Source: Escherichia phage vB_EcoM_ESCO32
Strand: one strand, 5' to 3'
Length of the DNA stretch: 64,000 nucleotides
Sequence record: OM386658.1
Shown here: positions 1-64,000 of the stretch, in pieces
Layout: the number at the start of each line of letters is the position of its first letter
Numbering within the stretch: the stretch's first letter is position 1
The notes under the pieces: model-generated
Told to the model about the DNA's origin: nothing
What the model saw: the letters and a program-made list of their open reading frames with translations, nothing else
Database searches by the model: none
Made by a program: the position numbers and the translations under genes

Positions 1-350
1 ACATTAGCTAATAATAACGCACCGCAACAATGTAAGGGAATACAATATACTCGTATATTGTTGCGCTTGCAATTGTTGCAAGCTACATAAGCACAAATAA
101 TAACTATCGGTGATGGTTATTATGTGGGGTGTGTAGTTGCGTTATTATTAGCCGCCTATGTGTCCGGCATAGGCTGCTAATGATACGCTTGCGAATTATA
201 TTTCTTGTTATAGTTATTGTATGAAATGATTACTACATGAAATGGTTATTTAGGTAATAGATAGGGAGGTAAAGATTAGATCATAAATAGATAGGATATT
301 AATTATTTAGCAATGTTACTAACAATTTAATAGTTACTTTGTGCAACAAT

Positions 351-398
351 TCGATAGATTATAGTTATAGTTTTAAGGGTTAGATAGATTATAGTTAG
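351..398. repeat. short direct repeat GATAGATTATAGTTA x2 in AT-rich ORF-free leader region
   Basis: 15-mer present twice about 33 bp apart inside the 860-bp AT-rich non-coding region at the window start. Confidence 0.3.
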
Positions 399-544
399 CT
401 TAGTAATGATTTACATTGATTATTGTTGTTTAATATAAGGTTATCAATAAGATAGTAACAGTATGTTATAAATAAAAGTAAGATAATTAGCTTTAATTTA
501 GTTAGATAACTTATTATTTTATAAGTTAGATGGTCTTAAGTTAA

Positions 545-617
545 GAATGATTATCATTATTGCATTATGCAGTTTATTGCATAAATAATCAGCTATAAAT
601 GAAAATGATTATCACTT
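545..617. promoter_or_regulatory. Fur-box-like palindromic sites
   Basis: GAATGATTATCATTATT (545-561) and AAATGATTATCACTT (603-617) resemble the GATAATGATAATCATTATC iron box; AT-rich context, so chance similarity is possible. Confidence 0.3.
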
Positions 618-825
618 AAGAGGAAAGACAAGAAAAAGGCTGTTTTTGCCAGATAGTTACATTGAGAAATTAAAAATAAGCGGTCTAAAACACGTTGTAA
701 GCGCCTTATGATCTTCATGGTATGGTTGTTCATCTGCTCCTTGATTAGCTCGATACCGCGATCTATTCACTTTTTTCGGTGAACGTTTTTGATAGGTAAA
801 AGCTATCATCTTTATTTAGGTAAAA

Positions 826-850
826 AGAAAGGGCGCTTTGTGCGCCCTGG
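826..850 (-). terminator. rho-independent terminator after CDS 864..1247
   Basis: minus strand reads GGGCGC-acaaa-GCGCCC stem followed by TTTCTTTTTACC. Confidence 0.6.
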
Positions 851-863
851 TGTGAAATGTTAT

Positions 864-1247
864 TTACTTATAAGCCGGATCGTTTGTTATATCAATCCAA
901 TGAGCTAAATTAATTTTATTTTTTGCTTTCATTTTCTCGATCAAACGTTCGGCTAATGTCTCGGAACGAATATAAACATGCTCGCTAAAATCTTGCCCGG
1001 TTTCTTCGTCGATCATCTCGCGATATTCAATTTTCCCGATAAACGCATGATTCAGCGCATAAGTTTTACCCGTGTACCAGTTATGTAAATGGATCTCGCA
1101 TTTATAATCATCGCTATACCCTTCGGTTGTTCTAACTTCAACCAGATCGCCTTTAAACACTGATAAGCACCACATAGGATCACGATCTACAGCGCCGTTA
1201 AAATCTTTACCGTTTACAGTAGCCGCCAGGTTGATGATATTGCTCAT
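864..1247 (-). CDS. hypothetical early protein (127 aa)
   Basis: ORF track; ATG with GAGGAA-type RBS; terminator downstream; no domain recognised. Confidence 0.55.
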   Translation of the reverse strand: MSNIINLAATVNGKDFNGAVDRDPMWCLSVFKGDLVEVRTTEGYSDDYKCEIHLHNWYTGKTYALNHAFIGKIEYREMIDEETGQDFSEHVYIRSETLAERLIEKMKAKNKINLAHWIDITNDPAYK

Positions 1248-1322
1248 GGTGATTCCTCGTTTACCGTTTAAAATTGCTTGCCCTACACGATAACTATAAG
1301 TTAACAGAGGCTATAAAGCAAG

Positions 1323-1553
1323 TTATTTTTCAAAAAATTTTTCTGCTGTGATATTCTTCCCAGTGGGGTTAGCTACTTTCAAAATTTTATCATGTACTGG
1401 ACGCCCGAAAGAATAAGATCCGTATACAGTAAACCAATAATCGCCGTCAGGCTGTACTATTACCGCCGCATAGGGTACGCCTTTTTCGTTATTGCTGACA
1501 AAATAGATCACATTGCCGTTAATAGCCTCAGCGCGTTTAATTTGTTCGATCAT
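1323..1553 (-). CDS. hypothetical early protein (76 aa)
   Basis: ORF track; ATG preceded by AGGAA and by promoter plus leader hairpin cassette. Confidence 0.55.
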   Translation of the reverse strand: MIEQIKRAEAINGNVIYFVSNNEKGVPYAAVIVQPDGDYWFTVYGSYSFGRPVHDKILKVANPTGKNITAEKFFEK

Positions 1554-1571
1554 GATATGATTCCTATATTG

Positions 1572-1632
1572 GGCGGGAAACCATTTCCCGCCTTACGTGA
1601 TACATCTTAGTATAAGGGCGATCCGGTGTCAA
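1572..1632 (-). promoter_or_regulatory. early promoter plus leader stem-loop cassette
   Basis: minus strand TTGACA-17 bp-TAAGAT then GGCGGGAAAtggTTTCCCGCC (1572-1592) immediately upstream of the RBS of CDS 1323..1553. Confidence 0.6.
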
Positions 1633-1645
1633 TAGATAAAGTTAA

Positions 1646-1882
1646 TTATTTTGCATAATCAATAACAGCGCATATTTTATCATTTACATCTTGTAAATCA
1701 AAGGCATAGGCGATCTTGCCTTGTAATTTTCCACGGGTGAAACAGATACGATAAACGCCGTTTTTACTGTCATCTTCTGATTTTAGTATTTTTGCAACTG
1801 TTGCAATTAACAGATCATCAGAGTAAGCGATAAAACCGCCACGTAAAATAGGTGATTTTTTGAGGATCATGACTTCTTTCAT
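1646..1882 (-). CDS. hypothetical early protein (78 aa after start trimming)
   Basis: ORF track frame 1646..1930; the track start lies inside the -10 element, so start moved to in-frame ATG (MKEVMILKK) downstream of the promoter. Confidence 0.5.
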   Translation of the reverse strand: MKEVMILKKSPILRGGFIAYSDDLLIATVAKILKSEDDSKNGVYRICFTRGKLQGKIAYAFDLQDVNDKICAVIDYAK

Positions 1883-1929
1883 TTTCTTTTCCTGTTTTCG
1901 TTTTGGGTATGTTCTACCCTCTAAAAACA

Positions 1930-1958
1930 ATATTAAACTGTTGTGATTTATCGGTCAA
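1930..1958 (-). promoter_or_regulatory. sigma70-type promoter
   Basis: minus strand TTGACC-17 bp-TAATAT upstream of CDS 1646..1882. Confidence 0.45.
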
Positions 1959-2052
1959 TAGATGAGATTGTAAAGATTTGATAGTTTATTCCTTTGATGT
2001 TTTGTTATTTAATAGATATTAGCTATCAATATATAGCGGGATCTTCCGGTGA

Positions 2053-2205
2053 TTATCTTCCCCTGTCCCCAGGTGCCGCCCGTTCCATAATAATAATCAA
2101 AAGCAGGATAAAAGGCAAGATAAAAGGCAAATTATTCCCTATGTGCTTTAAACGCTCTAAACAGCTTTCTAACAGCTTTTTCATCCTGGCAAGGTGATTA
2201 GTCAT
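2053..2205 (-). CDS. possible small hydrophobic protein (about 50 aa)
   Basis: ATG with AAGG RBS in the 460-bp gap; translation MTNHLARMKKLLESCLERLKHIGNNLPFILPFIL...; contains a 12-bp tandem duplication; speculative. Confidence 0.25.
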   Translation of the reverse strand: MTNHLARMKKLLESCLERLKHIGNNLPFILPFILLLIIIMERAAPGDRGR

Positions 2206-2304
2206 TGTTACCTTGTTTAAGCGGTTATAATCGGTTTTAGGCTGTTTTACGCCACCTTTTACGTTTATTCTTTACGTGTTACTTCCATCGTGAAAAAAGA
2301 ATAC

Positions 2305-2336
2305 AAAAAAGGGCGCTTAGTGCGCCCCTTTCTTTT
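2305..2336 (-). terminator. rho-independent terminator
   Basis: minus strand GGGGCGCactaaGCGCCC stem followed by TTTTTTGTATTC. Confidence 0.55.
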
Positions 2337-2344
2337 ACCGTGTA

Positions 2345-2734
2345 TTAATATTCGTTATAATACATCGCTAACTTTTCATCAAAAGCCGATTGACGATCTG
2401 CATACTCCCAAAACATTTCTTGATCCTGTTGTTCGTCATCATCCATCATGTTGAATTGCGCAACCTCCTGGTAAGTGATCGCCATATTATAACGATAGGT
2501 GATCTCTTCTGCGATGTTTTCCGGTAAAGATGATTCTACACTGTCTAACAGCATATTTAACATCATTTCAGCCGCTTTTTCATCATTATCAAAGCAGTAA
2601 GCAGACCATGCCGCATGATGTTTATTTTTCATCTTTGCAATCAAGCCGTTGACTAAAAAAGGCGCTACGTTGTTAACGATACCCTGTAAAGATTGGAATT
2701 TTTCAACGTTAGAAACAGAAACCAGGTTGCGCAT
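2345..2734 (-). CDS. hypothetical early protein (129 aa after start trimming)
   Basis: ORF track frame 2345..2770; track start lies inside the leader hairpin; in-frame ATG (MRNLVSV) with AAAGG RBS chosen. Confidence 0.5.
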   Translation of the reverse strand: MRNLVSVSNVEKFQSLQGIVNNVAPFLVNGLIAKMKNKHHAAWSAYCFDNDEKAAEMMLNMLLDSVESSLPENIAEEITYRYNMAITYQEVAQFNMMDDDEQQDQEMFWEYADRQSAFDEKLAMYYNEY

Positions 2735-2757
2735 AGTATTTACCTTTTTGATTACCT

Positions 2758-2816
2758 GGCGGGAAACCATTTCCCGCCTACGTGGTAAATAATACCATAT
2801 TGGGGATCGGTGTCAA
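2758..2816 (-). promoter_or_regulatory. early promoter plus leader stem-loop cassette
   Basis: minus strand TTGACA-16 bp-TGgTATTAT then GGCGGGAAAtggTTTCCCGCC (2758-2778). Confidence 0.6.
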
Positions 2817-2822
2817 TACTTT

Positions 2823-3209
2823 TTATTCAATATAAATCAAATTATCTTCACCAATGTAAGCATGCACCGATGGCATTAATTTAGCTGCATTTGTTAGGCG
2901 GTTGGCGGTGTTAGTAGTGTATATTTCAGGGCGATCCCAAAAGCCTACGCCGTGACCGTTACGGGTGAAATGTAAGTCATTCCCGATCTGGTTTGCTGTT
3001 GCGCCGTCGCTCATTGCCTCAGAGATAGCAGCATCATTGGCATCACAATAAGCCGCTACGTCATGAATGATCCGCTGATGGGCTTGATCTGAAAAATCAT
3101 AATCGTCTAAGTTATCAATAAAATAGCCTTCATGATCCCTGGCGGATTCAGCAAAAATAAAGGCTTCTTTATAACCGTTGATGATTTCAATAATGATTTC
3201 AGTTTTCAT
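2823..3209 (-). CDS. hypothetical early protein (128 aa)
   Basis: ORF track; ATG start overlapping the stop of the upstream gene (translational coupling). Confidence 0.55.
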   Translation of the reverse strand: MKTEIIIEIINGYKEAFIFAESARDHEGYFIDNLDDYDFSDQAHQRIIHDVAAYCDANDAAISEAMSDGATANQIGNDLHFTRNGHGVGFWDRPEIYTTNTANRLTNAAKLMPSVHAYIGEDNLIYIE

Positions 3210-3421
3210 GCTGTACGCTCGACAATAATAATGGTTTGCGGTATCTCGTTTTCTACTACTAACAAGGCTTTTTTCTGTGTGATAGATATTTTAACACGTT
3301 GTAAAGTAGCGGTAAAATCTTTCATTTCATTATGCGCGGATTTAGTGCAATGCCATATTTCAGGTTTACCAATTTGCAAGCCGCGTAAAAATTCTGTTTT
3401 ACCTGTCTTATTCGTGATCAT
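3206..3421 (-). CDS. hypothetical early protein (about 71 aa)
   Basis: ORF track frame 3206..3439 (TTG in track); in-frame ATG (MITNKTGK) with AAGGTG RBS preferred. Confidence 0.45.
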   Translation of the reverse strand: MITNKTGKTEFLRGLQIGKPEIWHCTKSAHNEMKDFTATLQRVKISITQKKALLVVENEIPQTIIIVERTA

Positions 3422-3431
3422 TTGATTCACC

Positions 3432-3536
3432 TTATCCAATACCGTGGGAAGATAGGATCATGTTAGCCATAGTTGCAACCAATCCAACCGATAACACCAG
3501 GCCAACTACTACAACCGTGAAAATTTTCTCTAACAT
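3432..3536 (-). CDS. possible small hydrophobic peptide (34 aa)
   Basis: ATG with GAGGG RBS directly downstream of a promoter/hairpin cassette; MLEKIFTVVVVGLVLSVGLVATMANMILSSHGIG; below the ORF-track size cut-off. Confidence 0.25.
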   Translation of the reverse strand: MLEKIFTVVVVGLVLSVGLVATMANMILSSHGIG

Positions 3537-3554
3537 GATTCTACCCTCATTAAT

Positions 3555-3616
3555 GGGCGTTGCCTTATTGCCCCGCCCTATGTCGTACACTTTACCAGAT
3601 AACTGAATATTGTCAA
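3555..3616 (-). promoter_or_regulatory. early promoter plus imperfect leader stem-loop
   Basis: minus strand TTGACA-16 bp-TAAAGT then GC-rich imperfect palindrome GGGCGGGGCAAtaaggCAACGCCC. Confidence 0.5.
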
Positions 3617-3617
3617 A

Positions 3618-3812
3618 CTATTTTTTACAAGGGATCAGTAAACTTCTTGCTACCGCTTCACGTAAACCTTTACTTTTTATTAAATCTATTGTTGCAGGGT
3701 GGCAAGTAAAAGCCTTTGACCATTTTTGATCACCTGGTTTACGGGCGAAAATGTAAACTTCTCCGTCGATTTCATCCCAACGAGTATTGCTTGTTAGTTT
3801 TTTAAGCGCCAT
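3618..3812 (-). CDS. hypothetical early protein (about 64 aa)
   Basis: ORF track frame 3618..3842; track start (GTG) falls in the leader hairpin; in-frame ATG (MALKKL) chosen. Confidence 0.45.
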   Translation of the reverse strand: MALKKLTSNTRWDEIDGEVYIFARKPGDQKWSKAFTCHPATIDLIKSKGLREAVARSLLIPCKK

Positions 3813-3833
3813 GCTGATTTCTCTTTTAGTTAT

Positions 3834-3892
3834 GAGCGGCACTATTGCCGCCCTACGAAATACATTCTACCCGATTTATAATTGTTGTCAAA
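3834..3892 (-). promoter_or_regulatory. early promoter plus leader stem-loop cassette (variant B)
   Basis: minus strand TTGACA-16 bp-TAGAAT then GGGCGGCAatagTGCCGCTC (3834-3853). Confidence 0.55.
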
Positions 3893-4162
3893 CTATTTTT
3901 TCAAGCTCGACCAGTCAAAACACGGGGCGATCTCGTTAAAACTTGTGCCCTGTAAAGCACATAATTTTTTAGCAATAGCCGCCGTGACCTGGCGCTGTAC
4001 GCGCGGATCTGCTACTGATTGGAGAAAGTAGGCGGCTTTATATGTGATCATGCTTTCGCCTGTTTCCTTGTTAACGTGGTGCACGGTTTTAGCCTTATCA
4101 TCTTTTACCAGGGTGTAACCGGATTCGATGGCCTTGATTGCAACGTCCAATGATATTTTCAT
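3893..4162 (-). CDS. hypothetical early protein (89 aa)
   Basis: ORF track; ATG preceded by AAGAGATAA-type sequence and hairpin. Confidence 0.55.
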   Translation of the reverse strand: MKISLDVAIKAIESGYTLVKDDKAKTVHHVNKETGESMITYKAAYFLQSVADPRVQRQVTAAIAKKLCALQGTSFNEIAPCFDWSSLKK

Positions 4163-4181
4163 GATTTATCTCTTTATTGAT

Positions 4182-4203
4182 GGCGGGGAATACTCCCCCC
4201 GCC
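4182..4203 (-). promoter_or_regulatory. intercistronic GC-rich stem-loop without promoter
   Basis: GGCGGGGaatactCCCCCCGCC sits 8 nt after the stop of the upstream small ORF and 20 nt before the next ATG; no -35/-10 pair and no U-tract. Confidence 0.5.
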
Positions 4204-4210
4204 TTATTAA

Positions 4211-4381
4211 TTACTCTTCATCGTCGCCGTTGTAGTATTCAATGCCGTTTTCATCGGTTACGGTAATATTAACGCCACCGATAGCAACACGATCACGGGC
4301 AAACGTCATGGCTTCATTTAAATCTTCAGACCAAAAAATATTGTGACCTTTGCGCGATACATAAAACATAGTCGGGATCAT
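4211..4381 (-). CDS. small hypothetical protein (56 aa)
   Basis: unannotated gap ORF MIPTMFYVSRKGHNIFWSEDLNEAMTFARDRVAIGGVNITVTDENGIEYYNGDDEE; fills the gap between two cassettes. Confidence 0.45.
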   Translation of the reverse strand: MIPTMFYVSRKGHNIFWSEDLNEAMTFARDRVAIGGVNITVTDENGIEYYNGDDEE

Positions 4382-4402
4382 GATTTGTTTCTCTTCTGTT
4401 GT

Positions 4403-4464
4403 GAGCGGGAAACCACTTCCCGCCCTATGTGATAAACTTTACTACGTTGTTTTTCTGCTGTCAA
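4403..4464 (-). promoter_or_regulatory. early promoter plus leader stem-loop cassette
   Basis: minus strand TTGACA-17 bp-TAAAGT then GGCGGGAAgtggTTTCCCGCTC. Confidence 0.6.
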
Positions 4465-4465
4465 A

Positions 4466-4750
4466 TTATTTTTTAATGTTTTGCCCTACAAAATTGATCA
4501 CTTCCTTAAGCTGTTTCTCAGTCATGATCGTGCCTGGTAATTCTTCTTTGATTTCTTCCGGTAAATAGATATTACCGCGCCAAGTTAATAAACAACAGTT
4601 TTGATCTTCGCAGATGGAATAAGAGAAGATCCACTCATTATCATTCTCAAGCTCCCAAAAGCACAAAAAATCTTCTTTCCCTAAGTTTTCAACGGTTAAG
4701 CATAATCCGCGACGTGCTGCATAGTTGGAAAGTGCTTTTGTGATCTTCAT
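4466..4750 (-). CDS. hypothetical early protein (94 aa)
   Basis: ORF track; ATG; cassette upstream. Confidence 0.55.
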   Translation of the reverse strand: MKITKALSNYAARRGLCLTVENLGKEDFLCFWELENDNEWIFSYSICEDQNCCLLTWRGNIYLPEEIKEELPGTIMTEKQLKEVINFVGQNIKK

Positions 4751-4769
4751 AGCTTATCTCTTCTTTTAA

Positions 4770-4833
4770 GGCGGGGAAACCATTTCCCCGCTCTATGAGA
4801 TACAATATACTACCCGTTCGGTGTGCTGTCAAT
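4770..4833 (-). promoter_or_regulatory. early promoter plus leader stem-loop cassette
   Basis: minus strand TTGACA-17 bp-TATATT then GCGGGGAAAtggTTTCCCCGC (4771-4791). Confidence 0.6.
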
Positions 4834-5156
4834 CAATAATCTTCAATATTTTCTACATTGACAAAAGCATGTTTATTTTCTAAGTTTTCGCCGTACCATT
4901 GCCCCATGTTGATTTCTGCGGTGCGCAACCAGGACATGCCGCGTTGTATCTTTTTACTTGCAATCTCGATCCGGCTTTTGCATAGTGCTTTCGCTTGCAA
5001 TGTAAAAACACTATTGCCCTGTAATGCTTCCAGGTCATCATGTGCAAGGCGATACTCTTTAAAGCCTGATTCTATCATTTCAATAGCATCAAGTAAACGC
5101 GCGCGATGATAGAAAAAATCAGAGTTATCCAAATAAACACCGATCACAGATTTCAT
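4833..5156 (-). CDS. hypothetical early protein (about 107 aa)
   Basis: ORF track frame 4833..5216; track start lies inside the promoter spacer; in-frame ATG (MKSVIGV) downstream of the -10 chosen. Confidence 0.5.
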   Translation of the reverse strand: MKSVIGVYLDNSDFFYHRARLLDAIEMIESGFKEYRLAHDDLEALQGNSVFTLQAKALCKSRIEIASKKIQRGMSWLRTAEINMGQWYGENLENKHAFVNVENIEDY

Positions 5157-5199
5157 AATTTTACCCTTTTGTTTGCGGCCTTTGCCGTTTTCAAGATAT

Positions 5200-5228
5200 A
5201 TTTTAAAGCATAACAAAAAATTGTCAAA
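5200..5228 (-). promoter_or_regulatory. sigma70-type promoter (no leader hairpin)
   Basis: minus strand TTGACA-16 bp-TAAAAT. Confidence 0.5.
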
Positions 5229-5256
5229 CCTTTAAAGCGTACAACTATAAAACCTA

Positions 5257-5376
5257 TTAAAACACAATATATAACAACATGGCTATAGTAGCAATATAAC
5301 ATAAAACCATGCTTGTTTTCCTTCCTTCCTCATATGCTGGATTTATTACGCTATACTGTACGGGAATAACTTTCAT
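5257..5376 (-). CDS. possible small protein (39 aa)
   Basis: gap ORF MKVIPVQYSVINPAYEEGRKTSMVLCYIATIAMLLYIVF with AAGGA RBS; speculative. Confidence 0.25.
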   Translation of the reverse strand: MKVIPVQYSVINPAYEEGRKTSMVLCYIATIAMLLYIVF

Positions 5377-5385
5377 GTTGTTTCC

Positions 5386-5481
5386 TTAATGTCTTAAAAC
5401 GTGGTTTACAATAGAAACAAGTATACAGAAGAAAAAAGATCCTGACAATAAGATCCCGAAAAATAAATGTAAATAGGGCAT
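5386..5481 (-). CDS. possible small membrane peptide (31 aa)
   Basis: gap ORF MPYLHLFFGILLSGSFFFCILVSIVNHVLRH with GGAG RBS; speculative. Confidence 0.3.
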   Translation of the reverse strand: MPYLHLFFGILLSGSFFFCILVSIVNHVLRH

Positions 5482-5485
5482 GGTT

Positions 5486-5788
5486 TTACTCCTTAAAAAA
5501 ATCATTGACAATTAAACTGATAACGCCCAGCACCAGATCACCAGGTAGCGCCGCGCTTTCGTTGTTGCTTATTTGCACTTCCTCACTAGTACCAGCATGA
5601 TAAATCGCATGGTAAGCAATAGTATAATAACCTTTCGTTATTTCTTTAAGATTAATGATTAGCACGTTATTTGTTTCATCTTGAAACAATTTAGCGGTGA
5701 TAGTATTGTTTTCTTTTACACTATCGACTTTTATTGATGGATCAGTTACACCAGAAAAAAGAAAAAACGTTTTAGCTATGCCGTTCAT
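5486..5788 (-). CDS. hypothetical early protein (100 aa)
   Basis: ORF track; ATG with AAAGGAG RBS; promoter upstream. Confidence 0.55.
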   Translation of the reverse strand: MNGIAKTFFLFSGVTDPSIKVDSVKENNTITAKLFQDETNNVLIINLKEITKGYYTIAYHAIYHAGTSEEVQISNNESAALPGDLVLGVISLIVNDFFKE

Positions 5789-5810
5789 GTAGTTCTCCTT
5801 TGTTGTGTGT

Positions 5811-5839
5811 ATCTTATAACGTGCTTTCTATGTTGTCAA
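5811..5839 (-). promoter_or_regulatory. sigma70-type promoter
   Basis: minus strand TTGACA-17 bp-TAAGAT directly upstream of CDS 5486..5788. Confidence 0.5.
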
Positions 5840-6237
5840 TCTTTTATCTCGGTGCATTTTGCTAGGGTATACGTTGCAAGTGCTGACACTAGTTTTTCAT
5901 TGCTACGATCTGCGGCTGTACTGTGTACTTTTTGAATACTTTTTAGCCACGGCGTAAAGTTTTGAGTAGTAAGCACACTAGTAATAATTTCACATGGCAC
6001 GTTTTCATTTAAACCGTTAGCTATAGATTTATCTATTTTTGCCGTTAGTTGTGTAACAGCACCATAAGCGATCATGTGTGAATCCTCCATGATTTCATCG
6101 GGGATCGCATTATTAATGATCATCACGTTTTCCATTGCATCAACGGCGCTTAATTCTGCTACTGTGGAGGATATTGCCGCGTGAGATGTTCCAACCATGC
6201 CAAAAGAGATTAAACCAGCGATCAATAATTTTTTCAT
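5836..6237 (-). CDS. secreted or periplasmic hypothetical protein with signal peptide
   Basis: ORF track frame 5836..6249; start placed at MKKLLIAGLISFGMVGTSHA with GAGG RBS; N-terminal hydrophobic signal-like segment. Confidence 0.55.
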   Translation of the reverse strand: MKKLLIAGLISFGMVGTSHAAISSTVAELSAVDAMENVMIINNAIPDEIMEDSHMIAYGAVTQLTAKIDKSIANGLNENVPCEIITSVLTTQNFTPWLKSIQKVHSTAADRSNEKLVSALATYTLAKCTEIKD

Positions 6238-6245
6238 TTCTTGCC

Positions 6246-6428
6246 TCATATATGTTTTATTGAGATTATATTGTCACTATATACAACGTTTTTCAACGTG
6301 TCAATAAAAATCTTATTGCCTTCAATCCCCAGGATCACGCCGCTAGTTATGAAGCCATATTGATCACGGTATCGGGCGCATAACCTTTGCCCCTGGGCTA
6401 GTGCCTTGCTTATTTCTTCTAATCTCAT
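6246..6428 (-). CDS. hypothetical early protein (60 aa)
   Basis: ORF track; ATG with AGGAG RBS; stop overlaps the downstream gene start. Confidence 0.45.
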   Translation of the reverse strand: MRLEEISKALAQGQRLCARYRDQYGFITSGVILGIEGNKIFIDTLKNVVYSDNIISIKHI

Positions 6429-6520
6429 TTTAAAGCTCCTGTAAAGCCGTCTAACGTTGATTTATAGGCTTGCCCTGGCGTTACCATTGCCTATGGGTAA
6501 CAAGCCTCTATATAAGCTAA

Positions 6521-6548
6521 AAGGGCGCTTATTGCGCCCTTTTTTGTT
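6521..6548. terminator. GC hairpin, possible bidirectional terminator
   Basis: AAGGGCGCttattGCGCCCTT followed by TTTTTGTT on plus strand and shorter T run on minus. Confidence 0.5.
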
Positions 6549-6684
6549 ATTCGTTCCAGTATCTTTTTGTGCTGCGATCTCTTTTTGTTTTGTTCCGCTT
6601 ATCGCCTTTCTTGGTGATCTCTTCGTTCCAATTTTTACGCGCCTTGCTGCGGTTGAATTTTTCGATCTGCTGTGATGCGTTCAT
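6547..6684 (-). CDS. small highly basic protein (45 aa)
   Basis: gap ORF MNASQQIEKFNRSKARKNWNEEITKKGDKRNKTKRDRSTKRYWNE with GAGGA RBS; lysine/arginine rich. Confidence 0.4.
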   Translation of the reverse strand: MNASQQIEKFNRSKARKNWNEEITKKGDKRNKTKRDRSTKRYWNE

Positions 6685-6699
6685 GTTTTTTCCTCTTAA

Positions 6700-7059
6700 T
6701 TACGCCACGTTATGCTGTTTTGCCAGGATTACGATCATGCTTGCAATATATAACCAATAATTTTCCCGCTCACGGGTAACGGTTGTTTCTTTGCTTGTTT
6801 CTTTTATGTACTTCCATTCAATTAACAAGTGATCGATCTCGTTATAATCAAAAGCAATATTGACTTCTGACGGTAAACCTTGTAACCATGAGGCTATTGC
6901 CTTGATCACGTTATAATTGTAACGTTTTTGATTATCGGGATACCAGTATTCAGAGTTAAAACGGCGCATCAGTTCGGTGATCTTTTCTTTTTCGGTTGTA
7001 GTACCATCAAAAGAAATAGCCGACACAATGTAAGTTTTAATTGCTTTTACTGATTTCAT
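6700..7059 (-). CDS. hypothetical early protein (119 aa)
   Basis: ORF track; ATG; cassette upstream. Confidence 0.55.
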   Translation of the reverse strand: MKSVKAIKTYIVSAISFDGTTTEKEKITELMRRFNSEYWYPDNQKRYNYNVIKAIASWLQGLPSEVNIAFDYNEIDHLLIEWKYIKETSKETTVTRERENYWLYIASMIVILAKQHNVA

Positions 7060-7079
7060 AATCTTATCTCTTTATTGAT

Positions 7080-7138
7080 GGCGGGAAACCATTTCCCGCC
7101 GTTGTTGTTACTTTACTTATAAATGATGCTACTGTCAA
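7080..7138 (-). promoter_or_regulatory. early promoter plus leader stem-loop cassette
   Basis: minus strand TTGACA-17 bp-TAAAGT then GGCGGGAAAtggTTTCCCGCC (7080-7100). Confidence 0.6.
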
Positions 7139-7145
7139 ACGGATA

Positions 7146-7316
7146 TTATTTGTTTTTTAACGTTAATGTTCCCAGCTTATCAGCGTGACGCAGACCAGGA
7201 AAGATCCATTTTCCTGATTCATCTTTTACCGGGGCTTTAAGCGTAGCGCCCAGATTGGCGGCATTAACTTTACGTGCAACGTTGCGAGCGGCTTCACGGG
7301 TGGCGAAAGTGATCAT
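7146..7316 (-). CDS. small hypothetical protein (56 aa)
   Basis: gap ORF MITFATREAARNVARKVNAANLGATLKAPVKDESGKWIFPGLRHADKLGTLTLKNK; hairpin upstream. Confidence 0.45.
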   Translation of the reverse strand: MITFATREAARNVARKVNAANLGATLKAPVKDESGKWIFPGLRHADKLGTLTLKNK

Positions 7317-7340
7317 GGTGTTTTCCTCTTCTCTTTGTTA

Positions 7341-7400
7341 GGCGGTGGGCTATTCCACCGCCTTGATGAATATAGTTTACTTTATTTTGTTAAGATTGCA
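7341..7400 (-). promoter_or_regulatory. promoter-like element plus leader stem-loop
   Basis: GGCGGTGGgctattCCACCGCC hairpin (7341-7362) preceded on minus strand by TTGCAA-16 bp-TAAACT. Confidence 0.5.
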
Positions 7401-7407
7401 AGCGGTT

Positions 7408-7623
7408 TTATGAAATAATTGTCAAAGTAAAATCATAATCTTTTGACAGTTTATATTGTACCTTGTTCCCGTAATAGTCACCTTTACGTAAAGATCCGCG
7501 AATACCTATTACATCCTTTACATCTTTAAGATTTTTCACGCCTGTAATGTCTTTATTGAAATGATCGTGATCAGAAAATAAAACCTGCTTTGCATTTTTT
7601 AACAATGTGCGGATATTAGCCAT
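7408..7623 (-). CDS. hypothetical early protein (71 aa)
   Basis: ORF track; ATG; cassette upstream. Confidence 0.5.
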   Translation of the reverse strand: MANIRTLLKNAKQVLFSDHDHFNKDITGVKNLKDVKDVIGIRGSLRKGDYYGNKVQYKLSKDYDFTLTIIS

Positions 7624-7643
7624 TTGATAATCTCTCTCACTAT

Positions 7644-7701
7644 GAGCGGCACTATTGCCGCCCTATGAATTACATTTTACTAATTTTAGTTATCTTGTCA
7701 A
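7644..7701 (-). promoter_or_regulatory. early promoter plus leader stem-loop cassette (variant B)
   Basis: minus strand TTGACA-16 bp-TAAAAT then GGGCGGCAatagTGCCGCTC (7644-7663). Confidence 0.6.
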
Positions 7702-7709
7702 TATTATTT

Positions 7710-7937
7710 TTAGTTTAATGCATCCAGGCACAACAAGCGATCAACATTTAGATCGGTTAGGCTAATCGTTGGCACCTGGTAGGATTCGATATATTCGACG
7801 CTCGACCACTGACCAAAATTAGCGACCGCCCAGCTATTCAAGGAAGAGTGAAGATCATCCCCTTTCTTCTCTGTGATGACTGCTACTACCTGGGAGCTTC
7901 CAACCGTACCGGATACGCGAACAATAACGATAGCCAT
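7710..7937 (-). CDS. hypothetical early protein (75 aa)
   Basis: ORF track; ATG with AAAGG RBS. Confidence 0.5.
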   Translation of the reverse strand: MAIVIVRVSGTVGSSQVVAVITEKKGDDLHSSLNSWAVANFGQWSSVEYIESYQVPTISLTDLNVDRLLCLDALN

Positions 7938-7960
7938 AATTATAACCTTTCTTTGATTTG

Positions 7961-8020
7961 GCGGGAAACCATTTCCCGCCCTATGTGATAAACTATACCA
8001 GAATATAAAACGTTGTCAAC
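7961..8020 (-). promoter_or_regulatory. early promoter plus leader stem-loop cassette
   Basis: minus strand TTGACA-16 bp-TATAGT then GGCGGGAAAtggTTTCCCGCC (7961-7981). Confidence 0.6.
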
Positions 8021-8028
8021 TGTTTTTA

Positions 8029-8268
8029 TTACATTCCAACCATAGCGGCACGGATTGCAGTTTTACTATACTTGAATCCGTCCGGTGTTTTATCTTGTCC
8101 AGTTTGCTCCAGGAATAACATCATATCACGCGCGGCATCATTCTTATTTGTATTAGCTGCGATAAATTCACGCGCAAGATTATAAAAACCTTCATCGTTG
8201 TTGATCCAAAGGCTTACATTCCAATGAGTTTTGTTTTTGTGACCGTTGTACATTTTAGATTTAGCCAT
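8029..8268 (-). CDS. hypothetical early protein (about 79 aa)
   Basis: ORF track frame 8029..8325; track start overlaps the -10 TATAAT; in-frame ATG (MAKSKMYNGHK) downstream of hairpin chosen. Confidence 0.5.
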   Translation of the reverse strand: MAKSKMYNGHKNKTHWNVSLWINNDEGFYNLAREFIAANTNKNDAARDMMLFLEQTGQDKTPDGFKYSKTAIRAAMVGM

Positions 8269-8291
8269 GATGTTAATCTCTTTTTCAGTGA

Positions 8292-8350
8292 GGCGGGAAC
8301 TATTCCCGCTCTCTATGCAAAACATTATACGCCTTTAAACCTAGTTTGCA
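8292..8350 (-). promoter_or_regulatory. early promoter plus leader stem-loop cassette
   Basis: minus strand TTGCAA-16 bp-TATAAT then GGCGGGAAtagTTCCCGC. Confidence 0.6.
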
Positions 8351-8370
8351 AGTGCTTTTTAAAAATATGC

Positions 8371-8601
8371 TTAGATTGCAATCGCGTCTAGGCTATAATA
8401 ATAATAAGTGCCGTATTGGTGTACTTTATTACCTTTTATTTCAGTGCTGAATGAATCCGAACGATTAGCATATGATGTTAATTTATAATACTTTGCTTTA
8501 CTAATACGTTGCCATACACCGCAGATCCGCTGTAAGTAAGTAGTTTTATTAGTAGTAGTATCTTTTACGGTTTTAACTTCGGTCATATACATATTAGCCA
8601 T
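8371..8601 (-). CDS. hypothetical early protein (about 76 aa)
   Basis: ORF track frame 8371..8634; track start is inside the leader hairpin; in-frame ATG (MANMYMTEV) chosen. Confidence 0.45.
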   Translation of the reverse strand: MANMYMTEVKTVKDTTTNKTTYLQRICGVWQRISKAKYYKLTSYANRSDSFSTEIKGNKVHQYGTYYYYSLDAIAI

Positions 8602-8620
8602 TTTATTATACCTAGTTATA

Positions 8621-8683
8621 GGCGGGGGAACCATTCCCCCGTCCTGATATGAAACATTTTACGCTTTTTATTCGTGCTGTCAA
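8621..8683 (-). promoter_or_regulatory. early promoter plus leader stem-loop cassette
   Basis: minus strand TTGACA-16 bp-TAAAAT then GGACGGGGGAAtggTTCCCCCGCC. Confidence 0.6.
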
Positions 8684-8689
8684 TGCTTT

Positions 8690-9055
8690 TTATAAATCTT
8701 TTTTACGTTTAACATCGCTTGCATGACTGTATACAGCGATCCCATTGTCACGGCAAAAACGGGAAAGGTAAGCATAATTTGAAAAGTCTTTGCCTTCCAG
8801 GTTGATGACCTTGCTAAACTCTTCCAGGGCAACGGTATCAAAATGATCCCCGTAACCATAGTGAAACGGAACGTTAACGACTTCAATCAGTTTACCGCCG
8901 ATCTCAACGTCAACCATCAAAGAGAAATAAGTATTACCATAAGACTTTTGAAACCAGCGACGGGCGCTAATATGTACCGCTTCAATGCTGGATAGTTCAA
9001 TTTTAGCAGTGTTAGCCAGGGTAGCATAAGCAGAAACATTGATATTTTTAGCCAT
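8690..9055 (-). CDS. hypothetical early protein (121 aa)
   Basis: ORF track; ATG; promoter upstream. Confidence 0.55.
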   Translation of the reverse strand: MAKNINVSAYATLANTAKIELSSIEAVHISARRWFQKSYGNTYFSLMVDVEIGGKLIEVVNVPFHYGYGDHFDTVALEEFSKVINLEGKDFSNYAYLSRFCRDNGIAVYSHASDVKRKKDL

Positions 9056-9102
9056 AGTCTTTAATCTCTTTTGATTAGTTAGGAGTATTCCCGATAAAAG
9101 TT

Positions 9103-9131
9103 ATTATGCTTGTACTATCGTTCGTTGTCAA
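9103..9131 (-). promoter_or_regulatory. sigma70-type promoter (no hairpin)
   Basis: minus strand TTGACA-17 bp-CATAAT. Confidence 0.5.
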
Positions 9132-9150
9132 TAGCACAAGACTAAAACTT

Positions 9151-9330
9151 TTAACGATAATCATCATATGCTTTATTGACCTGGCGAATATAGCATTCAA
9201 AAGCTAGATCAATAGATTTATATTCACGGATATAATTACCATAGGAAACCACATACATTTCTATAGCTTCCTCATATGCCAGGAGGATAGAATCTAAACC
9301 TACGATCTCAGTCTTCGCAATAATAGCCAT
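9151..9330 (-). CDS. small hypothetical protein (59 aa)
   Basis: gap ORF MAIIAKTEIVGLDSILLAYEEAIEMYVVSYGNYIREYKSIDLAFECYIRQVNKAYDDYR; tandem promoters upstream. Confidence 0.45.
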   Translation of the reverse strand: MAIIAKTEIVGLDSILLAYEEAIEMYVVSYGNYIREYKSIDLAFECYIRQVNKAYDDYR

Positions 9331-9367
9331 GCTTTTATTCCTTAGTAATGTTTCAATCTATATAAGC

Positions 9368-9472
9368 ATTATAGCTTACTGATTTTAGGTGTCAACTGAT
9401 TTTTTATTTCACCTTTGAGAAGTTGCCCCGCTCTATGTGGTACATATTACGGGGCTTGTTTGCATATGTCAA
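9368..9472 (-). promoter_or_regulatory. two tandem sigma70-type promoters with long-loop GC hairpin between them
   Basis: minus strand TTGACA-17-TAATAT (9444-9472) and TTGACA-16-TATAAT (9368-9395); GCCCCG...CGGGGC inverted repeat around 9424-9455. Confidence 0.5.
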
Positions 9473-9475
9473 CCC

Positions 9476-10030
9476 TTACACAATGCAATTTTCATAATTT
9501 TTTAAGGCTTGTATTTTTTCCTCTTCTGTCGGCGTGTATGGCTGGATCTCTTCCTCTTCCATGTTAGGCATGATTTCTTCCTCTTCCTCCTGGTCGTCCT
9601 GGTCTTCCTCTTGCGCTATGGTAACAAGTTTATTGATCTTCTCCTGGGCTTTAATCAATTTTGCATCTAGCACCATTTTAGCGGTGTTGTATACAGTCCA
9701 TGCCATGCGCTTTTCTTCGTATGCCTTATCTAGTGCGGCTAATTTAGCGGGATACTCTTCTAACACCTTAAAAGCCGGATCAATGCTATATAAGGGATTA
9801 TTTTTAGCGTCATCGCTTGGATCTGCGGCGCTTGCAATGTCAGCGTTACCGTTTGCCAGCCAACCAGGGCGAACGGATCGCGTCTTTGTGTGACCGTTGC
9901 TCTTTGCCGCTCGATTCCCTATCTGCTCCCCGCTGTACCCTACCATGTGATCGATCATGTCATCTGGTATTATGCGCGGATCATTAGCGTCATGCTTTAC
10001 CCATGACTGGATCACATATTCACGCCCCAT
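9476..10030 (-). CDS. hypothetical protein with strongly acidic C-terminal tail (184 aa)
   Basis: ORF track; C-terminus QEEDQDDQEEEEEIMPNMEEEEIQPYTPTEEE; start overlaps the upstream gene end. Confidence 0.55.
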   Translation of the reverse strand: MGREYVIQSWVKHDANDPRIIPDDMIDHMVGYSGEQIGNRAAKSNGHTKTRSVRPGWLANGNADIASAADPSDDAKNNPLYSIDPAFKVLEEYPAKLAALDKAYEEKRMAWTVYNTAKMVLDAKLIKAQEKINKLVTIAQEEDQDDQEEEEEIMPNMEEEEIQPYTPTEEEKIQALKNYENCIV

Positions 10031-10292
10031 GTTCGTTCGCCTCTTCTGTTAGTAGTTTACACACCTTAAACATGCTTGCCGCGTCTTTTGACGGTAGCCA
10101 GCCTATGCGATACACTCCAGGATCTGGATTCGTTATATCCGTTAGTTGGGCATTACGATGATTAAAAATAGTGTAACCGCCGCCAGCACGGGGATAAACA
10201 TTATCTTTAAACCTGATAGCGTATCTCGCCAGGTTGAACGTCGTAGCATGTTCAAAAGCGATCACATTATCAAAAACTTTTAGAAAAAACAA
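10020..10292 (-). CDS. hypothetical early protein (90 aa)
   Basis: ORF track; TTG start with GGAGGA RBS 5 nt upstream. Confidence 0.5.
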   Translation of the reverse strand: MFFLKVFDNVIAFEHATTFNLARYAIRFKDNVYPRAGGGYTIFNHRNAQLTDITNPDPGVYRIGWLPSKDAASMFKVCKLLTEEANEHGA

Positions 10293-10294
10293 GA

Positions 10295-10441
10295 TTATCC
10301 TCCCCAGCGTTTAAAGCCCGTTGCACGGTTATTTTTTAACTCTCGTTTTAGTCTCTTGCAACGGTTTACAAGTGCAAACCGTGCCGGAGTGGTAACAGTA
10401 GCGCCGTTTTTGGTGTGAATACTCATTACATATTGTTTCAT
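10295..10441 (-). CDS. possible small basic protein (48 aa)
   Basis: gap ORF MKQYVMSIHTKNGATVTTPARFALVNRCKRLKRELKNNRATGFKRWGG downstream of cassette. Confidence 0.35.
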   Translation of the reverse strand: MKQYVMSIHTKNGATVTTPARFALVNRCKRLKRELKNNRATGFKRWGG

Positions 10442-10460
10442 AAAGTTTTATCCTATGTAA

Positions 10461-10514
10461 GCGGGAACTATTCCCGCTTTAAGATAGCTTATCAGGTTTT
10501 AGTGCAATGTCAAC
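10461..10514 (-). promoter_or_regulatory. early promoter plus leader stem-loop cassette
   Basis: minus strand TTGACA-16 bp-TAAGCT then GCGGGAAtagTTCCCGC. Confidence 0.55.
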
Positions 10515-10519
10515 CGTTT

Positions 10520-10882
10520 TTATTCGTAAATTTTACCGCTTTCCACCCATACCATAACACGGCGCATGTTATCCCATGCATCTTGTCGCAGATTTAAGGC
10601 ATGCAATTCTTCCGTGGTGCTCATACCTGGAACGGGCTTATTATACGTTACAAAGAGATCGCCAGCATATTCATAAGCCAGGGTAAGATCACATTGAATC
10701 ATCTTTTTAATCATAGCATCAAGCATCATATTAGCGGCATGTTGATCACGTTTTAACGGTAATGTCGCGATCTGTGTGCGATAGCTTTCGATCCGTGCAT
10801 CCACTGCATCACGCGAAAGATTTTTCACGTCATCGCGGAAAGATACCAGGTTTAACATGATAGTATTGATTTGCTTGCTCAT
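10520..10882 (-). CDS. hypothetical early protein (120 aa)
   Basis: ORF track; ATG with AAAGGG RBS. Confidence 0.55.
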   Translation of the reverse strand: MSKQINTIMLNLVSFRDDVKNLSRDAVDARIESYRTQIATLPLKRDQHAANMMLDAMIKKMIQCDLTLAYEYAGDLFVTYNKPVPGMSTTEELHALNLRQDAWDNMRRVMVWVESGKIYE

Positions 10883-10904
10883 TGTGTTACCCTTTCTTTG
10901 ATTT

Positions 10905-10964
10905 GGCGGGAAACCATTTCCCGCCCTATGTGGTATATATTACTAAATTATTTTTCAGTGTCAA
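10905..10964 (-). promoter_or_regulatory. early promoter plus leader stem-loop cassette
   Basis: minus strand TTGACA-16 bp-TAATAT then GGCGGGAAAtggTTTCCCGCC (10905-10925). Confidence 0.6.
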
Positions 10965-10967
10965 GCC

Positions 10968-11240
10968 TTAAAGCAAAAATGCTACATCTTGCGCTTTTAG
11001 TGTAGTGTCGATCATTTTCGGGCTTTTATAATCAACAAAGCGCGCGGTTTTTTCAATAGCGAAACCTAAATAATCTTGCTTATTGAAATTACATTCTTTT
11101 TTAAATGTTTCCCGTGCCACGGTGATCGCTGCATCCAGGGATAAACGCCCATCAATATTAATATTAGCGAAAGATCCGCCACCGCGCATAGGTTTACCAG
11201 TGATACCCATTACGATCATTGATGCGCTATATGATGCCAT
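10968..11240 (-). CDS. hypothetical early protein (90 aa)
   Basis: ORF track; ATG; cassette upstream. Confidence 0.55.
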   Translation of the reverse strand: MASYSASMIVMGITGKPMRGGGSFANINIDGRLSLDAAITVARETFKKECNFNKQDYLGFAIEKTARFVDYKSPKMIDTTLKAQDVAFLL

Positions 11241-11262
11241 GATTATTTCTCTCTTCTGTTAT

Positions 11263-11320
11263 GAGCGGCACTATTGCCGCCCTATGTGATACATCTTATC
11301 AGATTAAAAAACGTTATCAA
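11263..11320 (-). promoter_or_regulatory. early promoter plus leader stem-loop cassette (variant B)
   Basis: minus strand TTGATA-16 bp-TAAGAT then GGGCGGCAatagTGCCGCTC (11263-11282). Confidence 0.55.
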
Positions 11321-11328
11321 GAATATTT

Positions 11329-11424
11329 TTAAAAAATAATAACCGCTACTACAACCCAAAATGGAACGGCGAGAATGATAGCGTTAATCGTTCCAACCGC
11401 CAAGCTGTTTTCTTTCTTGATCAT
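11329..11424 (-). CDS. possible small membrane peptide (31 aa)
   Basis: gap ORF MIKKENSLAVGTINAIILAVPFWVVVAVIIF; first gene position of the minus array; speculative. Confidence 0.2.
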   Translation of the reverse strand: MIKKENSLAVGTINAIILAVPFWVVVAVIIF

Positions 11425-11692
11425 CGTTATCAACCTTTTATAAGTAATGTTATTGTGACGGTGGATTGTGGAGATCCTCACCTTTGCCCGTCCTGCATTG
11501 CGCCCTCCTTTTGTTTATTGTCGTTGTGCCTCGCCCCCCTCGACAAGATGAATAATACGCTACCAGGTGAGGAACGTCAACCCCTTTTTTAATCTTTTTT
11601 TCATTTCTTTTTTGCTTGCTATCTATAAAGGAAAGGGGCTATTATCTTTCTACCGCGCCAACCAGGGCGCACATCAAAGAAAGGGCGATACC

Positions 11693-11959
11693 ATGACAAA
11701 TACTACTTTACACCTCATGCACTCATTAGGCTGGCAAGGCGGCACGGTGCACCAGGTAGCAAGCGCAACGGGCTTAAAGGTTGAAACCGTTCTCAACCTG
11801 GGCGATCATAAGGTGGAAGAAATAGATCATTTTGATACGTTCGCAAATGGTTATCTATGGGCTTGCAGTGGCGGCGGGGAAAGCAAGATCCCACCAGGGG
11901 CGCGGGGTGATATGTATTTTTGGTTAGGTGTCCTATCCTGGCAAGAAAACAAAAAATAA
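11693..11959 (+). CDS. hypothetical protein (about 88 aa)
   Basis: ORF track frame 11567..11959; start placed at in-frame ATG (MTNTTLHLMH) with AAAGGG RBS. Confidence 0.4.
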   Translation: MTNTTLHLMHSLGWQGGTVHQVASATGLKVETVLNLGDHKVEEIDHFDTFANGYLWACSGGGESKIPPGARGDMYFWLGVLSWQENKK

Positions 11960-11962
11960 TAT

Positions 11963-11990
11963 TGACAAGCCCAGGGATCGGGCTTATACT
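11963..11990 (+). promoter_or_regulatory. sigma70-type promoter with palindromic spacer
   Basis: TTGACA-16 bp-TATACT on plus strand; spacer contains AGCCC...GGGCT inverted repeat; no downstream ORF identified. Confidence 0.45.
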
Positions 11991-12221
11991 GTCTTACATA
12001 CAGAAGAGGAAGCGCCACCCCCACGGCGTAAAGGCGGGGCTAACATACCAGGGCACTACTGGTTGGAAGGTTGATCGCCGGTAGCTCGTCTAAAATAAAT
12101 TTGTAAAGAAATGTAAAGATAAAAATAATTGCTTGCTTTTGTTGTTGGTTATGCTATTCTTATTGTATGGCGAGGGGACACGGGAGCGCGAGACAAACAC
12201 CGCCCCTGCGCGTTATTCTCT

Positions 12222-12332
12222 AAATGAGAAAATTCTCATTTGCTAATGATTCTCATTCTCTTACTGAGAATGATTATCACTTACATAGTTAAATGATAAT
12301 GATTCTCATTTACAAATGAGAATCATTATCAT
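12222..12332. promoter_or_regulatory. cluster of AT-rich palindromes with Fur-box similarity
   Basis: AAATGAGAAaaTTCTCATTT (12222-12241) and perfect 19-bp inverted repeat ATGATAATGATTCTCATTTacAAATGAGAATCATTATCAT (12293-12332); halves fit TGATAATnATTATCA at 13-14 of 15. Confidence 0.4.
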
Positions 12333-12353
12333 ACGCACACCTATAAAAACACG

Positions 12354-12552
12354 AAATTGAACTTTTCATTTTTGATTTTTCTACGGAAAAAGGCAAAAAA
12401 ACTTTAAATAAACTGGGGAATTTTTAAAAAATTGAAGTTTTCATTTTCTAAACCTGGATAGAAATACGTACAAAAACTTTAAATAATTTTGACCAAACTT
12501 GAACTTTTCATTTTCTAAATTTGTACCCAAAAATCTGTAAAAACTTTAAATA
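12354..12552. repeat. three tandem imperfect 58-bp direct repeats (iteron-like)
   Basis: units at 12354-12411, 12429-12486, 12495-12552 share TTGAAcTTTTCATTTTcTAAA ... AAAAACTTTAAATAAtTTTG; ORF-free AT-rich region. Confidence 0.6.
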
Positions 12553-12772
12553 ATTTTGTCCTTTTTATAAAAATGATTTTACTGTTCTGTTATAAATAGT
12601 AGCTAAGAGATAATGTGTCTTTTAAAAACCAAATAGCATAGTCCAACAAACAAATTAAATAATTTATTAACAGAGTACAAAATAATACTTACTCTGGATA
12701 TATTATTCAGAGGGTGAATTTCCGTACATGAAACCCACACCCCTTTTTATAAAAATAAAAATTTTCAAAATA

Positions 12773-13324
12773 TCAGGAAATATCAGATTGTGCTTTTAGA
12801 TAAACAGCAAGGTCTGTATGCCATTTTCCTAAAAGATTTTGTCCTTTCCAACAGTCCTTATTTTCCACATCACGATCCCACATCCCCATTTTGATACCAT
12901 AAATAGAATCATAAGGGCTTGCCTCTACGAACTCCTTATCGGCGTAAGCAATAAGTTTATTTTTGAGATCTTCATTTTGTGTGTATTTAAGATACAAACC
13001 ACGCTTGACAATCTTCTCTCGTAAAGAAGTCCAGGTATCTTCATCATAATCTTTAACTAATCTGCCTAGTCGCTTATAATATGCTTGTTCTTTTTCTCCT
13101 GTATATCTTAGACCTCCGGTTAAAATAGAAGATGCAATGTTGTAATCATAAAATAAACATGCTTTTCTCCACATCATATATTGTTCCACACAAGTAAATT
13201 CAACAGAACTTGTAATAGAATTATTATACTTGGGAGCTAAAGGTTCAATAAAAGATGATAGATACCAGTTGCTAAATTCATCTTTTGCCGAGAAGAAGAA
13301 CACATACTTATCAGTAATCCGCAT
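12773..13324 (-). CDS. NADAR-domain (YbiA-like) protein, putative ADP-ribose or N-glycoside hydrolase
   Basis: ORF track 183 aa; FFFSAKDEFSNWYLSSF ... EQYMMWRKA ... ASPYDSIYGIKMG ... GQNLLGKWHTDLAVYL follows the NADAR pattern recalled from E. coli YbiA. Confidence 0.7.
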   Translation of the reverse strand: MRITDKYVFFFSAKDEFSNWYLSSFIEPLAPKYNNSITSSVEFTCVEQYMMWRKACLFYDYNIASSILTGGLRYTGEKEQAYYKRLGRLVKDYDEDTWTSLREKIVKRGLYLKYTQNEDLKNKLIAYADKEFVEASPYDSIYGIKMGMWDRDVENKDCWKGQNLLGKWHTDLAVYLKAQSDIS

Positions 13325-14503
13325 TTACACCTCCTTACTGTATACTAACTTGCCACCATGTTGTGTAATAATTTTTTGAAGATTTTCCAAATCAGAAGCA
13401 CTTACTGTTTCTGTATGACCATCTTTCAACTCTCTTGCTGTTAAAATACCAGTTTTTAGTTTTTTCTTTATAGCTCTTTCAGCAGCCTTACACTGTTTCA
13501 CTGTACTAAAATCATATAAACAAATACGCTCCATAAAAAACATATTATGCCTATTTTGATTGTTTAATCGCCTGTCACTATCTTTAGCTATGCCAAACTT
13601 AAGAGCAACTATAATATCATTATCTTTAACAATATTAATATATAATTGCTGTTGACTATGACCTGCACATTGTGGACAACCTTGACCGTGGCTTAATAAG
13701 TTATTAACACGCCCTATCTGCTCCCCATGCACAAGACAAAGATATTTAAACTTACCTGTAGAAGATGGTTTGGTAATCCAATCTACCCAGACATACCCTT
13801 TCCCTTCTACTTCCTTTTTTACCCTATAGGTGATCTGGTCTTCTGTATACTGATAGTTCCCACAACGACACGGAATGTACCCTTGTTTAAGGCGATTTCC
13901 TTTAGAGTAAAATTTACCATCACAAACACCTGCTTGAACATATTCATCATGAGAGCAAACAGGACATTCAACCATCCAGGTAATATGCCTACATCCTTTA
14001 CCCCGTGTTCCTGTGTTAGTGAAGATAGTGCCTTCCTTAAATTTCCCTGTAGAAAAGAAACCTGCAATATGTTGATCGTCGGACATTGTTTGTTTCTCCC
14101 TCCTACATTGTGGACAACCTCGACCGACTTTAAATTGATCAATTGCTGTACTTTGCCATCTATTCCCACAATGGCACAACAAATCAAGTTTTGTGTAACA
14201 CCCTTTCCATTCTCCAACGTACCCTAATACTTGATACTCCTTCTTCTGTGCTATCTCTTCCAAGATCGGTAATTCTGCTTCCCATGTTAACGGCTTATTC
14301 CTTGCACATGTCGGACAACCACGTCCATTCTTAAAATCATTAATGCTCGTGGTGTTCCATTCTCCATGATCAGAGCAAGATAGCTTAAGTTTAGTCTTGT
14401 TCCCTTTCCATTCTCCCGTCCATCCTAAGATTTGGATTTGCTTACTCTCTGCTATTGGTTGACACTCTTCTTTATATTGTTCCCATGATTTTGGTGCTAC
14501 CAT
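13325..14503 (-). CDS. zinc-ribbon repeat protein with C-terminal GIY-YIG/T5orf172-like domain
   Basis: ORF track 392 aa; at least three copies of G(W/Y)xGEWKG...KLxLxC..(H)G..W.....I..FK.GRGCP.CA; C-terminal LYINIVKDNDIIVALKFGIAKDSDRRL. Confidence 0.65.
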   Translation of the reverse strand: MVAPKSWEQYKEECQPIAESKQIQILGWTGEWKGNKTKLKLSCSDHGEWNTTSINDFKNGRGCPTCARNKPLTWEAELPILEEIAQKKEYQVLGYVGEWKGCYTKLDLLCHCGNRWQSTAIDQFKVGRGCPQCRREKQTMSDDQHIAGFFSTGKFKEGTIFTNTGTRGKGCRHITWMVECPVCSHDEYVQAGVCDGKFYSKGNRLKQGYIPCRCGNYQYTEDQITYRVKKEVEGKGYVWVDWITKPSSTGKFKYLCLVHGEQIGRVNNLLSHGQGCPQCAGHSQQQLYINIVKDNDIIVALKFGIAKDSDRRLNNQNRHNMFFMERICLYDFSTVKQCKAAERAIKKKLKTGILTARELKDGHTETVSASDLENLQKIITQHGGKLVYSKEV

Positions 14504-14540
14504 CTACTACTCCTTTTATTAAATCTGGCATCAATACAAG

Positions 14541-14568
14541 AAAACCCGCCGGAGCGGGTTTTTATTTG
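14541..14568. terminator. intergenic GC hairpin, possible attenuator/terminator
   Basis: AAACCCGCcggaGCGGGTTT followed by TTTATTTG on plus strand and weaker U-tract on minus; lies between two minus-strand genes. Confidence 0.4.
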
Positions 14569-14577
14569 CTGGCTTAC

Positions 14578-15705
14578 TTAAAACACGCTTGCCAAAGTTG
14601 CACCATTGGTGATAGTTGGTTCCAGAACAATACGGAAAGAATCTTCTGGATCATCACTAAACACAACGATTTTACCACCTGTAATAAGATCTGCTTTCAT
14701 TTTTGTCGCATTCAATGGAATTCGAGCATCGCCTTCATCATCAAAAACCACGTAAGAGCTATTAGCAAGGGCTTCTTTAGAGTCTGCATCACTTGGAGAT
14801 GACAAGTACACGTCTAGTGTGCACGAGCCACCTAAAAAGATTGCAGGTGTAAAGTTATGCCAACTAGATACCCAGCTAACTTTCTGAAGTTTTCCATTAA
14901 TAACAACGCTACTGATATCCCATTTATTACCCCCACCCAAAGAAACGCCCATCATAGAGATACATTCTTTAAAGGATAAATCAGGGTAGAAATTAAGTTC
15001 TTCTACTATACCTTGGATCACATCAAAGGACAACTCTAAACTTACATCCCAAAGTCTTTGGAAATTATCAAAGTGTGCTTTGTTATCCAGGTTTTTATCT
15101 AAATAGTCAATCATAGTTTCTAGTGAGATTTTATCATAATTAAAATTATAAAACACACGACTAGGACGATTTAAAAAGAATTCAGAGATAAAACCACTGT
15201 TTTTAGTCAGAATAAACAGTTTATTACCACTGCCAGTACCATCTAACAAAGTGAGAAGTGCTTCTTGATCTTGTTTCTTCTCATACACTTTATCAAACTC
15301 GTCAAAAATAATCACTGCTTTGTCGGTGATCTTGCTAATAAGTTCAATGAAATTAGCATCACTGTAGGCTTGAGTAACCATAATAGTAGGAATACCTTCT
15401 TCTACAAGGTCACGACTAATGAGTTTGGCTAACATAGTTTTACCACTACCCTTAGTTCCTGTCAGAAGCAATCCTGTATTTTTACCTTGTGCACTCCGGC
15501 GATGGAATGTACGGATAACGTGATTTGCTCGTTTTTCTGTTTCACCATACAGAACATCCGGTACACCTGTCAGATTACCACGGCTTAAAAAATAATTGCC
15601 AAGGGGATCACGACTAACAGTATAGAATCCAGGTGGAAGATAGTTAGATTCCACGCCCATATCTTTATTTACACTTACAATATCACCATAAATCGTGTAT
15701 TTCAT
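14578..15705 (-). CDS. P-loop NTPase (AAA-like), paralog of CDS 30467..31627
   Basis: ORF track 375 aa; Walker A GTKGSGKT, Walker B IIFDEFD; about 45 percent identical by eye to the N-terminal 230 aa of the plus-strand paralog. Confidence 0.8.
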   Translation of the reverse strand: MKYTIYGDIVSVNKDMGVESNYLPPGFYTVSRDPLGNYFLSRGNLTGVPDVLYGETEKRANHVIRTFHRRSAQGKNTGLLLTGTKGSGKTMLAKLISRDLVEEGIPTIMVTQAYSDANFIELISKITDKAVIIFDEFDKVYEKKQDQEALLTLLDGTGSGNKLFILTKNSGFISEFFLNRPSRVFYNFNYDKISLETMIDYLDKNLDNKAHFDNFQRLWDVSLELSFDVIQGIVEELNFYPDLSFKECISMMGVSLGGGNKWDISSVVINGKLQKVSWVSSWHNFTPAIFLGGSCTLDVYLSSPSDADSKEALANSSYVVFDDEGDARIPLNATKMKADLITGGKIVVFSDDPEDSFRIVLEPTITNGATLASVF

Positions 15706-15716
15706 TTTAACCCCTT

Positions 15717-16154
15717 TTATTTTTGTTGAGATGAACGAATTAAATCAGCAGCAAATTCAATCAGATACACTTTTGGTGCAATAATGATTTTTAGCCAATC
15801 AAAATTCGAAAAGAAAATAACAAATCCTAAAAAGAAAAAGAAAGCACAGACAACAAGGCCAACAATAGGTAAAGCAGATACTTCACCATAGCGATCTCGT
15901 GACCACAGGCATTCTTTATCTTTAATTGCTTTTACGAGGTTCCGCACAGCAATAAAAGTAATAAACATAAAGCAAATACTAAAAAGTTGCCATAAACCTG
16001 CGGATACTGCTTTCCACACTAATAGTTGATGGATTACTTCTGGAATTTGTTGTTTTCCAAACTCTACAACATCACTCATTGTTTGAATAGTGACGTTAAC
16101 CATGTTCAGAAGTACATCCGTTGCTTTATCTGCGATTGCGTTTGTTTTACTCAT
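15717..16154 (-). CDS. membrane protein (2-3 predicted TM helices)
   Basis: ORF track 145 aa; hydrophobic stretches LWQLFSICFMFITFIAV and IVGLVVCAFFFFLGFVIFF. Confidence 0.6.
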   Translation of the reverse strand: MSKTNAIADKATDVLLNMVNVTIQTMSDVVEFGKQQIPEVIHQLLVWKAVSAGLWQLFSICFMFITFIAVRNLVKAIKDKECLWSRDRYGEVSALPIVGLVVCAFFFFLGFVIFFSNFDWLKIIIAPKVYLIEFAADLIRSSQQK

Positions 16155-16168
16155 TCTTTATTCCTCAC

Positions 16169-16342
16169 TTACCTTTTAAGGAAACCAATCATAATGAAGA
16201 ACCACATCCAGGCAGGAGAGATAATAAAGCCAAAGAAACCGCAAATAACCGCTTTCTTAATCTCTTCCAGACAACCCACCAGGAAAAGAACGAGTGAGAC
16301 TACAATCCAAATAGCCATAAATACTGTAACAAAGAAACTCAT
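16169..16342 (-). CDS. small membrane protein (57 aa)
   Basis: gap ORF MSFFVTVFMAIWIVVSLVLFLVGCLEEIKKAVICGFFGFIISPAWMWFFIMIGFLKR with GGAGAAAGG RBS. Confidence 0.4.
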   Translation of the reverse strand: MSFFVTVFMAIWIVVSLVLFLVGCLEEIKKAVICGFFGFIISPAWMWFFIMIGFLKR

Positions 16343-16362
16343 ACCTTTCTCCCGTCTGTATT

Positions 16363-16614
16363 TTAAAATTCAACCACCACTTTATCGAGGTGCTCTGCTT
16401 CAACTTGATCTAATGTTAACACCTCAACTAAACCCTTGTCAATACCTAATTTAATAACATCAACATATTGTCCAAACAGATCCTGGATAGATATCTTGTG
16501 TTCGACAACAACAACCACTTCATTCCCTTTTGTGAATTCTCTCCATACACGTCCACATTTGAAAATAAAGTCTGCTTCATCTGCTGTTATCATTTTAGGT
16601 TTGATACTTAACAT
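16363..16614 (-). CDS. hypothetical protein (83 aa)
   Basis: ORF track; start overlaps the stop of the upstream gene. Confidence 0.5.
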   Translation of the reverse strand: MLSIKPKMITADEADFIFKCGRVWREFTKGNEVVVVVEHKISIQDLFGQYVDVIKLGIDKGLVEVLTLDQVEAEHLDKVVVEF

Positions 16615-16952
16615 TATAAAACTCCGTACTCTGGTTCAATATTATGCTTACGACAAATGGCATCCCAACGCTCATTACCAAAACTTCTTCCATGTAGTGC
16701 ATCGTATGCGAAATGTTCTGCCAACCACATTACTACACCATCTGGTTCAGTGTCAAGCGGAATTCGAAACTCTCGATCATAACGCATACGGAGAACAAAC
16801 TCATTACCGTCTTCCAGCAGGTGCATATGACTTTTAGCTCGTGATGCCAAATCGAAGAAAGGAGGTTCATCGTTCCAAACGTGACGCTCAACTTCAACAC
16901 CATGATCAACTACCAAAGTGGCAATTACTTCTCTCATTTCTTTACTAAACAT
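16614..16952 (-). CDS. hypothetical protein (112 aa)
   Basis: ORF track; ATG. Confidence 0.55.
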   Translation of the reverse strand: MFSKEMREVIATLVVDHGVEVERHVWNDEPPFFDLASRAKSHMHLLEDGNEFVLRMRYDREFRIPLDTEPDGVVMWLAEHFAYDALHGRSFGNERWDAICRKHNIEPEYGVL

Positions 16953-17050
16953 ATTAAAGCCCTCCTAATTTAATAGTCCACTCAACACCTGTTAGATAAC
17001 TTCTTTACACAAGTATACTAAGAACATATAAGTGATTTTACCAGATATGT

Positions 17051-17404
17051 TTAGCTCCACAAATTATGGAAATACTTAGCAAACAAAATACGACCTTCTA
17101 AACGCTTTTGCCGTTGTTTTTCATTAACTTCTTCAGGTGGAGTTGAATCCTTAAAAGAGGACTCCATTTTTTCAAGAATTTCTAACCAGTGTTCTGCTGC
17201 TCGTTCTTCCATATAAGGTAGATAGTCACCTTTAGCGTGTGGGTACATCCGACGAAGTAACCCGCTAGGAATTTTAACATTGTTTGTGGCTATCACTTTT
17301 GCACGATATGCAGAAAGTGCGTTGTAGATCAGTTTACTTAGTGTCACATCCAGATCAAGAAGATCACTCTCTTCAAATTGAATTTTATCGTGTACAATTT
17401 TCAT
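17051..17404 (-). CDS. hypothetical protein (117 aa)
   Basis: ORF track; ATG with AGGAG RBS. Confidence 0.55.
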   Translation of the reverse strand: MKIVHDKIQFEESDLLDLDVTLSKLIYNALSAYRAKVIATNNVKIPSGLLRRMYPHAKGDYLPYMEERAAEHWLEILEKMESSFKDSTPPEEVNEKQRQKRLEGRILFAKYFHNLWS

Positions 17405-17415
17405 ATCACTCTCCT

Positions 17416-17706
17416 TTATAGTAAAACACGTTTTGCACTGCTTGGTGCATTGTCGAACATGTTTATCACTTTGTCAAGTTTGTGTATTAACTCGTTCGTA
17501 ATGTTCCACTCTTTGTATGATCTCCATTGTTTCTTATTCTCACCTACCTGGTGTAAAACTTTGATTGGTGCATTCAAACGTACATTGCGTTCTTTGTCCT
17601 CTTCAAAAGAGGCTAACCATTTTTCGTTATGCCCATGAACAGCAATAATAATGCCAAAACCATCAAAAGTTTCTGTAATATTCTTAGTTGCTAGTGTGAT
17701 GTTCAT
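17416..17706 (-). CDS. hypothetical protein (96 aa)
   Basis: ORF track; first gene of minus island next to the divergent promoter region. Confidence 0.55.
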   Translation of the reverse strand: MNITLATKNITETFDGFGIIIAVHGHNEKWLASFEEDKERNVRLNAPIKVLHQVGENKKQWRSYKEWNITNELIHKLDKVINMFDNAPSSAKRVLL

Positions 17707-17765
17707 ATCTAACCTCTTTTGTTACGATACCCACAGAGTACCAGAAACTAATTTCAAATCAAGTA

Positions 17766-17793
17766 TTGACATACATTTTTATTTTGTTAAGAT
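17766..17793 (+). promoter_or_regulatory. sigma70-type promoter starting the plus-strand block
   Basis: TTGACA-16 bp-TAAGAT on plus strand in the divergent intergenic region 17707-17824. Confidence 0.5.
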
Positions 17794-17824
17794 TAGCGCA
17801 TACCAAATGAAAGGAGAAAAACAA

Positions 17825-18004
17825 ATGCAAAACATCGAACTAACTTCTATCGAAGCTAAAGAAGCAATGAAGGAAGATAGACGTGTTGAACATAACCGTT
17901 TTTGCGGTGGTGAGTGGTTTGAGATGGAATTCAGATCGGAAGTTTGGCAAGGGAGTGATGGGGCTGTAATCAAAAAGGAAAGAAGAAATGATCTACAAAA
18001 ATAA
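17825..18004 (+). CDS. hypothetical protein (59 aa)
   Basis: ORF track frame 17651..18004; start placed at ATG with AAAGGAGAAAAA RBS (MQNIELTS). Confidence 0.45.
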   Translation: MQNIELTSIEAKEAMKEDRRVEHNRFCGGEWFEMEFRSEVWQGSDGAVIKKERRNDLQK

Positions 18005-18140
18005 GTTCACTGGCTGTCTGCGTAAATTTATTGACAAAAAAGGGTATGTTTCTGTTGACAATGGTGTTACGTGGGTGCAAAATGGCACTTCAGAACAACT
18101 GGTCAAGGCTTTACCTTACTACGAGGAGTTTACAAAATGA
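17988..18140 (+). CDS. possible small protein (50 aa)
   Basis: overlapping-frame ORF MIYKNKFTGCLRKFIDKKGYVSVDNGVTWVQNGTSEQLVKALPYYEEFTK; ATGA overlap with next start; speculative. Confidence 0.3.
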   Translation: MIYKNKFTGCLRKFIDKKGYVSVDNGVTWVQNGTSEQLVKALPYYEEFTK

Positions 18141-18337
18141 CAGAATGGGTAAAAGTAGAAGATCCATACGATATCCCACTAGGTGAGTATGTGGTGGTAA
18201 TGGAAGATGGTGAAAAAGGGTATTGTGAAGTGCATAAAAGTATGTCTGGTAAGATTATTGTGGTGAACCATCATTTTCACTTTGATTACCCTCCTATTGT
18301 GGCATATATGCCTTTACCTAAATATGAAGGGGATTAA
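18137..18337 (+). CDS. hypothetical protein (66 aa)
   Basis: ORF track frame 18071..18337; start placed at ATG with GGAG RBS (MTEWVKVEDPYD). Confidence 0.45.
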   Translation: MTEWVKVEDPYDIPLGEYVVVMEDGEKGYCEVHKSMSGKIIVVNHHFHFDYPPIVAYMPLPKYEGD

Positions 18338-18484
18338 ATGTTATTCTTTAAACTTAATATTGCTTTTTGTTTGTTTGCAAACATTGCATTCTGGGTACTA
18401 GGTAGTGTAAAATTAGGCTACTTCTTTACTGTACTACAAGCTATTTGTTTAGCTGGTCAAATAATCACTAAGGGGCGAGTATGA
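18338..18484 (+). CDS. small membrane protein (48 aa)
   Basis: gap ORF MLFFKLNIAFCLFANIAFWVLGSVKLGYFFTVLQAICLAGQIITKGRV; TAAATG and ATGA couplings with neighbours. Confidence 0.4.
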   Translation: MLFFKLNIAFCLFANIAFWVLGSVKLGYFFTVLQAICLAGQIITKGRV

Positions 18485-18909
18485 CACAACAAATTCAAGA
18501 CAAATTTAATGAACTCTATCCAGCAAGTGAAAGCGGCACTCATAACGTGCGTAAATCGCTCTATAACGTCTTTAAAGCAGGATGGGAGGCTTGCCTTCAG
18601 GCTCAAGAAAAACCAGCGTCAGAGACGCGTAACGGCTTTTATATCCCGATTGTTGAAAGTGAGGAAGGATGGGGTAGCAAACATGATGGTTATATGGTAG
18701 GATTCACCATAGAAGATCTTGAAGAACGCCGTAAAGTCTTTGAGGCAGCTAATACAGAAAAGTATGGCTACTATTATGAACGACCTGTTCGTTACATTCC
18801 TGTTGTGCTTAGTCCTAAAGCTGTTGAAACAATGTCTGCAACAGAAAAAGAAAGGACGCGCCATTGTGTATGGTTTGATGATATTGACGACTTTCGATTT
18901 GGAGAATAA
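18481..18909 (+). CDS. hypothetical protein (142 aa)
   Basis: ORF track; ATG with AAGGGG RBS. Confidence 0.6.
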   Translation: MTQQIQDKFNELYPASESGTHNVRKSLYNVFKAGWEACLQAQEKPASETRNGFYIPIVESEEGWGSKHDGYMVGFTIEDLEERRKVFEAANTEKYGYYYERPVRYIPVVLSPKAVETMSATEKERTRHCVWFDDIDDFRFGE

Positions 18910-18912
18910 TTT

Positions 18913-19185
18913 ATGAAAAATAAACACCCTTACTATCAACTATTGCATGTACTGCGCCGATTGCGCAATAAGCAGATTGAAGATTTCCGTCACTTCAAGC
19001 GTGATCGTGTGAATCGTCAATGGATGGATCATCGTTTCTTCTCTTTAACTGTACGTAAGTTCCGTGAAGAGATTAAGAAGACAGACCAGGTAATTGCAGG
19101 TGCTAAACGTGCAATCTCTATGTCAAAAATCACAGGTGTAAATCATATGTACGACTTCAAAACAGACTCTGTTGTACCTATGTAA
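18913..19185 (+). CDS. hypothetical basic protein (90 aa)
   Basis: ORF track; ATG. Confidence 0.55.
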   Translation: MKNKHPYYQLLHVLRRLRNKQIEDFRHFKRDRVNRQWMDHRFFSLTVRKFREEIKKTDQVIAGAKRAISMSKITGVNHMYDFKTDSVVPM

Positions 19186-19348
19186 AGTATTTTGTAAAGT
19201 TTTGTGGAGAGTATTGACTTTTTCAGAAAAACATGCTACCCTAAACCTGAAAGGTGACGAGCGAAGCGAGTTAGTATTCTCTATAGATATTGTTCCTGTC
19301 ACTCATGGAGGGGCAGGAACAGAGTATATTACTGTATAGGAGAATGCT

Positions 19349-19555
19349 ATGGATATTACTACACTAAAGTTTATACTTCTCTTCTTACTTATAGTTATAG
19401 GATTAATTGTTATACCCTATCTATATGTCTACATGTTATCTCGTAAGTATGGTTATGAGCGTATACCATTTTACTATTTAATACCTGTCTTAGTTATCTA
19501 TCTATTTCTCTTTTGTAGATATTGTCCTGAACTAGTCCTGAACATTGGAAGTTAG
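19349..19555 (+). CDS. small membrane protein (68 aa)
   Basis: ORF track; AGGAGAA RBS; two hydrophobic helices; leader contains 9-bp stem CTGTTCCTG...CAGGAACAG (19281-19313). Confidence 0.55.
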   Translation: MDITTLKFILLFLLIVIGLIVIPYLYVYMLSRKYGYERIPFYYLIPVLVIYLFLFCRYCPELVLNIGS

Positions 19556-19674
19556 AACCTGTTGAAGTTTACCATCGTGTATGGAAGACAAAATACAGAT
19601 CTAACAGTAATTAGTTATTGACTCTATCTACTAAATAATCTAGACTCTATGTAAAGTTTACTAAGGAGATTACT

Positions 19675-19839
19675 ATGCAAAACATTTCTATCACTAAAAC
19701 AAAAAGATCTGTACCTAAACTTACTCACTCTACCTACCCTGTTATCATCCGAAAAGGAAAAGAATGGATTAAAGATGATCATGGTGGTTATGTAGAAGTG
19801 TCAAAGCTGAAAGAAGCAGAAGTTAACTTTGTACGCTAA
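19675..19839 (+). CDS. small hypothetical protein (54 aa)
   Basis: gap ORF MQNISITKTKRSVPKLTHSTYPVIIRKGKEWIKDDHGGYVEVSKLKEAEVNFVR with AAGGAG RBS. Confidence 0.45.
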   Translation: MQNISITKTKRSVPKLTHSTYPVIIRKGKEWIKDDHGGYVEVSKLKEAEVNFVR

Positions 19840-19849
19840 GGAGTAGATT

Positions 19850-20131
19850 ATGACTGAAGAGTTTAAGCAATGGTTTGATAAAAACTTTCTACCCCATCTG
19901 TGGCCTAATGAAGAAGAACGTCAAGAGATGATGATCTACACTTGGCTTGCCTGGCGGGATGGCATCCGTAGCAAAGAAGCACAGGAAGAGGAACCTATTG
20001 CTTACATCTTTAAACATCCGGCAGGTAAGTTGTTTTGGGCTTTAACAGACGAAAGTAATAAAGATCACCATGATGTTATTCCTGTGTATGCCAAGAACAA
20101 TGTGAAGGATCAATCAGATGACAATGTATAG
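19850..20131 (+). CDS. hypothetical protein (93 aa)
   Basis: ORF track; AAGGAG RBS. Confidence 0.6.
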   Translation: MTEEFKQWFDKNFLPHLWPNEEERQEMMIYTWLAWRDGIRSKEAQEEEPIAYIFKHPAGKLFWALTDESNKDHHDVIPVYAKNNVKDQSDDNV

Positions 20132-20600
20132 CATATGGGGTAGAATGGGTGAAGACCATGACTACTATTGCTTGAAAAGTAACGTTGAACAGGCAGATGT
20201 TGATCAAATTATAAAGCACTACCTGAAAACATGGCGTGAGGTGGAGTTTAGAGAGTTCGCTATCCTCCATAGTCAAGAAGGAGAAAAGGAGATAGACATG
20301 AGTACACTAACTAAAGCAGTACAAACGCATAAGGAATACGAGGAAGCAGTTAAAGACGAAGTGAACCCTACTTCACTGACGTTCGAAAACCTTACTCCTT
20401 TATTTTGGTCATATGATGGTAATGAAATTTTTACACATGATACACCAGAGGCTGTTAAAAATTGGGAAGGCTGTTGTAATTCCTATGAGGTATTATATGT
20501 CGTAGAAGAAGATGATACGTACATTATGTTCCGCATAGATAACGGTTGTGGTGATCAGTGGGATATTGTTCTTTCTAAACATTTGCAATTGGGTGGTTAA
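20118..20600 (+). CDS. hypothetical protein (160 aa)
   Basis: ORF track; overlaps upstream stop. Confidence 0.6.
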   Translation: MTMYSIWGRMGEDHDYYCLKSNVEQADVDQIIKHYLKTWREVEFREFAILHSQEGEKEIDMSTLTKAVQTHKEYEEAVKDEVNPTSLTFENLTPLFWSYDGNEIFTHDTPEAVKNWEGCCNSYEVLYVVEEDDTYIMFRIDNGCGDQWDIVLSKHLQLGG

Positions 20601-20601
20601 A

Positions 20602-20964
20602 ATGCTAAAGTACCTGATGATCACTTGGTTATGTTTACTTTCATTTGCGGGACATGCAACAGAGGGTTTTAAACTTGGTGCTGACGGTACTAAATTCTTT
20701 ACATATTGGGGTGGGAAAGCCTTATACCAAGAAGAAAAGAATAGCATAGAGTGTACGGTTAGTAAGAAGATTAAATCAGTAGATCAATATGGGGATGCCT
20801 ATACTGGTGTAGGTTTTAACTGTGGAAAAGATTTATTTCTATTTGTTAAGAAGTATTTAGATGTTAACCTTGTATTGCTTATTGTTGTAGATCCTGCTAA
20901 GTTTGAAGAGCGTAAAGCATATCGTGCAGATATGTTCCTAGAATATGATGATAAGGAGAAATAA
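20602..20964 (+). CDS. secreted hypothetical protein with signal peptide
   Basis: ORF track frame 20548..20964; start placed at MLKYLMITWLCLLSFAGHA with GGTGG RBS. Confidence 0.55.
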   Translation: MLKYLMITWLCLLSFAGHATEGFKLGADGTKFFTYWGGKALYQEEKNSIECTVSKKIKSVDQYGDAYTGVGFNCGKDLFLFVKKYLDVNLVLLIVVDPAKFEERKAYRADMFLEYDDKEK

Positions 20965-21315
20965 ATGCTTGATGTAATTATTAATGGTGTTAAATATATT
21001 CCTTATGTAGAGAAAAGCAATCCTGATGCCTTGGATGTTATGTTTGAGGATTCAGATCTTGGTACTGTCACTGTACGGGAATATTTCCGACAACTACTCT
21101 CTACGTTATGGAGAGAAGAAGAGTGTTTTAATGGTAAACGTCCATTTGGTAACTCATGCTGGCAATTTGATATGATCCGCGCCTTAATTGAGGCAGGGTA
21201 TATTGAAGGTACAGTTGTGTACGATGAAGATGGATATCCAGAAGAGACTGACTACGACAGCAAAGAAGCTAATAAATTTATACAGGGCTTGATTGCACAG
21301 ATGTGTTTGGGTTAA
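20965..21315 (+). CDS. hypothetical protein (116 aa)
   Basis: ORF track; AAGGAGAAA RBS. Confidence 0.6.
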   Translation: MLDVIINGVKYIPYVEKSNPDALDVMFEDSDLGTVTVREYFRQLLSTLWREEECFNGKRPFGNSCWQFDMIRALIEAGYIEGTVVYDEDGYPEETDYDSKEANKFIQGLIAQMCLG

Positions 21316-21316
21316 T

Positions 21317-21703
21317 ATGAAAGTATTAAATTTTTACCACTTAGGTAAAGTAATACCTGAAGGTGCAGTTTACATTGGCAGAGCTATGCCTCATATGGGG
21401 TTAAAAGCCTCAAAGTTTGCAAATCCTTTTAAGTTAAAGGATGATGAACCACGAGGGTCAACTATACAAAGATATAAAGAGTGGTTGTGGGAACAAATTC
21501 GTTGTGGTAAAATCACTCTTGAGGATTTGTTAGAATTAGAAGGGAAAGACTTAGTTTGCTTCTGCGCACCTCAACCTTGTCATGGTGATGTGTTGGTAGC
21601 AGCGGTTGCTTGGGCTAGAACAGAGTGGGATAAAAGGCATCCTACTTACACAGATGATTATTGGATTTGGGAGGATATTTATGAAGACTACACAAGAAAT
21701 TAA
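21317..21703 (+). CDS. DUF4326-like protein (tentative)
   Basis: ORF track frame 21293..21703; motifs YIGRAMPHMG ... ANPF ... GKDLVCFCAPQPCHGDVL match my recollection of the DUF4326 pattern; not verified. Confidence 0.5.
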   Translation: MKVLNFYHLGKVIPEGAVYIGRAMPHMGLKASKFANPFKLKDDEPRGSTIQRYKEWLWEQIRCGKITLEDLLELEGKDLVCFCAPQPCHGDVLVAAVAWARTEWDKRHPTYTDDYWIWEDIYEDYTRN

Positions 21704-22046
21704 GGTATTTGATCTGTCAGGCTTAGATATGGAAAAAGCAACCCTGTATCATCACGATAAAGATAATATTACGTACATCTACATCGGAGCAGATAAATAT
21801 AACATTCCTGAAAACTCCCTAGCGGTAATGAAGGAAGGGGATATGCCTTTGCAAGAGAAGATGATTGGTTTTTCCTTTCGTCAAGATGTTAAGATGGATG
21901 GTGTTATTGCTATCTTCCAGGTAGACGAGTTTTATATGGTTACTTTTGTCACACCAAATTTCACCAATATCAATGGGGAAGAGGCAGCAAACGATGTTAT
22001 TGTTCTAACGTTGGGTAATGCCTTAAAAGATTTAGAAAACGTTTAA
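21681..22046 (+). CDS. hypothetical protein (about 121 aa)
   Basis: ORF track frame 21606..22046; start placed at ATG with GGAGGA RBS (MKTTQEIKVF). Confidence 0.5.
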   Translation: MKTTQEIKVFDLSGLDMEKATLYHHDKDNITYIYIGADKYNIPENSLAVMKEGDMPLQEKMIGFSFRQDVKMDGVIAIFQVDEFYMVTFVTPNFTNINGEEAANDVIVLTLGNALKDLENV

Positions 22047-22067
22047 CAAACCAATAAGGAAAATATA

Positions 22068-22583
22068 ATGTTTTTTGATGCTCAATCTCCACTTGTTGAC
22101 TCTGTAAGCAGGGCGGTAATATATCCAGACTTTGATGAAAGAGAAATATGGCTTAAGGAACACCACTATGATCCAGAAAATGTCAACTGGTGCAATCTGG
22201 ATGTTGGTAAGTATCCGCGAGATAAGGGCATCTTGAAATATTATGCTTGCTATACGGTGGATAACATCTATGAATACTACGTGTTTCGTAGTTTGATTAT
22301 CCATTTAAATAAATTGGGTGCTCTAACAGGGGATTCTCAATTCACTCTAGGCCACTATAAACCATTTAAGAAAGGTGGAGAGCACTTTCCAAGCAATTGG
22401 ATTATACAAACATTAAAAGATAATTCTCGTGCTAGTGATGTTATCCCAGACAAAAAAGAAAAGTGGACATGGCATGAGCAAATGGAGTATATTATACAAC
22501 ATATGCCACAACGTGTATTGTATGAGGAAAAGTTGGTCAACCGTTGTGCCGAGTTAATACAGATTGTTAAAGGGTTTTACTAG
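22068..22583 (+). CDS. hypothetical protein (171 aa)
   Basis: ORF track; AAGGAAAA RBS. Confidence 0.6.
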   Translation: MFFDAQSPLVDSVSRAVIYPDFDEREIWLKEHHYDPENVNWCNLDVGKYPRDKGILKYYACYTVDNIYEYYVFRSLIIHLNKLGALTGDSQFTLGHYKPFKKGGEHFPSNWIIQTLKDNSRASDVIPDKKEKWTWHEQMEYIIQHMPQRVLYEEKLVNRCAELIQIVKGFY

Positions 22584-22591
22584 GGGGAAAT

Positions 22592-23068
22592 ATGTCTAAA
22601 CGTTTTGGTCGTAATCAAAAAAGAAAGTTAAGTGCTCAACTAGCAGCTTTGCAAAAAGAGGTTAACACTTTACAAAAAAGTGTTTGTGAACTTAAGGAAC
22701 AAAACCAACTTGAAAAAGAGTGTATCCAGCTTACACAGGAAGTTATTGGTGAGTATTTTCCTTCACTAGTTCCTAAGAAGGTGGCTCTTAGGGAAAATCT
22801 ACCTTTTACCTTGTCCTTAATGCAAGCAAATGATAGATTCCAAACTGAAACTGATGATTTGATGTTTGCAATGCATCAATTACATGGTTTAGAATATACA
22901 GCACAAGTGGATAAACTTCGTAACATGTTATATGTGCGGGTAGAAACACCTAAAGGTGAGACAGTAGCTTTTAATTATAATTTCCAACAGCTACCTGATC
23001 ATATTATTGAACAAATTTTAAAACGAGATTTTGTTCCTATGCTTGTTAAACAAATTAAGAGAGGTTGA
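22592..23068 (+). CDS. hypothetical coiled-coil protein (158 aa)
   Basis: ORF track; AGGGGGAAA RBS; heptad-like N-terminal region. Confidence 0.55.
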   Translation: MSKRFGRNQKRKLSAQLAALQKEVNTLQKSVCELKEQNQLEKECIQLTQEVIGEYFPSLVPKKVALRENLPFTLSLMQANDRFQTETDDLMFAMHQLHGLEYTAQVDKLRNMLYVRVETPKGETVAFNYNFQQLPDHIIEQILKRDFVPMLVKQIKRG

Positions 23069-23069
23069 A

Positions 23070-25844
23070 ATGGCTAAGAAAGAGTTGAGCTTCACTCCGA
23101 CAGAAGAGCAAACAGCTATTAAGGAGGCTTTTCCAGACCATCGCTTTTTAACTATCCAAGCTAAATCTGGGTCAGGCAAAACGTCAACACTTTATTTGCT
23201 GGCTAACAGTACAGAAGATCGCATTCTTTACTTAGCTTTCAATAAAAGCATGGCAGAAGAAGCACGACGTAAGATGCCACTAAATGTAGAATGCCGTACA
23301 TTGCATTCTATTTGCTATCAATTCCTGGATCATCGTTTACGTGCAAAACTGTCACGACCAGAAGGACAGTATGTTAACGTTGCAGGTACAGGTAGTGAGA
23401 TAGCAAAGAAATTTAAGATTAATAATCTTATTGATAAACGAGGGAAAACACTTTTAACTCGTGCTATGATCGGTTTAATGATCAAGCAAACCGTAGGTAA
23501 GTTTGAATTTTCGGATGATCCTTTTATCAGCCGTAAACATTTTCCTAGTGTACATCTTGCAGATATTAAAAGAAAAGGTATTAACGAACACAAACTAATT
23601 ACAGAAGTAGTTAAGTATGCAAAACAATTGTGGCGAGAGCGCATCGATCCTAACACAGACACTTTGATGACGCATGACACCTATGTAAAATTGTTTGAAT
23701 TATCTGGTGCTGATCTTGGTTATGATATTATTTTTGGTGATGAATTCCAGGATGTTAACCCTGCATTCTTATCTATTCTGCGAAATGCTAAATCTGCAAA
23801 ACAAATTGTGGTAGTGGGCGATGAATTCCAATGTGTGTCGGAAAACACGGTACTTAATACCGAGAATGGTCAGGTTACAATGAAAGACCTGCAAATCGGT
23901 GATAAGGTAGAGTCTTATTCTAATGGTAAAGTTACATTTAGAAAAGTAACAAATAAGACTTTATCTACACGTACAAAAGGTAGGAATATTATTACTGCCA
24001 CAGGTAAAACTTTAGATATGACACATAACCATCGTATTTGGGCTTCATCCTATGTTCTGAAAGATGATCAGATGGTGGTATACCTAATGTGGAGGAAAGA
24101 TTTAGGTTTCCGAGTAGGGATCACTAACAAATTCGATGATAAAGAAGGTTTTTCTAAACTGGGGCAACGTACACGTTCTGAAAAAGCACAGAAATTGTGG
24201 GTGTTGGATATTGTTGAAAACCGTGAAGCTGCTATGGAAAAAGAAATGGCATACAGTTTACAATATGGCATTCCTACTTGTGTATTTGAAGCAAGTTCAC
24301 GCGGCATTAATCAAGAAAGGATCAATAACATTTTTGAACAATTCGGACAAAACGGTTTTAAACTTTTAGAGGATAAAGATTATCATTTTGCTTATCCACA
24401 TTGGCACAGCATCAATTGTGCAGTAGATGAAAGAAAAATGTTAACAGTGACTTTGCGAGCACAAGGTTGTAAAGGAACACAAGTTAGTTTTGAGTGGACA
24501 GAAAGTGAAATGTCAATCTATGCTTCACTCATTGAAGCAGGTGTAAGCGTAAGTGTTGCTAAGTTGGAAGGTCGTTACCGTGTACGTAAATATTTCAATT
24601 CTTATCGTGAAGCATTGAGTTTTGCACAAAAGATCCTTGAAATAGTGCCGTTTGCATCTTTAAAAGAATGCATGTCCTCTGTGAACACCGCCAAATATAC
24701 TTTAATTCCGGCGGCGGGTTTGTTTAAAGGCATGTCTGTGTTGGTAAAAGATGGTGATACTGTAACGGCAGAAGAAATTGTGGACATTGTAGATAGTGAA
24801 GGTATCTATTATGATATTGAAGTAGAGGATACTGCTAACTTCTTTGGCAATGAAATTCTTAGCCACAACTGCATTTATCAATTTAGAGGTAGCTCTAATA
24901 TGATGATTGAAACAGCTAAGTATGGGGCAGAGCTTCCATTAACTGCTTGCTTCCGTTTTGGCCCCAAAGTGGCAAACATTGCCAATATGATTTTAAGCGA
25001 TAAAGAACCTTTGCGTCATCCTTTGGTTGGTAAAGGCTTTGATACTGTAGTAGGTAGCTACAAATCAGATGTTGTAGACTATACAAAACCTTACACTATC
25101 ATCTTTCGCAAGAATTTAACCTTGCTTATGGAGGCAATGGATCGTATTGCAGATGGGGAAGAAATTATTATTAACGTAGACACCAGGGATTTTATCTCTA
25201 TGGTAGATAGTGTTAATGCTCTTCGGAGAGGAGATATTGAGAAAGTAAAACATGAAACTGTATTACCTTACGCAGACTGGGATGAATTTGTTGAGTGTGC
25301 AGAGGCTGATCCAGATGCTAAACGCTTGTTAAACATTGTAGTTTCTGGTAAGGCAAACACTATAGCACATACACTTAGAACGCATAGAAATTCTCCTACA
25401 GCAAAAGTCACACTGACTACAGCACATAAGTCTAAAGGTTTGGAGTGGGATCAGGTTATTGTTGCTAATGATTTTCCTTCCAATTATGATAAAAAGACTG
25501 GTGAGTGGGTAGGACTAGAAGAGGCAGAGCGAAACCTACTGTATGTAGCGCATACCCGTTGTGTTAAATGCTTACAATGGAACACAACCGTACAGGAGAT
25601 TATAGATATCAACCGTGTTGCAACAGAGAAAGTACCAACAAGCACCACTTTACCGATCAATGGTATTAAACTTGGTGTATTTGGCGCTGGCACATCTCGA
25701 AAAGCTGTAGAAAAATTTGTTGCAGATTCTTTTGATGGTAACTATAATCATGCACAAGCATATGAGAGTTGGCTAGAGGAAGGTGAAGGTGATTTTTTAG
25801 GTGAAATAAATCTTTTACCAGACATAAATAAACTGGTAAACTAA
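23070..25844 (+). CDS. UvrD/PcrA-like SF1 DNA helicase interrupted by an intein
   Basis: ORF track frame 23031..25844; Walker A AKSGSGKTS; motif III split as VVVGDEFQ / [intein] / CIYQFRGSS; motif VI TTAHKSKGLEWD. Confidence 0.85.
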   Translation: MAKKELSFTPTEEQTAIKEAFPDHRFLTIQAKSGSGKTSTLYLLANSTEDRILYLAFNKSMAEEARRKMPLNVECRTLHSICYQFLDHRLRAKLSRPEGQYVNVAGTGSEIAKKFKINNLIDKRGKTLLTRAMIGLMIKQTVGKFEFSDDPFISRKHFPSVHLADIKRKGINEHKLITEVVKYAKQLWRERIDPNTDTLMTHDTYVKLFELSGADLGYDIIFGDEFQDVNPAFLSILRNAKSAKQIVVVGDEFQCVSENTVLNTENGQVTMKDLQIGDKVESYSNGKVTFRKVTNKTLSTRTKGRNIITATGKTLDMTHNHRIWASSYVLKDDQMVVYLMWRKDLGFRVGITNKFDDKEGFSKLGQRTRSEKAQKLWVLDIVENREAAMEKEMAYSLQYGIPTCVFEASSRGINQERINNIFEQFGQNGFKLLEDKDYHFAYPHWHSINCAVDERKMLTVTLRAQGCKGTQVSFEWTESEMSIYASLIEAGVSVSVAKLEGRYRVRKYFNSYREALSFAQKILEIVPFASLKECMSSVNTAKYTLIPAAGLFKGMSVLVKDGDTVTAEEIVDIVDSEGIYYDIEVEDTANFFGNEILSHNCIYQFRGSSNMMIETAKYGAELPLTACFRFGPKVANIANMILSDKEPLRHPLVGKGFDTVVGSYKSDVVDYTKPYTIIFRKNLTLLMEAMDRIADGEEIIINVDTRDFISMVDSVNALRRGDIEKVKHETVLPYADWDEFVECAEADPDAKRLLNIVVSGKANTIAHTLRTHRNSPTAKVTLTTAHKSKGLEWDQVIVANDFPSNYDKKTGEWVGLEEAERNLLYVAHTRCVKCLQWNTTVQEIIDINRVATEKVPTSTTLPINGIKLGVFGAGTSRKAVEKFVADSFDGNYNHAQAYESWLEEGEGDFLGEINLLPDINKLVN
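23832..24869 (+). mobile_element. intein (346 aa) inside the helicase
   Basis: begins CVSENTVLNTENG (block A), contains TxxH block B (MTHNHRIW) and ends VEDTANFFGNEILSHN followed by +1 Cys; in frame with host protein. Confidence 0.8.
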
Positions 25845-25854
25845 GGGGGTTAAA

Positions 25855-26106
25855 GTGGCAGGGTATCATTTGAAGGAGATTAGCAAAGAGGAATATGGTT
25901 CTGTTGCTAAGATTCAAGAAGAGCTTTATGAACTTCAAGATGCTATTGATCAAGATTGCAAGCTGATGCAACTTATTGAGTTATCAGATATTGTAGGCGC
26001 TGTTGAAGGTGTTCTTGAACAGCATTTTCCTGGTATGACGCTTCAAGATTTGATCACTATGTCAAACATTACTAAACGTGCATTCCGCAATGGAGGTCGA
26101 TCATGA
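25855..26106 (+). CDS. hypothetical protein (83 aa)
   Basis: ORF track; GTG start with AAGGGGG RBS. Confidence 0.45.
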   Translation: MAGYHLKEISKEEYGSVAKIQEELYELQDAIDQDCKLMQLIELSDIVGAVEGVLEQHFPGMTLQDLITMSNITKRAFRNGGRS

Positions 26107-26675
26107 ATGTTGCAGTAATAGCTCAAGCTATTGATTACTATGGTCGATTTGCACAAATGTTAGAAGTTCCATATCTCGTGGATGCTGATATACTGGCGTA
26201 TACACTACCAGAAAATAAAGAGGATCGCCCATTAGGGCATCCTAACGGTAAATACTATGTAGCTAGTGCAGAACAATCTTTCCTGCAAATGGAGAAGGAT
26301 GGTTTTGAATTTGCAGTAGGTAATCCGTATATGGCACTAACACCATGTTACCGCACAGAAGAAAATTTAGATGATACCCATTTTAATATTTTCTTGAAAT
26401 TGGAGTTGATTGAGTTCTACCCTGATGCTACAATTGAAGAGTATGCTAACTCTATACGCTGTTTCTTCTCTACTTATTATGGAGTTAAAACATATTTAGT
26501 ACCCACTAATATTGGGGTTGACGTAGAGGATGAATATGGTTTAGAATTAGGTTCATTCGGTATGAGGGAGTCTCCAAGAGGTCATCCTTATATCTATGCA
26601 ACAGGTATTGCGGAGCCTAGGGCTTCACTGGCAATAAACCGTGTTGTAAATAACATTCAAAGCATTAGCAAATAA
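26103..26675 (+). CDS. hypothetical protein with class-II aminoacyl-tRNA-synthetase-like motif 2 (tentative)
   Basis: ORF track 190 aa; CYRTEENLDDTHFNIFLKLELIEF resembles the FRxE...EFxxxE motif 2 of class II synthetase cores; weak, unverified. Confidence 0.55.
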   Translation: MNVAVIAQAIDYYGRFAQMLEVPYLVDADILAYTLPENKEDRPLGHPNGKYYVASAEQSFLQMEKDGFEFAVGNPYMALTPCYRTEENLDDTHFNIFLKLELIEFYPDATIEEYANSIRCFFSTYYGVKTYLVPTNIGVDVEDEYGLELGSFGMRESPRGHPYIYATGIAEPRASLAINRVVNNIQSISK

Positions 26676-26687
26676 AAGGAGAATAGA

Positions 26688-27122
26688 ATGTCTATTGTGA
26701 CACAAATGAAAGCAGATCGTATCTTAGCACGTACAACCGATAAGGGTGCTTTTGCTTTGTTAACTAATATTATTGGTGAGTTTGACCTTGCTCGTACTCA
26801 AAAGGCAAATCTAAACAAATCAGAAGACGATATTATGATTAACATTGTTAAGATTGGTATTGCACACGCTAAAGAGGAACTAGACTCACTTAAGAAAGTT
26901 AATGCCTCCATTAGCAAATGTGAGCGAGCTATGCGTGATATCACCACTCTGGAAAAATATTTGCCAGAAATGCTATCTGAAGATGATCTTCGAGCTATTG
27001 CTGAAGAATTTGCCTTGACAGGCAAGAAAATGCCAGATATGATGAAACACCTTAAAGCAGAGTATCCGAATCAATATGATGGAAAACTTGCTTCTACCAT
27101 TGCAAAAGAAATTTTAAACTAA
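26688..27122 (+). CDS. GatB/YqeY-domain protein
   Basis: ORF track 144 aa; length and C-terminal LEKYLPEMLSEDDLRAIAEEF ... GKKMPDMMKHLKAEYPNQYDGKLASTIAKEIL match the YqeY pattern. Confidence 0.6.
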   Translation: MSIVTQMKADRILARTTDKGAFALLTNIIGEFDLARTQKANLNKSEDDIMINIVKIGIAHAKEELDSLKKVNASISKCERAMRDITTLEKYLPEMLSEDDLRAIAEEFALTGKKMPDMMKHLKAEYPNQYDGKLASTIAKEILN

Positions 27123-27139
27123 TTTAGAAGGAGAACATA

Positions 27140-28090
27140 ATGATTGCATTTTACGCTAATAAACTGGAAGTTAAAAAAGCAGCAGAAGAGATGGGTATCC
27201 TGCATATTCTTAACGAAGCAATTCACAAGAGTTTTGGTTACACAACTGAAGCAGAAATCAATGATCTGATTCACAGTGTTAATGATTTGTTCTTCTACCC
27301 TAACTTTCTACAGCAGTTAGATGGTTGTGGATTTGAATATATGGAGCTTCATCCTGAATATACATTTATGGAAGTAACACCTGAAGGTTTTCTGGAGATT
27401 ATTCGTACTGAATATCTTGCTAAAGAGGATAAAGAAAAAGATATGGCTGAAAAAGTACAACTGACTGTGCATAATACGTGTTTCCTGGATACTGAGGCCA
27501 CGGAAGAAAATATTAATTATCTGCTTTCCGTTTGTAATCCTCGTTGTCCACAACCACATTGGAAAAATGCAGATCATTATCTAATGTATTCAACTGAAGA
27601 AAACATTACTTTCTTCGATGAAAACAGTGGTATTAATGGTGCACATAAGAATTCTCCATATAGGAAAGATCGGTTTGTAGTTGATGTAAAAACATTTACT
27701 AAACTGTTTGATGAGTATTATTCAAAAAATGAAAGTAAGACTGAATCTTCACCAAAACCACGTTTTCGCCGACCGCGTAAACCTGTGCCTACTCGTTCTG
27801 TAAGTTATGTTCGTATCATTTACACTACACAGCAGGTATATACTCTTAAGAACGTAAGTGCTCTTACTGTACAAGAAGATGCAATTAATATTGTGCGCAA
27901 TAATGTTATTACAGAGGGTATTGAGGAAAAGATTATGTCTGTTATCGATCCTAAACTTGTTATGGCAATCATTATTAATGAACCAAAAGGTGTAACAACA
28001 TTGTTCCGAAATATTCACGGTACTTGGGAAACTCAAGTTGACGGTTTGACTTCTGACGGTTGTACACGTATTACCAAAAACCTTGACTAA
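27140..28090 (+). CDS. hypothetical protein (316 aa)
   Basis: ORF track; AGAAGGAGAA RBS; terminator downstream. Confidence 0.65.
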   Translation: MIAFYANKLEVKKAAEEMGILHILNEAIHKSFGYTTEAEINDLIHSVNDLFFYPNFLQQLDGCGFEYMELHPEYTFMEVTPEGFLEIIRTEYLAKEDKEKDMAEKVQLTVHNTCFLDTEATEENINYLLSVCNPRCPQPHWKNADHYLMYSTEENITFFDENSGINGAHKNSPYRKDRFVVDVKTFTKLFDEYYSKNESKTESSPKPRFRRPRKPVPTRSVSYVRIIYTTQQVYTLKNVSALTVQEDAINIVRNNVITEGIEEKIMSVIDPKLVMAIIINEPKGVTTLFRNIHGTWETQVDGLTSDGCTRITKNLD

Positions 28091-28137
28091 GATCAAGGAC
28101 AATCTTACGAAAAAGATTTAAAATAAAGATCCACCCT

Positions 28138-28166
28138 AAAGCCAGCTTAATGCTGGCTTTTATTTT
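28138..28166 (+). terminator. rho-independent terminator
   Basis: AAAGCCAGCttaaTGCTGGCTTT followed by TATTTT. Confidence 0.6.
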
Positions 28167-28179
28167 CCACGGAGGATTA

Positions 28180-29979
28180 ATGACCCAAAAACTATATGAG
28201 GATGTAATCGGATTCCTCGAACAAACATCCGAAGAATTTACTCGTGAAAATGCAAACAAACCTGCAATGATTGTTAATACTCACCGAGACTTACTAGCAG
28301 GTATCCTAAGCAAGCACATGGCAATGACCCATATTTTACCGGAAGATCTGGCAGAATGGCATAAGAGTGGGTATGGTCACATTCACGATTTAGATTATTT
28401 ACTCTCACCTCTAACTAATTGTTGCCTGGTAAATTACCAAGATATGCTTGAGAACGGTTTCCGTATTGGTAATGCGCATATTGAAAAACCAAAATCTATT
28501 GGCGTAGCAACTACTGTCCTAACTCAAATTATTCAAGCAGTAGCTTCTAGCCAATATGGTGGACAAACTTGTGCACATGTTGATACTGGGCTTAGTCAAT
28601 ACGTTAAAGCAAGTTTTAATAAAATATATGCCGATGTTGGCGATTATGATATTGCTATGCGTATGGTAGATAAACAGGTCTATGATGCAATGCAAACTTT
28701 AATCTACCAGGTGAACACTCTAATGAGTGTAAATGGTCAGTCACCTTTTATAACAATTAGTTTAGGTTTGGATACCTCTGCTTTTGGTAGAATGATCACT
28801 AAAAACTACCTAATGGTGCACAAACAAGGATTGGGAAAAGATAGGGTAACTCCTGTGTTTCCTAAAGTTATCTTCTTCTTGGAAGATGGTGTTAACATGA
28901 AAGCTGGCGATCCAAATTATGATTTGAAGCAACTGGCAATGGAGTGTTGTGCTGAACGCATTTATCCTGATTTTATCTCTGTACCTTTAAACAAAGAAGT
29001 TACAGGATCTTCAGATGGTCGCGTTACAAGCATGGGTTGCCGTAGCTTCTTGTCATACTATGCAACAGAGCAAGGTGAAAAATATGATGGTCGTTTCAAC
29101 TTAGGCGTAGTTTCTTTAAACTTACCTATCATTGCAGCAGAGTCCCGTGAAAAGGGCATCTTATTTACTGAACTGTTGGAACAACATATGGAGATGGCGT
29201 ATAAGGCACATATGCTACGTGTTAACCGTATTAGACATACCAAAGCATCTCAAAACCCTACATTGTTTATGGAAGGGGCTTTAGCTCGACTAGAAGCTAA
29301 TGAAGAGATTGGTAAACTATTCGAAGGTGGTTATGCCTCTATTAGTATCGGTTATGTAGGTTTAGCAGAAGCTATGGAGATTTTATACCCAGGTAACACC
29401 AATCCAAAAGCAATGGGTAAAAACATCCTTCAATATATGAAGGATATCTGTGGCACATTTAAAGAACGTTCTGGTTTAGCTTTTAGTTTGTATGGAACAC
29501 CAGCAGAATCCTTGTGCTATAAATTTGCCAAAGCATTAAATGATCGCTATCCTGGTTCTATTGATCGTGACTACTTGACAAACTCTTTCCATCAACCTGT
29601 GTGGATGCACACTACCCCGTTCCAAAAGTGGGATTATGAGGAAGGTTTTGCACAAATCAGTAATGGTGGGAACATAGGTTATGTAGAAACACCAAACCTT
29701 AAAAATAACTTGCAAGCACTGGAAACTCTTGTAGATTATGCCTACAACAAAATTCCTTATTTTGGCGTGAACCAACCTGTAGATCAGTGTTTCAAATGTG
29801 GTTTTCATGGTGAATTTAAGGCAACAGCTAAAGGCTTCGAGTGTCCAAGTTGTGGCAATCATGAGGAAGAATCTATATCTGTAATCAGAAGAGTGTCAGG
29901 ATATCTTTCTGCCCCTAACTCTCGCCCTTATAATAAAGGTAAAATGCAAGAGGTATTAGAAAGGGAGAAACATTTTTGA
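28180..29979 (+). CDS. nrdD: anaerobic ribonucleoside-triphosphate reductase (class III RNR)
   Basis: ORF track frame 28150..29979; start at ATG with GGAGGA RBS; C-terminal zinc ribbon CFKCGF...CPSCGN and glycyl-radical motif RVSGYL. Confidence 0.9.
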   Translation: MTQKLYEDVIGFLEQTSEEFTRENANKPAMIVNTHRDLLAGILSKHMAMTHILPEDLAEWHKSGYGHIHDLDYLLSPLTNCCLVNYQDMLENGFRIGNAHIEKPKSIGVATTVLTQIIQAVASSQYGGQTCAHVDTGLSQYVKASFNKIYADVGDYDIAMRMVDKQVYDAMQTLIYQVNTLMSVNGQSPFITISLGLDTSAFGRMITKNYLMVHKQGLGKDRVTPVFPKVIFFLEDGVNMKAGDPNYDLKQLAMECCAERIYPDFISVPLNKEVTGSSDGRVTSMGCRSFLSYYATEQGEKYDGRFNLGVVSLNLPIIAAESREKGILFTELLEQHMEMAYKAHMLRVNRIRHTKASQNPTLFMEGALARLEANEEIGKLFEGGYASISIGYVGLAEAMEILYPGNTNPKAMGKNILQYMKDICGTFKERSGLAFSLYGTPAESLCYKFAKALNDRYPGSIDRDYLTNSFHQPVWMHTTPFQKWDYEEGFAQISNGGNIGYVETPNLKNNLQALETLVDYAYNKIPYFGVNQPVDQCFKCGFHGEFKATAKGFECPSCGNHEEESISVIRRVSGYLSAPNSRPYNKGKMQEVLEREKHF

Positions 29980-30446
29980 ATTACGCCGGATATGAACCTG
30001 TTGACATGCTCAACGGTGACGGTGTAAGATGCTCTTTGTGGGTGAGCGGTTGTAGCCACGGTTGCCGTGGCTGCTTTAACCAGAAAGCCTGGTCGTATAA
30101 CTACGGACAAGAGTTCACTACTGAAACATTAGATCTTATCTTGAAAGATTTATCTCGACCTTTCATTAAAGGATTAACAGTTTTAGGTGGTGAACCTCTT
30201 GACAAAGAGAACATTGACACTGTAGCGTATGTTCTTGAGAAGGTAAGAGATTGTTTTGGAAACAAAAAAGATATTGTCTTATACACAGGATATCTTTTTG
30301 AAGAAATTCCAGAGAAAATTAAAAAACTGGTTGACATAGTGATAGATGGTAAGTATGATATGAATCAACCAACAACGAAACGTTATAGAGGCTCAGATAA
30401 TCAACGAATGTGGGTTAAGAAAGACAACATTTGGGAATCTGACTAA
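29976..30446 (+). CDS. nrdG: anaerobic RNR activating enzyme (radical SAM)
   Basis: ORF track 156 aa; TTG start overlapping nrdD stop; N-terminus NYAGYEPVDMLNGDGVRCSLWVSGCSHGCRGCFN parallels E. coli NrdG as recalled. Confidence 0.85.
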   Translation: MNYAGYEPVDMLNGDGVRCSLWVSGCSHGCRGCFNQKAWSYNYGQEFTTETLDLILKDLSRPFIKGLTVLGGEPLDKENIDTVAYVLEKVRDCFGNKKDIVLYTGYLFEEIPEKIKKLVDIVIDGKYDMNQPTTKRYRGSDNQRMWVKKDNIWESD

Positions 30447-30466
30447 ATTAAATAGAGGAGAAAACT

Positions 30467-31627
30467 ATGTTTACAGTATTCGGCAATCAAATCTTCCTGC
30501 GTCAGAAATCTGGTACAGATATTGAAGAAATTCCAGCAGGAACTTTTGGTGTAGGTGTTACTCAAAGTGGTGAGTTCTTCCTGTATCCTAAAAACGATAT
30601 GGAAGTGCCTTCAGTAACATACGGTGATACTGATGATAAATCAGAACGTATTATCAAAACGTTCCTTAGCCGCAAAGGTAAAAACACAGGTGTTCTCCTT
30701 GAGGGTACGAAAGGTAGCGGTAAAACTTTGCAAGCTAAAATGCTGTCTTCTGCTCTTCGTGAAATGGGTATTCCTACTATTTCTATCGGCAGTGCTTTTA
30801 ATGGCGAAGGTTTTATCAATTTTATGTCTAAAATCACACAACCTGTGATGATTATGATCGATGAATTTGATAAACTGTATGCTGAAAAAGATGCACAAGA
30901 TGGTTTGCTTACCCTGTTGGATGGTGTTGGTGGCTACGACAAACTGTTTGTATTGACTAAAAATGATGGTTATGTATCAGAATTTTTGCGTAATCGTCCT
31001 AGCCGTATTTTCTACAGTTTTAGCTATAAGAAACTACCTAAAGCTACTATGGATGATTATCTGGCTAAAAATCTGGAGAACAAAGCCTTCTTACCAGATT
31101 TTGAAACGCTTTATAATCTCTCCGTGGATTTGAACTTTGATATTGTTCAGTCATTAGTAGAAGAACTTAACCGTTACCCTAATGACAAATTCTCTGATGC
31201 ACTTGCATTGATGGGTATCAGTATTACTGAACACCGCTATGCTGCAAAAGAGGTTAAACTTCTGAAAGTTAACGGTGTAGATCGTACAGGAGATGTTTCG
31301 TCAGATACCGATATTGACGGTATGACAGCACAAGGTTTGTTTAGCGGTAATCGTTATGTTGTAGCTGTAGACCATAAACTAGGTGAAGAGCATCTTCCTG
31401 AAATGGAAGGGATTGTTACCGTAGAAGATAAAGATGAAGAAGGTGACTACTACTGGGGTGTAGACCGTATCTTGCTAACGTATGATGAAAAACACATTCG
31501 TACAATGGGTGGTGACGGTTATCACTTTATGTTCACCGATGATAAAGGTAACAACATTGAAGTTGTTATTAAAAACAAAGAACGTAAAAACTACACAGAG
31601 TATGTGTTTGGTGGTCGTTCTTACTAA
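30467..31627 (+). CDS. P-loop NTPase (AAA-like), paralog of CDS 14578..15705
   Basis: ORF track 386 aa; Walker A GTKGSGKT, Walker B IMIDEFD; shared blocks LLTLLDG, LTKN.G..SEF, NRPSR.FY. Confidence 0.8.
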   Translation: MFTVFGNQIFLRQKSGTDIEEIPAGTFGVGVTQSGEFFLYPKNDMEVPSVTYGDTDDKSERIIKTFLSRKGKNTGVLLEGTKGSGKTLQAKMLSSALREMGIPTISIGSAFNGEGFINFMSKITQPVMIMIDEFDKLYAEKDAQDGLLTLLDGVGGYDKLFVLTKNDGYVSEFLRNRPSRIFYSFSYKKLPKATMDDYLAKNLENKAFLPDFETLYNLSVDLNFDIVQSLVEELNRYPNDKFSDALALMGISITEHRYAAKEVKLLKVNGVDRTGDVSSDTDIDGMTAQGLFSGNRYVVAVDHKLGEEHLPEMEGIVTVEDKDEEGDYYWGVDRILLTYDEKHIRTMGGDGYHFMFTDDKGNNIEVVIKNKERKNYTEYVFGGRSY

Positions 31628-31633
31628 GTGATA

Positions 31634-31660
31634 AAAGGAGGCGAAAGCCTCCTTTATTTA
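31634..31660 (+). terminator. rho-independent terminator
   Basis: AAAGGAGGCgaaaGCCTCCTTT followed by ATTTAT. Confidence 0.6.
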
Positions 31661-31673
31661 TATGGAGGGTATT

Positions 31674-31865
31674 ATGGATCATTATTTTGTTTTTAAAGAT
31701 AAAGTTGATACCGCAGGTGGTCACGTTGCTAAAAATGATCGTGACATTAAAGAAGTATTAGGAGATCTGATTAACATTTTAGAACAAAAAGAGTTGCTTT
31801 TAGATAAGGATATTGCTAGACTTCTGGGTGTGGGGATAAGTGACATACAAAGATTACCATTCTAA
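31674..31865 (+). CDS. hypothetical protein (63 aa)
   Basis: ORF track frame 31662..31865; start placed at ATG (MDHYFVFKDK) with GGAGGG RBS. Confidence 0.45.
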   Translation: MDHYFVFKDKVDTAGGHVAKNDRDIKEVLGDLINILEQKELLLDKDIARLLGVGISDIQRLPF

Positions 31866-31876
31866 AGGGGAAGAAA

Positions 31877-32032
31877 ATGCTTACAGATGATGAATATAAA
31901 GCTATCCAGGAAAAACTAACGGAGCTTGAAATTCTTGCTGTCAATATTAAAGATCAATCACATGCTGGAAAGTTACTACAGCAAGAGATCAATAAAATTA
32001 AGCAGATGATATTCTTTTGGACGGAGGATTAA
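31877..32032 (+). CDS. small hypothetical protein (51 aa)
   Basis: gap ORF MLTDDEYKAIQEKLTELEILAVNIKDQSHAGKLLQQEINKIKQMIFFWTED with AAGGGGAAGAAA RBS. Confidence 0.45.
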   Translation: MLTDDEYKAIQEKLTELEILAVNIKDQSHAGKLLQQEINKIKQMIFFWTED

Positions 32033-32034
32033 AA

Positions 32035-32691
32035 ATGACTGTTAAGCATATTTCTTTTGATGTATGGAATACTCTTATTACTGCTAATCCTTTGTATGCA
32101 GAAGAACGCAACAAGGTTATTGCCGAGTATGCCTCTTGTTCTGAGGTAGAAGCAACTACCGTATATAAAGAGGTAAAAACTCTCCTGGATTTAAAAGCAG
32201 AAAAAGGTATTTGTGGAACATCTAGGCATGCTTGGGAAACACTTTCTGCTCATTTGAACATTGATCTTGATAAGGTGGATGGGTTAAAAAGAGACTGTTT
32301 AGCAATGTTTATAAAACATCCTCCAACATTAAACCCTGAACTTTGCAAGAAGTTGGAAGAGCTAAGTTCAACCTATTCTTTGAGTATTAAAAGCAATACT
32401 AATTTTGTACCTGGTAGTTTTTTAGCTGTATATTCTGGCTTGACAAAATTACCATTCGACTTTATGCATTTTTCTGACGAGTTTTGCTTGTGTAAACCAG
32501 ATCCTAGGTTTTTTAAACTCTCTTTTGATGAAATGGTAACGTTTGATCTCGCACCAGAGGAGATCTTACACGTTGGAGATAGTTTGATCTATGATGGAAA
32601 AGCTGTTGACATAGGGATGAAGTTCTGTCATATTATTAATCCAGAAGACTTGTTGGCTAAACTTAAAAAAGAGGAACTTATTAATGCGTAA
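32035..32691 (+). CDS. HAD-like hydrolase (tentative)
   Basis: ORF track frame 32017..32691; start at ATG with GGAGGA RBS; ISFDVWNTLI (motif I-like, second Asp not conserved) and HVGDSLIYDGKA (motif IV-like). Confidence 0.55.
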   Translation: MTVKHISFDVWNTLITANPLYAEERNKVIAEYASCSEVEATTVYKEVKTLLDLKAEKGICGTSRHAWETLSAHLNIDLDKVDGLKRDCLAMFIKHPPTLNPELCKKLEELSSTYSLSIKSNTNFVPGSFLAVYSGLTKLPFDFMHFSDEFCLCKPDPRFFKLSFDEMVTFDLAPEEILHVGDSLIYDGKAVDIGMKFCHIINPEDLLAKLKKEELINA

Positions 32692-33541
32692 TCAAATTCA
32701 ACATTTTGCTAATACTTTTACTAACCTGAAGGAAGCAAAATTTAACATTGCAGATTATTCCAAGCTAAAGTTTGGTAGTAACCAGGCAGCAAAAAGAATG
32801 GGGCGCATTCTGGCTGAAAGTTTCTTTTCCAAGTATGAAGAACGACTGGTAAATGAAAGTTTTGTTGTTATTCCATCTCCATATAACTATGTGAAAAATG
32901 CAGCTACAGTGTTATCTGAACATTTTGTAGATCACCTCAACTACCTAATCTCTATCAAAGGAGGTAAAGCAGTGGAGTGGGATATCGTTCATCGTAAAGT
33001 GAGCTATATCAATGATTATGGATTTCTTAGCAAAGAAGATCGTAAGGCTTTGATCGATGGTGACACTTTCTCTATCAATCGTGATTTCTGGGGTAATAAA
33101 ACTCTGATTTTCATTGATGATGTTAATATTACAGGAACGCACGAAGAAAAACTTATTGAAATTTTAGACAAAGAAGGTGTTGAAAACGATACGTTTTTCC
33201 TGTACTTTGCAAAGTATGAAGGTACAGAAGCCAATACCGAAGCTGCACTTAACTTCAACTATATCAATAACCTGGCAGCTTTTATTAAAATGATTAAACA
33301 AGAAACTGATGCTAAATGTTTGGTTCGTCCTATTAAGTATCTAATGAGTCAAAGCGAAGTTGATTTTAAAATTGCACTTTCACAGCTTCCTTTGTATTAT
33401 GTAGAACAACTGTTCTTTGGTTGCCTTGCAGAAGGCTACAATAACATTGAAAAATATAAAGAGAACTTTGATTTCCTACGTCAATTTTTTGAAAGCAACA
33501 TTATCAACAAATCTAATGTTAAAGGGGATTATTATGTCTAA
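32684..33541 (+). CDS. phosphoribosyltransferase-like protein
   Basis: ORF track 285 aa; PRPP-binding-type motif KTLIFIDDVNITGTHEEK. Confidence 0.65.
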   Translation: MRNQIQHFANTFTNLKEAKFNIADYSKLKFGSNQAAKRMGRILAESFFSKYEERLVNESFVVIPSPYNYVKNAATVLSEHFVDHLNYLISIKGGKAVEWDIVHRKVSYINDYGFLSKEDRKALIDGDTFSINRDFWGNKTLIFIDDVNITGTHEEKLIEILDKEGVENDTFFLYFAKYEGTEANTEAALNFNYINNLAAFIKMIKQETDAKCLVRPIKYLMSQSEVDFKIALSQLPLYYVEQLFFGCLAEGYNNIEKYKENFDFLRQFFESNIINKSNVKGDYYV

Positions 33542-34250
33542 TAAAGTAATGACTTTCGGAGATCCTATCACCAATATTACAGAAAAAGATTTTGGGCGTG
33601 TAGCAACAGATAAAGATGGTGTCTTAAGAATTCGTGTACAAGGTATTACAGCACAGGATGAATATGCTGTGTATGTTTCAGGTCTTAACTATATTGATGA
33701 TCGCATTACACAAAACTTTGCACTGATCGGTGGTGTAGAGAAAATGTATTGGGAAGATGAAATTGTAACAAGTTATCCGGCAGGTATCATTGAGGTATAC
33801 GGTGATCTTTTAGCAGCAGCCGAGAGAGGCGATATAGACGCTATAGCACACTGCTGTAACTGTTTTTGCACTATGGGTAGTGGTATTGCACCAAAAATTA
33901 AAAGCAAGTGGCCTGGTGCGTTTAAAGCAGATTGTGCCACTAAACGTGGTGATTATAAAAAATTAGGTACGTTTACCAAATATATAGAAAACAATTTGAC
34001 AATTTATAATTTATATGGACAATATGGTTATAGTCGTCGTGAGGAAGGTAAGCGTGACCTGAATTATGAAGCTATCTACAATGCGTTAGATAGTATGGGA
34101 GACGATGTTGTATCTTCAGGCGGTAAAATTGTAGGTTTACCAATGCTTGGTTGTGGTTTGGCTGGAGGTTCTTGGAGTATTGTAAAACTTATGATCGAAG
34201 AAACTCTAGTAAACAAAGGTTTAAATGTAATTGTTTACAAACTGAAATAA
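33534..34250 (+). CDS. macro-domain-like protein (ADP-ribose binding or hydrolase)
   Basis: ORF track frame 33417..34250; start at ATG with AAAGGGG RBS; DAIAHCCNCFCTMGSGIAPKI and IVGLPMLGCGLAGGSW resemble macro-domain glycine-rich motifs. Confidence 0.6.
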   Translation: MSNKVMTFGDPITNITEKDFGRVATDKDGVLRIRVQGITAQDEYAVYVSGLNYIDDRITQNFALIGGVEKMYWEDEIVTSYPAGIIEVYGDLLAAAERGDIDAIAHCCNCFCTMGSGIAPKIKSKWPGAFKADCATKRGDYKKLGTFTKYIENNLTIYNLYGQYGYSRREEGKRDLNYEAIYNALDSMGDDVVSSGGKIVGLPMLGCGLAGGSWSIVKLMIEETLVNKGLNVIVYKLK

Positions 34251-34259
34251 GGAGAAAGT

Positions 34260-34466
34260 ATGGCAGGTGTTTTAGCAGTATTAGGTTGTTTTATTGTTGT
34301 GTTTTTGATTGTGTTAATCCCTAGTTGGCTACTGCTTTTAGCATACAACTATATGATTGACATTATCGGCTTAGACTGGCATCATGTTCCTGTAACGTTT
34401 TGGAGTGTAGTCTGTGTGACGTTCATTCTTGCGGTACTTCGTGGTATCTTTCAATCTAACAAATAA
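34260..34466 (+). CDS. small membrane protein (68 aa)
   Basis: ORF track; two hydrophobic helices. Confidence 0.5.
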   Translation: MAGVLAVLGCFIVVFLIVLIPSWLLLLAYNYMIDIIGLDWHHVPVTFWSVVCVTFILAVLRGIFQSNK

Positions 34467-34480
34467 GAGAGGATTTTTAT

Positions 34481-34729
34481 ATGCGTAAAGTAAATGTTGA
34501 AGTGCTTGAAAAATTTAGAAACACTCGTGATTGTACTATCGGCAAGGTTTACGAGGCTATTCTCCTTGAAGATGGAGATCAAGTTCCTGCCCCGTATCAC
34601 GCCTTTAATGGTCAAATCAGCAAAGTGGAAGGTGGTCTTGCTATTTGCTTTATTGATGACGTAGGTGATGCTGTAGCTTTCCCTGTCATTAACAAAGAAG
34701 ATAAACTTAAAATTACAGAACTGAACTAG
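34481..34729 (+). CDS. hypothetical protein (82 aa)
   Basis: ORF track; AGAGAGGA RBS. Confidence 0.55.
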   Translation: MRKVNVEVLEKFRNTRDCTIGKVYEAILLEDGDQVPAPYHAFNGQISKVEGGLAICFIDDVGDAVAFPVINKEDKLKITELN

Positions 34730-34788
34730 TTGACTTTCTTTAAAAACAGTTTATAGTATAAGACATAGAGCGGAGGATTGTCCTCCGC
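34730..34788 (+). promoter_or_regulatory. promoter plus leader stem-loop cassette (plus-strand copy) upstream of terC
   Basis: TTGACT-16 bp-TATAGT then CATAGAGCGGAGGAttgTCCTCCGC; same architecture as the minus-strand early cassettes. Confidence 0.55.
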
Positions 34789-34806
34789 ATTAAAGAGGAG
34801 AAAAGA

Positions 34807-35784
34807 ATGCAACTGGGTTTCCCAATTATTGATGTGGTTGTTTTAGTGGGTATTTTAGTCTTGTCGATTTGTATTGACTTCTTTGGACACAGAGAAAACA
34901 AAGAAATTTCATTTAAATCTGCAATTGGCTGGTCAATTTTCTGGATTGGGGTATCATTAGCCTACTATGGTTTTGTATACTTCCAACACGGTGCTGATTT
35001 TGCGAGCTTGTTCTTGAGTGGGTATGTGTTGGAGAAATCTCTTTCTGTAGATAACTTAGTAGTATTTGTAGCAGTATTCGCAAGTTTTGGTATTAAAAGC
35101 ACACACTTGCAGCACAAGATTCTACTTTGGGGTATTGCAGGTGCGATTGTCTTCCGAGGTGTGTTTGTAGCAGTAGGTACTTACTTGTTGAGTTTGGGCT
35201 GGTATGTTAATATCTTCTTCGGTGCTGTCATCCTTTTCTGTGCGGCTAAAATGGTATTCGCTGGAGATAATGATGCAGAAGTTGATTACTCTAAACACTG
35301 GGCTACTCGCATTGTTCGTAAGCTGTTCCCTGTATCTGATCAGATGGATGGTGAGAAGTTCTTCACAATCAAAAATGGTGTTCGTGTAGCAACTCCGGCT
35401 CTGGTTTGTGTGTTTGTAATGGAAATGGTTGACGTAATCTTTGCAGTAGACTCTGTTCCAGCAGTAATTGCAGTGACACAAGAACCTCTGCTGGTGTTCT
35501 CTTCGATGCTCTGTGCAATCTTAGGTTTACGTGCTCTGTTCTTTGTTCTTAGTGTTGCACTGAAGTATTTGGTTCATCTGGAGAAAGCAGTTATCGTAGT
35601 CCTGGTGTTTGTGGGTGTAAAACTGATGTATCACCCGTTTGCAGAAACTCTGCACGCAAAAGTGAGTTTCCTGCCAGCACACATTGACCCGACGATCAGT
35701 ATGTATATTGTGTTAGGTACTCTTGGGCTGGGTGTTCTTGCAAGTTTAATCTTCCCTGAAAAAGAAGACCAGGCTGTTGCTTAA
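34807..35784 (+). CDS. terC: TerC-family integral membrane protein
   Basis: ORF track 325 aa; multiple TM helices; TerC-type motifs LEKSLSVDNLVVFVAVF and VDVIFAVDSVPAVIAV. Confidence 0.85.
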   Translation: MQLGFPIIDVVVLVGILVLSICIDFFGHRENKEISFKSAIGWSIFWIGVSLAYYGFVYFQHGADFASLFLSGYVLEKSLSVDNLVVFVAVFASFGIKSTHLQHKILLWGIAGAIVFRGVFVAVGTYLLSLGWYVNIFFGAVILFCAAKMVFAGDNDAEVDYSKHWATRIVRKLFPVSDQMDGEKFFTIKNGVRVATPALVCVFVMEMVDVIFAVDSVPAVIAVTQEPLLVFSSMLCAILGLRALFFVLSVALKYLVHLEKAVIVVLVFVGVKLMYHPFAETLHAKVSFLPAHIDPTISMYIVLGTLGLGVLASLIFPEKEDQAVA

Positions 35785-35790
35785 TTCATT

Positions 35791-35813
35791 AAGCCCCTTC
35801 GGGGGCTTTATTG
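35791..35813 (+). terminator. rho-independent terminator
   Basis: AAGCCCCttcgGGGGCTT followed by TATTG. Confidence 0.55.
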
Positions 35814-35823
35814 AGGTGATCTG

Positions 35824-36030
35824 ATGGTGGTTTTACGTGTTCTTTGGATTCTGTTTGAAAATATTTGTTTTGCTCTAGGGTTGTTTTGTTTGATTTTTAT
35901 CTTGACAACATATATTGATAACCATACAATTACTATCAACAGGAACGGAGAACAGATGTATTGTTTCTCTAGGGATTTTAAAAATTGTGTTGAGATTTTA
36001 AATGAGAGGGTTACAAATGAAAAACATTAA
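35824..36030 (+). CDS. possible small membrane protein (68 aa)
   Basis: ORF track; GAGGTG RBS; hydrophobic N-terminus. Confidence 0.35.
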   Translation: MVVLRVLWILFENICFALGLFCLIFILTTYIDNHTITINRNGEQMYCFSRDFKNCVEILNERVTNEKH

Positions 36031-36607
36031 ATCTTTTATTGTTGCAGTTGTTTTAGGTAGTGCATTGCTGGTAGGTTGTGATGATTCTGAAAATGTACAA
36101 AATCAACGTTACCAACAAACACCAAATCAGATGGTAGATGAACAATATGTAAATCAGCCTGCACCTCAAGTTGTTCAAGCAGCACCTGCACAACCTTCAA
36201 CAGTTGTTGTGCAAGGAGGCGGCAGTGGTTCTTCTGGCGTAGGTGAGTTTGCTACAGGTATGCTTCTTGGTCATATGTTGAGTGGTAATAGTGGCGGTGG
36301 TGGTTATAGAGATGGCGGTAGCAATACAACAATTATCAATAACAACGCTGCTCCTACAACTAATAGTAAAGCATATACAACACAAAAGCATAGGTTTTAT
36401 GATAAACAAGGGAATACATATACAACCACTAAACAAAACACAATTAAGCAGCAAAGTGTACAAACGTATTCACGCCCATCAACAACAAAAGTGAATAGTG
36501 ATTACTCTGCTCGTAAGTCTTACTCAAGTCCTATTAGCTCTTATAGTAAGTCTTCGAAAAGTTATTCTTCGTCGAAACGTAGTTTTAGTAGCTCACGTCG
36601 TCGTTAA
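36017..36607 (+). CDS. lipoprotein with Ser/Tyr/Lys-rich low-complexity tail
   Basis: ORF track frame 36002..36607; start at MKNIKSFIVAVVLGSALLVGC (lipobox LVGC); C-terminal SYSKSSKSYSSSKRSFSSSRRR. Confidence 0.6.
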   Translation: MKNIKSFIVAVVLGSALLVGCDDSENVQNQRYQQTPNQMVDEQYVNQPAPQVVQAAPAQPSTVVVQGGGSGSSGVGEFATGMLLGHMLSGNSGGGGYRDGGSNTTIINNNAAPTTNSKAYTTQKHRFYDKQGNTYTTTKQNTIKQQSVQTYSRPSTTKVNSDYSARKSYSSPISSYSKSSKSYSSSKRSFSSSRRR

Positions 36608-36642
36608 TAATTTAATACAGATTAAATAAGAAGGAGAAACAG

Positions 36643-37494
36643 ATGAAACTAGAAGTTGGTAAAGTGTATCGCCTGGAAGGTTGGATCTTTAATCAAGAAA
36701 TTCTTGAGAAGAATAAAGATGGTTTTGAGTTTGTTGGTACTACCAAGGAAAGTATGCACAATGACGAATACTGTAAATTCGTTGGTAAAAATACAGGTCA
36801 AGAACAATTTTGCTTTAAGAGCGCAATCGGTGATTATGCTTCTGTAATGCCAACACCAGAAAAGACTTCGAAGCAATATACTGTCTTTGGTGTAAAACTT
36901 GAAGAACTTGTAGAACACCCACGTTTTGAAGAGTTCAAGGTTGCTGCAATGCGCAAGCATTCTGAAATTAAAATACATAATTTGTTTGATTTAGAAGATC
37001 GGTTTGATATCTTTATGTATGATCGCAGGGAAAAGCATTTTGATGCAACGACTTCAAAATTTGCTGCAACAGAGGATATTAAAATCCTTGATGTTGATAC
37101 CTTTCTTGAGAGTGTATCGTTTGTATTCATTCCTAAATACAAAAAACGTAGTGATCATAAACGTGTGAAAGGAACTCCTCGTAAAAAACGTACTGTAAAC
37201 AAAGCAACTTTGCACTTCACTTCTGGTGATAAATATACTCTCAAAGGGTTTGAAAGTGTTTTGTATGATGCTGGAACGGGTAATATCAAGTTTATCATTA
37301 AGGCAACCTACAAAGGTACGGTATTGCACGAAGAGGCTGTTACACTACCTGTATTCGATATCTCTCGTGTTGAGGTACGGGGTGTTAAAGAGTCCTTCGA
37401 TCTGGATTTCTTAACCGCTAATGATACTGGTTATGTTAATCTGGAAGCAGATGGAGCATTTATTACTACAAATTATTTAGATATGTTTGTTTAA
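36643..37494 (+). CDS. hypothetical protein (283 aa)
   Basis: ORF track; AAGGAGAAA RBS. Confidence 0.65.
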   Translation: MKLEVGKVYRLEGWIFNQEILEKNKDGFEFVGTTKESMHNDEYCKFVGKNTGQEQFCFKSAIGDYASVMPTPEKTSKQYTVFGVKLEELVEHPRFEEFKVAAMRKHSEIKIHNLFDLEDRFDIFMYDRREKHFDATTSKFAATEDIKILDVDTFLESVSFVFIPKYKKRSDHKRVKGTPRKKRTVNKATLHFTSGDKYTLKGFESVLYDAGTGNIKFIIKATYKGTVLHEEAVTLPVFDISRVEVRGVKESFDLDFLTANDTGYVNLEADGAFITTNYLDMFV

Positions 37495-37562
37495 TACTTA
37501 ACTTGTGTTATGATGGTGGTACAGAGGTATCACCATTTACTAAAGAATATGGAGGAAAATGA

Positions 37563-38666
37563 ATGTCCAGTCCTTTTATCAGTGCCGTAAAAAGCAAACC
37601 GTCTGAAATGAGTGTATTCACGGCAACAACAGAAAAAAGTAAGTCTTTGTTTGCTCCAAGTGCTATGGATGCAAGCCCTGTATATGCCCCTGCTGTTGCA
37701 CGACCTGTACAAATGCTGCCTCCAATGTCTCGTGAAGAGATTGAACAAGTTGGTGCTGATGCAGGACTTACTCTTCGTAACCTTAATGCTGAAGTGCTTA
37801 AACACCAACGTTCATCTCAGGGGGATGAAATGAGTGAACGTTTAACTGCACTTATTAAGCAAGCAAAGCAACTTGATCCTAACTCTATTAAACAATCTAA
37901 AGGCTTAGGTAAACTAGTTAAGAAAGTATTAGGTATGAAAGAAGATTTGTTTGGTGAATTTGACACCATCAATAATCGTATTGAAGGTTTGGTAAAGACA
38001 CTACAAACAGATTTGAAAAAAGAAGAAGATTCTTTACGATATCTGCAACGTTTAGAAGAGGCTATTGCAAAATATGCTCTTAGCTTAAACAGGGATATAG
38101 AGCTTCTAACAGCTACTTATGAAAAAGAAGAAGTTCGCCTTAATACACTACCTGAAAATGAAGTAGAAGAACGTCAACGTACTCGTGATACTATGGATCT
38201 GCTTGAAATTCGTATTGCAGACCTGAAAGCCTTGCGTTTACTGTGTGTTCAGATGGGGCCACGTGTACAAAGTATGCAGAAAGTATCTGCAAGTTTGATG
38301 CGATCAGCCCGTAATATTGTGAATAATGTTATTCCTGCTTACTCTGCAAACTTTTCTATGTATATTGAAAGTCTACGCCAGAAGAAAGCAGCAGATACAC
38401 AGAACAATGTACTGAATGAGTTTAATGCTGCTATTGCAATGGGTAGTGATCTGGCTGCACAAAACCAAATTGAAGCTACACAACTTGCTAATCGTCAAGT
38501 ATTGGATATTGAGACATTACGTCGCGATCAAGAAAACTTAGTTAAAATGTTGGAAGAAACTAATCGGATCAACACTGAAGCCCGTGCTGCTCGTATTGAT
38601 TACATTCAGGAAGTGCAATCTCTTGAAGATGGTATGATTCAAACTGTTAAACGTGGTCTACTTTAA
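37563..38666 (+). CDS. telA: TelA-like (toxic anion resistance family) protein, tentative
   Basis: ORF track 367 aa; long alpha-helical protein of TelA size in a TerC/TerD neighbourhood; assignment rests mainly on context. Confidence 0.5.
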   Translation: MSSPFISAVKSKPSEMSVFTATTEKSKSLFAPSAMDASPVYAPAVARPVQMLPPMSREEIEQVGADAGLTLRNLNAEVLKHQRSSQGDEMSERLTALIKQAKQLDPNSIKQSKGLGKLVKKVLGMKEDLFGEFDTINNRIEGLVKTLQTDLKKEEDSLRYLQRLEEAIAKYALSLNRDIELLTATYEKEEVRLNTLPENEVEERQRTRDTMDLLEIRIADLKALRLLCVQMGPRVQSMQKVSASLMRSARNIVNNVIPAYSANFSMYIESLRQKKAADTQNNVLNEFNAAIAMGSDLAAQNQIEATQLANRQVLDIETLRRDQENLVKMLEETNRINTEARAARIDYIQEVQSLEDGMIQTVKRGLL

Positions 38667-38679
38667 GGAGAAATATATT

Positions 38680-38886
38680 ATGAATATTAAAATTTACAAA
38701 CTGTCTGGTTCTATGATCGCTGTCCAGTACGACAATGAAGATCGTTATGTTCTCCTCCAGGATGCTTGGTTAGATGATCCTAATGTATTTACTGTCCTGC
38801 GAGAACTACGTTCTGTCTATACCTATTCTTCTAAAGATGGTTTTGATAGTTCAACGATGGAATTGGTAAAAGAGGAGAATGTGTAA
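38680..38886 (+). CDS. hypothetical protein (68 aa)
   Basis: ORF track frame 38653..38886; start at ATG with AAGGAGAAA RBS. Confidence 0.5.
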   Translation: MNIKIYKLSGSMIAVQYDNEDRYVLLQDAWLDDPNVFTVLRELRSVYTYSSKDGFDSSTMELVKEENV

Positions 38887-39086
38887 TGAATAAAGATATT
38901 CACTTAACTCGTGAAGAATTACAAACCATTATGGAAGATGCTTTCATTGATGGTTGGAAACAAGGTCAAGAGTCAGATTGGTATGATGCCGAAGACTTTT
39001 TGTATTATCATATGACTGCACCTGTAGACGAGCAAACACACTCTGAAACAACTTTGGCTATAATTGATCTTAAGGCTGGTGTATAA
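38886..39086 (+). CDS. hypothetical protein (66 aa)
   Basis: ORF track; TAATG coupling; contains LTREELQTIMEDAFIDGWKQG motif shared with next gene. Confidence 0.5.
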   Translation: MNKDIHLTREELQTIMEDAFIDGWKQGQESDWYDAEDFLYYHMTAPVDEQTHSETTLAIIDLKAGV

Positions 39087-39649
39087 TGGGATGTTTTAGT
39101 TTCTTGTGCAAAGAATCTGGTAATGCTGCTCTTTCTACCTCTTTCGATGGCTCTCCTTGCTACCTATTTCTTTTGAAAGGTGGTAAAGTTGTTGAAGAGA
39201 TGTATGGCAATTATGATAGCTATGGTAGTGTTTTCTCTAACGAAGAAGATAAACATGGCAATCGTAAAAGATTCAAGTGGTCTATGTCTTGGGAAGAAGT
39301 TTGTAATTTGATGTTCTCTTCCGATCTTGGAGATGGGATTGCTCTGGTATTAGAAGAGCACTTTACAGGCGAGATCCCAACAGAAAGATCTGAAGAAGAT
39401 CCTAACCAGGGTTGGGGTGATGGGGAAGAAGATCCAGATTGCTTCTTCAGCACTGAAAATAATAAATTTAAATGTGTTGACAATCCTTACCACAAAGTGC
39501 ATAATACTTGCATTGAGACAGAAGAAGACTCAAAGCTAGAAATTGAAGATGATTTAGTTGTAACTATCTCTTTAAACGAGTTGCAAAAAATCACTAGAGA
39601 GGCTTTCTATTTAGGTTGGAAAGTAGGTAAAGGAGGAGATAGTGCTTAA
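39086..39649 (+). CDS. hypothetical acidic protein (187 aa)
   Basis: ORF track; C-terminal LNELQKITREAFYLGWKVG repeats the motif of the preceding gene. Confidence 0.55.
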   Translation: MGCFSFLCKESGNAALSTSFDGSPCYLFLLKGGKVVEEMYGNYDSYGSVFSNEEDKHGNRKRFKWSMSWEEVCNLMFSSDLGDGIALVLEEHFTGEIPTERSEEDPNQGWGDGEEDPDCFFSTENNKFKCVDNPYHKVHNTCIETEEDSKLEIEDDLVVTISLNELQKITREAFYLGWKVGKGGDSA

Positions 39650-39911
39650 ATTTAATATCAAAGACGACAAATCAGATGAACCTAAATGTTTTGGAGAACT
39701 TGACGTAGGTGATACATTTGTATATTATGTTGCCTATCAAGATTCTGGTTTAGATACATTCAGAAATTTAGTGTTTATTAAGGTTAATACAAACCAAGCA
39801 ATGTGTCTGAACGGTTCGCAAAGAGGTCAACTTAGCTGTATTTCGTATGATACAGAAATGGTAGAAGTGGATTTAGAAGTTACTAACATTACACTCAGAA
39901 AGGAGAAATAA
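39642..39911 (+). CDS. hypothetical protein (89 aa)
   Basis: ORF track; GTG start with AAAGGAGGAG RBS. Confidence 0.45.
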   Translation: MLKFNIKDDKSDEPKCFGELDVGDTFVYYVAYQDSGLDTFRNLVFIKVNTNQAMCLNGSQRGQLSCISYDTEMVEVDLEVTNITLRKEK

Positions 39912-39912
39912 T

Positions 39913-40707
39913 ATGTCCAATAAAATCAGTCTTAAAAAACGTCAAGAAACTCTTACCGTATCTCTGCGTAAGAAAAAGATTAACGATGTTGTTCTTCGTG
40001 TCGGTAGTGCCTTAGATATTTCGGGTAGTATGTGTGAGCTGTATCGTGATGGCACTGTCAGTGATTTTGTAGGTAAGCTACTGCCGTTTGGTATGAAGTT
40101 TGATGATAATGCACAGATTGACATGTGGGCTTTCAATAGTTCTTCTTTTGAACTGCCTCCTGCAACGGCTGATGTATATGATGATTATGTCGGCTCTTGT
40201 ATGTCTAATGTTTGCATCAATGGTGGTACAGCTTATGCTCCAGTAATGCAAGAGATCTATGATACATACTTCGGTAGTGTACCTATGAAAAATATTACAC
40301 GCGAAGTCGTTGAGTATGAAGAAGTTCCGGCTAAGGGTTTCCTTGCTAAACTAACTGGTAAAAAAGAACGTGTAGAAGTTACACGTACTGTTGTAGAACA
40401 GGTTGTAGATACTGATGCACAAGTTGATCGTACTCCTGCAATGATTTTCTTCCAAACTGACGGGGAGAACATGGATACTTCAGCAGTACGTAGTTTGCTG
40501 AACAAACACCGCAACACTCCTGTTTACTGGTTTATGGTTGGTGTAGGTAATGCAAACTTTAAATTCCTGAAAGACTTGGCAAAAGAATACGATAACGTTG
40601 ATTTTATCGGTATTGCAGATTTGTCCTTGTCTGACGAAGAACTTTACGATAAACTGCTATCCGAAGAGTTTGGCGAGTGGGTTAAAAAATTTGGAGCAAA
40701 AGCGTAA
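39913..40707 (+). CDS. von Willebrand factor A domain protein (TerY-like)
   Basis: ORF track 264 aa; MIDAS-type DISGSM ... TDGEN; N-terminal ISLKKRQETLTVSL resembles the TerD N-terminus. Confidence 0.65.
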   Translation: MSNKISLKKRQETLTVSLRKKKINDVVLRVGSALDISGSMCELYRDGTVSDFVGKLLPFGMKFDDNAQIDMWAFNSSSFELPPATADVYDDYVGSCMSNVCINGGTAYAPVMQEIYDTYFGSVPMKNITREVVEYEEVPAKGFLAKLTGKKERVEVTRTVVEQVVDTDAQVDRTPAMIFFQTDGENMDTSAVRSLLNKHRNTPVYWFMVGVGNANFKFLKDLAKEYDNVDFIGIADLSLSDEELYDKLLSEEFGEWVKKFGAKA

Positions 40708-40714
40708 AAAACGC

Positions 40715-40742
40715 TTGACTTTGTAGAAAAGATTAGTAAAAT
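40715..40742 (+). promoter_or_regulatory. sigma70-type promoter upstream of terD
   Basis: TTGACT-16 bp-TAAAAT. Confidence 0.45.
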
Positions 40743-40779
40743 AGACAACGTAAATTAACAACAAAGGAGATAATAAATT

Positions 40780-41376
40780 ATGACTCAGAAAATTTCCCTG
40801 AAAAAAGGTTCTAGCGAAAAAGTTTCTCTGAAAAAGATTGCACCAGCACTGAAACGCATTCGTCTGGAATTCTCTTGGAAATCTAACGAAAAACTGGATC
40901 TGGATGTTAGTGCTCTGATTTGCCGACACAATGCATCTGGTCTGCCGGAACTGTTGTCTCCTCGCCACCTGGTATGCTACGCACAGAAATTTGATCCTGA
41001 ACGTTCTACTTTTGCAGGTGAAGATGTTCGTGACGGTGTAGGACAAATGGAGCAGATTGATGTTACACTGGATAATATCTCTGCTGAAGCACAGGAAATT
41101 GCATTCGTAATCACTATTGATGACGAAACGGGTAAGAAACGCCTTGGTCACGCTACCGAAGGTTTCCTTAAAATCTTCGATGATGAACGTAACGTTGAAC
41201 TGCTGGATTTTGACTTCTTGGCTCCAGAACTTGCAGGTAATACCATTTGCCACGTTGCCTCCCTGGTGCGGGAAGATAGCGAATGGAAACTGAAAGCATA
41301 TGGTGTAGGTAAAGCTGGACTTGACATTTATGATGTAGTTAAAGCGTTTGGCGCTGGCGACGATTGGTTCGAGTAA
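40780..41376 (+). CDS. terD: TerD-family tellurium-resistance/stress protein
   Basis: ORF track 198 aa; ISLKKGSSEKVSLKK ... KLDLDVSALIC ... FVITIDDE ... EDSEWKLKAYGVG aligns by eye with E. coli TerD. Confidence 0.85.
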   Translation: MTQKISLKKGSSEKVSLKKIAPALKRIRLEFSWKSNEKLDLDVSALICRHNASGLPELLSPRHLVCYAQKFDPERSTFAGEDVRDGVGQMEQIDVTLDNISAEAQEIAFVITIDDETGKKRLGHATEGFLKIFDDERNVELLDFDFLAPELAGNTICHVASLVREDSEWKLKAYGVGKAGLDIYDVVKAFGAGDDWFE

Positions 41377-41384
41377 TAAATCAT

Positions 41385-41408
41385 AGCGCCCTTCTGGGCG
41401 CATATTTT
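41385..41408 (+). terminator. rho-independent terminator
   Basis: AGCGCCCttctGGGCGC followed by ATATTTT. Confidence 0.55.
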
Positions 41409-41428
41409 AAATAGAAGAGGAGAAAACA

Positions 41429-42031
41429 ATGGGTATTACTTTAGAAGGTCAAAAACTTATTCGCAGCGGTAATTTTCTTGTGGATATTGACAACAATGAA
41501 GATTATGCTTTAGAAGTTAGTGATGTACTGTTTAATGCTTTGCAGTCTGGTTTCAATTTTGAAGTTTATGAAGTAATCCGTGGAACTAAACTCAGAGAAA
41601 CCCTTGGATCAACTAGTGATGTTTATTCTGCGATCTGGCAATATTTCGGGTTAATGGATGGTAAGACATACCTTACTGATAGTTATTCTGAAGATGTTGT
41701 TTATCTTGATATGGAAGAGTTTCGTCGTCTGTTCAAAAGTGAAGAAAATGAAGAAGAGGGTGAACTTTTTGAAGGAATTACTCTCGAAGGTAATGTTGAA
41801 ATTGTGTATAAAGCAGGAAAAACATTCCACTTGCGTGAAAACGGTAAAGCAAAAGTTGATTTTGTAAACAAGACAGTAACAACTGAACATAATTATCTTA
41901 AAGATGGTCAACCAGCTTTTGAACGTGTAACAATTAAATTTAAAGTATTGTCTGCACTAGTTACGGATCAAGAACGTATTGATTTTGTAGAAGATGGTGT
42001 AGTAACTCATACAAAGGTTTACAACATCTAA
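41429..42031 (+). CDS. hypothetical protein (200 aa)
   Basis: ORF track; AGAGGAGAAAA RBS; followed by GC hairpin AGAGGGGGgataaTCCCCCTC. Confidence 0.65.
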   Translation: MGITLEGQKLIRSGNFLVDIDNNEDYALEVSDVLFNALQSGFNFEVYEVIRGTKLRETLGSTSDVYSAIWQYFGLMDGKTYLTDSYSEDVVYLDMEEFRRLFKSEENEEEGELFEGITLEGNVEIVYKAGKTFHLRENGKAKVDFVNKTVTTEHNYLKDGQPAFERVTIKFKVLSALVTDQERIDFVEDGVVTHTKVYNI

Positions 42032-42124
42032 CAGGGTGTAAGAGGGGGGATAATCCCCCTCCACTTGCAAAACAGCCTCTTCTGTGTTACAATAAAAGTT
42101 CGTTTAACAAAATAGGAGGCAAGT

Positions 42125-42634
42125 TTGTCAATAAAAACCTTTGTCGCAATTGCGTTACTATCCTTAACTGCTTTTACATTTACACCTGTTGTGGCGCAAG
42201 CCGAAGCTGCAAACGTAAAAACTGCTAAAGTAGTTCACAAGTGTACAAAGCGTGATAGTAAAGAAAATCTATTAGCTTGTGCAATCTATGCAGAAAGTCG
42301 TAATCAAGGAAAGCGCGGTATGGCTGCTGTTGGTAATGTAGTATTGAATAGGGCTAGAGATTCATATTTCCCTGATACTATAAAAGAAGTTTTGTTTCAA
42401 AAAGGACAATTCTCTTACACAAAGACATTCAACGTTATGGAACGTGATAAGTGGAAGGAAGCTAAGACTATAGCAGAACGTCTACTTTATCTCGATACGC
42501 ATTTTCCAGAATTACGAATTGCATTAGATATTACAAAAGGAGCATTATACTTTAAAAAATCTACAATAAGAGCACACTGGGAAAAAGATATGGTTCTAGT
42601 GTACCGCTACAAAGAACATCAATTCTATCGCTAA
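42125..42634 (+). CDS. SleB-type cell-wall hydrolase with signal peptide (candidate endolysin)
   Basis: ORF track 169 aa; TTG start after AGGAGG; signal peptide ending VVAQA; core AVGNVVLNRARDSYFPDTIKEVLFQKGQFSY. Confidence 0.7.
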   Translation: MSIKTFVAIALLSLTAFTFTPVVAQAEAANVKTAKVVHKCTKRDSKENLLACAIYAESRNQGKRGMAAVGNVVLNRARDSYFPDTIKEVLFQKGQFSYTKTFNVMERDKWKEAKTIAERLLYLDTHFPELRIALDITKGALYFKKSTIRAHWEKDMVLVYRYKEHQFYR

Positions 42635-42644
42635 GGAGATATAG

Positions 42645-42923
42645 ATGAAAGATGGCGTTATCGTTGCAAGTTATCTTGTTATTGGTCTTACAGAAGAGGA
42701 TGTACATTACATTAGGAAACATTTAGAACAGTTTGCAATGATGTTCATCGAAGACGAAGACAATATGGATGTTTATTCAATTGAAATGATCAATGATAAC
42801 GTCTATCCTTGTATAGCTTTACGAGTCGATGAAGATGTTTGGGAACGTTTTTCACGTAGTCACGATAATGTTGAATGTTCTATGGTTATGTCACAAAGCA
42901 ACATACTGGGAGTGTTACACTGA
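42645..42923 (+). CDS. hypothetical protein (92 aa)
   Basis: ORF track; AAGGAG RBS. Confidence 0.5.
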   Translation: MKDGVIVASYLVIGLTEEDVHYIRKHLEQFAMMFIEDEDNMDVYSIEMINDNVYPCIALRVDEDVWERFSRSHDNVECSMVMSQSNILGVLH

Positions 42924-43153
42924 TGGCTGATGTTATTGAAGTTAACTTTAAAACAAAAAAGAAAGTTGATAAGTATACAATCTTAAAAAATATTTGCGTT
43001 GTGTGCTTCAATTCTGTAATATATGACTCACGTAAGGGCGAAAATGAAAATGAACCTTACATCCAGATTTCTAAAGGTAAAGGGCAGTGTATCTGCAAAA
43101 ACTGTGCTGTAGCAATTAAGGAGGTTGTAGATGAAAACCATTGGGATCAATGA
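42923..43153 (+). CDS. small zinc-finger protein (about 76 aa)
   Basis: ORF track frame 42875..43153; start at ATG overlapping upstream stop; CVVCFNS ... CICKNC Cys pairs. Confidence 0.5.
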   Translation: MADVIEVNFKTKKKVDKYTILKNICVVCFNSVIYDSRKGENENEPYIQISKGKGQCICKNCAVAIKEVVDENHWDQ

Positions 43154-43325
43154 TACTGGTGAAGTTGTAAAATCTTGGGATGATCTTAGTGGTATCCCTA
43201 CAGATAAACTGATTAAACTGCGTGATGTTTGTCGTGATCATCTTAATGAAACATATAAAGAGTATATGGAAGCACGAGATCACAGTTTAGCTATCCAAAT
43301 GGAACTCGCAAAACGTAATCAATAG
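43131..43325 (+). CDS. hypothetical protein (64 aa)
   Basis: ORF track; GGAGG RBS. Confidence 0.45.
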   Translation: MKTIGINDTGEVVKSWDDLSGIPTDKLIKLRDVCRDHLNETYKEYMEARDHSLAIQMELAKRNQ

Positions 43326-43382
43326 GTAAAACCATTTGGACTTTTTAGTCTAAAAATGCTAAAGTAATAATACGGAGGGAGT

Positions 43383-43946
43383 ATGATATTTCACATAACT
43401 CCCTATCTTTCTGGAGATATTGGAAAAGGTATCAATGACACAATAAGTGTCTTACCAGAAGATAGTTGGATTTGCCTAAGAGACATTGATACAATGTTTC
43501 TTCTTCCAGAACAACCTGCTTGGCTGGAATCAATAGTCCGTTCAAATCCTGATTTTGATGTTCTTGGTGCATCTTGTAATAGATTGGGATCAACATATCA
43601 ATTATTTAATAATGAAAGAAGTGAAGATCCAAATATATTACACCACATTGAGATTGCAAAAAGAGCACATCTAGAATGGGGAAACTCAATAGAGGAAGTA
43701 CCTACAGATGCTATCTTAGCAGGATTCTTTCTTCTCTTTCGTAAGAGCCTGTGGAATGAAATCCCTTTTGAGGAAAGATCAATACAGTTTGATATAATTT
43801 TCTCTAAAGCATTGCACGCTAACAATAAAAGGCTAGGTTTACTACGTGGGTTATATTTATTTCACACATACCGTTTAGGTAATGATGATCCTAGAAAAGC
43901 TATTTCACACCTTTTACATTGTCAAGACATGAATAAAATTATTTAA
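43383..43946 (+). CDS. hypothetical protein, possible glycosyltransferase-associated (187 aa)
   Basis: ORF track; ACGGAGGGAG RBS; precedes three glycosyltransferase-like genes. Confidence 0.55.
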   Translation: MIFHITPYLSGDIGKGINDTISVLPEDSWICLRDIDTMFLLPEQPAWLESIVRSNPDFDVLGASCNRLGSTYQLFNNERSEDPNILHHIEIAKRAHLEWGNSIEEVPTDAILAGFFLLFRKSLWNEIPFEERSIQFDIIFSKALHANNKRLGLLRGLYLFHTYRLGNDDPRKAISHLLHCQDMNKII

Positions 43947-43955
43947 GGAGTTATT

Positions 43956-44642
43956 TTGGAAAATACAAAAATTGGTGTTGGTGTTATTACTGTAGGTAAG
44001 CGTCCTCTTAAAGATTATCTTGTGACTGATCCTAATGCTACTTTTGTTGTACAGTATGATCGGGAACGAAAAGGTGTTGCATATGCTCGTAATGAACTGA
44101 TGAAAAAGTTTTATGATGAAGGGTATGATTACTGGTTTATTTTTGATGATGATTGCTATCCTGTTGTTCAAGGTTGGGAAACATATTTTGTAAAACAAGC
44201 GAAGGAAAATGGTTGGGATTTCTTTGGTATGCCTGAATACTTTAAAGATAAAGTAAAAGGTATTGAAGGGGAAGTGGTTATTTGGGAACTAGGTATGTGC
44301 CAGTTTGGTATGTATTCCCGTGCAGTTATTGAGAAAGCTGGCTATTTCCGCTCATACACCCACGGTTATGGATATGAAGATGCAGAGTGGATTCATCGCG
44401 TTCCACTGGCAGGTTTGAACCGAGGTATTCAAGGCGTGCCATGTCCTATTCGAATTATGGCGTTTATCCATCCTGATGATGTATTTGGAGACAATCCTTT
44501 ACCTTTTGCGAATCTGTCAAAAGAAGAGAAAGAACAGGGTATTGGTGTAAACTGGGAACAATATAAACAATCCCTGGAGGATCTTCGCAATGGTAAAACT
44601 TTTATCTCTTATGAGGAGGCTCAAAAATATGGTAAATCCTAA
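43956..44642 (+). CDS. GT-A-type glycosyltransferase (tentative)
   Basis: ORF track 228 aa; TTG start after AAGGAG; GVGVITVGKRP ... YDYWFIFDDDCYP. Confidence 0.6.
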   Translation: MENTKIGVGVITVGKRPLKDYLVTDPNATFVVQYDRERKGVAYARNELMKKFYDEGYDYWFIFDDDCYPVVQGWETYFVKQAKENGWDFFGMPEYFKDKVKGIEGEVVIWELGMCQFGMYSRAVIEKAGYFRSYTHGYGYEDAEWIHRVPLAGLNRGIQGVPCPIRIMAFIHPDDVFGDNPLPFANLSKEEKEQGIGVNWEQYKQSLEDLRNGKTFISYEEAQKYGKS

Positions 44643-45603
44643 TACTCCTGTACTTAAGTGTGATAATAAGTTAGGCAGTGGTTGTGATTACCATCGTATT
44701 GTAATGCCATTTGCTGGAAATACGTTTAAACCTAAGAAAGACGTTTTAGTTTTTAATAGAGTGTATTCTCGTGGAGCAGACGAGGTTAAACGCCTGAAGG
44801 CACAAGGTGTTAAGATTATTGTTGATTTAGATGACTTTTATTCACTTAATCCTGAACATTATATGGCTGGCGTATTTACTAATCATTCAAAGACTATTGT
44901 AGAGATGGTTAAGTTAGCAGATGTTGTTACTGTAACAACAGAATACCTAGCTTACAAAATTCGTCATTTAAATCGTAATGTTGTCGTAATTAGAAACGCA
45001 CTACCTTACGACGAAGGTCAATTTACTTTGACAAAAGACCGTAATTCTGACACGCCTATTATCTGGGCTGGAGGAGCAAGCCACGAGCCTGATTTATCTC
45101 TTGTAGCTAATACATTTGATGATACACTATTGACAATTGCAGGGTATGAAGTGTATCCTTCTGCACCTGTTGGAAATAACAGTCAGTATCTAACTACTGC
45201 GGAGTGGGTTAAAGTAAAACGTAAAATTCCAAATGCACAGTATAAACCAGCTATTAAAAATTTAGGTGAGTATATGTCTGTGTATGACGGTCACAGTATT
45301 GCAATTGCTCCCCTGGTAGATAATGACTTCAACAACTGTAAAAGCAATTTGAAGATTTTGGAAGCAGGTGCAAAGGGTCTTCCTATTATCTGTTCTCCTG
45401 TGCTGCCGTACTTCAATCCGGTAGATGCAAAGGCTGTTATCTATGCAGACTCTAAAGCATCTTGGCATTATGAAGTTGTCAAGCTAATGAGGAACCCTAG
45501 ATACACAGAAGATCGTGGTATGATGCTTGCAGAACACGTTCGTCTTAATTATAATCTTGCAGATGCCAATGAACTGCGTCGTCAAGTTATTGAAAGTCTT
45601 TAA
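44629..45603 (+). CDS. glycosyltransferase-like protein, paralog A
   Basis: ORF track frame 44590..45603; start at ATG after GAGGAGG; shares AIAPLV.N.FNN.KSNLKILEAGAKGLP...CSP with next gene. Confidence 0.65.
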   Translation: MVNPNTPVLKCDNKLGSGCDYHRIVMPFAGNTFKPKKDVLVFNRVYSRGADEVKRLKAQGVKIIVDLDDFYSLNPEHYMAGVFTNHSKTIVEMVKLADVVTVTTEYLAYKIRHLNRNVVVIRNALPYDEGQFTLTKDRNSDTPIIWAGGASHEPDLSLVANTFDDTLLTIAGYEVYPSAPVGNNSQYLTTAEWVKVKRKIPNAQYKPAIKNLGEYMSVYDGHSIAIAPLVDNDFNNCKSNLKILEAGAKGLPIICSPVLPYFNPVDAKAVIYADSKASWHYEVVKLMRNPRYTEDRGMMLAEHVRLNYNLADANELRRQVIESL

Positions 45604-45614
45604 CAAGGAGTTAT

Positions 45615-46559
45615 ATGCCTAATATTATTCTTGACACACGCGGAAATGAAAAGTATAGTGTATGTGATTTTCATAGAATCATTTTGCCATATAAACGCAA
45701 ACTGACCATTAATCCTAAGCATAATATTTTTGTGTTCAATGGAGTACCAACACGTGGAAAGCCAGGTTTCCTGGCTCTTAAACAACTTGGGTTTAAATTG
45801 GTAATGGATCTGGATGATTCTTTAATTATTCCTGAAGGGCATATGCTTGAAGGATTATTTGAAAATCAAATCCGAGATGACCTAAAATGGTTCCTTGAAA
45901 GAAGCGATCTTGTAACTACAACAACTCCAGCATTAAAGGTTGAATTAAGCCAATACAATGATAATGTACATATTGTGCCTAACGGACTACCTTTTGATGA
46001 AGGACAGTTTGTTCTTACGAAAGATCGTTATTCTAAAAGTCCACTGGTTTGGGCGGGAAGTGAAACACATAAACATGATTTAGCAATTCTTCCTGCTTTT
46101 GGTAAAGAGTTAACTTTATGCGGATTTCGTAGAGATCACGAAGAGTTAAGTAGTGCTCAATGGTTGCAAATTAAAGAAGATATTCAACCAGATTGTGTTT
46201 ATGAAGGTATTCGTCCTTATGAGTGTTATATGGAAGCATACGATGGTCATCAAATCTCCATAGCTCCATTAGTAAATAATCATTTTAATAATGCCAAAAG
46301 TAATTTAAAAATTCTTGAAGCTGGTGCTAAAGGTTTGCCACTCGTTTGTTCGCCACGGGAGAACTATTATACTGAAGAATTTAAAGATCTAATCTTCTTT
46401 GCTGATTCAGTTAAAGAGTGGAAAGATATTGTAGAATACTTAATCGAATCTCCTGACGTTTGTATTGAGAAGGGATTGGCTCTTGCTAAGTATGTAAGAG
46501 ATAACTACAATATTGATGATTTAAATGAAACCCGCAGACTGCTTATCGAGGATTTATAA
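45615..46559 (+). CDS. glycosyltransferase-like protein, paralog B
   Basis: ORF track 314 aa; AAGGAG RBS; SIAPLVNNHFNNAKSNLKILEAGAKGLPLVCSP. Confidence 0.65.
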   Translation: MPNIILDTRGNEKYSVCDFHRIILPYKRKLTINPKHNIFVFNGVPTRGKPGFLALKQLGFKLVMDLDDSLIIPEGHMLEGLFENQIRDDLKWFLERSDLVTTTTPALKVELSQYNDNVHIVPNGLPFDEGQFVLTKDRYSKSPLVWAGSETHKHDLAILPAFGKELTLCGFRRDHEELSSAQWLQIKEDIQPDCVYEGIRPYECYMEAYDGHQISIAPLVNNHFNNAKSNLKILEAGAKGLPLVCSPRENYYTEEFKDLIFFADSVKEWKDIVEYLIESPDVCIEKGLALAKYVRDNYNIDDLNETRRLLIEDL

Positions 46560-46828
46560 TGAACACTTTTGATTTTGAGTATAAACAAGATAATAAAGAA
46601 CCTATTATTGTTGAAGTAGATTACTATTATGAAGAACCTAATCCTTTCTCACGAGAAAGTGATTGGGATTATTATGGTGGCCTTATTGTTGATGGTATTA
46701 GGTTCTATTCTGGTACAAAAGAACTTTTTGATATAGATATTTCCCCATCGGAAATTGTTTACCAATTTAAGAAACATATGGAAGATTTGGAAATGCAATA
46801 TATTATGGAGACAAACGAATCATTTTAG
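46559..46828 (+). CDS. hypothetical protein (89 aa)
   Basis: ORF track; start overlaps upstream stop. Confidence 0.5.
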   Translation: MNTFDFEYKQDNKEPIIVEVDYYYEEPNPFSRESDWDYYGGLIVDGIRFYSGTKELFDIDISPSEIVYQFKKHMEDLEMQYIMETNESF

Positions 46829-46840
46829 TAGGAGAATCAT

Positions 46841-48613
46841 GTGTCTTATGTTGTAAATAAATATGGGTATAACATTGACCTAAGTCAAGAAGGACATACT
46901 GGGTGTCCTCGTTGTATGAAAGGAGGGCGTGATCGATCACAAAACAATTTGATGGTATATGGCTTAGATGCCGATGAAGACCATCGAGGCGCACATTGTT
47001 TTTCTTGTGGCTTTACTATCCCTGATCAAAAATGGTTAAATGCACACGGTGAAGAAATTGAAGAGGAGGATATCTTGGGTAGTGAGTTTAATCCAGAAGT
47101 ACATGATAAACTAAAAGCCAGCACTGGAACTAATCCAAAAGGTTATCGCGGTATTCGTGAAGATATCTCTAAACCTTTCGGTGTACGCTATATGTACGAT
47201 GAAGCTACTGGCGAAGTAATTTCAACACTATACCCTACAACTAAAGATTACAATATTGCTGGGTATAAACAACGTATCGATCCAAAAGATTTTTCGCATC
47301 CTATTGGTGAAACAGGAAAGGATTGTGATCTTTTTGGTGAGTTTAAATATCGTAACCACAGTGGTACTATTCTAATCGTTGGTGGTGAACACGATATGCT
47401 GGCTGCAACACAGATGCTAAAAGATTATAACAAGGGCGGTAAATATCCTGTTCCTGCTGTAGTGTCTGGTACTTGTGGCGAAACATCTCTGCATAAGCAG
47501 CTTCAACATCGTTATAAATTCTTAGATCAATTTAAAAAGATTGTTCTGTGTATGGATAATGATGAAGCTGGACGTGCAGCAGTTGAGAAATGTGTTAAAA
47601 TCTTACCACGTAATAAAGTTTACGTGATGGAACTAACGGATGTTAAAGATCCTAACCAGGCACTAGTAGAAGGAAAAATTGATCATTTTATTGATCGCTT
47701 TTTCAAAGCTAAATTGTACACACCTGCTGGTGTTTACGCTTCTAACGTACTGTATGAAGCAGCCTTGGAATGCCTGGAAGCTAAAATGATCACCCTTCCT
47801 CCATTCATGCGTGTTGCTTCTAATATGTTAGGTGGAGGCTTGGTAGAAGAAGAAATTACTGTTATACTTGCAAAAACAAGTATCGGTAAGACACTGTTGG
47901 TTAACGAGATTACGAAACACATTATTCTTGCACACCCAGAACATACTCTTGGTATTTTATCTTTGGAGGCAACGTATAAGAAGTATTCTCGTAACTTGCT
48001 GTCTTCATTCTTGCATATCCCTCTTCACCGTAAAACAAAAGAAGAGAAGGAAAAGATTTTAAAAGATAATGAAGAAAAGATTCGTGATTTTTACGAACGA
48101 GAAGATGGAACACCACGTTTCTATGTTTGTGATGATCGTGGGGCTAACGTAGATGTGATTAAAGAGAAGGTTCTGGAAATGATTATTTATTTCGGAGTAA
48201 CCATTCTTGTTATCGACCCTTATTCTGACTTGCTTTCTGGTATGGACGTGTCACAACAAGAGGAACTTGCGACGTGGCTGAAACGCATTATGAAAGAGTA
48301 CGCAATAACCATTGTTGTAATTTCACACGTTAAAAAGTCTTCTAACAATAGTAATGAACATATTGTAGAAGATGATGCAATGGGTAGTAGCTTCCTTGCT
48401 AAAGGTGCTGGTATCACAATTGCGCTGGAGCGTGATAAACAAGCTGAAGATCCTATGGAACGTAACCGCACATATTGCTACATTCTAAAGAACCGTGAGT
48501 TCTCAGAGACTGGTGCAGCAGGTAGTTTCTTCTATGAGATTAAAACAGCTACACTTCACGATTACGATCAATACACAAGTAACCCAGAAAATATTTCTGC
48601 TGGTTCTTATTAA
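46841..48613 (+). CDS. bifunctional DNA primase-helicase (T7 gp4-like)
   Basis: ORF track 590 aa; GTG start after AGGAG; zinc ribbon CPRC...CFSCGF; Toprim-like LIVGGEHDMLAA / MDNDEAG; DnaB-type Walker A AKTSIGKT. Confidence 0.85.
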   Translation: MSYVVNKYGYNIDLSQEGHTGCPRCMKGGRDRSQNNLMVYGLDADEDHRGAHCFSCGFTIPDQKWLNAHGEEIEEEDILGSEFNPEVHDKLKASTGTNPKGYRGIREDISKPFGVRYMYDEATGEVISTLYPTTKDYNIAGYKQRIDPKDFSHPIGETGKDCDLFGEFKYRNHSGTILIVGGEHDMLAATQMLKDYNKGGKYPVPAVVSGTCGETSLHKQLQHRYKFLDQFKKIVLCMDNDEAGRAAVEKCVKILPRNKVYVMELTDVKDPNQALVEGKIDHFIDRFFKAKLYTPAGVYASNVLYEAALECLEAKMITLPPFMRVASNMLGGGLVEEEITVILAKTSIGKTLLVNEITKHIILAHPEHTLGILSLEATYKKYSRNLLSSFLHIPLHRKTKEEKEKILKDNEEKIRDFYEREDGTPRFYVCDDRGANVDVIKEKVLEMIIYFGVTILVIDPYSDLLSGMDVSQQEELATWLKRIMKEYAITIVVISHVKKSSNNSNEHIVEDDAMGSSFLAKGAGITIALERDKQAEDPMERNRTYCYILKNREFSETGAAGSFFYEIKTATLHDYDQYTSNPENISAGSY

Positions 48614-48623
48614 GGAGAAAAAT

Positions 48624-49019
48624 ATGAAAGACAACGAAAACATCCTCTATGGGGTATGCCCTTCTGCTTTAGCGTATGATTATACGAAAACTATTGCTAA
48701 GTTTAAATTTCAAGACGGATCAGAATTAGAACCATACGGTTATGCTTATGGTGAACATTTGTGGTTTGAGGATGGTTGTCTATACCTTCTCATTCAAACT
48801 ACCAGTGGTTTTGTGGGAGAGCTTGTAGATCGTATGTTGAAAAATGTCAGTGATAAAGTTATTCTTGATATCACTAGTAAGGATGAAAACATTAATAACA
48901 TTGTTTCCACTTTTAATGGTTTGACAGGCACTGTTAAAATTGAACGTGTAGGCTTGAGAAATACCAATGGTGTCCCTAATTGCCTTATTAAAGTACAACT
49001 AAGTGCTGACAATAAATAA
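48624..49019 (+). CDS. hypothetical protein (about 131 aa)
   Basis: ORF track frame 48495..49019; start at ATG after AAGGAGAAA. Confidence 0.55.
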   Translation: MKDNENILYGVCPSALAYDYTKTIAKFKFQDGSELEPYGYAYGEHLWFEDGCLYLLIQTTSGFVGELVDRMLKNVSDKVILDITSKDENINNIVSTFNGLTGTVKIERVGLRNTNGVPNCLIKVQLSADNK

Positions 49020-49109
49020 CAAGAAGGGGCGAAAGCCCCTTTACAAAACAATTAATTTGTGGTACAGTATTAACAAATTAAGACTTTAGAAATATTTTAA
49101 GGAGGGAGA

Positions 49110-52100
49110 ATGGGAGCTTTTACTTTCGACATTGAAAGTAACAACTTGCTTAATGACGAAAGTGTAGATTACTTGGCAAGTCCATATCGTTTAAAAGATA
49201 GTTTTGCAATGCACTGTATTGTGTGCGAAAGTCATGATACTGGAGAGATTATTGCTTTCCATGATGGTGATAAATATCTTTTCGATGGTCGTCCGTATGT
49301 TGAGACTGACGGAAAGTATGAATACCGACTGGAGGAATATGAGCATTTAGAATATACCCATTTCCCTCTTAAAGATTTTCCTGATTTTGTAAATGGAACA
49401 GGTAAATTTAAAGGTAATTCAAACTATAAAATTACCAAAGTAGTTGGACATAACATCATTAACTTTGACTTACTGGCAATTAAATTATTTTTTAAACTCA
49501 ACTACAGTATTAAGTACAATACTTGGGGTAATAGTAACATTGAAATTTGTGATACTATGATCTTAAGTAAGACACTAAACCCTGATCGCTTCGGTGGTCA
49601 TAGTCTGGCAGAGTTATCTAAGAAGGCTGGAGGGGATGTTAAAATTGATTTTAGAAAAAACATTCCTGAAACTGAAAGATTTAAAACATTTGCAGCAGAT
49701 ATGCTGTATTACTGTATTTACGATAACAAAGCTAACACCGCAGTGTTCCGTTATTTGATGGAAGAGTGGGGTGATTATAATAAGTGGTCTGAACCATTTA
49801 ACTTAGAACAACGTGTAGCTGATATTATTACACGTCAAGAGCACCGTGGCTTTGCTTTCAATATGAAACAAGCAGAAGATAATATTCGTGATCTGGATGC
49901 TCGAATGGAAGCATGTCGTTTAGAGGCAGAACCTGTGCTACCTCCTAAACCTGCTACTAAAGGTTATTTGAAATCATTCATTCCACCTAAACTACAGTTT
50001 AAAAAGAATGGTGAACCTTCAAGTAACATGATAAAGTTTGCAGAGAAACATTCTGGTGAACTTGTACAAAAAGAAGATGGTTGGTGGCTATTTGCATTAG
50101 GTAAAGAGTTTAAACTACCTATTCCAGCAGAAGAACCTATTTGTGATCCTACAGTACCTGCTACTTTAGACGACACTACACATATTAAAAACTGGTTAGT
50201 TGGTTTAGGTTGGAGTCCATCTGAATATAAAGATAAAGATATCACTCTTAAATCTGGCACTAAGATTAAGAAAGATGAAGCACAGATGGAGAAAGCTATT
50301 CGTGACTATGTTGATCAAACGTTAGCATCTAATTTCTGCCAGGACAGATGTGATCATCTGGAGTGCACACCAGAAACTTTGGAATGGAAACTAAGAGATC
50401 GTATTGCTAAAGCTAAAGGTCGTGGTGTTAAAGTGCTTACTAACCCTTCCTTTACAAAAGGGCAAGAGAAAGATATTTGTCCTAACTTGGAAGCACTAGG
50501 TGAAAAGTTTCCTTATGCTACGCAGATTGTGCAGTATCTTACGTATAAACACCGTAGGAACTCTATTCTAGGGGGTGGTGCTGATTGGGAAGAAGATGAA
50601 GAGGATTATGATAAAGGTTATCTGGCAGCAGTAAGGGCTGATGGTCGTATACCAACTCCTGCTGCAACGTGTGATGCAGCTACGTCTCGTATGAAACATA
50701 GGTTAGTAGCAAATATCCCACGTGTAACATCTCTGTACGGATATGAAATGCGTAACTTATTTGGTGTAGAAGTTCCAAAATACTTCCAAATTGGTTATGA
50801 TTTTGATTCTCTTGAGGCAAAAATAGAATCACACTACTGTGTACCTATGGATGCACAAGCACTAACCCGTAAAGGTTGGGTTGGTTATCACGATCTACAA
50901 GAAGGGGATGAAATCTTAGGATATAACCCAGAAACAGGACTTAAAGAATGGACTAAAGTAAAAGGTAAGGTCTTCTATAAAAATAGTAAGACGTTTGAGA
51001 TTAAAGGAAAATCCCATACTTACCGTGCAACAGCAGATCACCGTTGGTATGTTAATACCCGTAGTAAAGGGAATACTTATGTGCCTAAAGTCAGAACAAC
51101 TGCCGAGCTTTGCACAGGAGATAATATTATTTGTAATGCTCCATTTAACATGGAACAAGATCAGGTAAATAGTTTAACTTCTGTTCAACAAGGTAAATGG
51201 GATGTTCCGTGGGTAGAGCGTGTAGTTAATATGTCTCATGCCGAGCGTGTAGCTTTCTTGGAAGGTTTCTTGATTGCAGATGGTTACTGGCATGAACATA
51301 AACAAAAACCTGTTTGGCGTTGGGCGCAGAACCCAGGTGAACTTTTTGAAGCAGCTTTAACTGCCTCGTACCTGGTGCATGGAGGCAATATCTCTGTAGC
51401 TTTCAATACAAAAGAGCAGAAAGTAAAAGTGGCAACATTGGCTAACCGCTCTCACATTCCTGTTCAAAGTTTGACTATTGAAGAGTGGGGTGTAGAGGAT
51501 GTTTGGTGTCCACAAACAGAACTTGGTACGTGGGTCATGCGTCAGAAAGACTGCATTACCATCACAGGAAACTGTTGGCGGTACGAGCAGGAACCACACG
51601 AATATTGTAATGCTCTATTATTGGAAAAACCTAATGATGTTCATACAATGATGGCTCGACGTATTTCTGACACTATTGGTCGTAAGTTTGAACGAAGCCC
51701 TGCTAAATCTGTTAAGTATGGTATTACTTATGGTGCTCAAGCTGCAAAAGTAGCAAAAACTATAGGTAGTGATATGTATACCGGACAGCTTGTATACGAT
51801 GCTTTCTGGGAAGCTGCAAAACCTCTTGCGCTTCTTAAAGAACGTCTGCATGACTTTTGGGTTAAAACAGGTAAGAAATACATTCTGGGTATTGATGGTA
51901 GGAAAGTACCTACACGATCTGCACACGCAATACTTAACTCTCTGTTCCAGAGTGGTGGTGTTATTTGTGCAAAAAGAGCAATGGTTATCTACGACGATCT
52001 TATCGAAGAAGAAGGATTAGCTGTTGACTTTTTTGTTGATGACTGGAAAAATAAGTCATTCGTTCAACAAATGATTGCATATCACGATGAAGCACAGCTT

Positions 52101-52424
52101 GAAGTAACTCGTGATCTGGTGCATTTTAAATGGTTCTCTAAAGAATCTTTAGGTTGGACTCAAGTTGATGATCCAGAAGAACAAAAGAAAATTGATAAAG
52201 AATGTTTGGATAAAGTTAATGCCTGGAAAGAAGAGGAAGAGAAACGTACTGGCAAGATTTGGGCTAACGTACATGAATCTCCGAAAGGTGGTTGGTTTAC
52301 AGCCTACAGTCGTGCTGGAGAATTAGCATCTATCGCTGTTAATAAAGCTGGTGAGTATTACAATCTTAATGTACCTCTCACTGCTGGTTACGATGTTGGT
52401 AACTCATGGGCCAGTTGTCATTAG
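49110..52424 (+). CDS. family-A DNA polymerase (T7-like) interrupted by an intein
   Basis: ORF track 1104 aa; exo FDIESNNL; motif A DFDSLEAKIESHY; post-intein CWRYEQEPHEY...DVHT parallels T7 pol as recalled; motif B KYGITYGAQ; motif C YHDE. Confidence 0.9.
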   Translation: MGAFTFDIESNNLLNDESVDYLASPYRLKDSFAMHCIVCESHDTGEIIAFHDGDKYLFDGRPYVETDGKYEYRLEEYEHLEYTHFPLKDFPDFVNGTGKFKGNSNYKITKVVGHNIINFDLLAIKLFFKLNYSIKYNTWGNSNIEICDTMILSKTLNPDRFGGHSLAELSKKAGGDVKIDFRKNIPETERFKTFAADMLYYCIYDNKANTAVFRYLMEEWGDYNKWSEPFNLEQRVADIITRQEHRGFAFNMKQAEDNIRDLDARMEACRLEAEPVLPPKPATKGYLKSFIPPKLQFKKNGEPSSNMIKFAEKHSGELVQKEDGWWLFALGKEFKLPIPAEEPICDPTVPATLDDTTHIKNWLVGLGWSPSEYKDKDITLKSGTKIKKDEAQMEKAIRDYVDQTLASNFCQDRCDHLECTPETLEWKLRDRIAKAKGRGVKVLTNPSFTKGQEKDICPNLEALGEKFPYATQIVQYLTYKHRRNSILGGGADWEEDEEDYDKGYLAAVRADGRIPTPAATCDAATSRMKHRLVANIPRVTSLYGYEMRNLFGVEVPKYFQIGYDFDSLEAKIESHYCVPMDAQALTRKGWVGYHDLQEGDEILGYNPETGLKEWTKVKGKVFYKNSKTFEIKGKSHTYRATADHRWYVNTRSKGNTYVPKVRTTAELCTGDNIICNAPFNMEQDQVNSLTSVQQGKWDVPWVERVVNMSHAERVAFLEGFLIADGYWHEHKQKPVWRWAQNPGELFEAALTASYLVHGGNISVAFNTKEQKVKVATLANRSHIPVQSLTIEEWGVEDVWCPQTELGTWVMRQKDCITITGNCWRYEQEPHEYCNALLLEKPNDVHTMMARRISDTIGRKFERSPAKSVKYGITYGAQAAKVAKTIGSDMYTGQLVYDAFWEAAKPLALLKERLHDFWVKTGKKYILGIDGRKVPTRSAHAILNSLFQSGGVICAKRAMVIYDDLIEEEGLAVDFFVDDWKNKSFVQQMIAYHDEAQLEVTRDLVHFKWFSKESLGWTQVDDPEEQKKIDKECLDKVNAWKEEEEKRTGKIWANVHESPKGGWFTAYSRAGELASIAVNKAGEYYNLNVPLTAGYDVGNSWASCH
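50838..51572 (+). mobile_element. intein (245 aa) with LAGLIDADG-type homing-endonuclease motif inside the DNA polymerase
   Basis: starts CVPMDAQALTRKGW (block A), TADHRWY (block B), LEGFLIADGYW (LAGLIDADG-like), ends ITGN followed by +1 Cys; inserted right after polymerase motif A. Confidence 0.7.
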
Positions 52425-52453
52425 TCTAACATATTGTTTTATAAGGAGTTTTT

Positions 52454-53041
52454 ATGGTATATGGTCATGGTATTTTTGATGGAGATTTTACTGTAAGATC
52501 TCCTAGAGGAACTATGCACCCTGCTTATATGAAATGGATGTCTATGTTGGGGAGGTGTTACTCCCCTTGTCAACAAGAACGTGATCCTTGTTATAATGGG
52601 GTGACAGTTTGTGAAGAATGGAAGTTGTTCTCCAATTTCTATTCCTGGTTGCAAACTTGGGATGACTGGGAAAACTTAGAACTTGATAAAGATATTATAG
52701 GAGGGAGAGTTTACTCTCCCAATACCTGTCTTTTAGTAACAGGAGATCTTAATAAGTTCTTAGCTTATAGAGTAAGTAAAAGATCTCATGGGACTATGGT
52801 GGGATGTAGTTACGAGAAAGATCGTAAAAAGTATAAAGCCAACATAAAAGTAGGCGGTCGCATGAAAACGCTGGGACGTTTTAATACTGAAATTGAAGCG
52901 CATCTTTGTTGGTTGAAGGCTAAGGCAGAACAGCTTACAAAATTCTTTGAAACTGAAGATGAAAGAGTTGTTCCACATCTTAAAGCACTATATAATGAAA
53001 TGCTTGAGCATGTAGAACAACACAAAGAGTGGACACGATAG
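52454..53041 (+). CDS. AP2-domain DNA-binding protein (possible homing-endonuclease-related)
   Basis: ORF track 195 aa; AP2-like GCSYEKDRKKYKANIKVGGRMKTLGRFNTEIEAHLCWLKA; N-terminal Cys/Trp-rich region of unknown type; no HNH or GIY-YIG motif seen. Confidence 0.6.
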   Translation: MVYGHGIFDGDFTVRSPRGTMHPAYMKWMSMLGRCYSPCQQERDPCYNGVTVCEEWKLFSNFYSWLQTWDDWENLELDKDIIGGRVYSPNTCLLVTGDLNKFLAYRVSKRSHGTMVGCSYEKDRKKYKANIKVGGRMKTLGRFNTEIEAHLCWLKAKAEQLTKFFETEDERVVPHLKALYNEMLEHVEQHKEWTR

Positions 53042-53049
53042 GAGAAAAT

Positions 53050-53643
53050 ATGAATATTGAAGATCAAAAAGTACGAGCTTTAGAAGTATTACGTATGTGC
53101 CAACTGGTAGATCCGTTTGCAATTGTAGCTGGCGGCGCTGTACGTGACTGGCGATTAGAGAAACCTGCGCAAGATATTGACATTTACTTGCGTATGCCTA
53201 ACCACAATACACTCGTATTAGTAGAGAAATTTTTGATGTTGGGTGTTGGTGCACGTAATGTTAAACAACTTACTAAGCAAACAGAACACACTTATGCCGA
53301 ACTACCACATTTGAAATGGGTATTTGAAGCATACTATAAAGATCTTAAGTTTAACTTTATGATCATGGAAGAAGGTGTACGCAGTGAAATCGTATGGAAC
53401 TTTGATGTGGCTATTTGCCTGTGTTACTGGGATGGTCAAAATTATGTATATCATCCAGACTTTGAATTTGCACTGAAAACTAATATTTGTACTATTAATC
53501 ACCGATACACAGGTAAGGAAGCACACGTCCGTAAAATGGCAGAACGTTTCCCTATGTTCCGCTTTGTAAAAGACGTTTTCATTCCCAAAGAACCAGAAGT
53601 ACGTACACTGGATTCATTTAACAACGAAGAATTTAAGATTTAA
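53050..53643 (+). CDS. nucleotidyltransferase (CCA/poly(A)-polymerase head-domain type)
   Basis: ORF track frame 53029..53643; start at ATG after AGGAGAAAA; IVAGGAVRDWRLEKPAQDIDIYL matches the GGxVRD...DxD motif. Confidence 0.6.
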   Translation: MNIEDQKVRALEVLRMCQLVDPFAIVAGGAVRDWRLEKPAQDIDIYLRMPNHNTLVLVEKFLMLGVGARNVKQLTKQTEHTYAELPHLKWVFEAYYKDLKFNFMIMEEGVRSEIVWNFDVAICLCYWDGQNYVYHPDFEFALKTNICTINHRYTGKEAHVRKMAERFPMFRFVKDVFIPKEPEVRTLDSFNNEEFKI

Positions 53644-53686
53644 GTGTTGACAAACATTATAATTATGTGTTATTATGAGGACTTGA

Positions 53687-54085
53687 ATGACAGATAATCG
53701 TTCTAAAATCTTAGTCGAGACGTTCTACAGTAGAGAAACTAACCGTCTTGAGCTAACTAAAAAAGATGTTGAACCTCAAGATAATACCTTTTTTATTCAA
53801 ATACTATGTCTCTTTGGTGGATACAACCGTTTAACAGTGCGGGTAGAAAACAAAGAGATATCTGAAACCACTATCACAAAACGTGAGCTTATGTTACTAC
53901 AGGATACAATACGAGATGTTTTGGATAATCCTGGAAAAGCAAAAGTAATTAACCTTGGTGGAGAAAAGATACAAATCCTCCATTTCGAAAGTGGTGAAAT
54001 AGGATTTGGTATTGGTCTTGGTAAATACCTGTTGGAAGAAACTGACGCTACTCTTTTACGAGAGTTTTGTGTTAAAGTAATGTAA
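53687..54085 (+). CDS. hypothetical protein (132 aa)
   Basis: ORF track; TTGACA-type promoter just upstream. Confidence 0.55.
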   Translation: MTDNRSKILVETFYSRETNRLELTKKDVEPQDNTFFIQILCLFGGYNRLTVRVENKEISETTITKRELMLLQDTIRDVLDNPGKAKVINLGGEKIQILHFESGEIGFGIGLGKYLLEETDATLLREFCVKVM

Positions 54086-54101
54086 TTATAGAGGAGAATT
54101 T

Positions 54102-55049
54102 ATGCCAGTAATTAATTCTGAAATCGACCGTCGTACTAAAAAAGAAGCATTCTGGGCTGAAGGTATCGTTGAATATGTCAAACTGGATAAGTTTGATGAA
54201 ATGAAAGTCTCTTATATTAAGGTTGCAGGTCAGCCAGATAAGAAAATTGAATCAACTCACAAAGCATCTCTGCTTATTAAAGAGAAAGGTGCTAGTGCTG
54301 ATGATAAAGGTGTTTGGGTTAGCCTAGGTGAAGTTAAACTGCATCCAGAACATGAAAACCTGCAAGTTAAAGATGGTGACAAGTGGGTTACTATCGAAAA
54401 AGGTGTAGAACTAACTATGGATGTTAAACCTTCTGAATGGAATGGCAAAACATACTACAATTCCTCTAAAGGTAAAATCACTATTCTTTCAACAGAAGGT
54501 GTTCAGCAAGCACAATCTTCTTCAAAAGGTGGAAATAAGCCATCTAATAACGAAGGTAGCAAGCCTAACTACAAAAAACGTGATACCGTAGGGATTGAAA
54601 CAGGACACGCTGTAAACGGCGCTCTGGAGCTTCTACGTGCTGGTGTGAAAGGTGATGCTTTCGACTTGGCTGGTGTGGTACAATCTGCAACTGTTACTCT
54701 GAAAGCAGAAATTGCTAAAGATCGTGGCGTTGATGTGACTGACTATGATCTTGGTGCTTCAGTTGGACACGCAATTCTTAACGCTTGTCGTGATCATACA
54801 GGTAAAACTGTAACGGCAGAAGAGATTATTGAAGCTGCTCGTGAAGTTCTTGCTTTGTCTGATAAAGTAGCTGCTGCTATCCGTGGAATGTCTACCCCAG
54901 TACAAGAAGTTAAGAAAGAAACTAAAAAAGTAGAGAAGAAAGAGCCAGCACCGAAAGAACCAGAACCTGTTGTTCAAGATTTCGATGATGATATCCCATT
55001 TGCTCCTATTGGTTTGCAGTATGGTCGAAACTTCCTGCACTGTTTCTAA
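54102..55049 (+). CDS. putative ssDNA-binding protein with SSB-type acidic tail motif
   Basis: ORF track 315 aa; AGAGGAGAA RBS; near C-terminus QDFDDDIPF matches the E. coli SSB tail as recalled, followed by 16 more residues. Confidence 0.5.
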   Translation: MPVINSEIDRRTKKEAFWAEGIVEYVKLDKFDEMKVSYIKVAGQPDKKIESTHKASLLIKEKGASADDKGVWVSLGEVKLHPEHENLQVKDGDKWVTIEKGVELTMDVKPSEWNGKTYYNSSKGKITILSTEGVQQAQSSSKGGNKPSNNEGSKPNYKKRDTVGIETGHAVNGALELLRAGVKGDAFDLAGVVQSATVTLKAEIAKDRGVDVTDYDLGASVGHAILNACRDHTGKTVTAEEIIEAAREVLALSDKVAAAIRGMSTPVQEVKKETKKVEKKEPAPKEPEPVVQDFDDDIPFAPIGLQYGRNFLHCF

Positions 55050-55071
55050 TAGTTAAATATTGTGTAAATAT

Positions 55072-55097
55072 AAGGAGCCTAACGGCTCCTTTTCTTT
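55072..55097 (+). terminator. rho-independent terminator
   Basis: AAGGAGCCtaacGGCTCCTT followed by TTCTTTG. Confidence 0.55.
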
Positions 55098-55109
55098 GAA
55101 GGAGATATA

Positions 55110-55841
55110 ATGAGCGAATTTGTAAACAACACCGCGTTAAACTACCTGCAAACCCTCGAAAGCAATAGTGTAGATTTGATTCTTACTGACCCACCATATG
55201 CTATTTCTCGTGACACAAATTTTCAATCTGGAGAGCCTACTGGAAAAGATACAGATAGATTCCGTGTATCTTACAACTTTGGGGATTGGGATGTTGTAGA
55301 TATTCCTTACTTTAAAGAAGTATTCAAAGAAGCCTATAGGGTGCTTAGAAAAGGTGGTACTTGCATAGTTTGGTATGATATCTGGAAGATCCAGGAGCTA
55401 CGTGAAATCCTTGAACCGCTTGGTTTTCGTATGTTCCGTACTATTGAATGGATTAAAACAAACCCTGTACCCATCAACAGTGGTGTTAACTACCTTAGTA
55501 ACGCTAAAGAGATGGCTATTGTTTGTGTTAAAGGTTCTAAGCCAACCTTCAATGCCTCCTACCACAAGGGTGTGTTTGAGTATCCTATCTATCAAGGAGC
55601 AGATCGTTTTCATCCGACACAAAAACACTTGACTTTGTTTTGTGACCTTATTAATATACATACCAACGAAGGAGATGTAGTCTTAGACTTCTTCTCTGGA
55701 AGTGCAACAACACAAGTTGCGGCACTTTTAACAGGTAGAGAATACTTAGGCTGTGAAGCCGATGTAAATATTTTTAAGCAAGCGGAGGAACGACTAAATG
55801 AGTACACTGAACAGCAAAATCACCCTGAAAGCACTGATTAA
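55110..55841 (+). CDS. DNA amino-methyltransferase (N6-adenine or N4-cytosine), beta class
   Basis: ORF track 243 aa; DPPY catalytic motif (LILTDPPYAI) precedes SAM-binding DFFSGSATT. Confidence 0.8.
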   Translation: MSEFVNNTALNYLQTLESNSVDLILTDPPYAISRDTNFQSGEPTGKDTDRFRVSYNFGDWDVVDIPYFKEVFKEAYRVLRKGGTCIVWYDIWKIQELREILEPLGFRMFRTIEWIKTNPVPINSGVNYLSNAKEMAIVCVKGSKPTFNASYHKGVFEYPIYQGADRFHPTQKHLTLFCDLINIHTNEGDVVLDFFSGSATTQVAALLTGREYLGCEADVNIFKQAEERLNEYTEQQNHPESTD

Positions 55842-56229
55842 CAACGGTATGAACCTGGACTCTGGTCTGTCTCCAAAGATTTCTATGGCACGACTAGAAC
55901 AAGTTACTGGTCTTCGTCAAGTAAGTAATGGCGGTAAGATTATTCGTGATGACGCTGTACCTTTTAATAAATTTCAGATTGAACGTCATTACGATCCTGT
56001 AACTGCAAGTCTCACTGGTGTAACTTTCTCAGGTTATCGTACTGCCGGATACCAACGTAAGGTTGTAGCTGAACGTATTAAAAATCGCAAACAGAAAATT
56101 GCAACATTGAAGAAACTAGTAGAGAAAGATGTTTCAGAACTTCTTAACCTGTATGAAACTCTTGAGACAAAAGGTGAAGATCATAAACTCTTCTCTAAAG
56201 AAGATGTGAGCGTAATTTTCACTGATTAA
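55798..56229 (+). CDS. hypothetical protein (143 aa)
   Basis: ORF track; last plus-strand gene before the convergent late genes. Confidence 0.5.
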   Translation: MSTLNSKITLKALINNGMNLDSGLSPKISMARLEQVTGLRQVSNGGKIIRDDAVPFNKFQIERHYDPVTASLTGVTFSGYRTAGYQRKVVAERIKNRKQKIATLKKLVEKDVSELLNLYETLETKGEDHKLFSKEDVSVIFTD

Positions 56230-56237
56230 GATAAAAG

Positions 56238-56264
56238 AAAAGGAGCCTATTGGCTCCTTTTTGT
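56238..56264. terminator. bidirectional terminator between convergent transcription units
   Basis: AAAGGAGCCtatTGGCTCCTTT with T runs on both sides. Confidence 0.5.
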
Positions 56265-58151
56265 TTATGTAACATTGACTGTAAATCTGACAAGAGGTGA
56301 TAACACGTCATTATCAGCATCATAGTGTGCAACATCAAACACTGCTGTACCTGCTGCAAACCCGTATTGTTCAACCTGATCTGCATAAGTAAATGTGTAA
56401 GTGTTAGTATCAAGAGTTTGTTCTGTAAGAATTGCTGCTGTGAGGACGTTTACATTTCGGAAGTAATGTTTGGTATATCCTGCTGGTTCCCAAGAAATAA
56501 TTGCATCTTGGTTAGCTTGTCTTACAGCGGCTCCTCCTGTTGGAACAGACATATCAACCCAAACAGGTGGTGTTGATGTTAAATCTGTACCGTCTGCTGC
56601 TGATTTAGCAAGTTTTGTAGCTGCTGTTTGATATACAGAAGAAATATAATGGATACGACCATCAATACCTTCTTCATAAACATAACCACTGTAACGTTCA
56701 GCACCATCTACCCAAGAACCAATGATAACATCATCACGTGCTGTAGAGATGGTTCTTTGTACATTTCTGTACTTCTGCCAATCCACACCATTAACTTCTA
56801 CACCATATAAATAAGAACGTCCTAGGATCTGCCAAACAATTTTTGCTTGAGAAGCAGGAACTATTGTACGCATCTTATCAAAGATAGCTATCGTAGCATC
56901 ATGGTAACGTGTAGTGTTACTGTACCTACCTGCAACAGTCGAAGATGCTGATACAGCATCATTTTCACCTTGTCCCCAAATAATTGCTTTAACCTTACTT
57001 GCATAAGGTGTGACTTTAGTGATAAAGTTAGTTAAGCATGGCCCATCTGCTGTGTTATCCAGATCATACCAGTAGTTGTCTGGTGTACCTGTTCCAGCTT
57101 TATCGTCAGCATATTTATCTGCTGCTGATGATCCAGAAGCTGTATTTAACGGAAGAACTTCAGCATTTGCTAAACCACGTTGCGTAGCATATGCATTACG
57201 GGTTGTTGTGCTACTCATTACTGCTTTATTTGCACCAGATAATTCTGTAAAGTGTGCATTTACGTTATCTTGTCCAGCAAAGACAATAACTTCTTTAATG
57301 AACGAATCATCTGTAGCTATTGAGTTATTAAAGATAACGGCTGCTGCTTTGGTGCTCTTAACGCTAATTTTAAGGTATGTTGGAGCAAACCCATAAAGAG
57401 GAATAGAGTCAGAGATATCAAAGTAAGCGTAAGTATTCGTGGTTGTTGTAGTCCACTGAACACTATTATCACTTAAATCTAATACTTCTACAGTATAAGT
57501 ATCACCGTCTAGTGGATCAGTTACATCCCAAGCAACACGAACGTCTCCATAACTGTTTGCCACGGCTGTTACATTAGAAATAACAGGAATAGCATTAACA
57601 CCTAAATAAGAACTATCAGAGGCCACAACTGTTCCTTGATACGTTGCAGTACAACCTATACGGCAATTGCCATCTTTAAGAGCAGTTATTAATCCTGTAG
57701 GGCTTACAGTAGCTACTTCTGGATCTGTTGTGGTGTATGTAATTACCATATCTGGAAGGTCTTTAGCACCTTCTGGACTGATTGTAGCAACCAACTGTTG
57801 AGTAGTGCCTACATCCATAGCCGATAGACTTTCAGTGTACACACTTAATTCTGAAGCATAACCACCAGATTGATCAGTTAAGACAGCACCTAAATTATTT
57901 TTAGCTGTCATTATTGCATCAAAACCACCTTCAGCAACAAACTCCATCATACCATTATTATCTATAACCATTTTGGTATTATCTGAAGATGAAAAAGCTA
58001 TATCAAATAACGCACCATCTTCGGGTGTAACTGTATATGTCAGTTGTTTTTTACTACCAACTATTGCAATGCCAATAGAGGAAGTGGTTATAGATGTAGC
58101 TGTTACTACTGAAGCTGATGTTGTTGACATAAATAAAGGAATAGGATACAT
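56265..58151 (-). CDS. tail fibre/spike protein with Ig-like domains and SASA/SGNH-type carbohydrate esterase domain
   Basis: ORF track 628 aa; Big_2-like ITYTTTDPEVATVSPTGLITALKDGNCRI; esterase-like VIVFAGQDNVNAHF and AIIWGQGENDA. Confidence 0.65.
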   Translation of the reverse strand: MYPIPLFMSTTSASVVTATSITTSSIGIAIVGSKKQLTYTVTPEDGALFDIAFSSSDNTKMVIDNNGMMEFVAEGGFDAIMTAKNNLGAVLTDQSGGYASELSVYTESLSAMDVGTTQQLVATISPEGAKDLPDMVITYTTTDPEVATVSPTGLITALKDGNCRIGCTATYQGTVVASDSSYLGVNAIPVISNVTAVANSYGDVRVAWDVTDPLDGDTYTVEVLDLSDNSVQWTTTTTNTYAYFDISDSIPLYGFAPTYLKISVKSTKAAAVIFNNSIATDDSFIKEVIVFAGQDNVNAHFTELSGANKAVMSSTTTRNAYATQRGLANAEVLPLNTASGSSAADKYADDKAGTGTPDNYWYDLDNTADGPCLTNFITKVTPYASKVKAIIWGQGENDAVSASSTVAGRYSNTTRYHDATIAIFDKMRTIVPASQAKIVWQILGRSYLYGVEVNGVDWQKYRNVQRTISTARDDVIIGSWVDGAERYSGYVYEEGIDGRIHYISSVYQTAATKLAKSAADGTDLTSTPPVWVDMSVPTGGAAVRQANQDAIISWEPAGYTKHYFRNVNVLTAAILTEQTLDTNTYTFTYADQVEQYGFAAGTAVFDVAHYDADNDVLSPLVRFTVNVT

Positions 58152-58190
58152 TTAATCTCCTTAAACAATAAGCCCCCGAAGGGGCTTTGA

Positions 58191-60152
58191 TTATGTGCGT
58201 TTAGCAACAATAGCATCCACGTAATCACCAACACCACAATATGTTAGTTGTAGTATTGTTACTCCGTTAGGATCTGTATTAATATCACTAGAACCAATTA
58301 CTTTATAAGATGGATCTAAAGTAACAGTACGACCTCCAGTGGCATCTTGGATAAGATAAACTATTGCAGAGAATGGTTTAGGTTTTGTGCTATCTTCGAC
58401 ACCAGGCCATGCTTTTATAGTAGAGTTACCAGTAAGATTCAACACATTCATGTTATGTGTTCCTGGAGGTGTCCAGTCACCTGTAACAGAGTTGTTGGTA
58501 TATGCTGTAACCTCTATAAAATTAGTTGTTACTTTTGTTGGAACTATATCTTGACCATCTACAGAACTGGTGAGTTCTTCCCATGCTCCATCTTTACGAG
58601 CATAGATCTTACCGTCACTAGGTGCATCTGTGATGCTAGGTAGTGTACCTTGAGAAGTCCAGACAGTTGCAGATGTTTTTAAGAACACCTCGCCAGTGGA
58701 GATATTAAAGGCATAATCACCTTGTTTACCATCACTAGAGATTGGATCTGTTGTTTTAACAATCCAAGTTGCACCGTCTGTACCGTTAGTACCAGCGTCA
58801 CCTTTTTCACCCTTATCACCTTTCAAACTACCCATATCTACATATTCAGCAGTTTGAGTTTGTTCGTCATAGGTGTAAATGTAAAGATGGCCTGTATCTT
58901 CCGTCAGATAAGCGTCACCGTAATTGGCTGTAGGAGGAAGTGCACTTGCAGACGCAACGTGTCCTTTTGCAGTGATTGGAGTACCAGCTAAACGACCAAC
59001 ATTTGTCCACTCTGTGGCTCCTTGCAACCAGACCCAAAGTTCATTATTGATCAGATAACCATCACCATCTTCTCCAGTTTGTGGTAGTTCAGAAGTGCTA
59101 GTCAGAATATCAATAATAGTCAACCCTGCGCCAGTTGGCCCCGTCAAGCCTTGTATACCCTGCTCACCTTGATCACCCTTGTCTCCCTTATCACCTTTTT
59201 CTCCTTTCAGAGAGGCAATATATTCGTCAATAGTACCAACGTTACCAGCATTTAACCAGACTTGATAAGCAGAATCACCAGTGTTACCCTTATCTCCTTT
59301 GTCGCCTTTATCTCCTTTTGGCCCCACTATAGCGCCCATATTGATCCATTCTACACCGTTTGACACGTATAGATATGTACCAATACTCCATGCTTGAGAT
59401 GTGTTTCCAGGAGATGCAGAAGGAAGATCTGAAACAGAGTTAGCTGCACCTTGGTAATCAAAACCATTAGCATTATTACCTGGTACACCTTGTGGCCCCT
59501 CTGGGCCAGGCTCCCCTTTATCACCTTTAATTGAAGCAAGATAATCTAGTTCTGTACCTTGGTTCCCTGCTGCAAGCCAAACTTGATAAGCAGATTTACC
59601 CTCTGGCCCCTGTGAGTTTACTTTTCTCCAAGCAGTACCATCCCAAGCATACATATTCTCGCCTACAATCCATGCATCTCCTGCATTGTTTCCAGTTGTA
59701 GGTAATTGGTTGGTATTAGATAGTGTCCCTAGTAGCTTTAATGGAGCACCTGGATCACCTTTTAAAGAAGCCAACCACTGTGTCTCAGTACCTTGGAAAC
59801 CATTGTCTACGGCAATCTGGTAAGCTGATTTACCAGCTTCTGGGATGGATTCTCTAAGATCTTCAATTTCAGCTTCAATAGCATCTAATTCTGATTCTAT
59901 TTGAGCAATGTCATCTGCATTACCCACATTTTTCCAAGCTGTATCTGAAATCCCTCCAGTAGATGTAGGAGTAGAGTTAGCAGGTACAACTTTAGGTAGA
60001 GAACCTTTCCACTGATAGTAGTTACCGTCAGCTTCAAAGAGCAATGCTTCACGAGCATCTCTTAAGGTAAAACCACTTGCAAAACTTCTACGCTTTCTAT
60101 AGCGAGACTCTACCATGTCTGCAATGGCACTATTTGGACGTGTTAAAATCAC
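58191..60152 (-). CDS. tail fibre protein with collagen-like Gly-X-Y repeats
   Basis: ORF track 653 aa; GDKGEPGPEGPQGVPG, GPKGDKGDKGDKGNTGD, GEKGDKGDKGDQGEQGIQGLTGPTG. Confidence 0.8.
   Translation of the reverse strand: MILTRPNSAIADMVESRYRKRRSFASGFTLRDAREALLFEADGNYYQWKGSLPKVVPANSTPTSTGGISDTAWKNVGNADDIAQIESELDAIEAEIEDLRESIPEAGKSAYQIAVDNGFQGTETQWLASLKGDPGAPLKLLGTLSNTNQLPTTGNNAGDAWIVGENMYAWDGTAWRKVNSQGPEGKSAYQVWLAAGNQGTELDYLASIKGDKGEPGPEGPQGVPGNNANGFDYQGAANSVSDLPSASPGNTSQAWSIGTYLYVSNGVEWINMGAIVGPKGDKGDKGDKGNTGDSAYQVWLNAGNVGTIDEYIASLKGEKGDKGDKGDQGEQGIQGLTGPTGAGLTIIDILTSTSELPQTGEDGDGYLINNELWVWLQGATEWTNVGRLAGTPITAKGHVASASALPPTANYGDAYLTEDTGHLYIYTYDEQTQTAEYVDMGSLKGDKGEKGDAGTNGTDGATWIVKTTDPISSDGKQGDYAFNISTGEVFLKTSATVWTSQGTLPSITDAPSDGKIYARKDGAWEELTSSVDGQDIVPTKVTTNFIEVTAYTNNSVTGDWTPPGTHNMNVLNLTGNSTIKAWPGVEDSTKPKPFSAIVYLIQDATGGRTVTLDPSYKVIGSSDINTDPNGVTILQLTYCGVGDYVDAIVAKRT
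59118..59555 (-). repeat. collagen-like (G-X-Y)n coding repeats within the tail fibre gene
   Basis: three Gly-X-Y blocks rich in GDKGDKGDKG; coordinates approximate. Confidence 0.55.
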
Positions 60153-60168
60153 TTTACTACTCCTTTTA

Positions 60169-60189
60169 TAAAGGGGCTTTCGCCCCTTT
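60169..60189. terminator. intergenic GC hairpin between tail genes
   Basis: AAAGGGGCtttcGCCCCTTT flanked by T/A runs on both strands. Confidence 0.45.
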
Positions 60190-60192
60190 TAA

Positions 60193-62607
60193 TTAAGCAT
60201 TATTGACAGTAACAAAAGTAACAGGGTTCAGAGCTTTAATTTTTGTATTCTCTGCTGTAGGTGTTACAATTGGATCTGCAATATCTATTGTGTACAAACT
60301 ATTTGTCACATATGTAGCACGTGCTATAGTTGTCACAAGATCGCCGCCATTTACACCTGCACCTGGAATAACAATCTTAGTACCTGCTGCTTTAGCGTAG
60401 CCATTACTAGCCCAGTTTAAAGCATTAGACTGTAGATAGGTTTGACCTGTAACAGTTGCTTTTATTTTCTCATTATCACTAAAGAAAGCACCACCTGCTG
60501 TAACAACGTGTTTTTTACCGCTTGCACAATGAATAACTGTTCCAGTAGGGAAGTCACGCCCACCTGGGAATTCATCATAAGCTGTAAAATATTGTTCAGA
60601 AATAGTAGTTAAAACTGGCCCACGATGACCTGTACCATCAACAGCAGTTGGAACACCAAAGTTATTTCCAACCTGATCGCAACGATCAGTGTAGATTTTA
60701 GCAAAAGAAACTGTTATTTCATCTCCGCTAAGTGCTGTACATCCTACCCACTTCATATACGTGAATTGGCTGCGAGTATAGAAACCGCCACCACTTCCTT
60801 CTCCGCTTCCATGTTGACCAATAAAGTCAATGCTACGGCAACGAATGTTATTAAAGGTAGAGCTAGATGGTAGTCCACGCCATTTAAAAACATTACAATT
60901 GATGTTACTAACAATTGTAGAGTTTTCCCAGGCATCTGATCCAGCCGTTGCAATCTCAATTGAAGATTCTGGAATATCCAAATTCTTAATTGTAAAGTTA
61001 ATTGGTGGCCCCGCATATCTTCCACTGTTAACACCCCAGTCAATAAAGACCATGCGTGTTGAAACAGACGGATCATTAAGCAGATAACCAGTTAAACCAT
61101 CAACTTCAAAATCTTGGCATCCGTATAATGCAACACCACAAGTAGTTAAACCTGTACCTGTTGAAACTGCTGTGTTAGGATAAACTTCGTTATCACGTAT
61201 TGTGAAGTTTTTACCCATTTCAACGTGTAAACATTGACGGCAATTGTAAACCCTATTCCCAACGATACTGAAATTACGTACATATTGTGAATCAGGAACA
61301 TCAACACCATATGGGCCACTACCTGCTACACCAATACCAATACCCCAGTTTGCCCCTTGTCCAGAAGCATCTACGTTAGCAATGTGGTTATTCTCGATAA
61401 TCAAACCTTCAGTGTAGTGTTTTTGAACTACGTTAAGTTCAATAGCATCACCTTTAATATCGTGAATATAGTTGTTAGAGTAACGCCCGTAGGTCATTAC
61501 TTCTCCAGTACCTTGTTGCAGGATCGCATATTTACAACCATACATTTCGTTGTAACTGAAGTCCAACGTACCTTCACTTGTCATTGCTTGCATTAAGAAT
61601 GCTGCTGTAGATGTTGCGTTGGAGAAGATATTACGATAGAATCGGCAATCACCACCTAACATCTTAACATAACATTTTTCAAAGCGAACGTTTTCCATCC
61701 AACAAGACACAGTAGAAATCATTGTTCCACCGTTACCAGTGAATGTACCACCATACCAACGAATACCAGACATAGCAATTGAGCTTGTGAATCTATAATT
61801 CTTATCTGCACGTACTTGAATGTTATTCGTGTTAGCGAAAGTAATGGTTTTTAAAATTGCTTGAGTATCATCGGTAACTCCATCACCAATTGCACCAAAC
61901 TGCTCAGGCGTTACAAAGTATTGAGCTTGTAAGAGGTTGCCTCCAGATGGAAGACCAACCATTGCTGCACCAGTGGTGGATGACAAAAGGTTTTTCTCTA
62001 CGTAAGAAGTAGAGGCTGTTGTTTTACCAATAAAAGCAAACAATTTGTTAGGTAGACCAGTAGACGGATCTAAACCTAGTGGTTCTGCCAGAATAATTTT
62101 ACTATCTTTGATAGTAAATGCTTCACCTTGAATCTGAATTACACCGTTAATGGTGACAATAGCATTATCAAAGATATAAGGAGGACTGATTTCTGTTTCA
62201 TATCCTGTAGCACCTTTAAAATACCAAGGATACACATCTGAAGCTAACTGTTCAGTTTTAAGAGCGTACAGAGTCCAGTTACTATCTCCTACAGGTGTTC
62301 CCTGCATAGGTACAGGGTTCGCAGTAGTGGCAGATGGGGCATAATAGTACCCACTCAAGATACCGTTTTCAAAATAACGTAACTGGTTAAATACAGTTTC
62401 AGTTGATCCTGCTGACCAAGCAACAGGACTCTTAAAGAAGAAGTTATCAACAAGTGCTTTACGCAGTGTAGGTATTAAACCTGTTTCGGTTTCTACAGTT
62501 GCTGTAGCATCTCCATTAATAACATCATGCATCTGGTTAGACGAGAATATAACCAGATCAACACCTTGTTCTAGTGTCGTAGCAGGATATGTTGGAAAAT
62601 TCGCCAT
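60193..62607 (-). CDS. tailspike/tail fibre with right-handed beta-helix (pectate-lyase-like) domain, candidate depolymerase
   Basis: ORF track 804 aa; N-x-I-x-N-rich repeats (NNYIHDIKGDAIELN ... IIENNHIANV ... IVGNRVYNC ... IRDNEVY). Confidence 0.7.
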   Translation of the reverse strand: MANFPTYPATTLEQGVDLVIFSSNQMHDVINGDATATVETETGLIPTLRKALVDNFFFKSPVAWSAGSTETVFNQLRYFENGILSGYYYAPSATTANPVPMQGTPVGDSNWTLYALKTEQLASDVYPWYFKGATGYETEISPPYIFDNAIVTINGVIQIQGEAFTIKDSKIILAEPLGLDPSTGLPNKLFAFIGKTTASTSYVEKNLLSSTTGAAMVGLPSGGNLLQAQYFVTPEQFGAIGDGVTDDTQAILKTITFANTNNIQVRADKNYRFTSSIAMSGIRWYGGTFTGNGGTMISTVSCWMENVRFEKCYVKMLGGDCRFYRNIFSNATSTAAFLMQAMTSEGTLDFSYNEMYGCKYAILQQGTGEVMTYGRYSNNYIHDIKGDAIELNVVQKHYTEGLIIENNHIANVDASGQGANWGIGIGVAGSGPYGVDVPDSQYVRNFSIVGNRVYNCRQCLHVEMGKNFTIRDNEVYPNTAVSTGTGLTTCGVALYGCQDFEVDGLTGYLLNDPSVSTRMVFIDWGVNSGRYAGPPINFTIKNLDIPESSIEIATAGSDAWENSTIVSNINCNVFKWRGLPSSSTFNNIRCRSIDFIGQHGSGEGSGGGFYTRSQFTYMKWVGCTALSGDEITVSFAKIYTDRCDQVGNNFGVPTAVDGTGHRGPVLTTISEQYFTAYDEFPGGRDFPTGTVIHCASGKKHVVTAGGAFFSDNEKIKATVTGQTYLQSNALNWASNGYAKAAGTKIVIPGAGVNGGDLVTTIARATYVTNSLYTIDIADPIVTPTAENTKIKALNPVTFVTVNNA

Positions 62608-62948
62608 TAATTTTTGTCCTTACTTTGTGTGCGCTTTGTAATCTCCTCTAGCATTAATTGAACAGGAGCATTTTTTAAATCCATTATTTTTTCAATCTTC
62701 TGTTCTAAGGCAGTATTATTTGCCATTAATGTAGAGTTGATCTGGTTAAGCATTTGAGCAAGTTCTGCTTTGGTAGCATAAGTGGATTCAACAAACACCA
62801 ACTTCTTTTCTAGTTCGCGGTATTTGTCTTCCATTTTATCCAAATCACTTGCCATATCATCTATCTTCTGTTTGAAGACCACCCAGATTACGCCAATAAG
62901 AGGGATAATCGCCTCTTTAGCGATATCCCATACTTCTGTTAGCTCCAT
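62607..62948 (-). CDS. hypothetical protein with N-terminal hydrophobic helix and coiled coil (113 aa)
   Basis: ORF track; IIPLIGVIWVVF hydrophobic segment then heptad-rich region. Confidence 0.5.
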   Translation of the reverse strand: MELTEVWDIAKEAIIPLIGVIWVVFKQKIDDMASDLDKMEDKYRELEKKLVFVESTYATKAELAQMLNQINSTLMANNTALEQKIEKIMDLKNAPVQLMLEEITKRTQSKDKN

Positions 62949-62957
62949 ACATTGCCC

Positions 62958-63509
62958 CTATTTCTTAGGTCTTGTAGGCCAAGTTATATTAGGTGCATCT
63001 TCAACGTTAATTTGAATTAATGTTGCACGATAGAGTTTAACTTTTCCTAACCAATCTTTTTGTTCTTCAGATAAACCTTGTAATTCCTCTAAATCTTGAA
63101 TCGCAGACACTTGATTCGTAGCCCAAGTTAGCTCCTTTTCTAACTTAAGAGTAGCATCTTCAATAGCAAGATTATTGTGAGGAACAAACTTACCTTCAAC
63201 ATATTGCCAAGAGCCAATATTACTTTCATCTTCTATTTTATCTGGTACATTATATGTAACTAAAATAGATTGTCCGGCAGGGAAATAGGTAGTAACATCT
63301 TTAGTAGCACCACGTACAATATTATTATCATCTAAGGTAATAAAATAAGCGTCGGGATATTCTACCATCAAAGTTTTTTGAAGCTGATACCAGTCGTTAC
63401 CATCTTTGTCTTGCAAAAAACCACCACCAACAGAAAGATAAAGAATATTTTCTTCTGTTAATTCTGGTTCATACAATTCAAAACCTGTAAAAATAACGTC
63501 TTTTTTCAT
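62958..63509 (-). CDS. hypothetical tail-associated protein (183 aa)
   Basis: ORF track; position within the tail fibre module. Confidence 0.55.
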   Translation of the reverse strand: MKKDVIFTGFELYEPELTEENILYLSVGGGFLQDKDGNDWYQLQKTLMVEYPDAYFITLDDNNIVRGATKDVTTYFPAGQSILVTYNVPDKIEDESNIGSWQYVEGKFVPHNNLAIEDATLKLEKELTWATNQVSAIQDLEELQGLSEEQKDWLGKVKLYRATLIQINVEDAPNITWPTRPKK

Positions 63510-63518
63510 AGACTCTCC

Positions 63519-63992
63519 TTACGAAACGTTGGTTACTGTTATCCAGCTACCATTAATATAATATTGTAGCGGGGCTGACCAATACCAAGCACCACGAAGT
63601 TCTTTCTTGTCACCAAAACCCCAACCTGTGATCACGTGACCAGCATAGAAACGAGACTCAGACACACCAGCTTGGATACGTGTTCCAAGACGGATAGCAG
63701 ACACAACAGAAGAAACTCTATTGTTAATGCTATTAATTTGGCCTTGCAAGTTACTATTAACGTTGTTAATATTATTTTGCAGTGTGCTTTGCAATGAGTT
63801 TAGTCTGGAGTTAAGATAATCTAATCTTACAAGAGCATTACCATTACCAGTATCTTGACCAGAATTAGAACGAGGGTTGTCTATTAAAACATAACCTGCA
63901 TCATATAAACGGACTGCACAAGATGTTCCTCCAGTTGATGGGTTCATTCTATAAATATAGAGTTGACCACCTGCACCTGGTTCAGAGGACAT
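63519..63992 (-). CDS. hypothetical structural protein (157 aa)
   Basis: ORF track; lies within 8 nt of the window end, upstream context not visible. Confidence 0.5.
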   Translation of the reverse strand: MSSEPGAGGQLYIYRMNPSTGGTSCAVRLYDAGYVLIDNPRSNSGQDTGNGNALVRLDYLNSRLNSLQSTLQNNINNVNSNLQGQINSINNRVSSVVSAIRLGTRIQAGVSESRFYAGHVITGWGFGDKKELRGAWYWSAPLQYYINGSWITVTNVS

Positions 63993-64000
63993 ATTACCTA

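What the first reader, a model, noticed from the sequence alone, without database searches (positions are those of the whole stretch)
1572..11320. About 18 copies of a conserved promoter plus GC-rich leader stem-loop cassette drive individual small early genes
Across the ~10.5-kb minus-strand array almost every small gene is preceded by TTGACA, a 16-17 bp spacer, a -10 hexamer, the sequence CATAGG and a perfect GC-rich hairpin (GGCGGGAAAtggTTTCCCGCC, or GGGCGGCAatagTGCCGCTC) just 5-prime of the RBS. The hairpins sit downstream of promoters and lack U-tracts, so they are transcribed leader structures, not terminators. Such dense, sequence-conserved leader hairpins suggest RNA stabilisation, an RNase III-type processing signal, or a binding site for a phage or host regulator. 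Several ORF-track starts fall inside these elements and were trimmed.
Basis: seen in the sequence. Interest (0 to 1): 0.6.

Follow-up and report, generated by a model that had tools for sequence, protein, structure and literature searches.

The report
Early promoter plus leader-hairpin gene cassettes
A phi92-type E. coli phage drives about half of the small genes in one early-gene array from repeated cassettes (strong host-type promoter, then a conserved GC-rich hairpin at the start of the mRNA); these closely resemble the known "PeSL" cassettes of T4-type phages and also mark where genes are gained, lost and moved between related phages.

Summary
On the minus strand of window 1572-11320 there are 15 units of TTGACA-N16/17-TAnnnT, 6 nt, C(A/G)TAG, then a 7-10 bp GC-rich hairpin. 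There is also one promoterless hairpin and 3-5 decayed copies. Shuffled sequence gives 0. The window comes from a phi92/alia-type myovirus (Justusliebigvirus).

A covariance model finds the hairpin only in this array plus one isolated copy, both in the window and in a whole 147-kb relative genome. It always scores best in the sense orientation of the downstream gene.

Stems differ between copies through changes on both arms. The apex AAU(G/A)G(U) is nearly invariant, and also occurs in Certrevirus phages.

21 of 38 homology breakpoints against six relatives fall inside cassettes. Single-gene gains and losses carry cassette-derived junction overlaps.

The closest known kind is the PeSL cassette of T4-type phages. 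The difference is that here the hairpin sits at a fixed position about +4 to +25 in the transcript and has no U-tract, so a 5'-leader role (mRNA protection, or a tag for a factor) fits better than termination. RNase III processing is unlikely.

The phAPEC8 GenBank record already marks these 20-mers, as "PHIRE promoters".

Verdict: a new variant of a known kind, of moderate interest. The function is inferred, not shown.

The parts
11263..11320 (-). Cassette: TTGATA-16-TAAGAT, CACATAG, hairpin GGGCGGCAatagTGCCGCTC; gene 10968-11240
10905..10964 (-). Cassette: TTGACA-16-TAATAT, CACATAG, hairpin GGCGGGAAAtggTTTCCCGCC; gene 10520-10882
   Evidence: (42.4 bits)
10459..10513 (-). Cassette variant: the hairpin AAGCGGGAAtagTTCCCGCTT starts 6 nt after the -10 and ACATAGGA follows it, serving as the RBS; gene 10295-10441
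8620..8683 (-). Cassette: TTGACA-16-TAAAAT, hairpin GGACGGGGGAAtggTTCCCCCGCCT; gene 8371-8601 (absent from alia and 536P1)
8293..8351 (-). Cassette: TTGCAA-16-TATAAT, CATAGAGA, hairpin GCGGGAAtagTTCCCGC; gene 8029-8268
7960..8019 (-). Cassette: TTGACA-16-TATAGT, CACATAG, hairpin GGCGGGAAAtggTTTCCCGCC; gene 7710-7937
7644..7701 (-). Cassette: TTGACA-16-TAAAAT, TTCATAG, hairpin GGGCGGCAatagTGCCGCTC; gene 7408-7623 (absent from muut and 536P1)
7340..7401 (-). Cassette: TTGCAA-16-TAAACT, hairpin AGGCGGTGGaatagcCCACCGCCT; gene 7146-7316
7080..7138 (-). Cassette: TTGACA-17-TAAAGT, hairpin GGCGGGAAAtggTTTCCCGCC; gene 6700-7059
4771..4832 (-). Cassette: TTGACA-17-TATATT, CTCATAGA, hairpin GCGGGGAAAtggTTTCCCCGC; gene 4466-4750
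4403..4464 (-). Cassette: TTGACA-17-TAAAGT, CACATA, hairpin GGGCGGGAAgtggtTTCCCGCTC; gene 4211-4381
4182..4203 (-). Promoterless hairpin GGCGGGGggagtattCCCCGCC, 9 nt after the stop codon of gene 4211-4381 and 19 nt before the ATG of gene 3893-4162; kept without a promoter in six relatives
3834..3891 (-). Cassette: TTGACA-16-TAGAAT, TTCGTAG, hairpin GGGCGGCAatagTGCCGCTC; gene 3618-3812
3555..3616 (-). Cassette with an imperfect stem: TTGACA-16-TAAAGT, GACATA, GGGCG(GGGCAATAAGGCAA)CGCCC; gene 3432-3536
2758..2816 (-). Cassette: TTGACA-16-TATTAT, CCACGTA, hairpin GGCGGGAAAtggTTTCCCGCC; gene 2345-2734
1572..1632 (-). Cassette: TTGACA-17-TAAGAT, CACGTAA, hairpin GGCGGGAAAtggTTTCCCGCC; gene 1323-1553 (absent from alia and 536P1)
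9415..9472 (-). Decayed cassette: TTGACA-17-TAATAT, CACATAGAGCGGGGCAAC, 3' arm lost; followed by a second consensus promoter (9360-9395, TTGACA-16-TATAAT) with no hairpin
9085..9131 (-). Decayed cassette: TTGACA-17-CATAAT with the hairpin remnant ATCGGGAATACTCC
1270..1321 (-). Decayed cassette: TTGCTT-17-TATAGT, GTAGGGCAAGC; acts as one partner of the 1297-1589 gene presence/absence junction
6519..6543 (.). Canonical two-way intrinsic terminator (AAAAGGGCGCaataaGCGCCCTTTT) inside the array, for contrast with the leader hairpins; similar ones lie at 2305-2333 and 830-848
34730..34796 (+). Isolated cassette of the same design outside the array: TTGACT-16-TATAGT, CATAGA, GCGGAGGAttgTCCTCCGC, AAAGAGGAG, ATG at 34807 (TerC-like membrane protein)
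   Evidence: (31.1 bits)

Best explanation
These are modular early-gene expression cassettes of the PeSL type, in a phi92-like (Justusliebigvirus) phage. Each unit has an A/T-rich upstream stretch, a near-consensus sigma70 promoter read by unmodified host RNA polymerase, a start site at the conserved C-R (CATAG/CGTAG) 7-8 nt after the -10, a GC-rich hairpin from about +4 to +25 of the mRNA, an unstructured purine-rich linker with an AAGAG(A) ribosome-binding site, and a small gene of unknown function. The most likely role of the hairpin is as a 5'-terminal RNA structure. With only 3-4 unpaired 5' nucleotides, it would shield each short early mRNA from 5'-end-dependent decay (the RppH/RNase E pathway) and make expression independent of the downstream gene. 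In read-through transcripts from the upstream unit, the same hairpin would block 3' exonucleases. Its nearly invariant apex AAU(G/A)G(U) suggests that it also serves as a common tag recognised by some factor. Because 60-90 bp of similar sequence recurs between genes, the cassettes also act as homology patches through which relatives delete, insert and relocate single genes. Shown here: the sequence anatomy, its non-random occurrence, its restriction to the array, its orientation, co-variation of the stems, conservation of the apex, and breakpoint enrichment with junction overlaps. Inferred: promoter activity, the start site, formation of the hairpin in RNA, and every functional role.
For: Identity of the genome: 95-98% identity to Justusliebigvirus phages. 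Non-randomness: 14 strict units against 0 in 20 shuffles. Fixed geometry: in 95 promoter-linked hairpins from 10 arrays, the core stem starts 9-14 nt after the -10 in 84 cases, mode 12; anatomy table. Stable fold with a free RBS: -14.4 to -20.8 kcal/mol, z -2.5 to -4.6. No U-tract, unlike the three true terminators in the same array. Covariance-model hits occur only in the array plus one isolated copy, in the 64-kb window and in the 147-kb alia genome, and each scores 16-25 bits higher in the sense orientation. Pairing is kept through changes on both arms: 89% and 82% of cells are paired against 38-62% when the partner column is slid, 7/10 and 5/10 pairs change on both sides, and the covariation score is 0.50 and 0.47 against 0.22 and 0.15 in shuffles, 0/500 (also 61). 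Apex A-A-U-R-G-U is conserved at or above 83% per position, apart from the R position, while mid-stem columns carry about 1 bit. The same CATAGG + hairpin design occurs in Certrevirus phages. Non-Watson-Crick cells lean towards G.U on the sense strand, 18 against 8 A.C. Shuffling: 21 of 38 distinct breakpoints lie in the 14% of sequence covered by cassettes; six clean single- or double-gene presence/absence events have 7-70 nt of junction overlap; one gene is translocated in 536P1. The PeSL precedent, including promoter activity and recombination between copies, is in PMC2839356 and PMC4122927.
Against: There are no transcript 5'/3' ends, half-lives or reporter data for any phage of this group, so promoter use, the start site and the RNA fold are predictions. 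Three to four unpaired 5' nucleotides is at the upper limit for protection from 5'-end-dependent decay. One hairpin (4182-4203) is kept without a promoter in seven phages, so being at the 5' end cannot be the only role. About eight promoters in the array work without this hairpin. The covariation sets were chosen for having a stem, and paralogous copies are not independent. The G.U/A.C asymmetry rests on few independent events, roughly 4 against 3 by my count. Breakpoint enrichment is partly trivial, because viable indels must end between genes and cassettes fill 61% of the intergenic bases. In RB49, a PeSL stem-loop alone lowered downstream lacZ about as much as the rrnB T1 terminator, so an attenuator role cannot be dismissed.
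Confidence: 0.55

Rival explanations
1. They would stop or damp read-through from the upstream unit, so that each small gene is expressed only from its own promoter.
For: In RB49, a PeSL stem-loop placed between a promoter and lacZ cut expression about as much as rrnB T1. The hairpins are intergenic and GC-rich. The promoterless hairpin at 4182-4203 sits right after a stop codon.
Against: There is no U-tract (0-4 T in the 8 nt after the stem), whereas the array uses three canonical hairpin + T-run terminators where it does terminate. The hairpin lies downstream of the unit's own predicted start site, so an efficient terminator there would also abort the cassette's own transcript. In T4-type PeSLs the stem-loop is mostly upstream of or within the promoter. 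A reduction in lacZ could equally reflect RNA processing or translation effects.
Confidence: 0.15
2. The hairpin, and mainly its conserved apex AAU(G/A)G(U), is the binding or cleavage site of a dedicated trans-acting factor that treats all early transcripts as one regulon. This could be a phage RNA-binding protein or endoribonuclease for early shut-off or protection, or a host factor. It is compatible with the best explanation.
For: The apex is nearly invariant while the stem changes by compensatory substitutions, and this holds across Stephanstirmvirinae and Certrevirus. The position relative to the start site is fixed. The element is confined to one temporal block of genes.
Against: No candidate factor has been identified, and all ten array proteins tested belong to PHROG families of unknown function. 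The promoterless copy has a different loop (GGAGUAUU). Apex conservation could partly reflect recent spread of copies by recombination.
Confidence: 0.25
3. The element acts at the DNA level. It could be an operator palindrome at +5 to +25 for a dimeric repressor that shuts off early promoters, a cruciform or recombination signal for a site-specific enzyme, or a phage-specific promoter as annotated ('PHIRE promoter') in the phAPEC8 record.
For: It is a perfect palindrome placed where operators often lie. The phAPEC8 record labels the 20-mers as promoters. RB49 PeSL recombination junctions were mapped within or next to the stem-loop. Breakpoints cluster at cassettes here.
Against: Half-site sequences differ between copies through paired changes on both arms, which keeps a fold but not a recognition sequence. 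Hits are strongly orientation-specific relative to the gene. Published descriptions of relatives say these phages have no RNA polymerase of their own (for Certrevirus CB7), and a complete sigma70 promoter lies directly upstream. Junction overlaps of 7-70 nt fall in different parts of the cassette (-35, -10 or hairpin), as expected for general homologous recombination rather than one defined site.
Confidence: 0.1
4. The hairpins are RNase III processing sites, like those between phage T7 early genes.
For: They are regularly spaced intergenic hairpins in an early region.
Against: The stems are 7-10 bp with 3-8 nt loops. RNase III substrates are roughly 20 bp or longer, often with internal loops (established knowledge). 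Each gene already has its own promoter, so no processing is needed to separate the messages.
Confidence: 0.03

Closest known systems
PeSL (promoter-early stem-loop) cassettes of T4-type phages RB49/phi1, PST/T4 and nt-1/KVP40 (Arbiol et al. 2010, PMC2839356; Comeau et al. 2014, PMC4122927)
   Same: The build is the same: upstream stop codon in an A/T-rich stretch, near-consensus sigma70 -35/-10, a G-run/C-run stem-loop, a Shine-Dalgarno sequence and the start of a small ORFan. Both are repeated densely in a hyperplastic early region. Both coincide with insertions, deletions, replacements and displacements of single genes between close relatives.
   Different: The virus lineage differs (Stephanstirmvirinae and Certrevirus, not T4-type). 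Here the stem-loop has one fixed place, downstream of the start site (core stem 9-14 nt after the -10), whereas PeSL stem-loops lie upstream of, within or overlapping the promoter, or just before the start site, and are read as terminators. Here the loop apex is conserved. Mini-circles and terminator activity were not tested here.
5'-terminal stabiliser stem-loops of bacterial and phage mRNAs (ompA 5' UTR, T7 gene 10 leader); from established knowledge, not tested here
   Same: A stable hairpin within a few nucleotides of the 5' end, followed by an unstructured ribosome-binding region.
   Different: Those are single-gene cases defined by half-life measurements. This is a repeated, sequence-related family on at least 15 transcripts, and no decay data exist for it.
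'Putative promoter determined with PHIRE' and 'host dependent promoter determined with MEME' features in the phAPEC8 GenBank record NC_020079
   Same: These are the same elements in a related phage. The MEME feature is the sigma70 promoter. The PHIRE 20-mer (for example ATAGGGCGGCAATGGTGCCG) is the start-site motif plus the 5' arm and loop of the hairpin.
   Different: The record calls the 20-mer a promoter and does not note the inverted repeat. The sigma70-like early promoters of rV5 and Certrevirus are described in papers with no mention of a hairpin.
Lambda-type nut/boxB and HK022 put leader RNA hairpins
   Same: Short hairpins with sequence-specific loops in early-transcript leaders that act on the transcribing polymerase or bind a phage protein.
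   Different: There are only one or two per genome, placed ahead of terminators. Here there is one per small gene, there is no boxA-like partner, and there is no sequence similarity. Rfam finds nothing.

Membership tests
PeSL cassettes | Near-consensus sigma70-type early promoter with an A/T-rich upstream region | tested here: met
   -35 is TTGACA in 12 of 15, spacer 16/17, -10 TAnnnT; the 25 nt upstream are 75% A+T against 62% window-wide. By sequence only; activity was not measured.
PeSL cassettes | Adjacent stable stem-loop rich in G-runs and C-runs, within the same intergenic unit as the SD and start codon | tested here: met
   7-10 bp GC-rich stems, -14 to -21 kcal/mol; the RBS and ATG follow within 17-24 nt.
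PeSL cassettes | Many copies concentrated in a hyperplastic region of small non-essential ORFans | tested here: met
   15 + 1 copies in 10 kb; outside the array only one copy in the 64-kb window and one in the 147-kb alia genome; the gene products are PHROGs of unknown function.
PeSL cassettes | Association with indels, replacements and displacements between close relatives, through recombination between copies | tested here: met
   21 of 38 breakpoints lie in cassettes (14% of bases); junction overlaps of 7-70 nt; a translocated gene in 536P1. Partly confounded by the intergenic location.
PeSL cassettes | Stem-loop placed upstream of, within or overlapping the promoter (or just before the start site), acting as terminator/attenuator of upstream transcription | tested here: not met
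   Here the core stem starts 9-14 nt after the -10, that is after the predicted start site, in 84 of 95 cases. No U-tract. Terminator activity itself cannot be tested with these tools.
PeSL cassettes | Occurrence in T4-type myoviruses | tested here: not met
   The window is a Justusliebigvirus (Stephanstirmvirinae). The design is also found in Phapecoctavirus and Certrevirus.
PeSL cassettes | Formation of excised mini-circles | not testable with these tools
   Needs inverse PCR on infected cells or virions.
Intrinsic (Rho-independent) terminators | GC-rich hairpin followed directly by a U-tract | tested here: not met
   Leader hairpins have 0-4 T in the next 8 nt. The true terminators at 830-848, 2305-2333 and 6519-6543 have 5-7.
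RNase III processing sites | Double-stranded stem of roughly two helical turns | tested here: not met
   Stems are 7-10 bp.
5'-terminal stabiliser hairpins | Hairpin within a few (about 4 or fewer) unpaired nucleotides of the primary 5' end | tested here: inconclusive
   The predicted start at the C-R, 7-8 nt after the -10, leaves 3-4 (up to 6) unpaired nt, but the start site is only predicted.
5'-terminal stabiliser hairpins | Hairpin lengthens mRNA half-life | not testable with these tools
   Needs decay measurements.
Any Rfam family | Match to a curated covariance model | tested here: not met
   No match at E <= 1 in the whole window.

The most novel reading that the evidence does not exclude
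The hairpin with its invariant AAU(G/A)G(U) apex is a dedicated RNA tag. It would mark at least 15 independently transcribed early mRNAs for one phage- or host-encoded factor that protects them or switches them off together. It would be conserved across two myovirus subfamilies and absent from Rfam, making it a new cis-regulatory RNA family that defines an 'early regulon' after transcription.
Probability: 0.2. Interest if true: 0.7.

Novelty: new variant of a known kind. Interest (0 to 1): 0.4.

Why it matters
The phi92/phAPEC8/Certrevirus group is widely isolated for therapy and biocontrol, yet its transcription programme has not been studied experimentally. These cassettes give a concrete, testable map of its immediate-early units. 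They extend the PeSL idea (portable promoter + stem-loop modules that both express and shuffle accessory genes) beyond T4-type phages. They suggest that the 'phage promoter' features in at least one reference record are really leader hairpins. They also offer compact, strong promoter + 5' hairpin parts of the kind used in synthetic biology to stabilise and insulate mRNAs. If the conserved apex is a recognition site, it would give a handle on how early gene expression is coordinated or shut off in these phages.

Tried and rejected
1. A pattern scan of viral contigs with CATAGGGCGG-N6-14-CCGC returned 120 loci with a single match each in unrelated contigs. These are chance hits and were discarded.

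2. Rfam with permissive thresholds over the whole window found nothing.

3. A strand-asymmetry test (G.U against A.C at non-Watson-Crick stem positions) was meant to separate sense RNA from a DNA palindrome. With an unbiased hairpin finder, the Certrevirus loci gave mostly noise, and the Stephanstirmvirinae set gave roughly 4 against 3 independent events. On the curated alignments it was 18 against 8 cells. This is suggestive only.

4. A single loop-anchored alignment could not hold one consensus structure, because odd and even loop lengths shift the register by one column. I split it into two alignments.

5. The phAPEC8 and phi92 genome papers are not in the library, so I cannot say how their authors described the elements beyond the GenBank features. 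The phi92 record annotates only ribosome-binding sites there.

6. Literature searches for transcript mapping or hairpin descriptions in this phage group found none.

7. A PHROG scan of ten array proteins gave only families of unknown function.

8. An apparent promoter upstream of the 536P1 copy of the promoterless hairpin turned out to be a false positive of my permissive promoter rule, inside coding sequence.

9. My interim count of 15 strict cassettes was wrong. It is 14, plus one bulged copy. Two plus-strand 'hits' in the array are the same hairpins read backwards.

Full report
WHAT IS THERE

Read on the minus strand, window 860-11,600 is an array of 33 small genes (gene list). In front of 15 of them lies the same unit:
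- an A/T-rich stretch that often holds the upstream stop codon (75% A+T against 62% window-wide);
- TTGACA (exact in 12 of 15);
- a 16- or 17-nt spacer;
- a TAnnnT -10 hexamer;
- six variable bases, then C-A/G-T-A-G/A;
- a GC-rich hairpin of 7-10 bp with a 3-6 nt loop;
- a 17-24 nt purine-rich linker with AAGAG(A) 7-10 nt before the ATG.

A rule-based scan finds 14 strict units in the array, against 0 in each of 20 shuffles. A 15th unit (3555-3616) has a bulged stem. One hairpin (4182-4203) has no promoter. Three further units (about 9415-9472, 9085-9131 and 1270-1321) are visibly decayed copies.

'About 18 copies' is therefore fair. 'Almost every gene' is not: 16 of 33 genes have a hairpin leader, and 15 of the 23 genes with an upstream gap of at least 60 nt have the full cassette. 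About eight other promoters in the array lack this hairpin. The array also has three textbook hairpin + T-run terminators, at 830-848, 2305-2333 and 6519-6543.

WHERE IT COMES FROM

The region is 95-98% identical to Justusliebigvirus phages (vB_EcoM_ZYD, alia, VEcB, phi92 relatives) of the Stephanstirmvirinae.

In alia the array lies at 78-88 kb. It sits between an iteron-like non-coding region and a non-coding stretch. In phi92 the same array (gp225-248) runs up to about 1.1 kb before the right terminal repeat.

All ten array proteins tested fall in PHROG families of unknown function.

HOW SPECIFIC THE ELEMENT IS

Rfam has no match anywhere in the window.

A covariance model built from 23 distinct odd-loop hairpins hits only the array and one isolated site. 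This holds for the 64-kb window and for the complete 147-kb alia genome. The isolated site is window 34,762-34,796 on the plus strand, in front of a TerC-like membrane protein gene. Each hit scores 16-25 bits higher in the orientation of the downstream gene. The same picture holds in phi92, A150, VEcB, muut, 536P1 and phAPEC8.

By BLAST, the cassette family occurs in 142 phage records: Justusliebigvirus, Phapecoctavirus, several roughly 150-kb Klebsiella and Citrobacter phages, and Certrevirus phages of Cronobacter, Enterobacter and Pectobacterium, which belong to the Vequintavirinae. The Certrevirus copies keep the CATAGG + GCGGGGAAtggTTCCCCGC design.

IS THE FOLD SELECTED?

Across 95 promoter-linked hairpins from ten arrays, the perfect core stem begins 9-14 nt after the -10 in 84 cases, with a mode of 12.

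On loop-anchored alignments of distinct sequences:
- 89% (odd loops) and 82% (even loops) of cells pair, against 38-62% when the partner column is slid;
- 7 of 10 and 5 of 10 pairs show changes on both arms (G-C, C-G, A-U and U-A at the same position);
- covariation scores are 0.50 and 0.47, against 0.22 and 0.15 in shuffles, with 0 of 500 shuffles as high (the model-based alignment agrees).

Two caveats apply. The sequences were picked for having a stem, and paralogues are not independent.

The loop apex A-A-U-R-G-U is more conserved than the middle of the stem. That pattern is the reverse of neutral expectation and points to recognition or a special fold.

Non-Watson-Crick positions lean towards G.U on the sense strand (18 cells against 8 A.C). 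By independent events this is only about 4 against 3, so the RNA-versus-DNA question is not settled by this test.

Predicted leaders fold into the hairpin alone (-14.4 to -20.8 kcal/mol, z -2.5 to -4.6), and the ribosome-binding region stays open.

WHAT THE CASSETTES DO TO THE GENOME

I aligned window 1-12,500 to the arrays of alia, A150, VEcB, muut, 536P1 and phAPEC8. This gives 38 distinct homology breakpoints:
- 21 lie in the 14% of sequence covered by cassettes;
- 13 lie in coding sequence;
- 4 lie in other intergenic DNA.

Six events are clean presence/absence of one or two genes bounded by two cassettes, with 7-70 nt of shared junction sequence:
- 1297-1589, absent from alia and 536P1;
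- 1636-1953, absent from muut;
- 7393-7657, absent from muut and 536P1;
- 8367-8625, absent from alia and 536P1;
- 10,522-11,572, absent from muut;
- 11,284-11,532, absent from A150.

In 536P1, the homologue of gene 10,520-10,882 sits at a different place in the array.

The junctions fall in different parts of the cassette (-35, -10 or hairpin). That is what general homologous recombination between similar repeats would give. Part of the enrichment is trivial, because viable indels must end between genes and cassettes fill 61% of the intergenic bases.

MOST LIKELY MECHANISM

The unit is an immediate-early expression module read by unmodified host sigma70 polymerase. The conserved pyrimidine-purine step, 7-8 nt after the -10, is the expected start site (established knowledge of E. 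coli start-site choice). The hairpin therefore occupies roughly +4 to +25 of the mRNA.

A terminator at that place would also abort the unit's own transcript. The hairpin has no U-tract, and the array uses proper terminators elsewhere. Termination is therefore not the best reading.

A stable hairpin within 3-4 nt of the 5' end is the classical arrangement that protects E. coli mRNAs from 5'-end-dependent decay (established knowledge; not tested here). In read-through RNA, the same hairpin would block 3' exonucleases. That could explain why one hairpin is kept without a promoter in seven phages.

The invariant apex suggests an added role as a common tag for a factor. RNase III is unlikely for stems of 7-10 bp.

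All functional statements in this section are inference. I found no transcript data for this phage group.

COMPARISON WITH WHAT IS KNOWN

The closest described kind is the PeSL (promoter-early stem-loop) cassette of T4-type phages (PMC2839356, PMC4122927). The parts list, the clustering among small ORFans and the link with gene shuffling are all the same.

Three things differ here: the virus lineage, the fixed post-start-site position of the stem-loop, and the conserved apex. PeSL stem-loops lie upstream of, within or overlapping the promoter, or just before the start site, and were read as terminators.

The elements have been seen before without being recognised as hairpins. The phAPEC8 GenBank record labels the 20-mers (start-site motif plus 5' arm and loop) as 'putative promoter determined with PHIRE', and the sigma70 part as 'host dependent promoter'. 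Papers on rV5 and on Certrevirus CB7/CR3 report the clustered sigma70-like early promoters but no stem-loop.

VERDICT

The main open question, whether the conserved apex is a recognition site, can be tested directly with start-site mapping and hairpin mutants.

Noticed in passing
window 12230-12760: A non-coding, iteron-like region directly upstream of the array. It has three direct repeats of about 70-79 nt (12354-12574), four copies of an AAAAACTTTAAATAAT-like 20-mer, and a perfect 19-nt inverted repeat (12293-12311 / 12314-12332). In alia and muut it is annotated only as 'repeat_region'. It is a candidate replication origin or regulatory region.
   Followed up: partly
window 1-860: An AT-rich stretch with no convincing genes after the last array gene. 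In phi92 the homologous array ends about 1.1 kb before the right direct terminal repeat, so the array abuts the physical end of the genome. That may bear on which genes enter the cell first or last.
   Followed up: partly
window 34730-34807 (+): An isolated cassette of the same design, far from the array and on the other strand: TTGACT-16-TATAGT, CATAGA, GCGGAGGAttgTCCTCCGC, AAAGAGGAG, ATG. It lies in front of a 325-aa ORF that corresponds to the TerC-like membrane protein of alia (gp063).
   Followed up: partly
L004 (phAPEC8 NC_020079) 7813-11662: The record's 'putative promoter determined with PHIRE' features coincide with the start-site motif plus the 5' arm and loop of the leader hairpins, directly downstream of complete sigma70 promoters. 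This is probably a mis-annotation, and it may have been copied into related records.
   Followed up: yes
L127 (MG065639) and hits H2-H4, H23: Records named 'Campylobacter phage' A150, A145, A110a and C3 (flagged UNVERIFIED) are about 95% identical to this E. coli phage group over the whole array. The host label looks doubtful.
   Followed up: no
window 4182-4203 (-): A hairpin with no promoter, 9 nt after a stop codon and 19 nt before the next ATG. It is kept in that form in alia, A150, VEcB, muut and 536P1, with a one-base loop indel. Its loop (GGAGUAUU) lacks the AAU(G/A)G apex of the other copies.
   Followed up: yes
window 10459-10513 (-): A cassette variant with the parts in a different order. 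The hairpin starts only 6 nt after the -10, and the ACATAGG motif follows the hairpin, where AGGA appears to serve as the ribosome-binding site.
   Followed up: no
L129 (Phapecoctavirus 536P1) about 8250-9970, against window 8626-10950: Gene order differs. The homologue of window gene 10520-10882 lies between the homologues of 8690-9055 and 9476-10030, so a cassette-flanked gene has been relocated.
   Followed up: partly

Follow-up and report, generated by a model that had tools for sequence, protein, structure and literature searches.

We describe a repeated early-gene expression cassette in Escherichia phage vB_EcoM_ESCO32 (OM386658.1; the window referred to throughout is the whole stretch of 64,000 nucleotides that was analysed), in which a short GC hairpin stands at fixed spacing between a sigma70-like promoter and the RBS, and is retained between related phages while the sequence of its stem changes. 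One copy, at 4182-4203, has no promoter of its own, and homology between phages breaks inside it; we therefore read it as half a cassette, with hairpin and RBS, that remains at a recombination junction. Protection of mRNA ends is the most likely function of the hairpin, and we propose, with moderate confidence in the reading as a whole, that it is a transcribed mRNA-end protector within the repeated cassette and that the 4182 copy became promoter-less via recombination. The cassettes are a recognisable variant of known phage expression cassettes, not a new system.

In its early block and terC region the window is 97-100% identical to Justusliebigvirus coliphages (phi92-like myoviruses of the Stephanstirmvirinae), among them ZYD, outra, ESCO8 and Paula, and from position 1 to about 12000 it holds small minus-strand ORFs that are annotated as 'hypothetical' in all relatives. 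Three GenBank records labelled 'Campylobacter phage' (MG065639, A150; MG065645, A145; MG065650, B15) are 92-98% identical to these coliphages over the searched regions, and their host labels look doubtful. Scans of IMG/VR with the 89-aa protein encoded downstream of the 4182 hairpin and with the commonest hairpin sequence matched only two phi92-like contigs, so no diversity was gained from this source. The literature on rV5/phi92-like phages yielded no earlier description of the cassettes, and no transcriptomics or start-site maps were found there for Stephanstirmvirinae/Vequintavirinae. The rV5 genome paper gives promoters and terminators separately (PMC3606486), and in the phAPEC8 record the terC promoter is entered as a 'host dependent promoter determined with MEME', with the hairpin left unmarked.

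When all GC hairpins were printed with their flanks, about 15 minus-strand cassettes of one design were found in the early block of the window (Table 1). A full cassette runs from an AT-rich stretch through TTGACA, 16-17 nt, TAnnnT, 10-11 nt usually with (C)ACATAG, and a 7-9-bp GC hairpin to an A-rich spacer of about 21 nt with a GAG-type SD, and then ATG. The early-block promoters match TTGACA-16/17-TAnnnT at 9-12 of 12 positions and have AAAAATA-type runs upstream, a feature absent at 4182. Cassettes of this design also fill the early blocks of phi92, tuntematon (Phapecoctavirus) and A5-4 (Vequintavirinae), and the four early blocks combined hold 53 promoter, hairpin and RBS cassettes. Across these 53, the median distance from the -10 element to the hairpin is 11 nt (10-11 nt in 32) and that from hairpin to ATG is 21 nt (range 16-27), and the RBS is unpaired in the predicted folds of the cassette leaders. 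In positions 1-12000 we counted 14 GC-rich hairpins with a perfect stem of 7 bp or more, whereas 100 dinucleotide shuffles gave an expectation of 0.28 and a maximum of 2; chance is excluded as the source of this abundance. The cassettes resemble one another closely enough for gene conversion or duplication, rather than selection, to account perhaps for part of the conservation among them.

Table 1. Coordinates of the promoter-less hairpin and its surroundings, the early cassettes, and the terC unit in the window
Feature	Position	Strand	Basis
Early cassette, promoter + GGCGGGAAAUGGUUUCCCGCC	1572..1632	-	hairpin/promoter scans, covariance model
Early cassette	2758..2816	-	hairpin/promoter scans, covariance model
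Cassette TTGACA-16-TAGAAT, hairpin GGGCGGCA-AUAG-UGCCGCUC; next one downstream of the 4182 hairpin	3834..3891	-	
89-aa ORF, downstream of the 4182 hairpin	3893..4162	-	ORF; A5-4 orthologue
A-rich spacer with SD-like AAAGAG (4175-4170), unpaired in the predicted fold	4163..4181	-	sequence and fold
Promoter-less intercistronic GC hairpin, GGCGGGG(G)-GAGUAU-(U)CCCCGCC	4182..4203	-	fold; covariance-model match
UA-rich linker UUAAUAA, 7 nt, from stop codon (4213-4211) to hairpin, without -10 or -35	4204..4210	-	sequence, promoter scan
56-aa ORF, upstream of the 4182 hairpin	4211..4381	-	ORF; tuntematon orthologue
Full cassette: TTGACA 4464-4459, TAAAGT 4441-4436, CACATAG, hairpin 4425-4403 (one G.U pair)	4403..4464	-	
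Early cassette, GCGGGGAAAUGGUUUCCCCGC	4771..4832	-	hairpin/promoter scans, covariance model
Early cassette, 3' arm and spacer matching the 4182 copy	7080..7138	-	hairpin/promoter scans, covariance model
Early cassette, AGGCGGUGG-AAUAGC-CCACCGCCU, weaker promoter match	7340..7400	-	hairpin/promoter scans
Early cassette	7644..7701	-	hairpin/promoter scans, covariance model
Early cassette	7960..8019	-	hairpin/promoter scans, covariance model
Early cassette, GCGGGAAUAGUUCCCGC	8293..8351	-	hairpin/promoter scans, covariance model
Early cassette, CGGGGGAAUGGUUCCCCCG	8623..8683	-	hairpin/promoter scans, covariance model
Early cassette, AAGCGGGAAUAGUUCCCGCUU	10459..10518	-	hairpin/promoter scans, covariance model
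Early cassette	10905..10964	-	hairpin/promoter scans, covariance model
Early cassette	11263..11320	-	hairpin/promoter scans, covariance model
terC cassette: TTGACT 34730-34735, 16 nt, TATAGT 34752-34757, CATAGA 34764-34769, hairpin 34770-34788, SD AAGAGGAG 34793-34800	34730..34806	+	
terC, ATG at 34807	34807..35784	+	PF03741, E = 1.2e-38
Terminator-like hairpin AAGCCCC-UUCG-GGGGCUU, UUCG loop, followed by UAUUG, 6 nt past the terC stop	35791..35808	+	

The original prediction had placed a GC hairpin without a promoter between two genes at 4182, and this is confirmed: the element lies on the minus strand between ORFs of 56 and 89 aa, with no promoter-like site upstream. A promoter consensus scan of the minus strand over 4204-4435 returned zero promoter-like sites, and by eye no TAnnnT was seen within 20 nt upstream of the hairpin. 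Its plus-strand letters are GGCGGGGAATACTCCCCCCGCC, and in the minus-strand sense (4203-4182) it reads GGCGGGGGGAGUAUUCCCCGCC, forming a stem of 7 bp, all G:C (4182-4188 with 4197-4203), around a loop of 8 nt; in the sense RNA an extra G.U pair closes the loop to give 8 bp and a 6-nt loop (-17.1 kcal/mol, z = -3.1). The hairpin starts 7 nt past the TAA of the 56-aa ORF and ends 19 nt ahead of the ATG at 4162. A covariance model built from 20 cassette hairpins, with the 4182 copy left out, matches this site on the minus strand only (17.7 bits, E about 0.025), a score comparable to those of GCGGCA-type cassettes; its only plus-strand matches in the whole window are the terC hairpin and one at 42038-42066.

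The 4182 copy had also been called the same stem-loop as its promoter-linked counterparts, which is right as to family but not as to sequence, for its loop is GGAGUAUU where AAUGG or AAUAG is usual. It has the stem GGCGGG/CCCGCC in common with the 7100-7080 cassette, as well as the 3' flank ATCAATAAAGAGATAA; 3' arm and spacer are identical in the two over 22 nt, and the first 16 nt of the 4163..4181 spacer are those of the spacer in that cassette (7080-7100). The stem is intact in five orthologues, and the loop (4189-4196) has a run of G whose length differs by 0-2 G between phages that are otherwise nearly identical, in a manner resembling homopolymer slippage. The 56-aa ORF is a real gene, its product being that of tuntematon gp024 at 100% amino acid identity with 4 synonymous differences; A5-4 has the 89-aa protein at 97.8% identity, with a full promoter and hairpin cassette before the orthologue instead, and by these comparisons both ORFs are real genes. 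The cassette at 4403..4464 most likely drives the two as a bicistron.

The comparison of orthologous leaders indicates that structure is kept while sequence changes. Thirteen window cassette genes have orthologues in the three relatives, which gives 27 orthologous leaders; a hairpin stands about 20 nt ahead of the ATG in 26 of them, and in at least 12 the stem is a different one. An alignment of the terC leader from six phages, anchored through promoter and coding sequence, revealed three stem versions among the window and five relatives: the same position is occupied by GCGGAGGA/UCCUCCGC in the window and Paula, by GCGGGGAA/UUCCCCGC in tuntematon and ECO340P2, and by GAGGGAG/CUCCCUC in Klebsiella phage KP13-26, and phAPEC8 has GCGGGGAG/UUCCCCGC with a sense-strand G.U pair. 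We relied on these two non-circular tests instead of the count of stem pairs in a hairpin alignment, where both-sided changes occur at 7 of 9 stem positions in a set chosen for forming hairpins, a choice that makes the count partly circular. Sense-strand G.U pairs (about 14) outnumber antisense ones (4), which is a weak sign of the transcribed strand, as many copies are of one sequence and two tuntematon cases show the opposite. Cassettes compared across the window and relatives have no sequence common to all stems or loops, which disfavours a sequence-specific DNA- or RNA-binding protein, and the constraint is best read from these alignments as structural and acting at the RNA level. Searches against Rfam, covering the whole window at gathering threshold and both the 4182 and terC sites at E <= 10, returned only chance-level matches far below gathering scores.

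A plus-strand promoter and hairpin cassette stands ahead of terC exactly as had been predicted (34730-34806), and the identity of the gene is confirmed by Pfam. Its hairpin (34770-34788), GCGGAGGA-TTG-TCCTCCGC in DNA and GCGGAGGA-UUG-UCCUCCGC in RNA, folds at -15.0 kcal/mol (z = -4.35). That this cassette shares the architecture of the early genes is borne out by its retention, with compensatory stem changes, in Paula, tuntematon, phAPEC8, ECO340P2 and KP13-26. The wider proposal that the 'Ter module' as such belongs to the early-gene regulatory class is not supported, as only terC has the cassette, and a TelA homologue (37563-38666) and the intervening genes are without one; outside the early block, terC is the only cassette-bearing gene in the window. 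Two small ORFs upstream of terC, at 33417-34250 (+), lies a gene for a Macro-domain protein (PF01661, 1.5e-6), annotated in relatives as a phosphatase or macrodomain protein. The Rfam yybP-ykoY (Mn2+) riboswitch found no match ahead of terC at gathering threshold or at E <= 10, and the leader is only about 45 nt long. Since terC has the cassette, transcription by unmodified host RNA polymerase as its own unit is to be expected, and this unit would be bounded downstream by the terminator-like hairpin at 35791-35808; conservation of the cassette in three genus-level groups, together with the hairpin that follows the gene, supports terC as a putative self-contained unit driven by the host polymerase. 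Early expression of terC from a sigma70-type promoter is plausible; such promoters occur across the whole rV5 genome (PMC3606486). The terC cassette predicts host-polymerase-driven, probably early, expression of a membrane protein.

The 4182 hairpin coincides with a junction between early modules. Dozens of Phapecoctavirus genomes share only positions 4198-4765 of the window, a segment that starts (4197-4207) inside the 4182 hairpin and ends at the 4771 hairpin. Past the same 56-aa ORF, tuntematon reads TAA-UCAACA-AGGCGGGAUUAAUCCCGCCU and continues into a different gene; it keeps the 5' arm GGCGGG and diverges from the loop onward. A5-4 shares only the 89-aa ORF (window 3843-4172), its homology stopping at 4172, and has there a full promoter and GGGGCG-ACAAG-CGCCCC cassette; phi92 is without both the 56-aa and the 89-aa ORF. 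Homology between genera in the terC region likewise begins inside the terC cassette. Breakpoint clusters touch cassettes in 16 of 50 cases, with cassettes making up 8.7% of the early block (P = 3e-5); since cassettes account for almost all of the intergenic DNA in the block, this excess is inseparable from a bias towards intergenic DNA in general. Promoter-less junctions of stop codon, hairpin, RBS and ATG are also present in tuntematon (9696-9677, 8334-8319 and 8052-8037) and A5-4 (5640-5658), and six consensus promoters in the early block of the window have no hairpin. The original prediction had taken the promoter-less copy to mean that the hairpin is an RNA-level element working independently of the promoter: these cases uphold its separability, but not its independent function. 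At 9472-9444 (-) there is a truncated cassette with a consensus-like promoter, CATAGA and GCGGGGCAAC, which has the 5' arm only and no 3' arm; a perfect TTGACA-16-TATAAT promoter (9368-9395, -) lies 25 nt past it, and the whole looks like a cassette broken in the loop.

We propose that the hairpin acts on the ends of the RNA that carries it. The usual distance from a -10 element to +1 is 6-7 nt, and full-cassette transcripts would start at the CA of CATAG, with the hairpin predicted from -10 spacing alone at +4/+5, about 4-5 nt from the 5' end. A protective 5' hairpin reportedly tolerates no more than about this number of unpaired nucleotides before it, a limit ascribed to Emory and Bouvet in 1992, and the predicted leaders, with four to five, would stand at that limit. 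Stem-loops at the 5' terminus stabilise E. coli mRNAs (Emory 1992, Bouvet 1992 and Arnold 1998, cited in PMC3997798), and RppH, in the case of the B. subtilis enzyme, needs only two to three unpaired 5' nucleotides. A hairpin so placed would be both a stabiliser of the RNA and an insulator, hindering RppH and 5'-end-dependent attack by RNase E, and would keep the A-rich RBS region unpaired.

The 4182 copy would be transcribed inside a bicistronic mRNA from the promoter at 4464-4436 and would act only on processed ends. We rejected a role as an obstacle to scanning RNase E, for which simple stem-loops are reported to be ineffective: an internal one gives negligible shielding of downstream sites (PMC11194081), and the plausible roles of the 4182 copy are therefore on processed ends. 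It might serve as a stop for 3' exonucleases, thereby protecting the 56-aa cistron; PNPase stalls at stem-loops in a manner that scales with stem stability (PMC10667835). Alternatively, it might become a 5' protector of the 89-aa cistron once RNase E has cut the linker UUAAUAA, UA-rich single-stranded RNA being a cleavage target of this enzyme (PMC11194081). Recombination within the hairpin would have fused the 56-aa module, at its 3' end, with the RBS that serves the 89-aa module, which would be why the 4182 copy lost its promoter or never had one.

Ranked second to mRNA-end protection is attenuation, in which the hairpins would be leaky terminators of the type found in the PeSL (promoter-early stem-loop) cassettes of T4-like phages, limiting upstream read-through and leaving every small early gene to depend chiefly on its own promoter, with the 4182 copy lowering the 89-aa relative to the 56-aa ORF. 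A phi1/RB49 PeSL stem-loop cut lacZ expression as strongly as rrnB T1 (PMC2839356), the record of phage Paula annotates cassette hairpins as terminators, and the 4182 hairpin lies just past a stop codon, with energies of -15 to -17 kcal/mol being typical of terminator stems. However, the hairpins have no U-tract on the sense strand, the tail of the 4182 copy (AUCAAUAAA) having 2 U in 9 nt and the 9 nt after hairpins family-wide being A-rich and averaging 1.7 T against 2.45 expected, and a hairpin downstream of its own promoter would abort that promoter's transcripts too; it is for these two reasons that attenuation is placed second, and we consider it unlikely. True U-tract terminators are separate, at 848-830, 2327-2311 and 6543-6519, and in several cases the Paula 'terminators' lie antisense to the genes. 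As to their form, the real terminators of the early block are GGGCGC...GCGCCC hairpins with U-tracts, and the one at 6519-6543 has A-/T-tracts on both sides and is bidirectional. In the Paula record (LR865361), the features on the opposite strand include orthologues of both the 4182 and the terC hairpin. The plus-strand tail of the 4182 hairpin, TTATTAATT, prompted terminator calls both by scanners and in that record; it faces no plus-strand gene, and a plus-strand call at 4182 is antisense to all local genes.

The position of the promoter-less copy, exactly at a homology breakpoint, means that recombination scarring may be part of what it is, and somewhat less probable than attenuation is that the element is mainly a scar of this kind: a homology patch for the exchange of early modules, as proposed for PeSLs, with the promoter-less copy having no RNA function of its own. 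Breakpoints inside the 4182 hairpin and at other cassettes are consistent with this, as are the truncated cassette with a 5' arm only (9472-9444) and, in RB49, a crossover mapped within a PeSL loop. A mere scar would leave unexplained why the 4182 stem is intact in 5 of 5 orthologues despite variation of the G-run in its loop, why independent promoter-less hairpins of other sequences stand at the same distance from the ATG in tuntematon and A5-4, and why the hairpin is kept at nearly all orthologous leaders (26/27) despite turnover of the stem.

Recognition by a protein is improbable. A phage or host RNA-binding protein, for example one that represses translation of early genes or one that acts in antitermination as lambda N does at boxB, might bind the hairpin beside the RBS, and the fixed position about 21 nt before start codons and the recurrence of the apical sequences GAAAUGGUUUC, GGAAUAGUUCC and GCAAUAGUGC in promoter-linked copies would suit such a site; yet loops (UUG, UAG, ACAAG, AUAGG, GGAGUAUU, UUAA) and stems vary widely, no loop base is invariant and no Rfam family matches. 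Still more improbable is a DNA-level operator or cruciform, centred near +15 like lacO, through which a phage repressor would shut off early promoters: an inverted repeat does lie just downstream of the start site at most early promoters, but its half-sites are not conserved (GGCGGG, GCGGCA, GGGGCG, GCGGAGGA, GAGGGAG), copies exist without any promoter, and several pair only via a sense-strand G.U, though two tuntematon copies show the opposite. Least probable of all is processing by RNase III as in the early region of phage T7, which the presence of an intercistronic hairpin in a phage early transcript might suggest; classical RNase III substrates span about two helical turns, roughly 20 bp of helix, and the cassette stems are only 7-9 bp, a length on which we rejected this reading.

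Returning to mRNA-end protection, we offer tentatively a joint reading that we regard as possible but itself rather doubtful. The rV5-, phAPEC8- and phi92-like myoviruses would share a mobile promoter/5'-hairpin/RBS cassette that evolved independently of the PeSLs of T4-like phages; its hairpin would serve at once as a cap-like 5' protector of its own transcript, as a stop for 3' exonucleases on the incoming transcript, and as a DNA crossover point by which early genes are reassorted across genera, and promoter-less copies such as that at 4182 would be working by-products.

If the hairpins do protect mRNA ends, the cassette is a compact natural 5'-UTR part made of promoter, stabilising hairpin and unstructured RBS, and it would help to explain strong expression of dozens of tiny early genes in therapeutic phi92/rV5 coliphages. 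If they are also crossover points, they would explain the mosaic early regions of these phages and extend the PeSL idea beyond T4-like phages. There is also a consequence for annotation, since present labels make the cassette hairpins terminators and in some cases place them on the wrong strand. In our view the single promoter-less copy is of less interest than the general finding that another large group of therapeutic coliphages has a PeSL-like cassette system.

Among known systems, Rho-independent terminators resemble the cassette hairpins in having a GC-rich stem of 7-9 bp and a short loop after a stop codon, but differ in the U-tract, which the transcribed strand lacks here. Phage morons, in which a gene with its own promoter and terminator lies inside another operon, resemble terC with its consensus-like promoter and the hairpin at 35791-35808 in a plus-strand cluster, whereas the source here is a lytic myovirus, not a prophage, and the terC unit is predicted from sequence. 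Stabilisers at the 5' terminus (the ompA and papA 5' UTR hairpins and the leader of phage T7 gene 10) likewise combine a stable hairpin near the 5' end, predicted in our case, with an unpaired RBS, and in both only structure is conserved; they lie within about 0-4 nt of the 5' end, and the hairpin of the full cassettes is predicted at +4/+5. Unlike ompA/papA-type stabilisers, the 4182 copy is internal to its transcript, and protection would need prior processing. In this it is closer to hairpins that stabilise mRNA from between cistrons (selective RNA processing and stabilisation; REP-type 3' barriers, PMC10667835), being stable, without a U-tract and between cistrons, though it has no sequence relation to REP.

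The closest known system is that of the PeSL cassettes of the T4-like phages RB49/phi1, T4/PST and KVP40/nt-1 (Arbiol 2010, PMC2839356; Comeau 2014, PMC4122927). Like the cassettes described here, PeSLs are repeated, intergenic and found in blocks of small ORFan early genes; they combine a strong sigma70-like promoter and AT-rich upstream region with a G/C-tract stem-loop, SD and start codon; and indel or replacement breakpoints between related phages fall at the cassettes, including inside the loop, a tendency inseparable here from intergenic bias. Placement of the stem-loop as in PeSLs is only isolated in our material (window 42042-42061; tuntematon 13313-13288). At 42042-42093 (+) of the window, a hairpin GAGGGGGGAUAAUCCCCCUC without a U-tract comes right after an ORF (41429..42031) and is followed by a promoter-like TTGCAA-17-TACAAT, an order of hairpin before promoter that is the reverse of that in the cassettes and nearer to classical PeSLs (covariance-model score 22.6 bits); in tuntematon, at 13288-13313 (-), the TATAAT of a TTGACT-16-TATAAT promoter lies inside the loop of the hairpin TATAGCGCC/GGCGCTATA, a PeSL-like overlap of the -10 element. 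The PeSL stem-loop otherwise varies in position among five subclasses, mostly between or over the -35 and -10 elements or upstream of them and thus before its own start, whereas the hairpins here are fixed 10-11 nt past the -10, inside the 5' UTR, with an A-rich tail. The PeSL stem-loop is a demonstrated transcription terminator (PMC2839356), in contrast to hairpins here that have no U-tract, and the phages that carry them belong to the Stephanstirmvirinae/Vequintavirinae rather than to the T4-like lineage in which PeSLs are found.

Follow-up and report, generated by a model that had tools for sequence, protein, structure and literature searches.

Two arrays of Fur-type sites lie in the long untranslated regions on either side of a block of small minus-strand genes in the DNA analyzed here, a 64,000-nucleotide stretch (hereafter, the window) of a phi92-like lytic coliphage. 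The sites match Fur operators in sequence, are arranged with the architecture of such operators, keep their position across phage lineages, and turn over in number and sequence while doing so. From this pattern, we infer that Fur actually binds and which transcript or process would be controlled. Judged by the DNA sequence, binding of the predicted arrays by host Fur is quite likely; for the whole statement, i.e., that the palindromes are part of operator arrays for host Fur that would act in cis as an iron-dependent switch, we estimate a probability of about 0.5. The arrays suggest that the phage may read or manipulate the iron status of its host, with the counterpoint that it is not obvious why a lytic phage would need to respond to iron.

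Fur-type sites in two untranslated regions

The window belongs to Justusliebigvirus (Stephanstirmvirinae). A similarity search returned 139 phage records matching the region around the finding, and these surroundings are 96-98% identical to phi92-like phages (outra, phi92, inny, alia, and others). Four records labelled "Campylobacter phage" with the host C. jejuni (MG065639, MG065645, MG065656, and MG065689) are ~97% identical to phi92-like coliphage over the queried stretches, and their host labels look doubtful. No tRNA genes were found in the 64-kb window. Except for the small plus-strand gene gp224 (11693-11959), the genes nearby are encoded on the minus strand, and a block of small hypothetical genes (864-11240) is bounded on both sides by untranslated regions of 1.5-1.7 kb each, one at 11241-12772 (with array B) and the other running from ~860 leftwards past the window start (with array A). 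In phage Paula, which has the same layout on this side, the left region measures 1.7 kb and precedes another minus-strand block of small genes. Each region has its own conserved elements, and the left one holds more Fur-type sites beyond the window edge. The sequence-only reading had described the sites as flanking the island; they do bound it, and the description was incomplete in that it missed the full extent of the two untranslated regions and the extra sites outside the window. The palindromes had also been said to lie in an ORF-free region, which agrees with the finding that no ORF of at least 60 amino acids overlaps 11960-12772. The arrays are ~1 kb away from the nearest downstream minus-strand gene start (for region A as judged from phage Paula), and no iron-related function is known for any gene near them.

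To avoid circularity, a Fur position weight matrix (PWM) was built from host data only, using 17 footprinted or gel-shifted E. coli K-12 sites with coordinates from Chen et al. 2007 (PMC2189734, Tables 3 and 4) and sequences from NC_000913.3 (fepA-fes, fepB, entC, fepD-entS, fur, tonB, cirA, sodA, fecA, fecI, fhuF [two sites], yoeA, gpmA, ryhB, nohA, and sufA). The Fur box was clear in each of the fetched E. coli regions after correction of a coordinate offset between record versions, and refining the matrix iteratively yielded a 19-bp palindromic model that carries 17.5 bits and has precisely GATAATGATAATCATTATC as its consensus. With this matrix, the real E. coli sites reached a leave-one-out median of 18.5 bits. 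Eight sites in the 64 kb scored at least 17 bits (17.6-22.9 bits), all inside 12242-12330 or 543-619, and the best site outside these eight scored 15.8 bits. When the AT-rich background of the window was substituted in the PWM, the sites still scored 13.9-20.3 bits. In dinucleotide shuffles of the whole window, sites of at least 17 bits numbered 0.39 on average and never more than 4, and in shuffles confined to the local AT-rich stretches (22-33% GC) they numbered 0.003-0.017; the observed best score was reached in at most 1 of 2000 of the latter shuffles. It had been proposed that the Fur assignment should be given up if PWM scores were no better than those of shuffled AT-rich controls; with eight sites of at least 17 bits against 0.003-0.39 expected, the scores are clearly better than that. 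Simple counting of matches to the 19-bp consensus GATAATGATAATCATTATC gave a similar picture, with 16 of 19 matches found four times in the 64 kb, three of them within the two clusters, and at least 14 of 19 matches at seven overlapping positions in 12242-12336 and three in 543-619. Furthermore, in an unbiased analysis of words enriched in the two regions relative to the remaining genome, the top 7-mers included the Fur half-site words AATGATT, AATGAGA, TGATAAT, and ATGAGAA. A further candidate at 24372 (14.7 bits, beside a consensus DnaA box) is located inside a 937-amino-acid ORF and was taken as a chance match.

Array B is found in a unique, AT-rich region (28% GC), directly after a module consisting of a promoter and a ~215-nt element and directly before three ~70-nt repeats. 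It contains the sites GCTAATGATTCTCATTCTC (12242-12260, 21.4 bits; partner at 12236, 6.4 bits) and GAGAATGATTATCACTTAC (12266-12284, 18.7 bits; partner at 12260, 7.3 bits), followed by two pairs with a 6-bp offset on the left arm (12289-12313; 17.8 bits at 12289 and 22.8 bits at 12295) and the right arm (12312-12336; 20.2 bits at 12312 and 13.9 bits at 12318) of the 40-bp palindrome. Array A consists of AAGAATGATTATCATTATT (543-561, 22.9 bits; partner at 537, 9.7 bits) and a pair with a 6-bp offset at 595-619 (18.0 bits at 595 and 17.6 bits at 601). The similar sites that had been noticed near position 550 were recovered, with GAATGATTATCATTATT at 545-561 and a second site at 595-619. As a list, the earlier one was correct for the Fur-type sites near 550 and in the 40-bp palindrome, and lacked those at 12242 and 12266 as well as two sites left of the window start.

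The strong sites are paired at exactly 6 bp (12236/12242, 12260/12266, 12289/12295, 12312/12318, 537/543, and 595/601), a spacing that is present in all footprinted E. coli Fur sites and has been read as adjacent dimers on different helix faces (Chen et al. 2007, PMC2189734). Summed within 150 bp, the scores amounted to 128 bits for array B and 73 bits for array A. The same PWM gave 14 validated E. coli operators sums of 20-86 bits, although these operators are training data. Scores equal to or above those of real operators in a PWM made from validated sites, the 6-bp architecture, the confinement to non-coding regions, and a position retained in two subfamilies together bear out the earlier view that these sites are Fur-box-like and not merely AT-rich palindromes.

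The 40-bp palindrome (12293-12332) is perfect, as the sequence-only reading had it, with 19-nt arms (12293-12311 and 12314-12332) that are 100% complementary and separated by a 2-nt spacer. The 20-bp palindrome AAATGAGAAAATTCTCATTT (AAATGAGAA-AA-TTCTCATTT) that had been listed beside it is also present, at 12222-12241, but scores 2.1 bits at best and does not stand as a Fur-type site. It is a degenerate orthologue of a 21-bp Fur-type palindrome scoring 17-23 bits in other lineages, and is not Fur-type here because it is one central base short compared to these orthologues. In the five other Justusliebigvirus copies examined, the 40-bp palindrome is imperfect. The right arm of close relatives either has a C to G change at the unconstrained center base of the site or has been replaced, and in both cases a site of 16.8-22.8 bits remains. 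A palindrome that loses its perfection but not its Fur score is consistent with selection for protein binding rather than for a hairpin, and from these alignments selection appears to act on the Fur-type sites rather than on hairpin perfection.

These comparisons bear on the idea that the stretch is a structural DNA or RNA element (a cruciform or hairpin in a replication origin, at a packaging site, or at a transcript end) whose likeness to Fur sites is incidental, which we consider very unlikely. The perfect 40-bp palindrome would suit such an element, and a unique region of 28% GC placed between a probably transcribed element and three iteron-like repeats recalls an origin; the origin is undefined in this phage group, and the rV5 paper draws a "non-coding" box. 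Against it stand, in addition to the imperfect palindromes with preserved Fur scores in the five other copies, isolated sites of the same motif that are not part of a palindromic array, found at distances of ~11 kb and more. With AU-rich stems, a loop of 1-2 nt, and no U-tract, the hairpins are not terminator-like. Neither untranslated region has DnaA boxes, and the GC skew does not turn at the arrays; in a 148-kb relative, the cumulative skew turns at ~37, 75, 104, and 140 kb, only where the direction of transcription changes. No replication initiator was identified near the 28% GC region and the three repeats. A role in replication origin or packaging would also be compatible with binding of Fur.

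Regions A and B have nothing detectable in common except the Fur-like motifs. The arrays are therefore separate instances of one binding site, and the duplication of one stretch as the source of both was ruled out. In a close relative, two further sites (25.3 and 20.8 bits) are located just left of the window start, within the same untranslated region. The complete 148-kb genome of the close relative OZ035770 contains 12 sites of at least 17 bits, 10 of which fall in the two untranslated regions that make up ~2% of the genome (six in array B, two in array A, and two further in the left region), while the two isolated sites are about what is expected by chance. It was also observed that an isolated 21.7-bit Fur-type site at position 117174 of OZ035770 overlaps the start codon of a glutaredoxin/NrdH-like ORF (MNFIIYGKPNCPFC...); in the host, nrdHIEF is Fur-regulated. 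On the minus strand of the window, a possible unannotated 47-amino-acid ORF with an AAGGAG ribosome-binding site was seen at ~595-738, and the Fur sites at 595-619 supply its final codons and stop; the differences between this ORF and phage Paula mix synonymous and non-synonymous changes. Extra palindromes that are unrelated to the Fur motif (GCAACAAT...ATTGTTGC and GCTTGCAA-TTG-TTGCAAGC) lie at 24-84.

A promoter, element, and palindrome module in two phage subfamilies

A sensitive search with 12150-12420 reached distant phages, and we aligned the window with phAPEC8, a Klebsiella phage, a Cronobacter Seunavirus, and an Erwinia Henunavirus. The order of the module is a sigma-70 promoter, a GC-rich element of ~215 nt, ~10 nt of spacing, the Fur-type palindrome AAATGAGAATGATTCTCATT, and three direct repeats, the last being present in every lineage inspected. 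Exact-anchor scans of IMG/VR and metagenomes added only nine true copies of the module, including that of PVP-SE1. All 15 complete copies (from Justusliebigvirus, Phapecoctavirus, Klebsiella phages, PVP-SE1 and Cronobacter Seunavirus, and Erwinia Henunavirus, thus covering two subfamilies) have at least two sites of at least 16.6 bits, 33-135 nt past the anchor. With a cut-off of 14 bits, a single palindrome (2 sites) is counted in the Erwinia, Cronobacter, and PVP-SE1 types, against 3-6 sites in the phages of E. coli and Klebsiella. The lineages differ in both the number (2 to 6) and the sequence of their sites, in a downstream stretch that is otherwise unalignable.

The promoter of the module (TTGACA-17-TATACT, 11962-11990, plus strand, 11 of 12 matches) points towards array B, ~245 nt downstream. 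It is conserved in the five aligned lineages, with an invariant -35 TTGAC, a -10 of the form TAnAnT, and a spacer of 17-18 nt. In the window, the spacer doubles as a hairpin (11965-11987), a second hairpin follows at 12013-12028, and the two look like terminators for minus-strand transcripts. The GC-rich non-coding element (11997-12215, plus strand) has the invariant blocks GATCGCCGGTAG, TTTGTAAAGA, and CGCGAGACAAACACC, ends ~10 nt short of the first palindrome, and is, together with the promoter, common to Stephanstirmvirinae and Vequintavirinae. It is probably transcribed, and could be a novel phage ncRNA (from either strand) or a DNA element. An Rfam scan of 11000-13500 (E ≤1) gave only meaningless weak matches, none of them for the element, and its folding energy was no better than that of shuffles (MFE z-score +0.7). 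RNAalifold, run with six and then eight lineages, found compensatory changes in only 2 of 43 predicted pairs; a possible exchange of CCCC/GGGG to CCAA/TTGG in the Erwinia phage was left uncounted because it needs a register shift. Coding by the element was rejected, as the alignment indels are not multiples of three and a short ATG frame is not conserved.

The three direct repeats of ~70 nt (12354-12574) share a core, CTTTAAATA, that is found nowhere else in the window, and are annotated merely as a repeat_region in phage inny. They have an iteron-like look (TTGAACTTTTCATTTTCTAAA ... AAAAACTTTAAATAAT), and the phages of Cronobacter and Erwinia have triple repeats of another sequence behind their Fur palindrome.

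When the two untranslated regions were scanned for the sigma-70 consensus, matches were no more common than in shuffles, and those overlapping the arrays were weak (9 of 12 only). In the Seunavirus module, a good promoter with a TG extension (TTGACA-18-GAAAAT, 10 of 12 matches) starts 13 nt past the palindrome. On the minus strand of the same module, as judged by eye, the palindrome forms the spacer of TTGAAT-18-CAGAAT, which points into the conserved element; if this is a promoter, the arrangement would have the classical geometry of Fur-repressed promoters.

Host Fur, other DNA-binding proteins, and titration

The commonest half-site of the first palindrome of the module across lineages is GAGAAT/ATTCTC and not GATAAT. 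The PWM tolerates this half-site, and a different protein might prefer it. It is accordingly conceivable that the sites are operators for a DNA-binding protein of the phage, or for another host protein, and that the half-site TGAGAAT-n-ATTCTCA is merely Fur-like. Most of the ~250 phage genes are uncharacterized, and the small conserved gp224 lies directly upstream of the module in Stephanstirmvirinae, both of which would accommodate such a protein. The product of gp224 (11693-11959, plus strand) has 88 amino acids and belongs to phrog_19316, a PHROG of unknown function. Its predicted structure is a confident all-helical model with five helices (pLDDT 94), for which we found no significant structural neighbor, no Pfam match, and no recognizable DNA-binding fold. 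The gene is directly upstream of the module in Stephanstirmvirinae only; it was found neither in the fetched flanks of Vequintavirinae modules nor in the 18.9 kb of T5-like genome examined. It is also the sole plus-strand gene in its stretch.

The similarity search with 12150-12420 also brought up T5-like phages, which are unrelated to phi92-like phages. In the T5-like phage pork27 (MF431731, 9166-9668), eight sites of 14-21 bits in the Fur PWM are spread over ~500 bp, beside DnaA-box-like repeats, in an untranslated region at the right end of the left terminal repeat. This stretch is conserved in 403 Demerecviridae records and corresponds to "Repeat Region 3", the injection-stop (iss) region of T5, which has been described as having many palindromes and paired DnaA boxes, with Fur and iron not mentioned (Davison, bioRxiv 10.1101/866236). 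Unrelated phages that infect the same hosts share a motif, which suggests recognition by a host protein, and the motif varies as expected from the host Fur matrix. No Fur homologue was found in the phi92-like phage genome. Given the T5-like array, the lack of a phage Fur homologue, and a gp224 without recognizable DNA-binding fold, we prefer Fur to a phage protein, and the sequence comparisons lean towards host Fur as the best explanation of the motif. An operator for a phage protein and a purely structural role are possible, with less support than host Fur, and recognition by a protein other than Fur is in our view improbable.

The untranslated regions of the window resemble the T5 iss region in being long, conserved within the family, rich in palindromes and repeats, and placed at the edge of what is presumably the earliest-expressed gene block. 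They differ from it by having no DnaA boxes (TTWTNCACA) in 1-860 or 11241-12772; the window has 12 matches to this box, which equals the chance expectation, all outside the untranslated regions. Also in contrast to T5, two-step injection is not known for phi92-like phages. One paper reports direct terminal repeats for Stephanstirmvirinae and gives no coordinates.

If host Fur is the binding protein, the arrays could still serve mainly as a sink, with replication of the phage DNA providing ever more sites to titrate Fur. Iron uptake by the host and RyhB-type iron sparing would then be derepressed, to the benefit of, e.g., iron-dependent nucleotide synthesis of the phage. FURTA exploits the derepression of the Fur regulon by Fur boxes in multicopy, and an E. 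coli cell has only some thousands of Fur molecules. There are ~12 strong sites per phage genome, the summed score of array B is higher than that of any host operator tested, and the array is larger in the phages of E. coli and Klebsiella than in those of Erwinia and Cronobacter, all of which would suit a sink; moreover, given Fur binding, some titration is expected once genome copies reach hundreds. However, a sink does not need confinement to two untranslated regions, and it would take effect towards the end of a short lytic cycle, with transcription of the host maybe already impaired. The modules of the Erwinia, Cronobacter, and PVP-SE1 types, in which a single palindrome keeps a constant distance to the conserved element, suggest a positional role in cis. 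Since these basal lineages have a single palindrome in a fixed position, we favor a local cis role over a pure sink. As a by-product of binding, titration would be expected when the copy number is high, and it is less likely than the cis role to be the primary function; as an explanation for the arrays, it is unlikely.

Known Fur operators and a putative iron-dependent switch

The arrays resemble the extended Fur operators of E. coli (iucA, fhuF, fecI, and yoeA) in the 19-bp motif, the level of the scores, and the 6-bp overlap. In E. coli, "Fur binding site clusters" of 30-140 bp have been described, which fits polymerization of Fur along DNA (Chen et al. 2007, PMC2189734). Unlike these operators, the arrays reside in a lytic phage genome and not at a host iron-uptake promoter, with no overlapping promoter or iron target gene identified, and the summed score of array B exceeds those of all 14 host operators tested.

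Fur sites in phage-derived DNA have precedents. Sites upstream of nohA and nohB (packaging genes of cryptic lambdoid prophages) and of yoeA (CP4-44) have been gel-shifted with Fur (Chen et al. 2007, PMC2189734). As in the phage studied here, these are strong Fur boxes (21-27 bits) in phage-derived DNA, at genes unrelated to iron. The difference is that they are single short clusters (2-4 sites) in domesticated prophages, whereas here arrays occur in a virulent phage, at a position fixed across two subfamilies. Phage-borne cargo with a Fur box in front of it is known for stx1. Likewise, Fur boxes precede the sitABCD cargo on lambdoid coliphages (PMC6969025). In both systems, as proposed here, phage DNA is wired into the Fur regulon of the host; there, temperate phages have iron or virulence cargo under Fur, while here the phage is lytic and no such cargo is nearby. 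In a full-text literature search, Fur was not connected with untranslated regions of Vequintavirinae, Stephanstirmvirinae, or T5-like phages, and no report was found of Fur-box arrays in conserved non-coding control regions of strictly lytic phages. The Fur operators themselves would thus be ordinary, and the novelty would be their unexpected, conserved, and convergent viral context.

As we picture it, each strong site would be a full Fur box of 19-21 bp composed of two 7-1-7 half-operators at a 6-bp offset, an arrangement for which Fur dimers are expected to bind side by side. Iron-loaded dimers could thus bind cooperatively and coat ~100 bp in array B (12236-12336) and ~80 bp in array A (537-619), within the control regions that bound the small, putatively early minus-strand gene block. 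With iron available, bound Fur would keep RNA polymerase from initiating in, or reading across, the boundary of the conserved element with the repeats, and an equivalent block would operate at the corresponding points of the left region. In an iron-starved host, the transcription block would be lifted, making this step dependent on the iron status of the host.

A broader proposal is that large virulent phages of enterobacteria from unrelated families (phi92/rV5-like and T5-like) have independently placed super-strong Fur arrays in untranslated cis-acting DNA at the boundaries of their earliest blocks, with host Fur as a structural or regulatory partner. The bound protein might, for example, be a roadblock that pauses DNA entry or transcription, in which case the T5 injection-stop would partly be a Fur array; alternatively, it might gate the onset of phage replication by iron or control a phage non-coding RNA. 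We regard this generalization as speculative and doubtful.

Should Fur bind the arrays, phages used in therapy and biocontrol (phi92, rV5, PVP-SE1, phAPEC8, and T5 relatives) would sense the iron status of their hosts or perturb it, and this status is very different in laboratory media and in the iron-limited body sites that these phages target. It would also give a first function to the large unexplained "non-coding" boxes in these phage genomes, and a new candidate factor for the injection-stop region of T5.

Two further features were observed in and beside the block of small genes. A 23-nt hairpin motif, TAGGGCGGCAATAGTGCCGCTCA, has three exact minus-strand copies (3833-3855, 7643-7665, and 11262-11284), located a short way in front of small early genes, with sigma-70-like promoters on their upstream side; it is annotated as a "PHIRE promoter" in phAPEC8 and is probably a 5'-UTR stem-loop rather than a promoter. 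Finally, a possible unannotated hydrophobic peptide of 31 amino acids (MIKKENSLAVGTINAIILAVPFWVVVAVIIF) is encoded on the minus strand at 11331-11426, downstream of a strong promoter (TTGACG-17-TATTAT) at 11580-11552.
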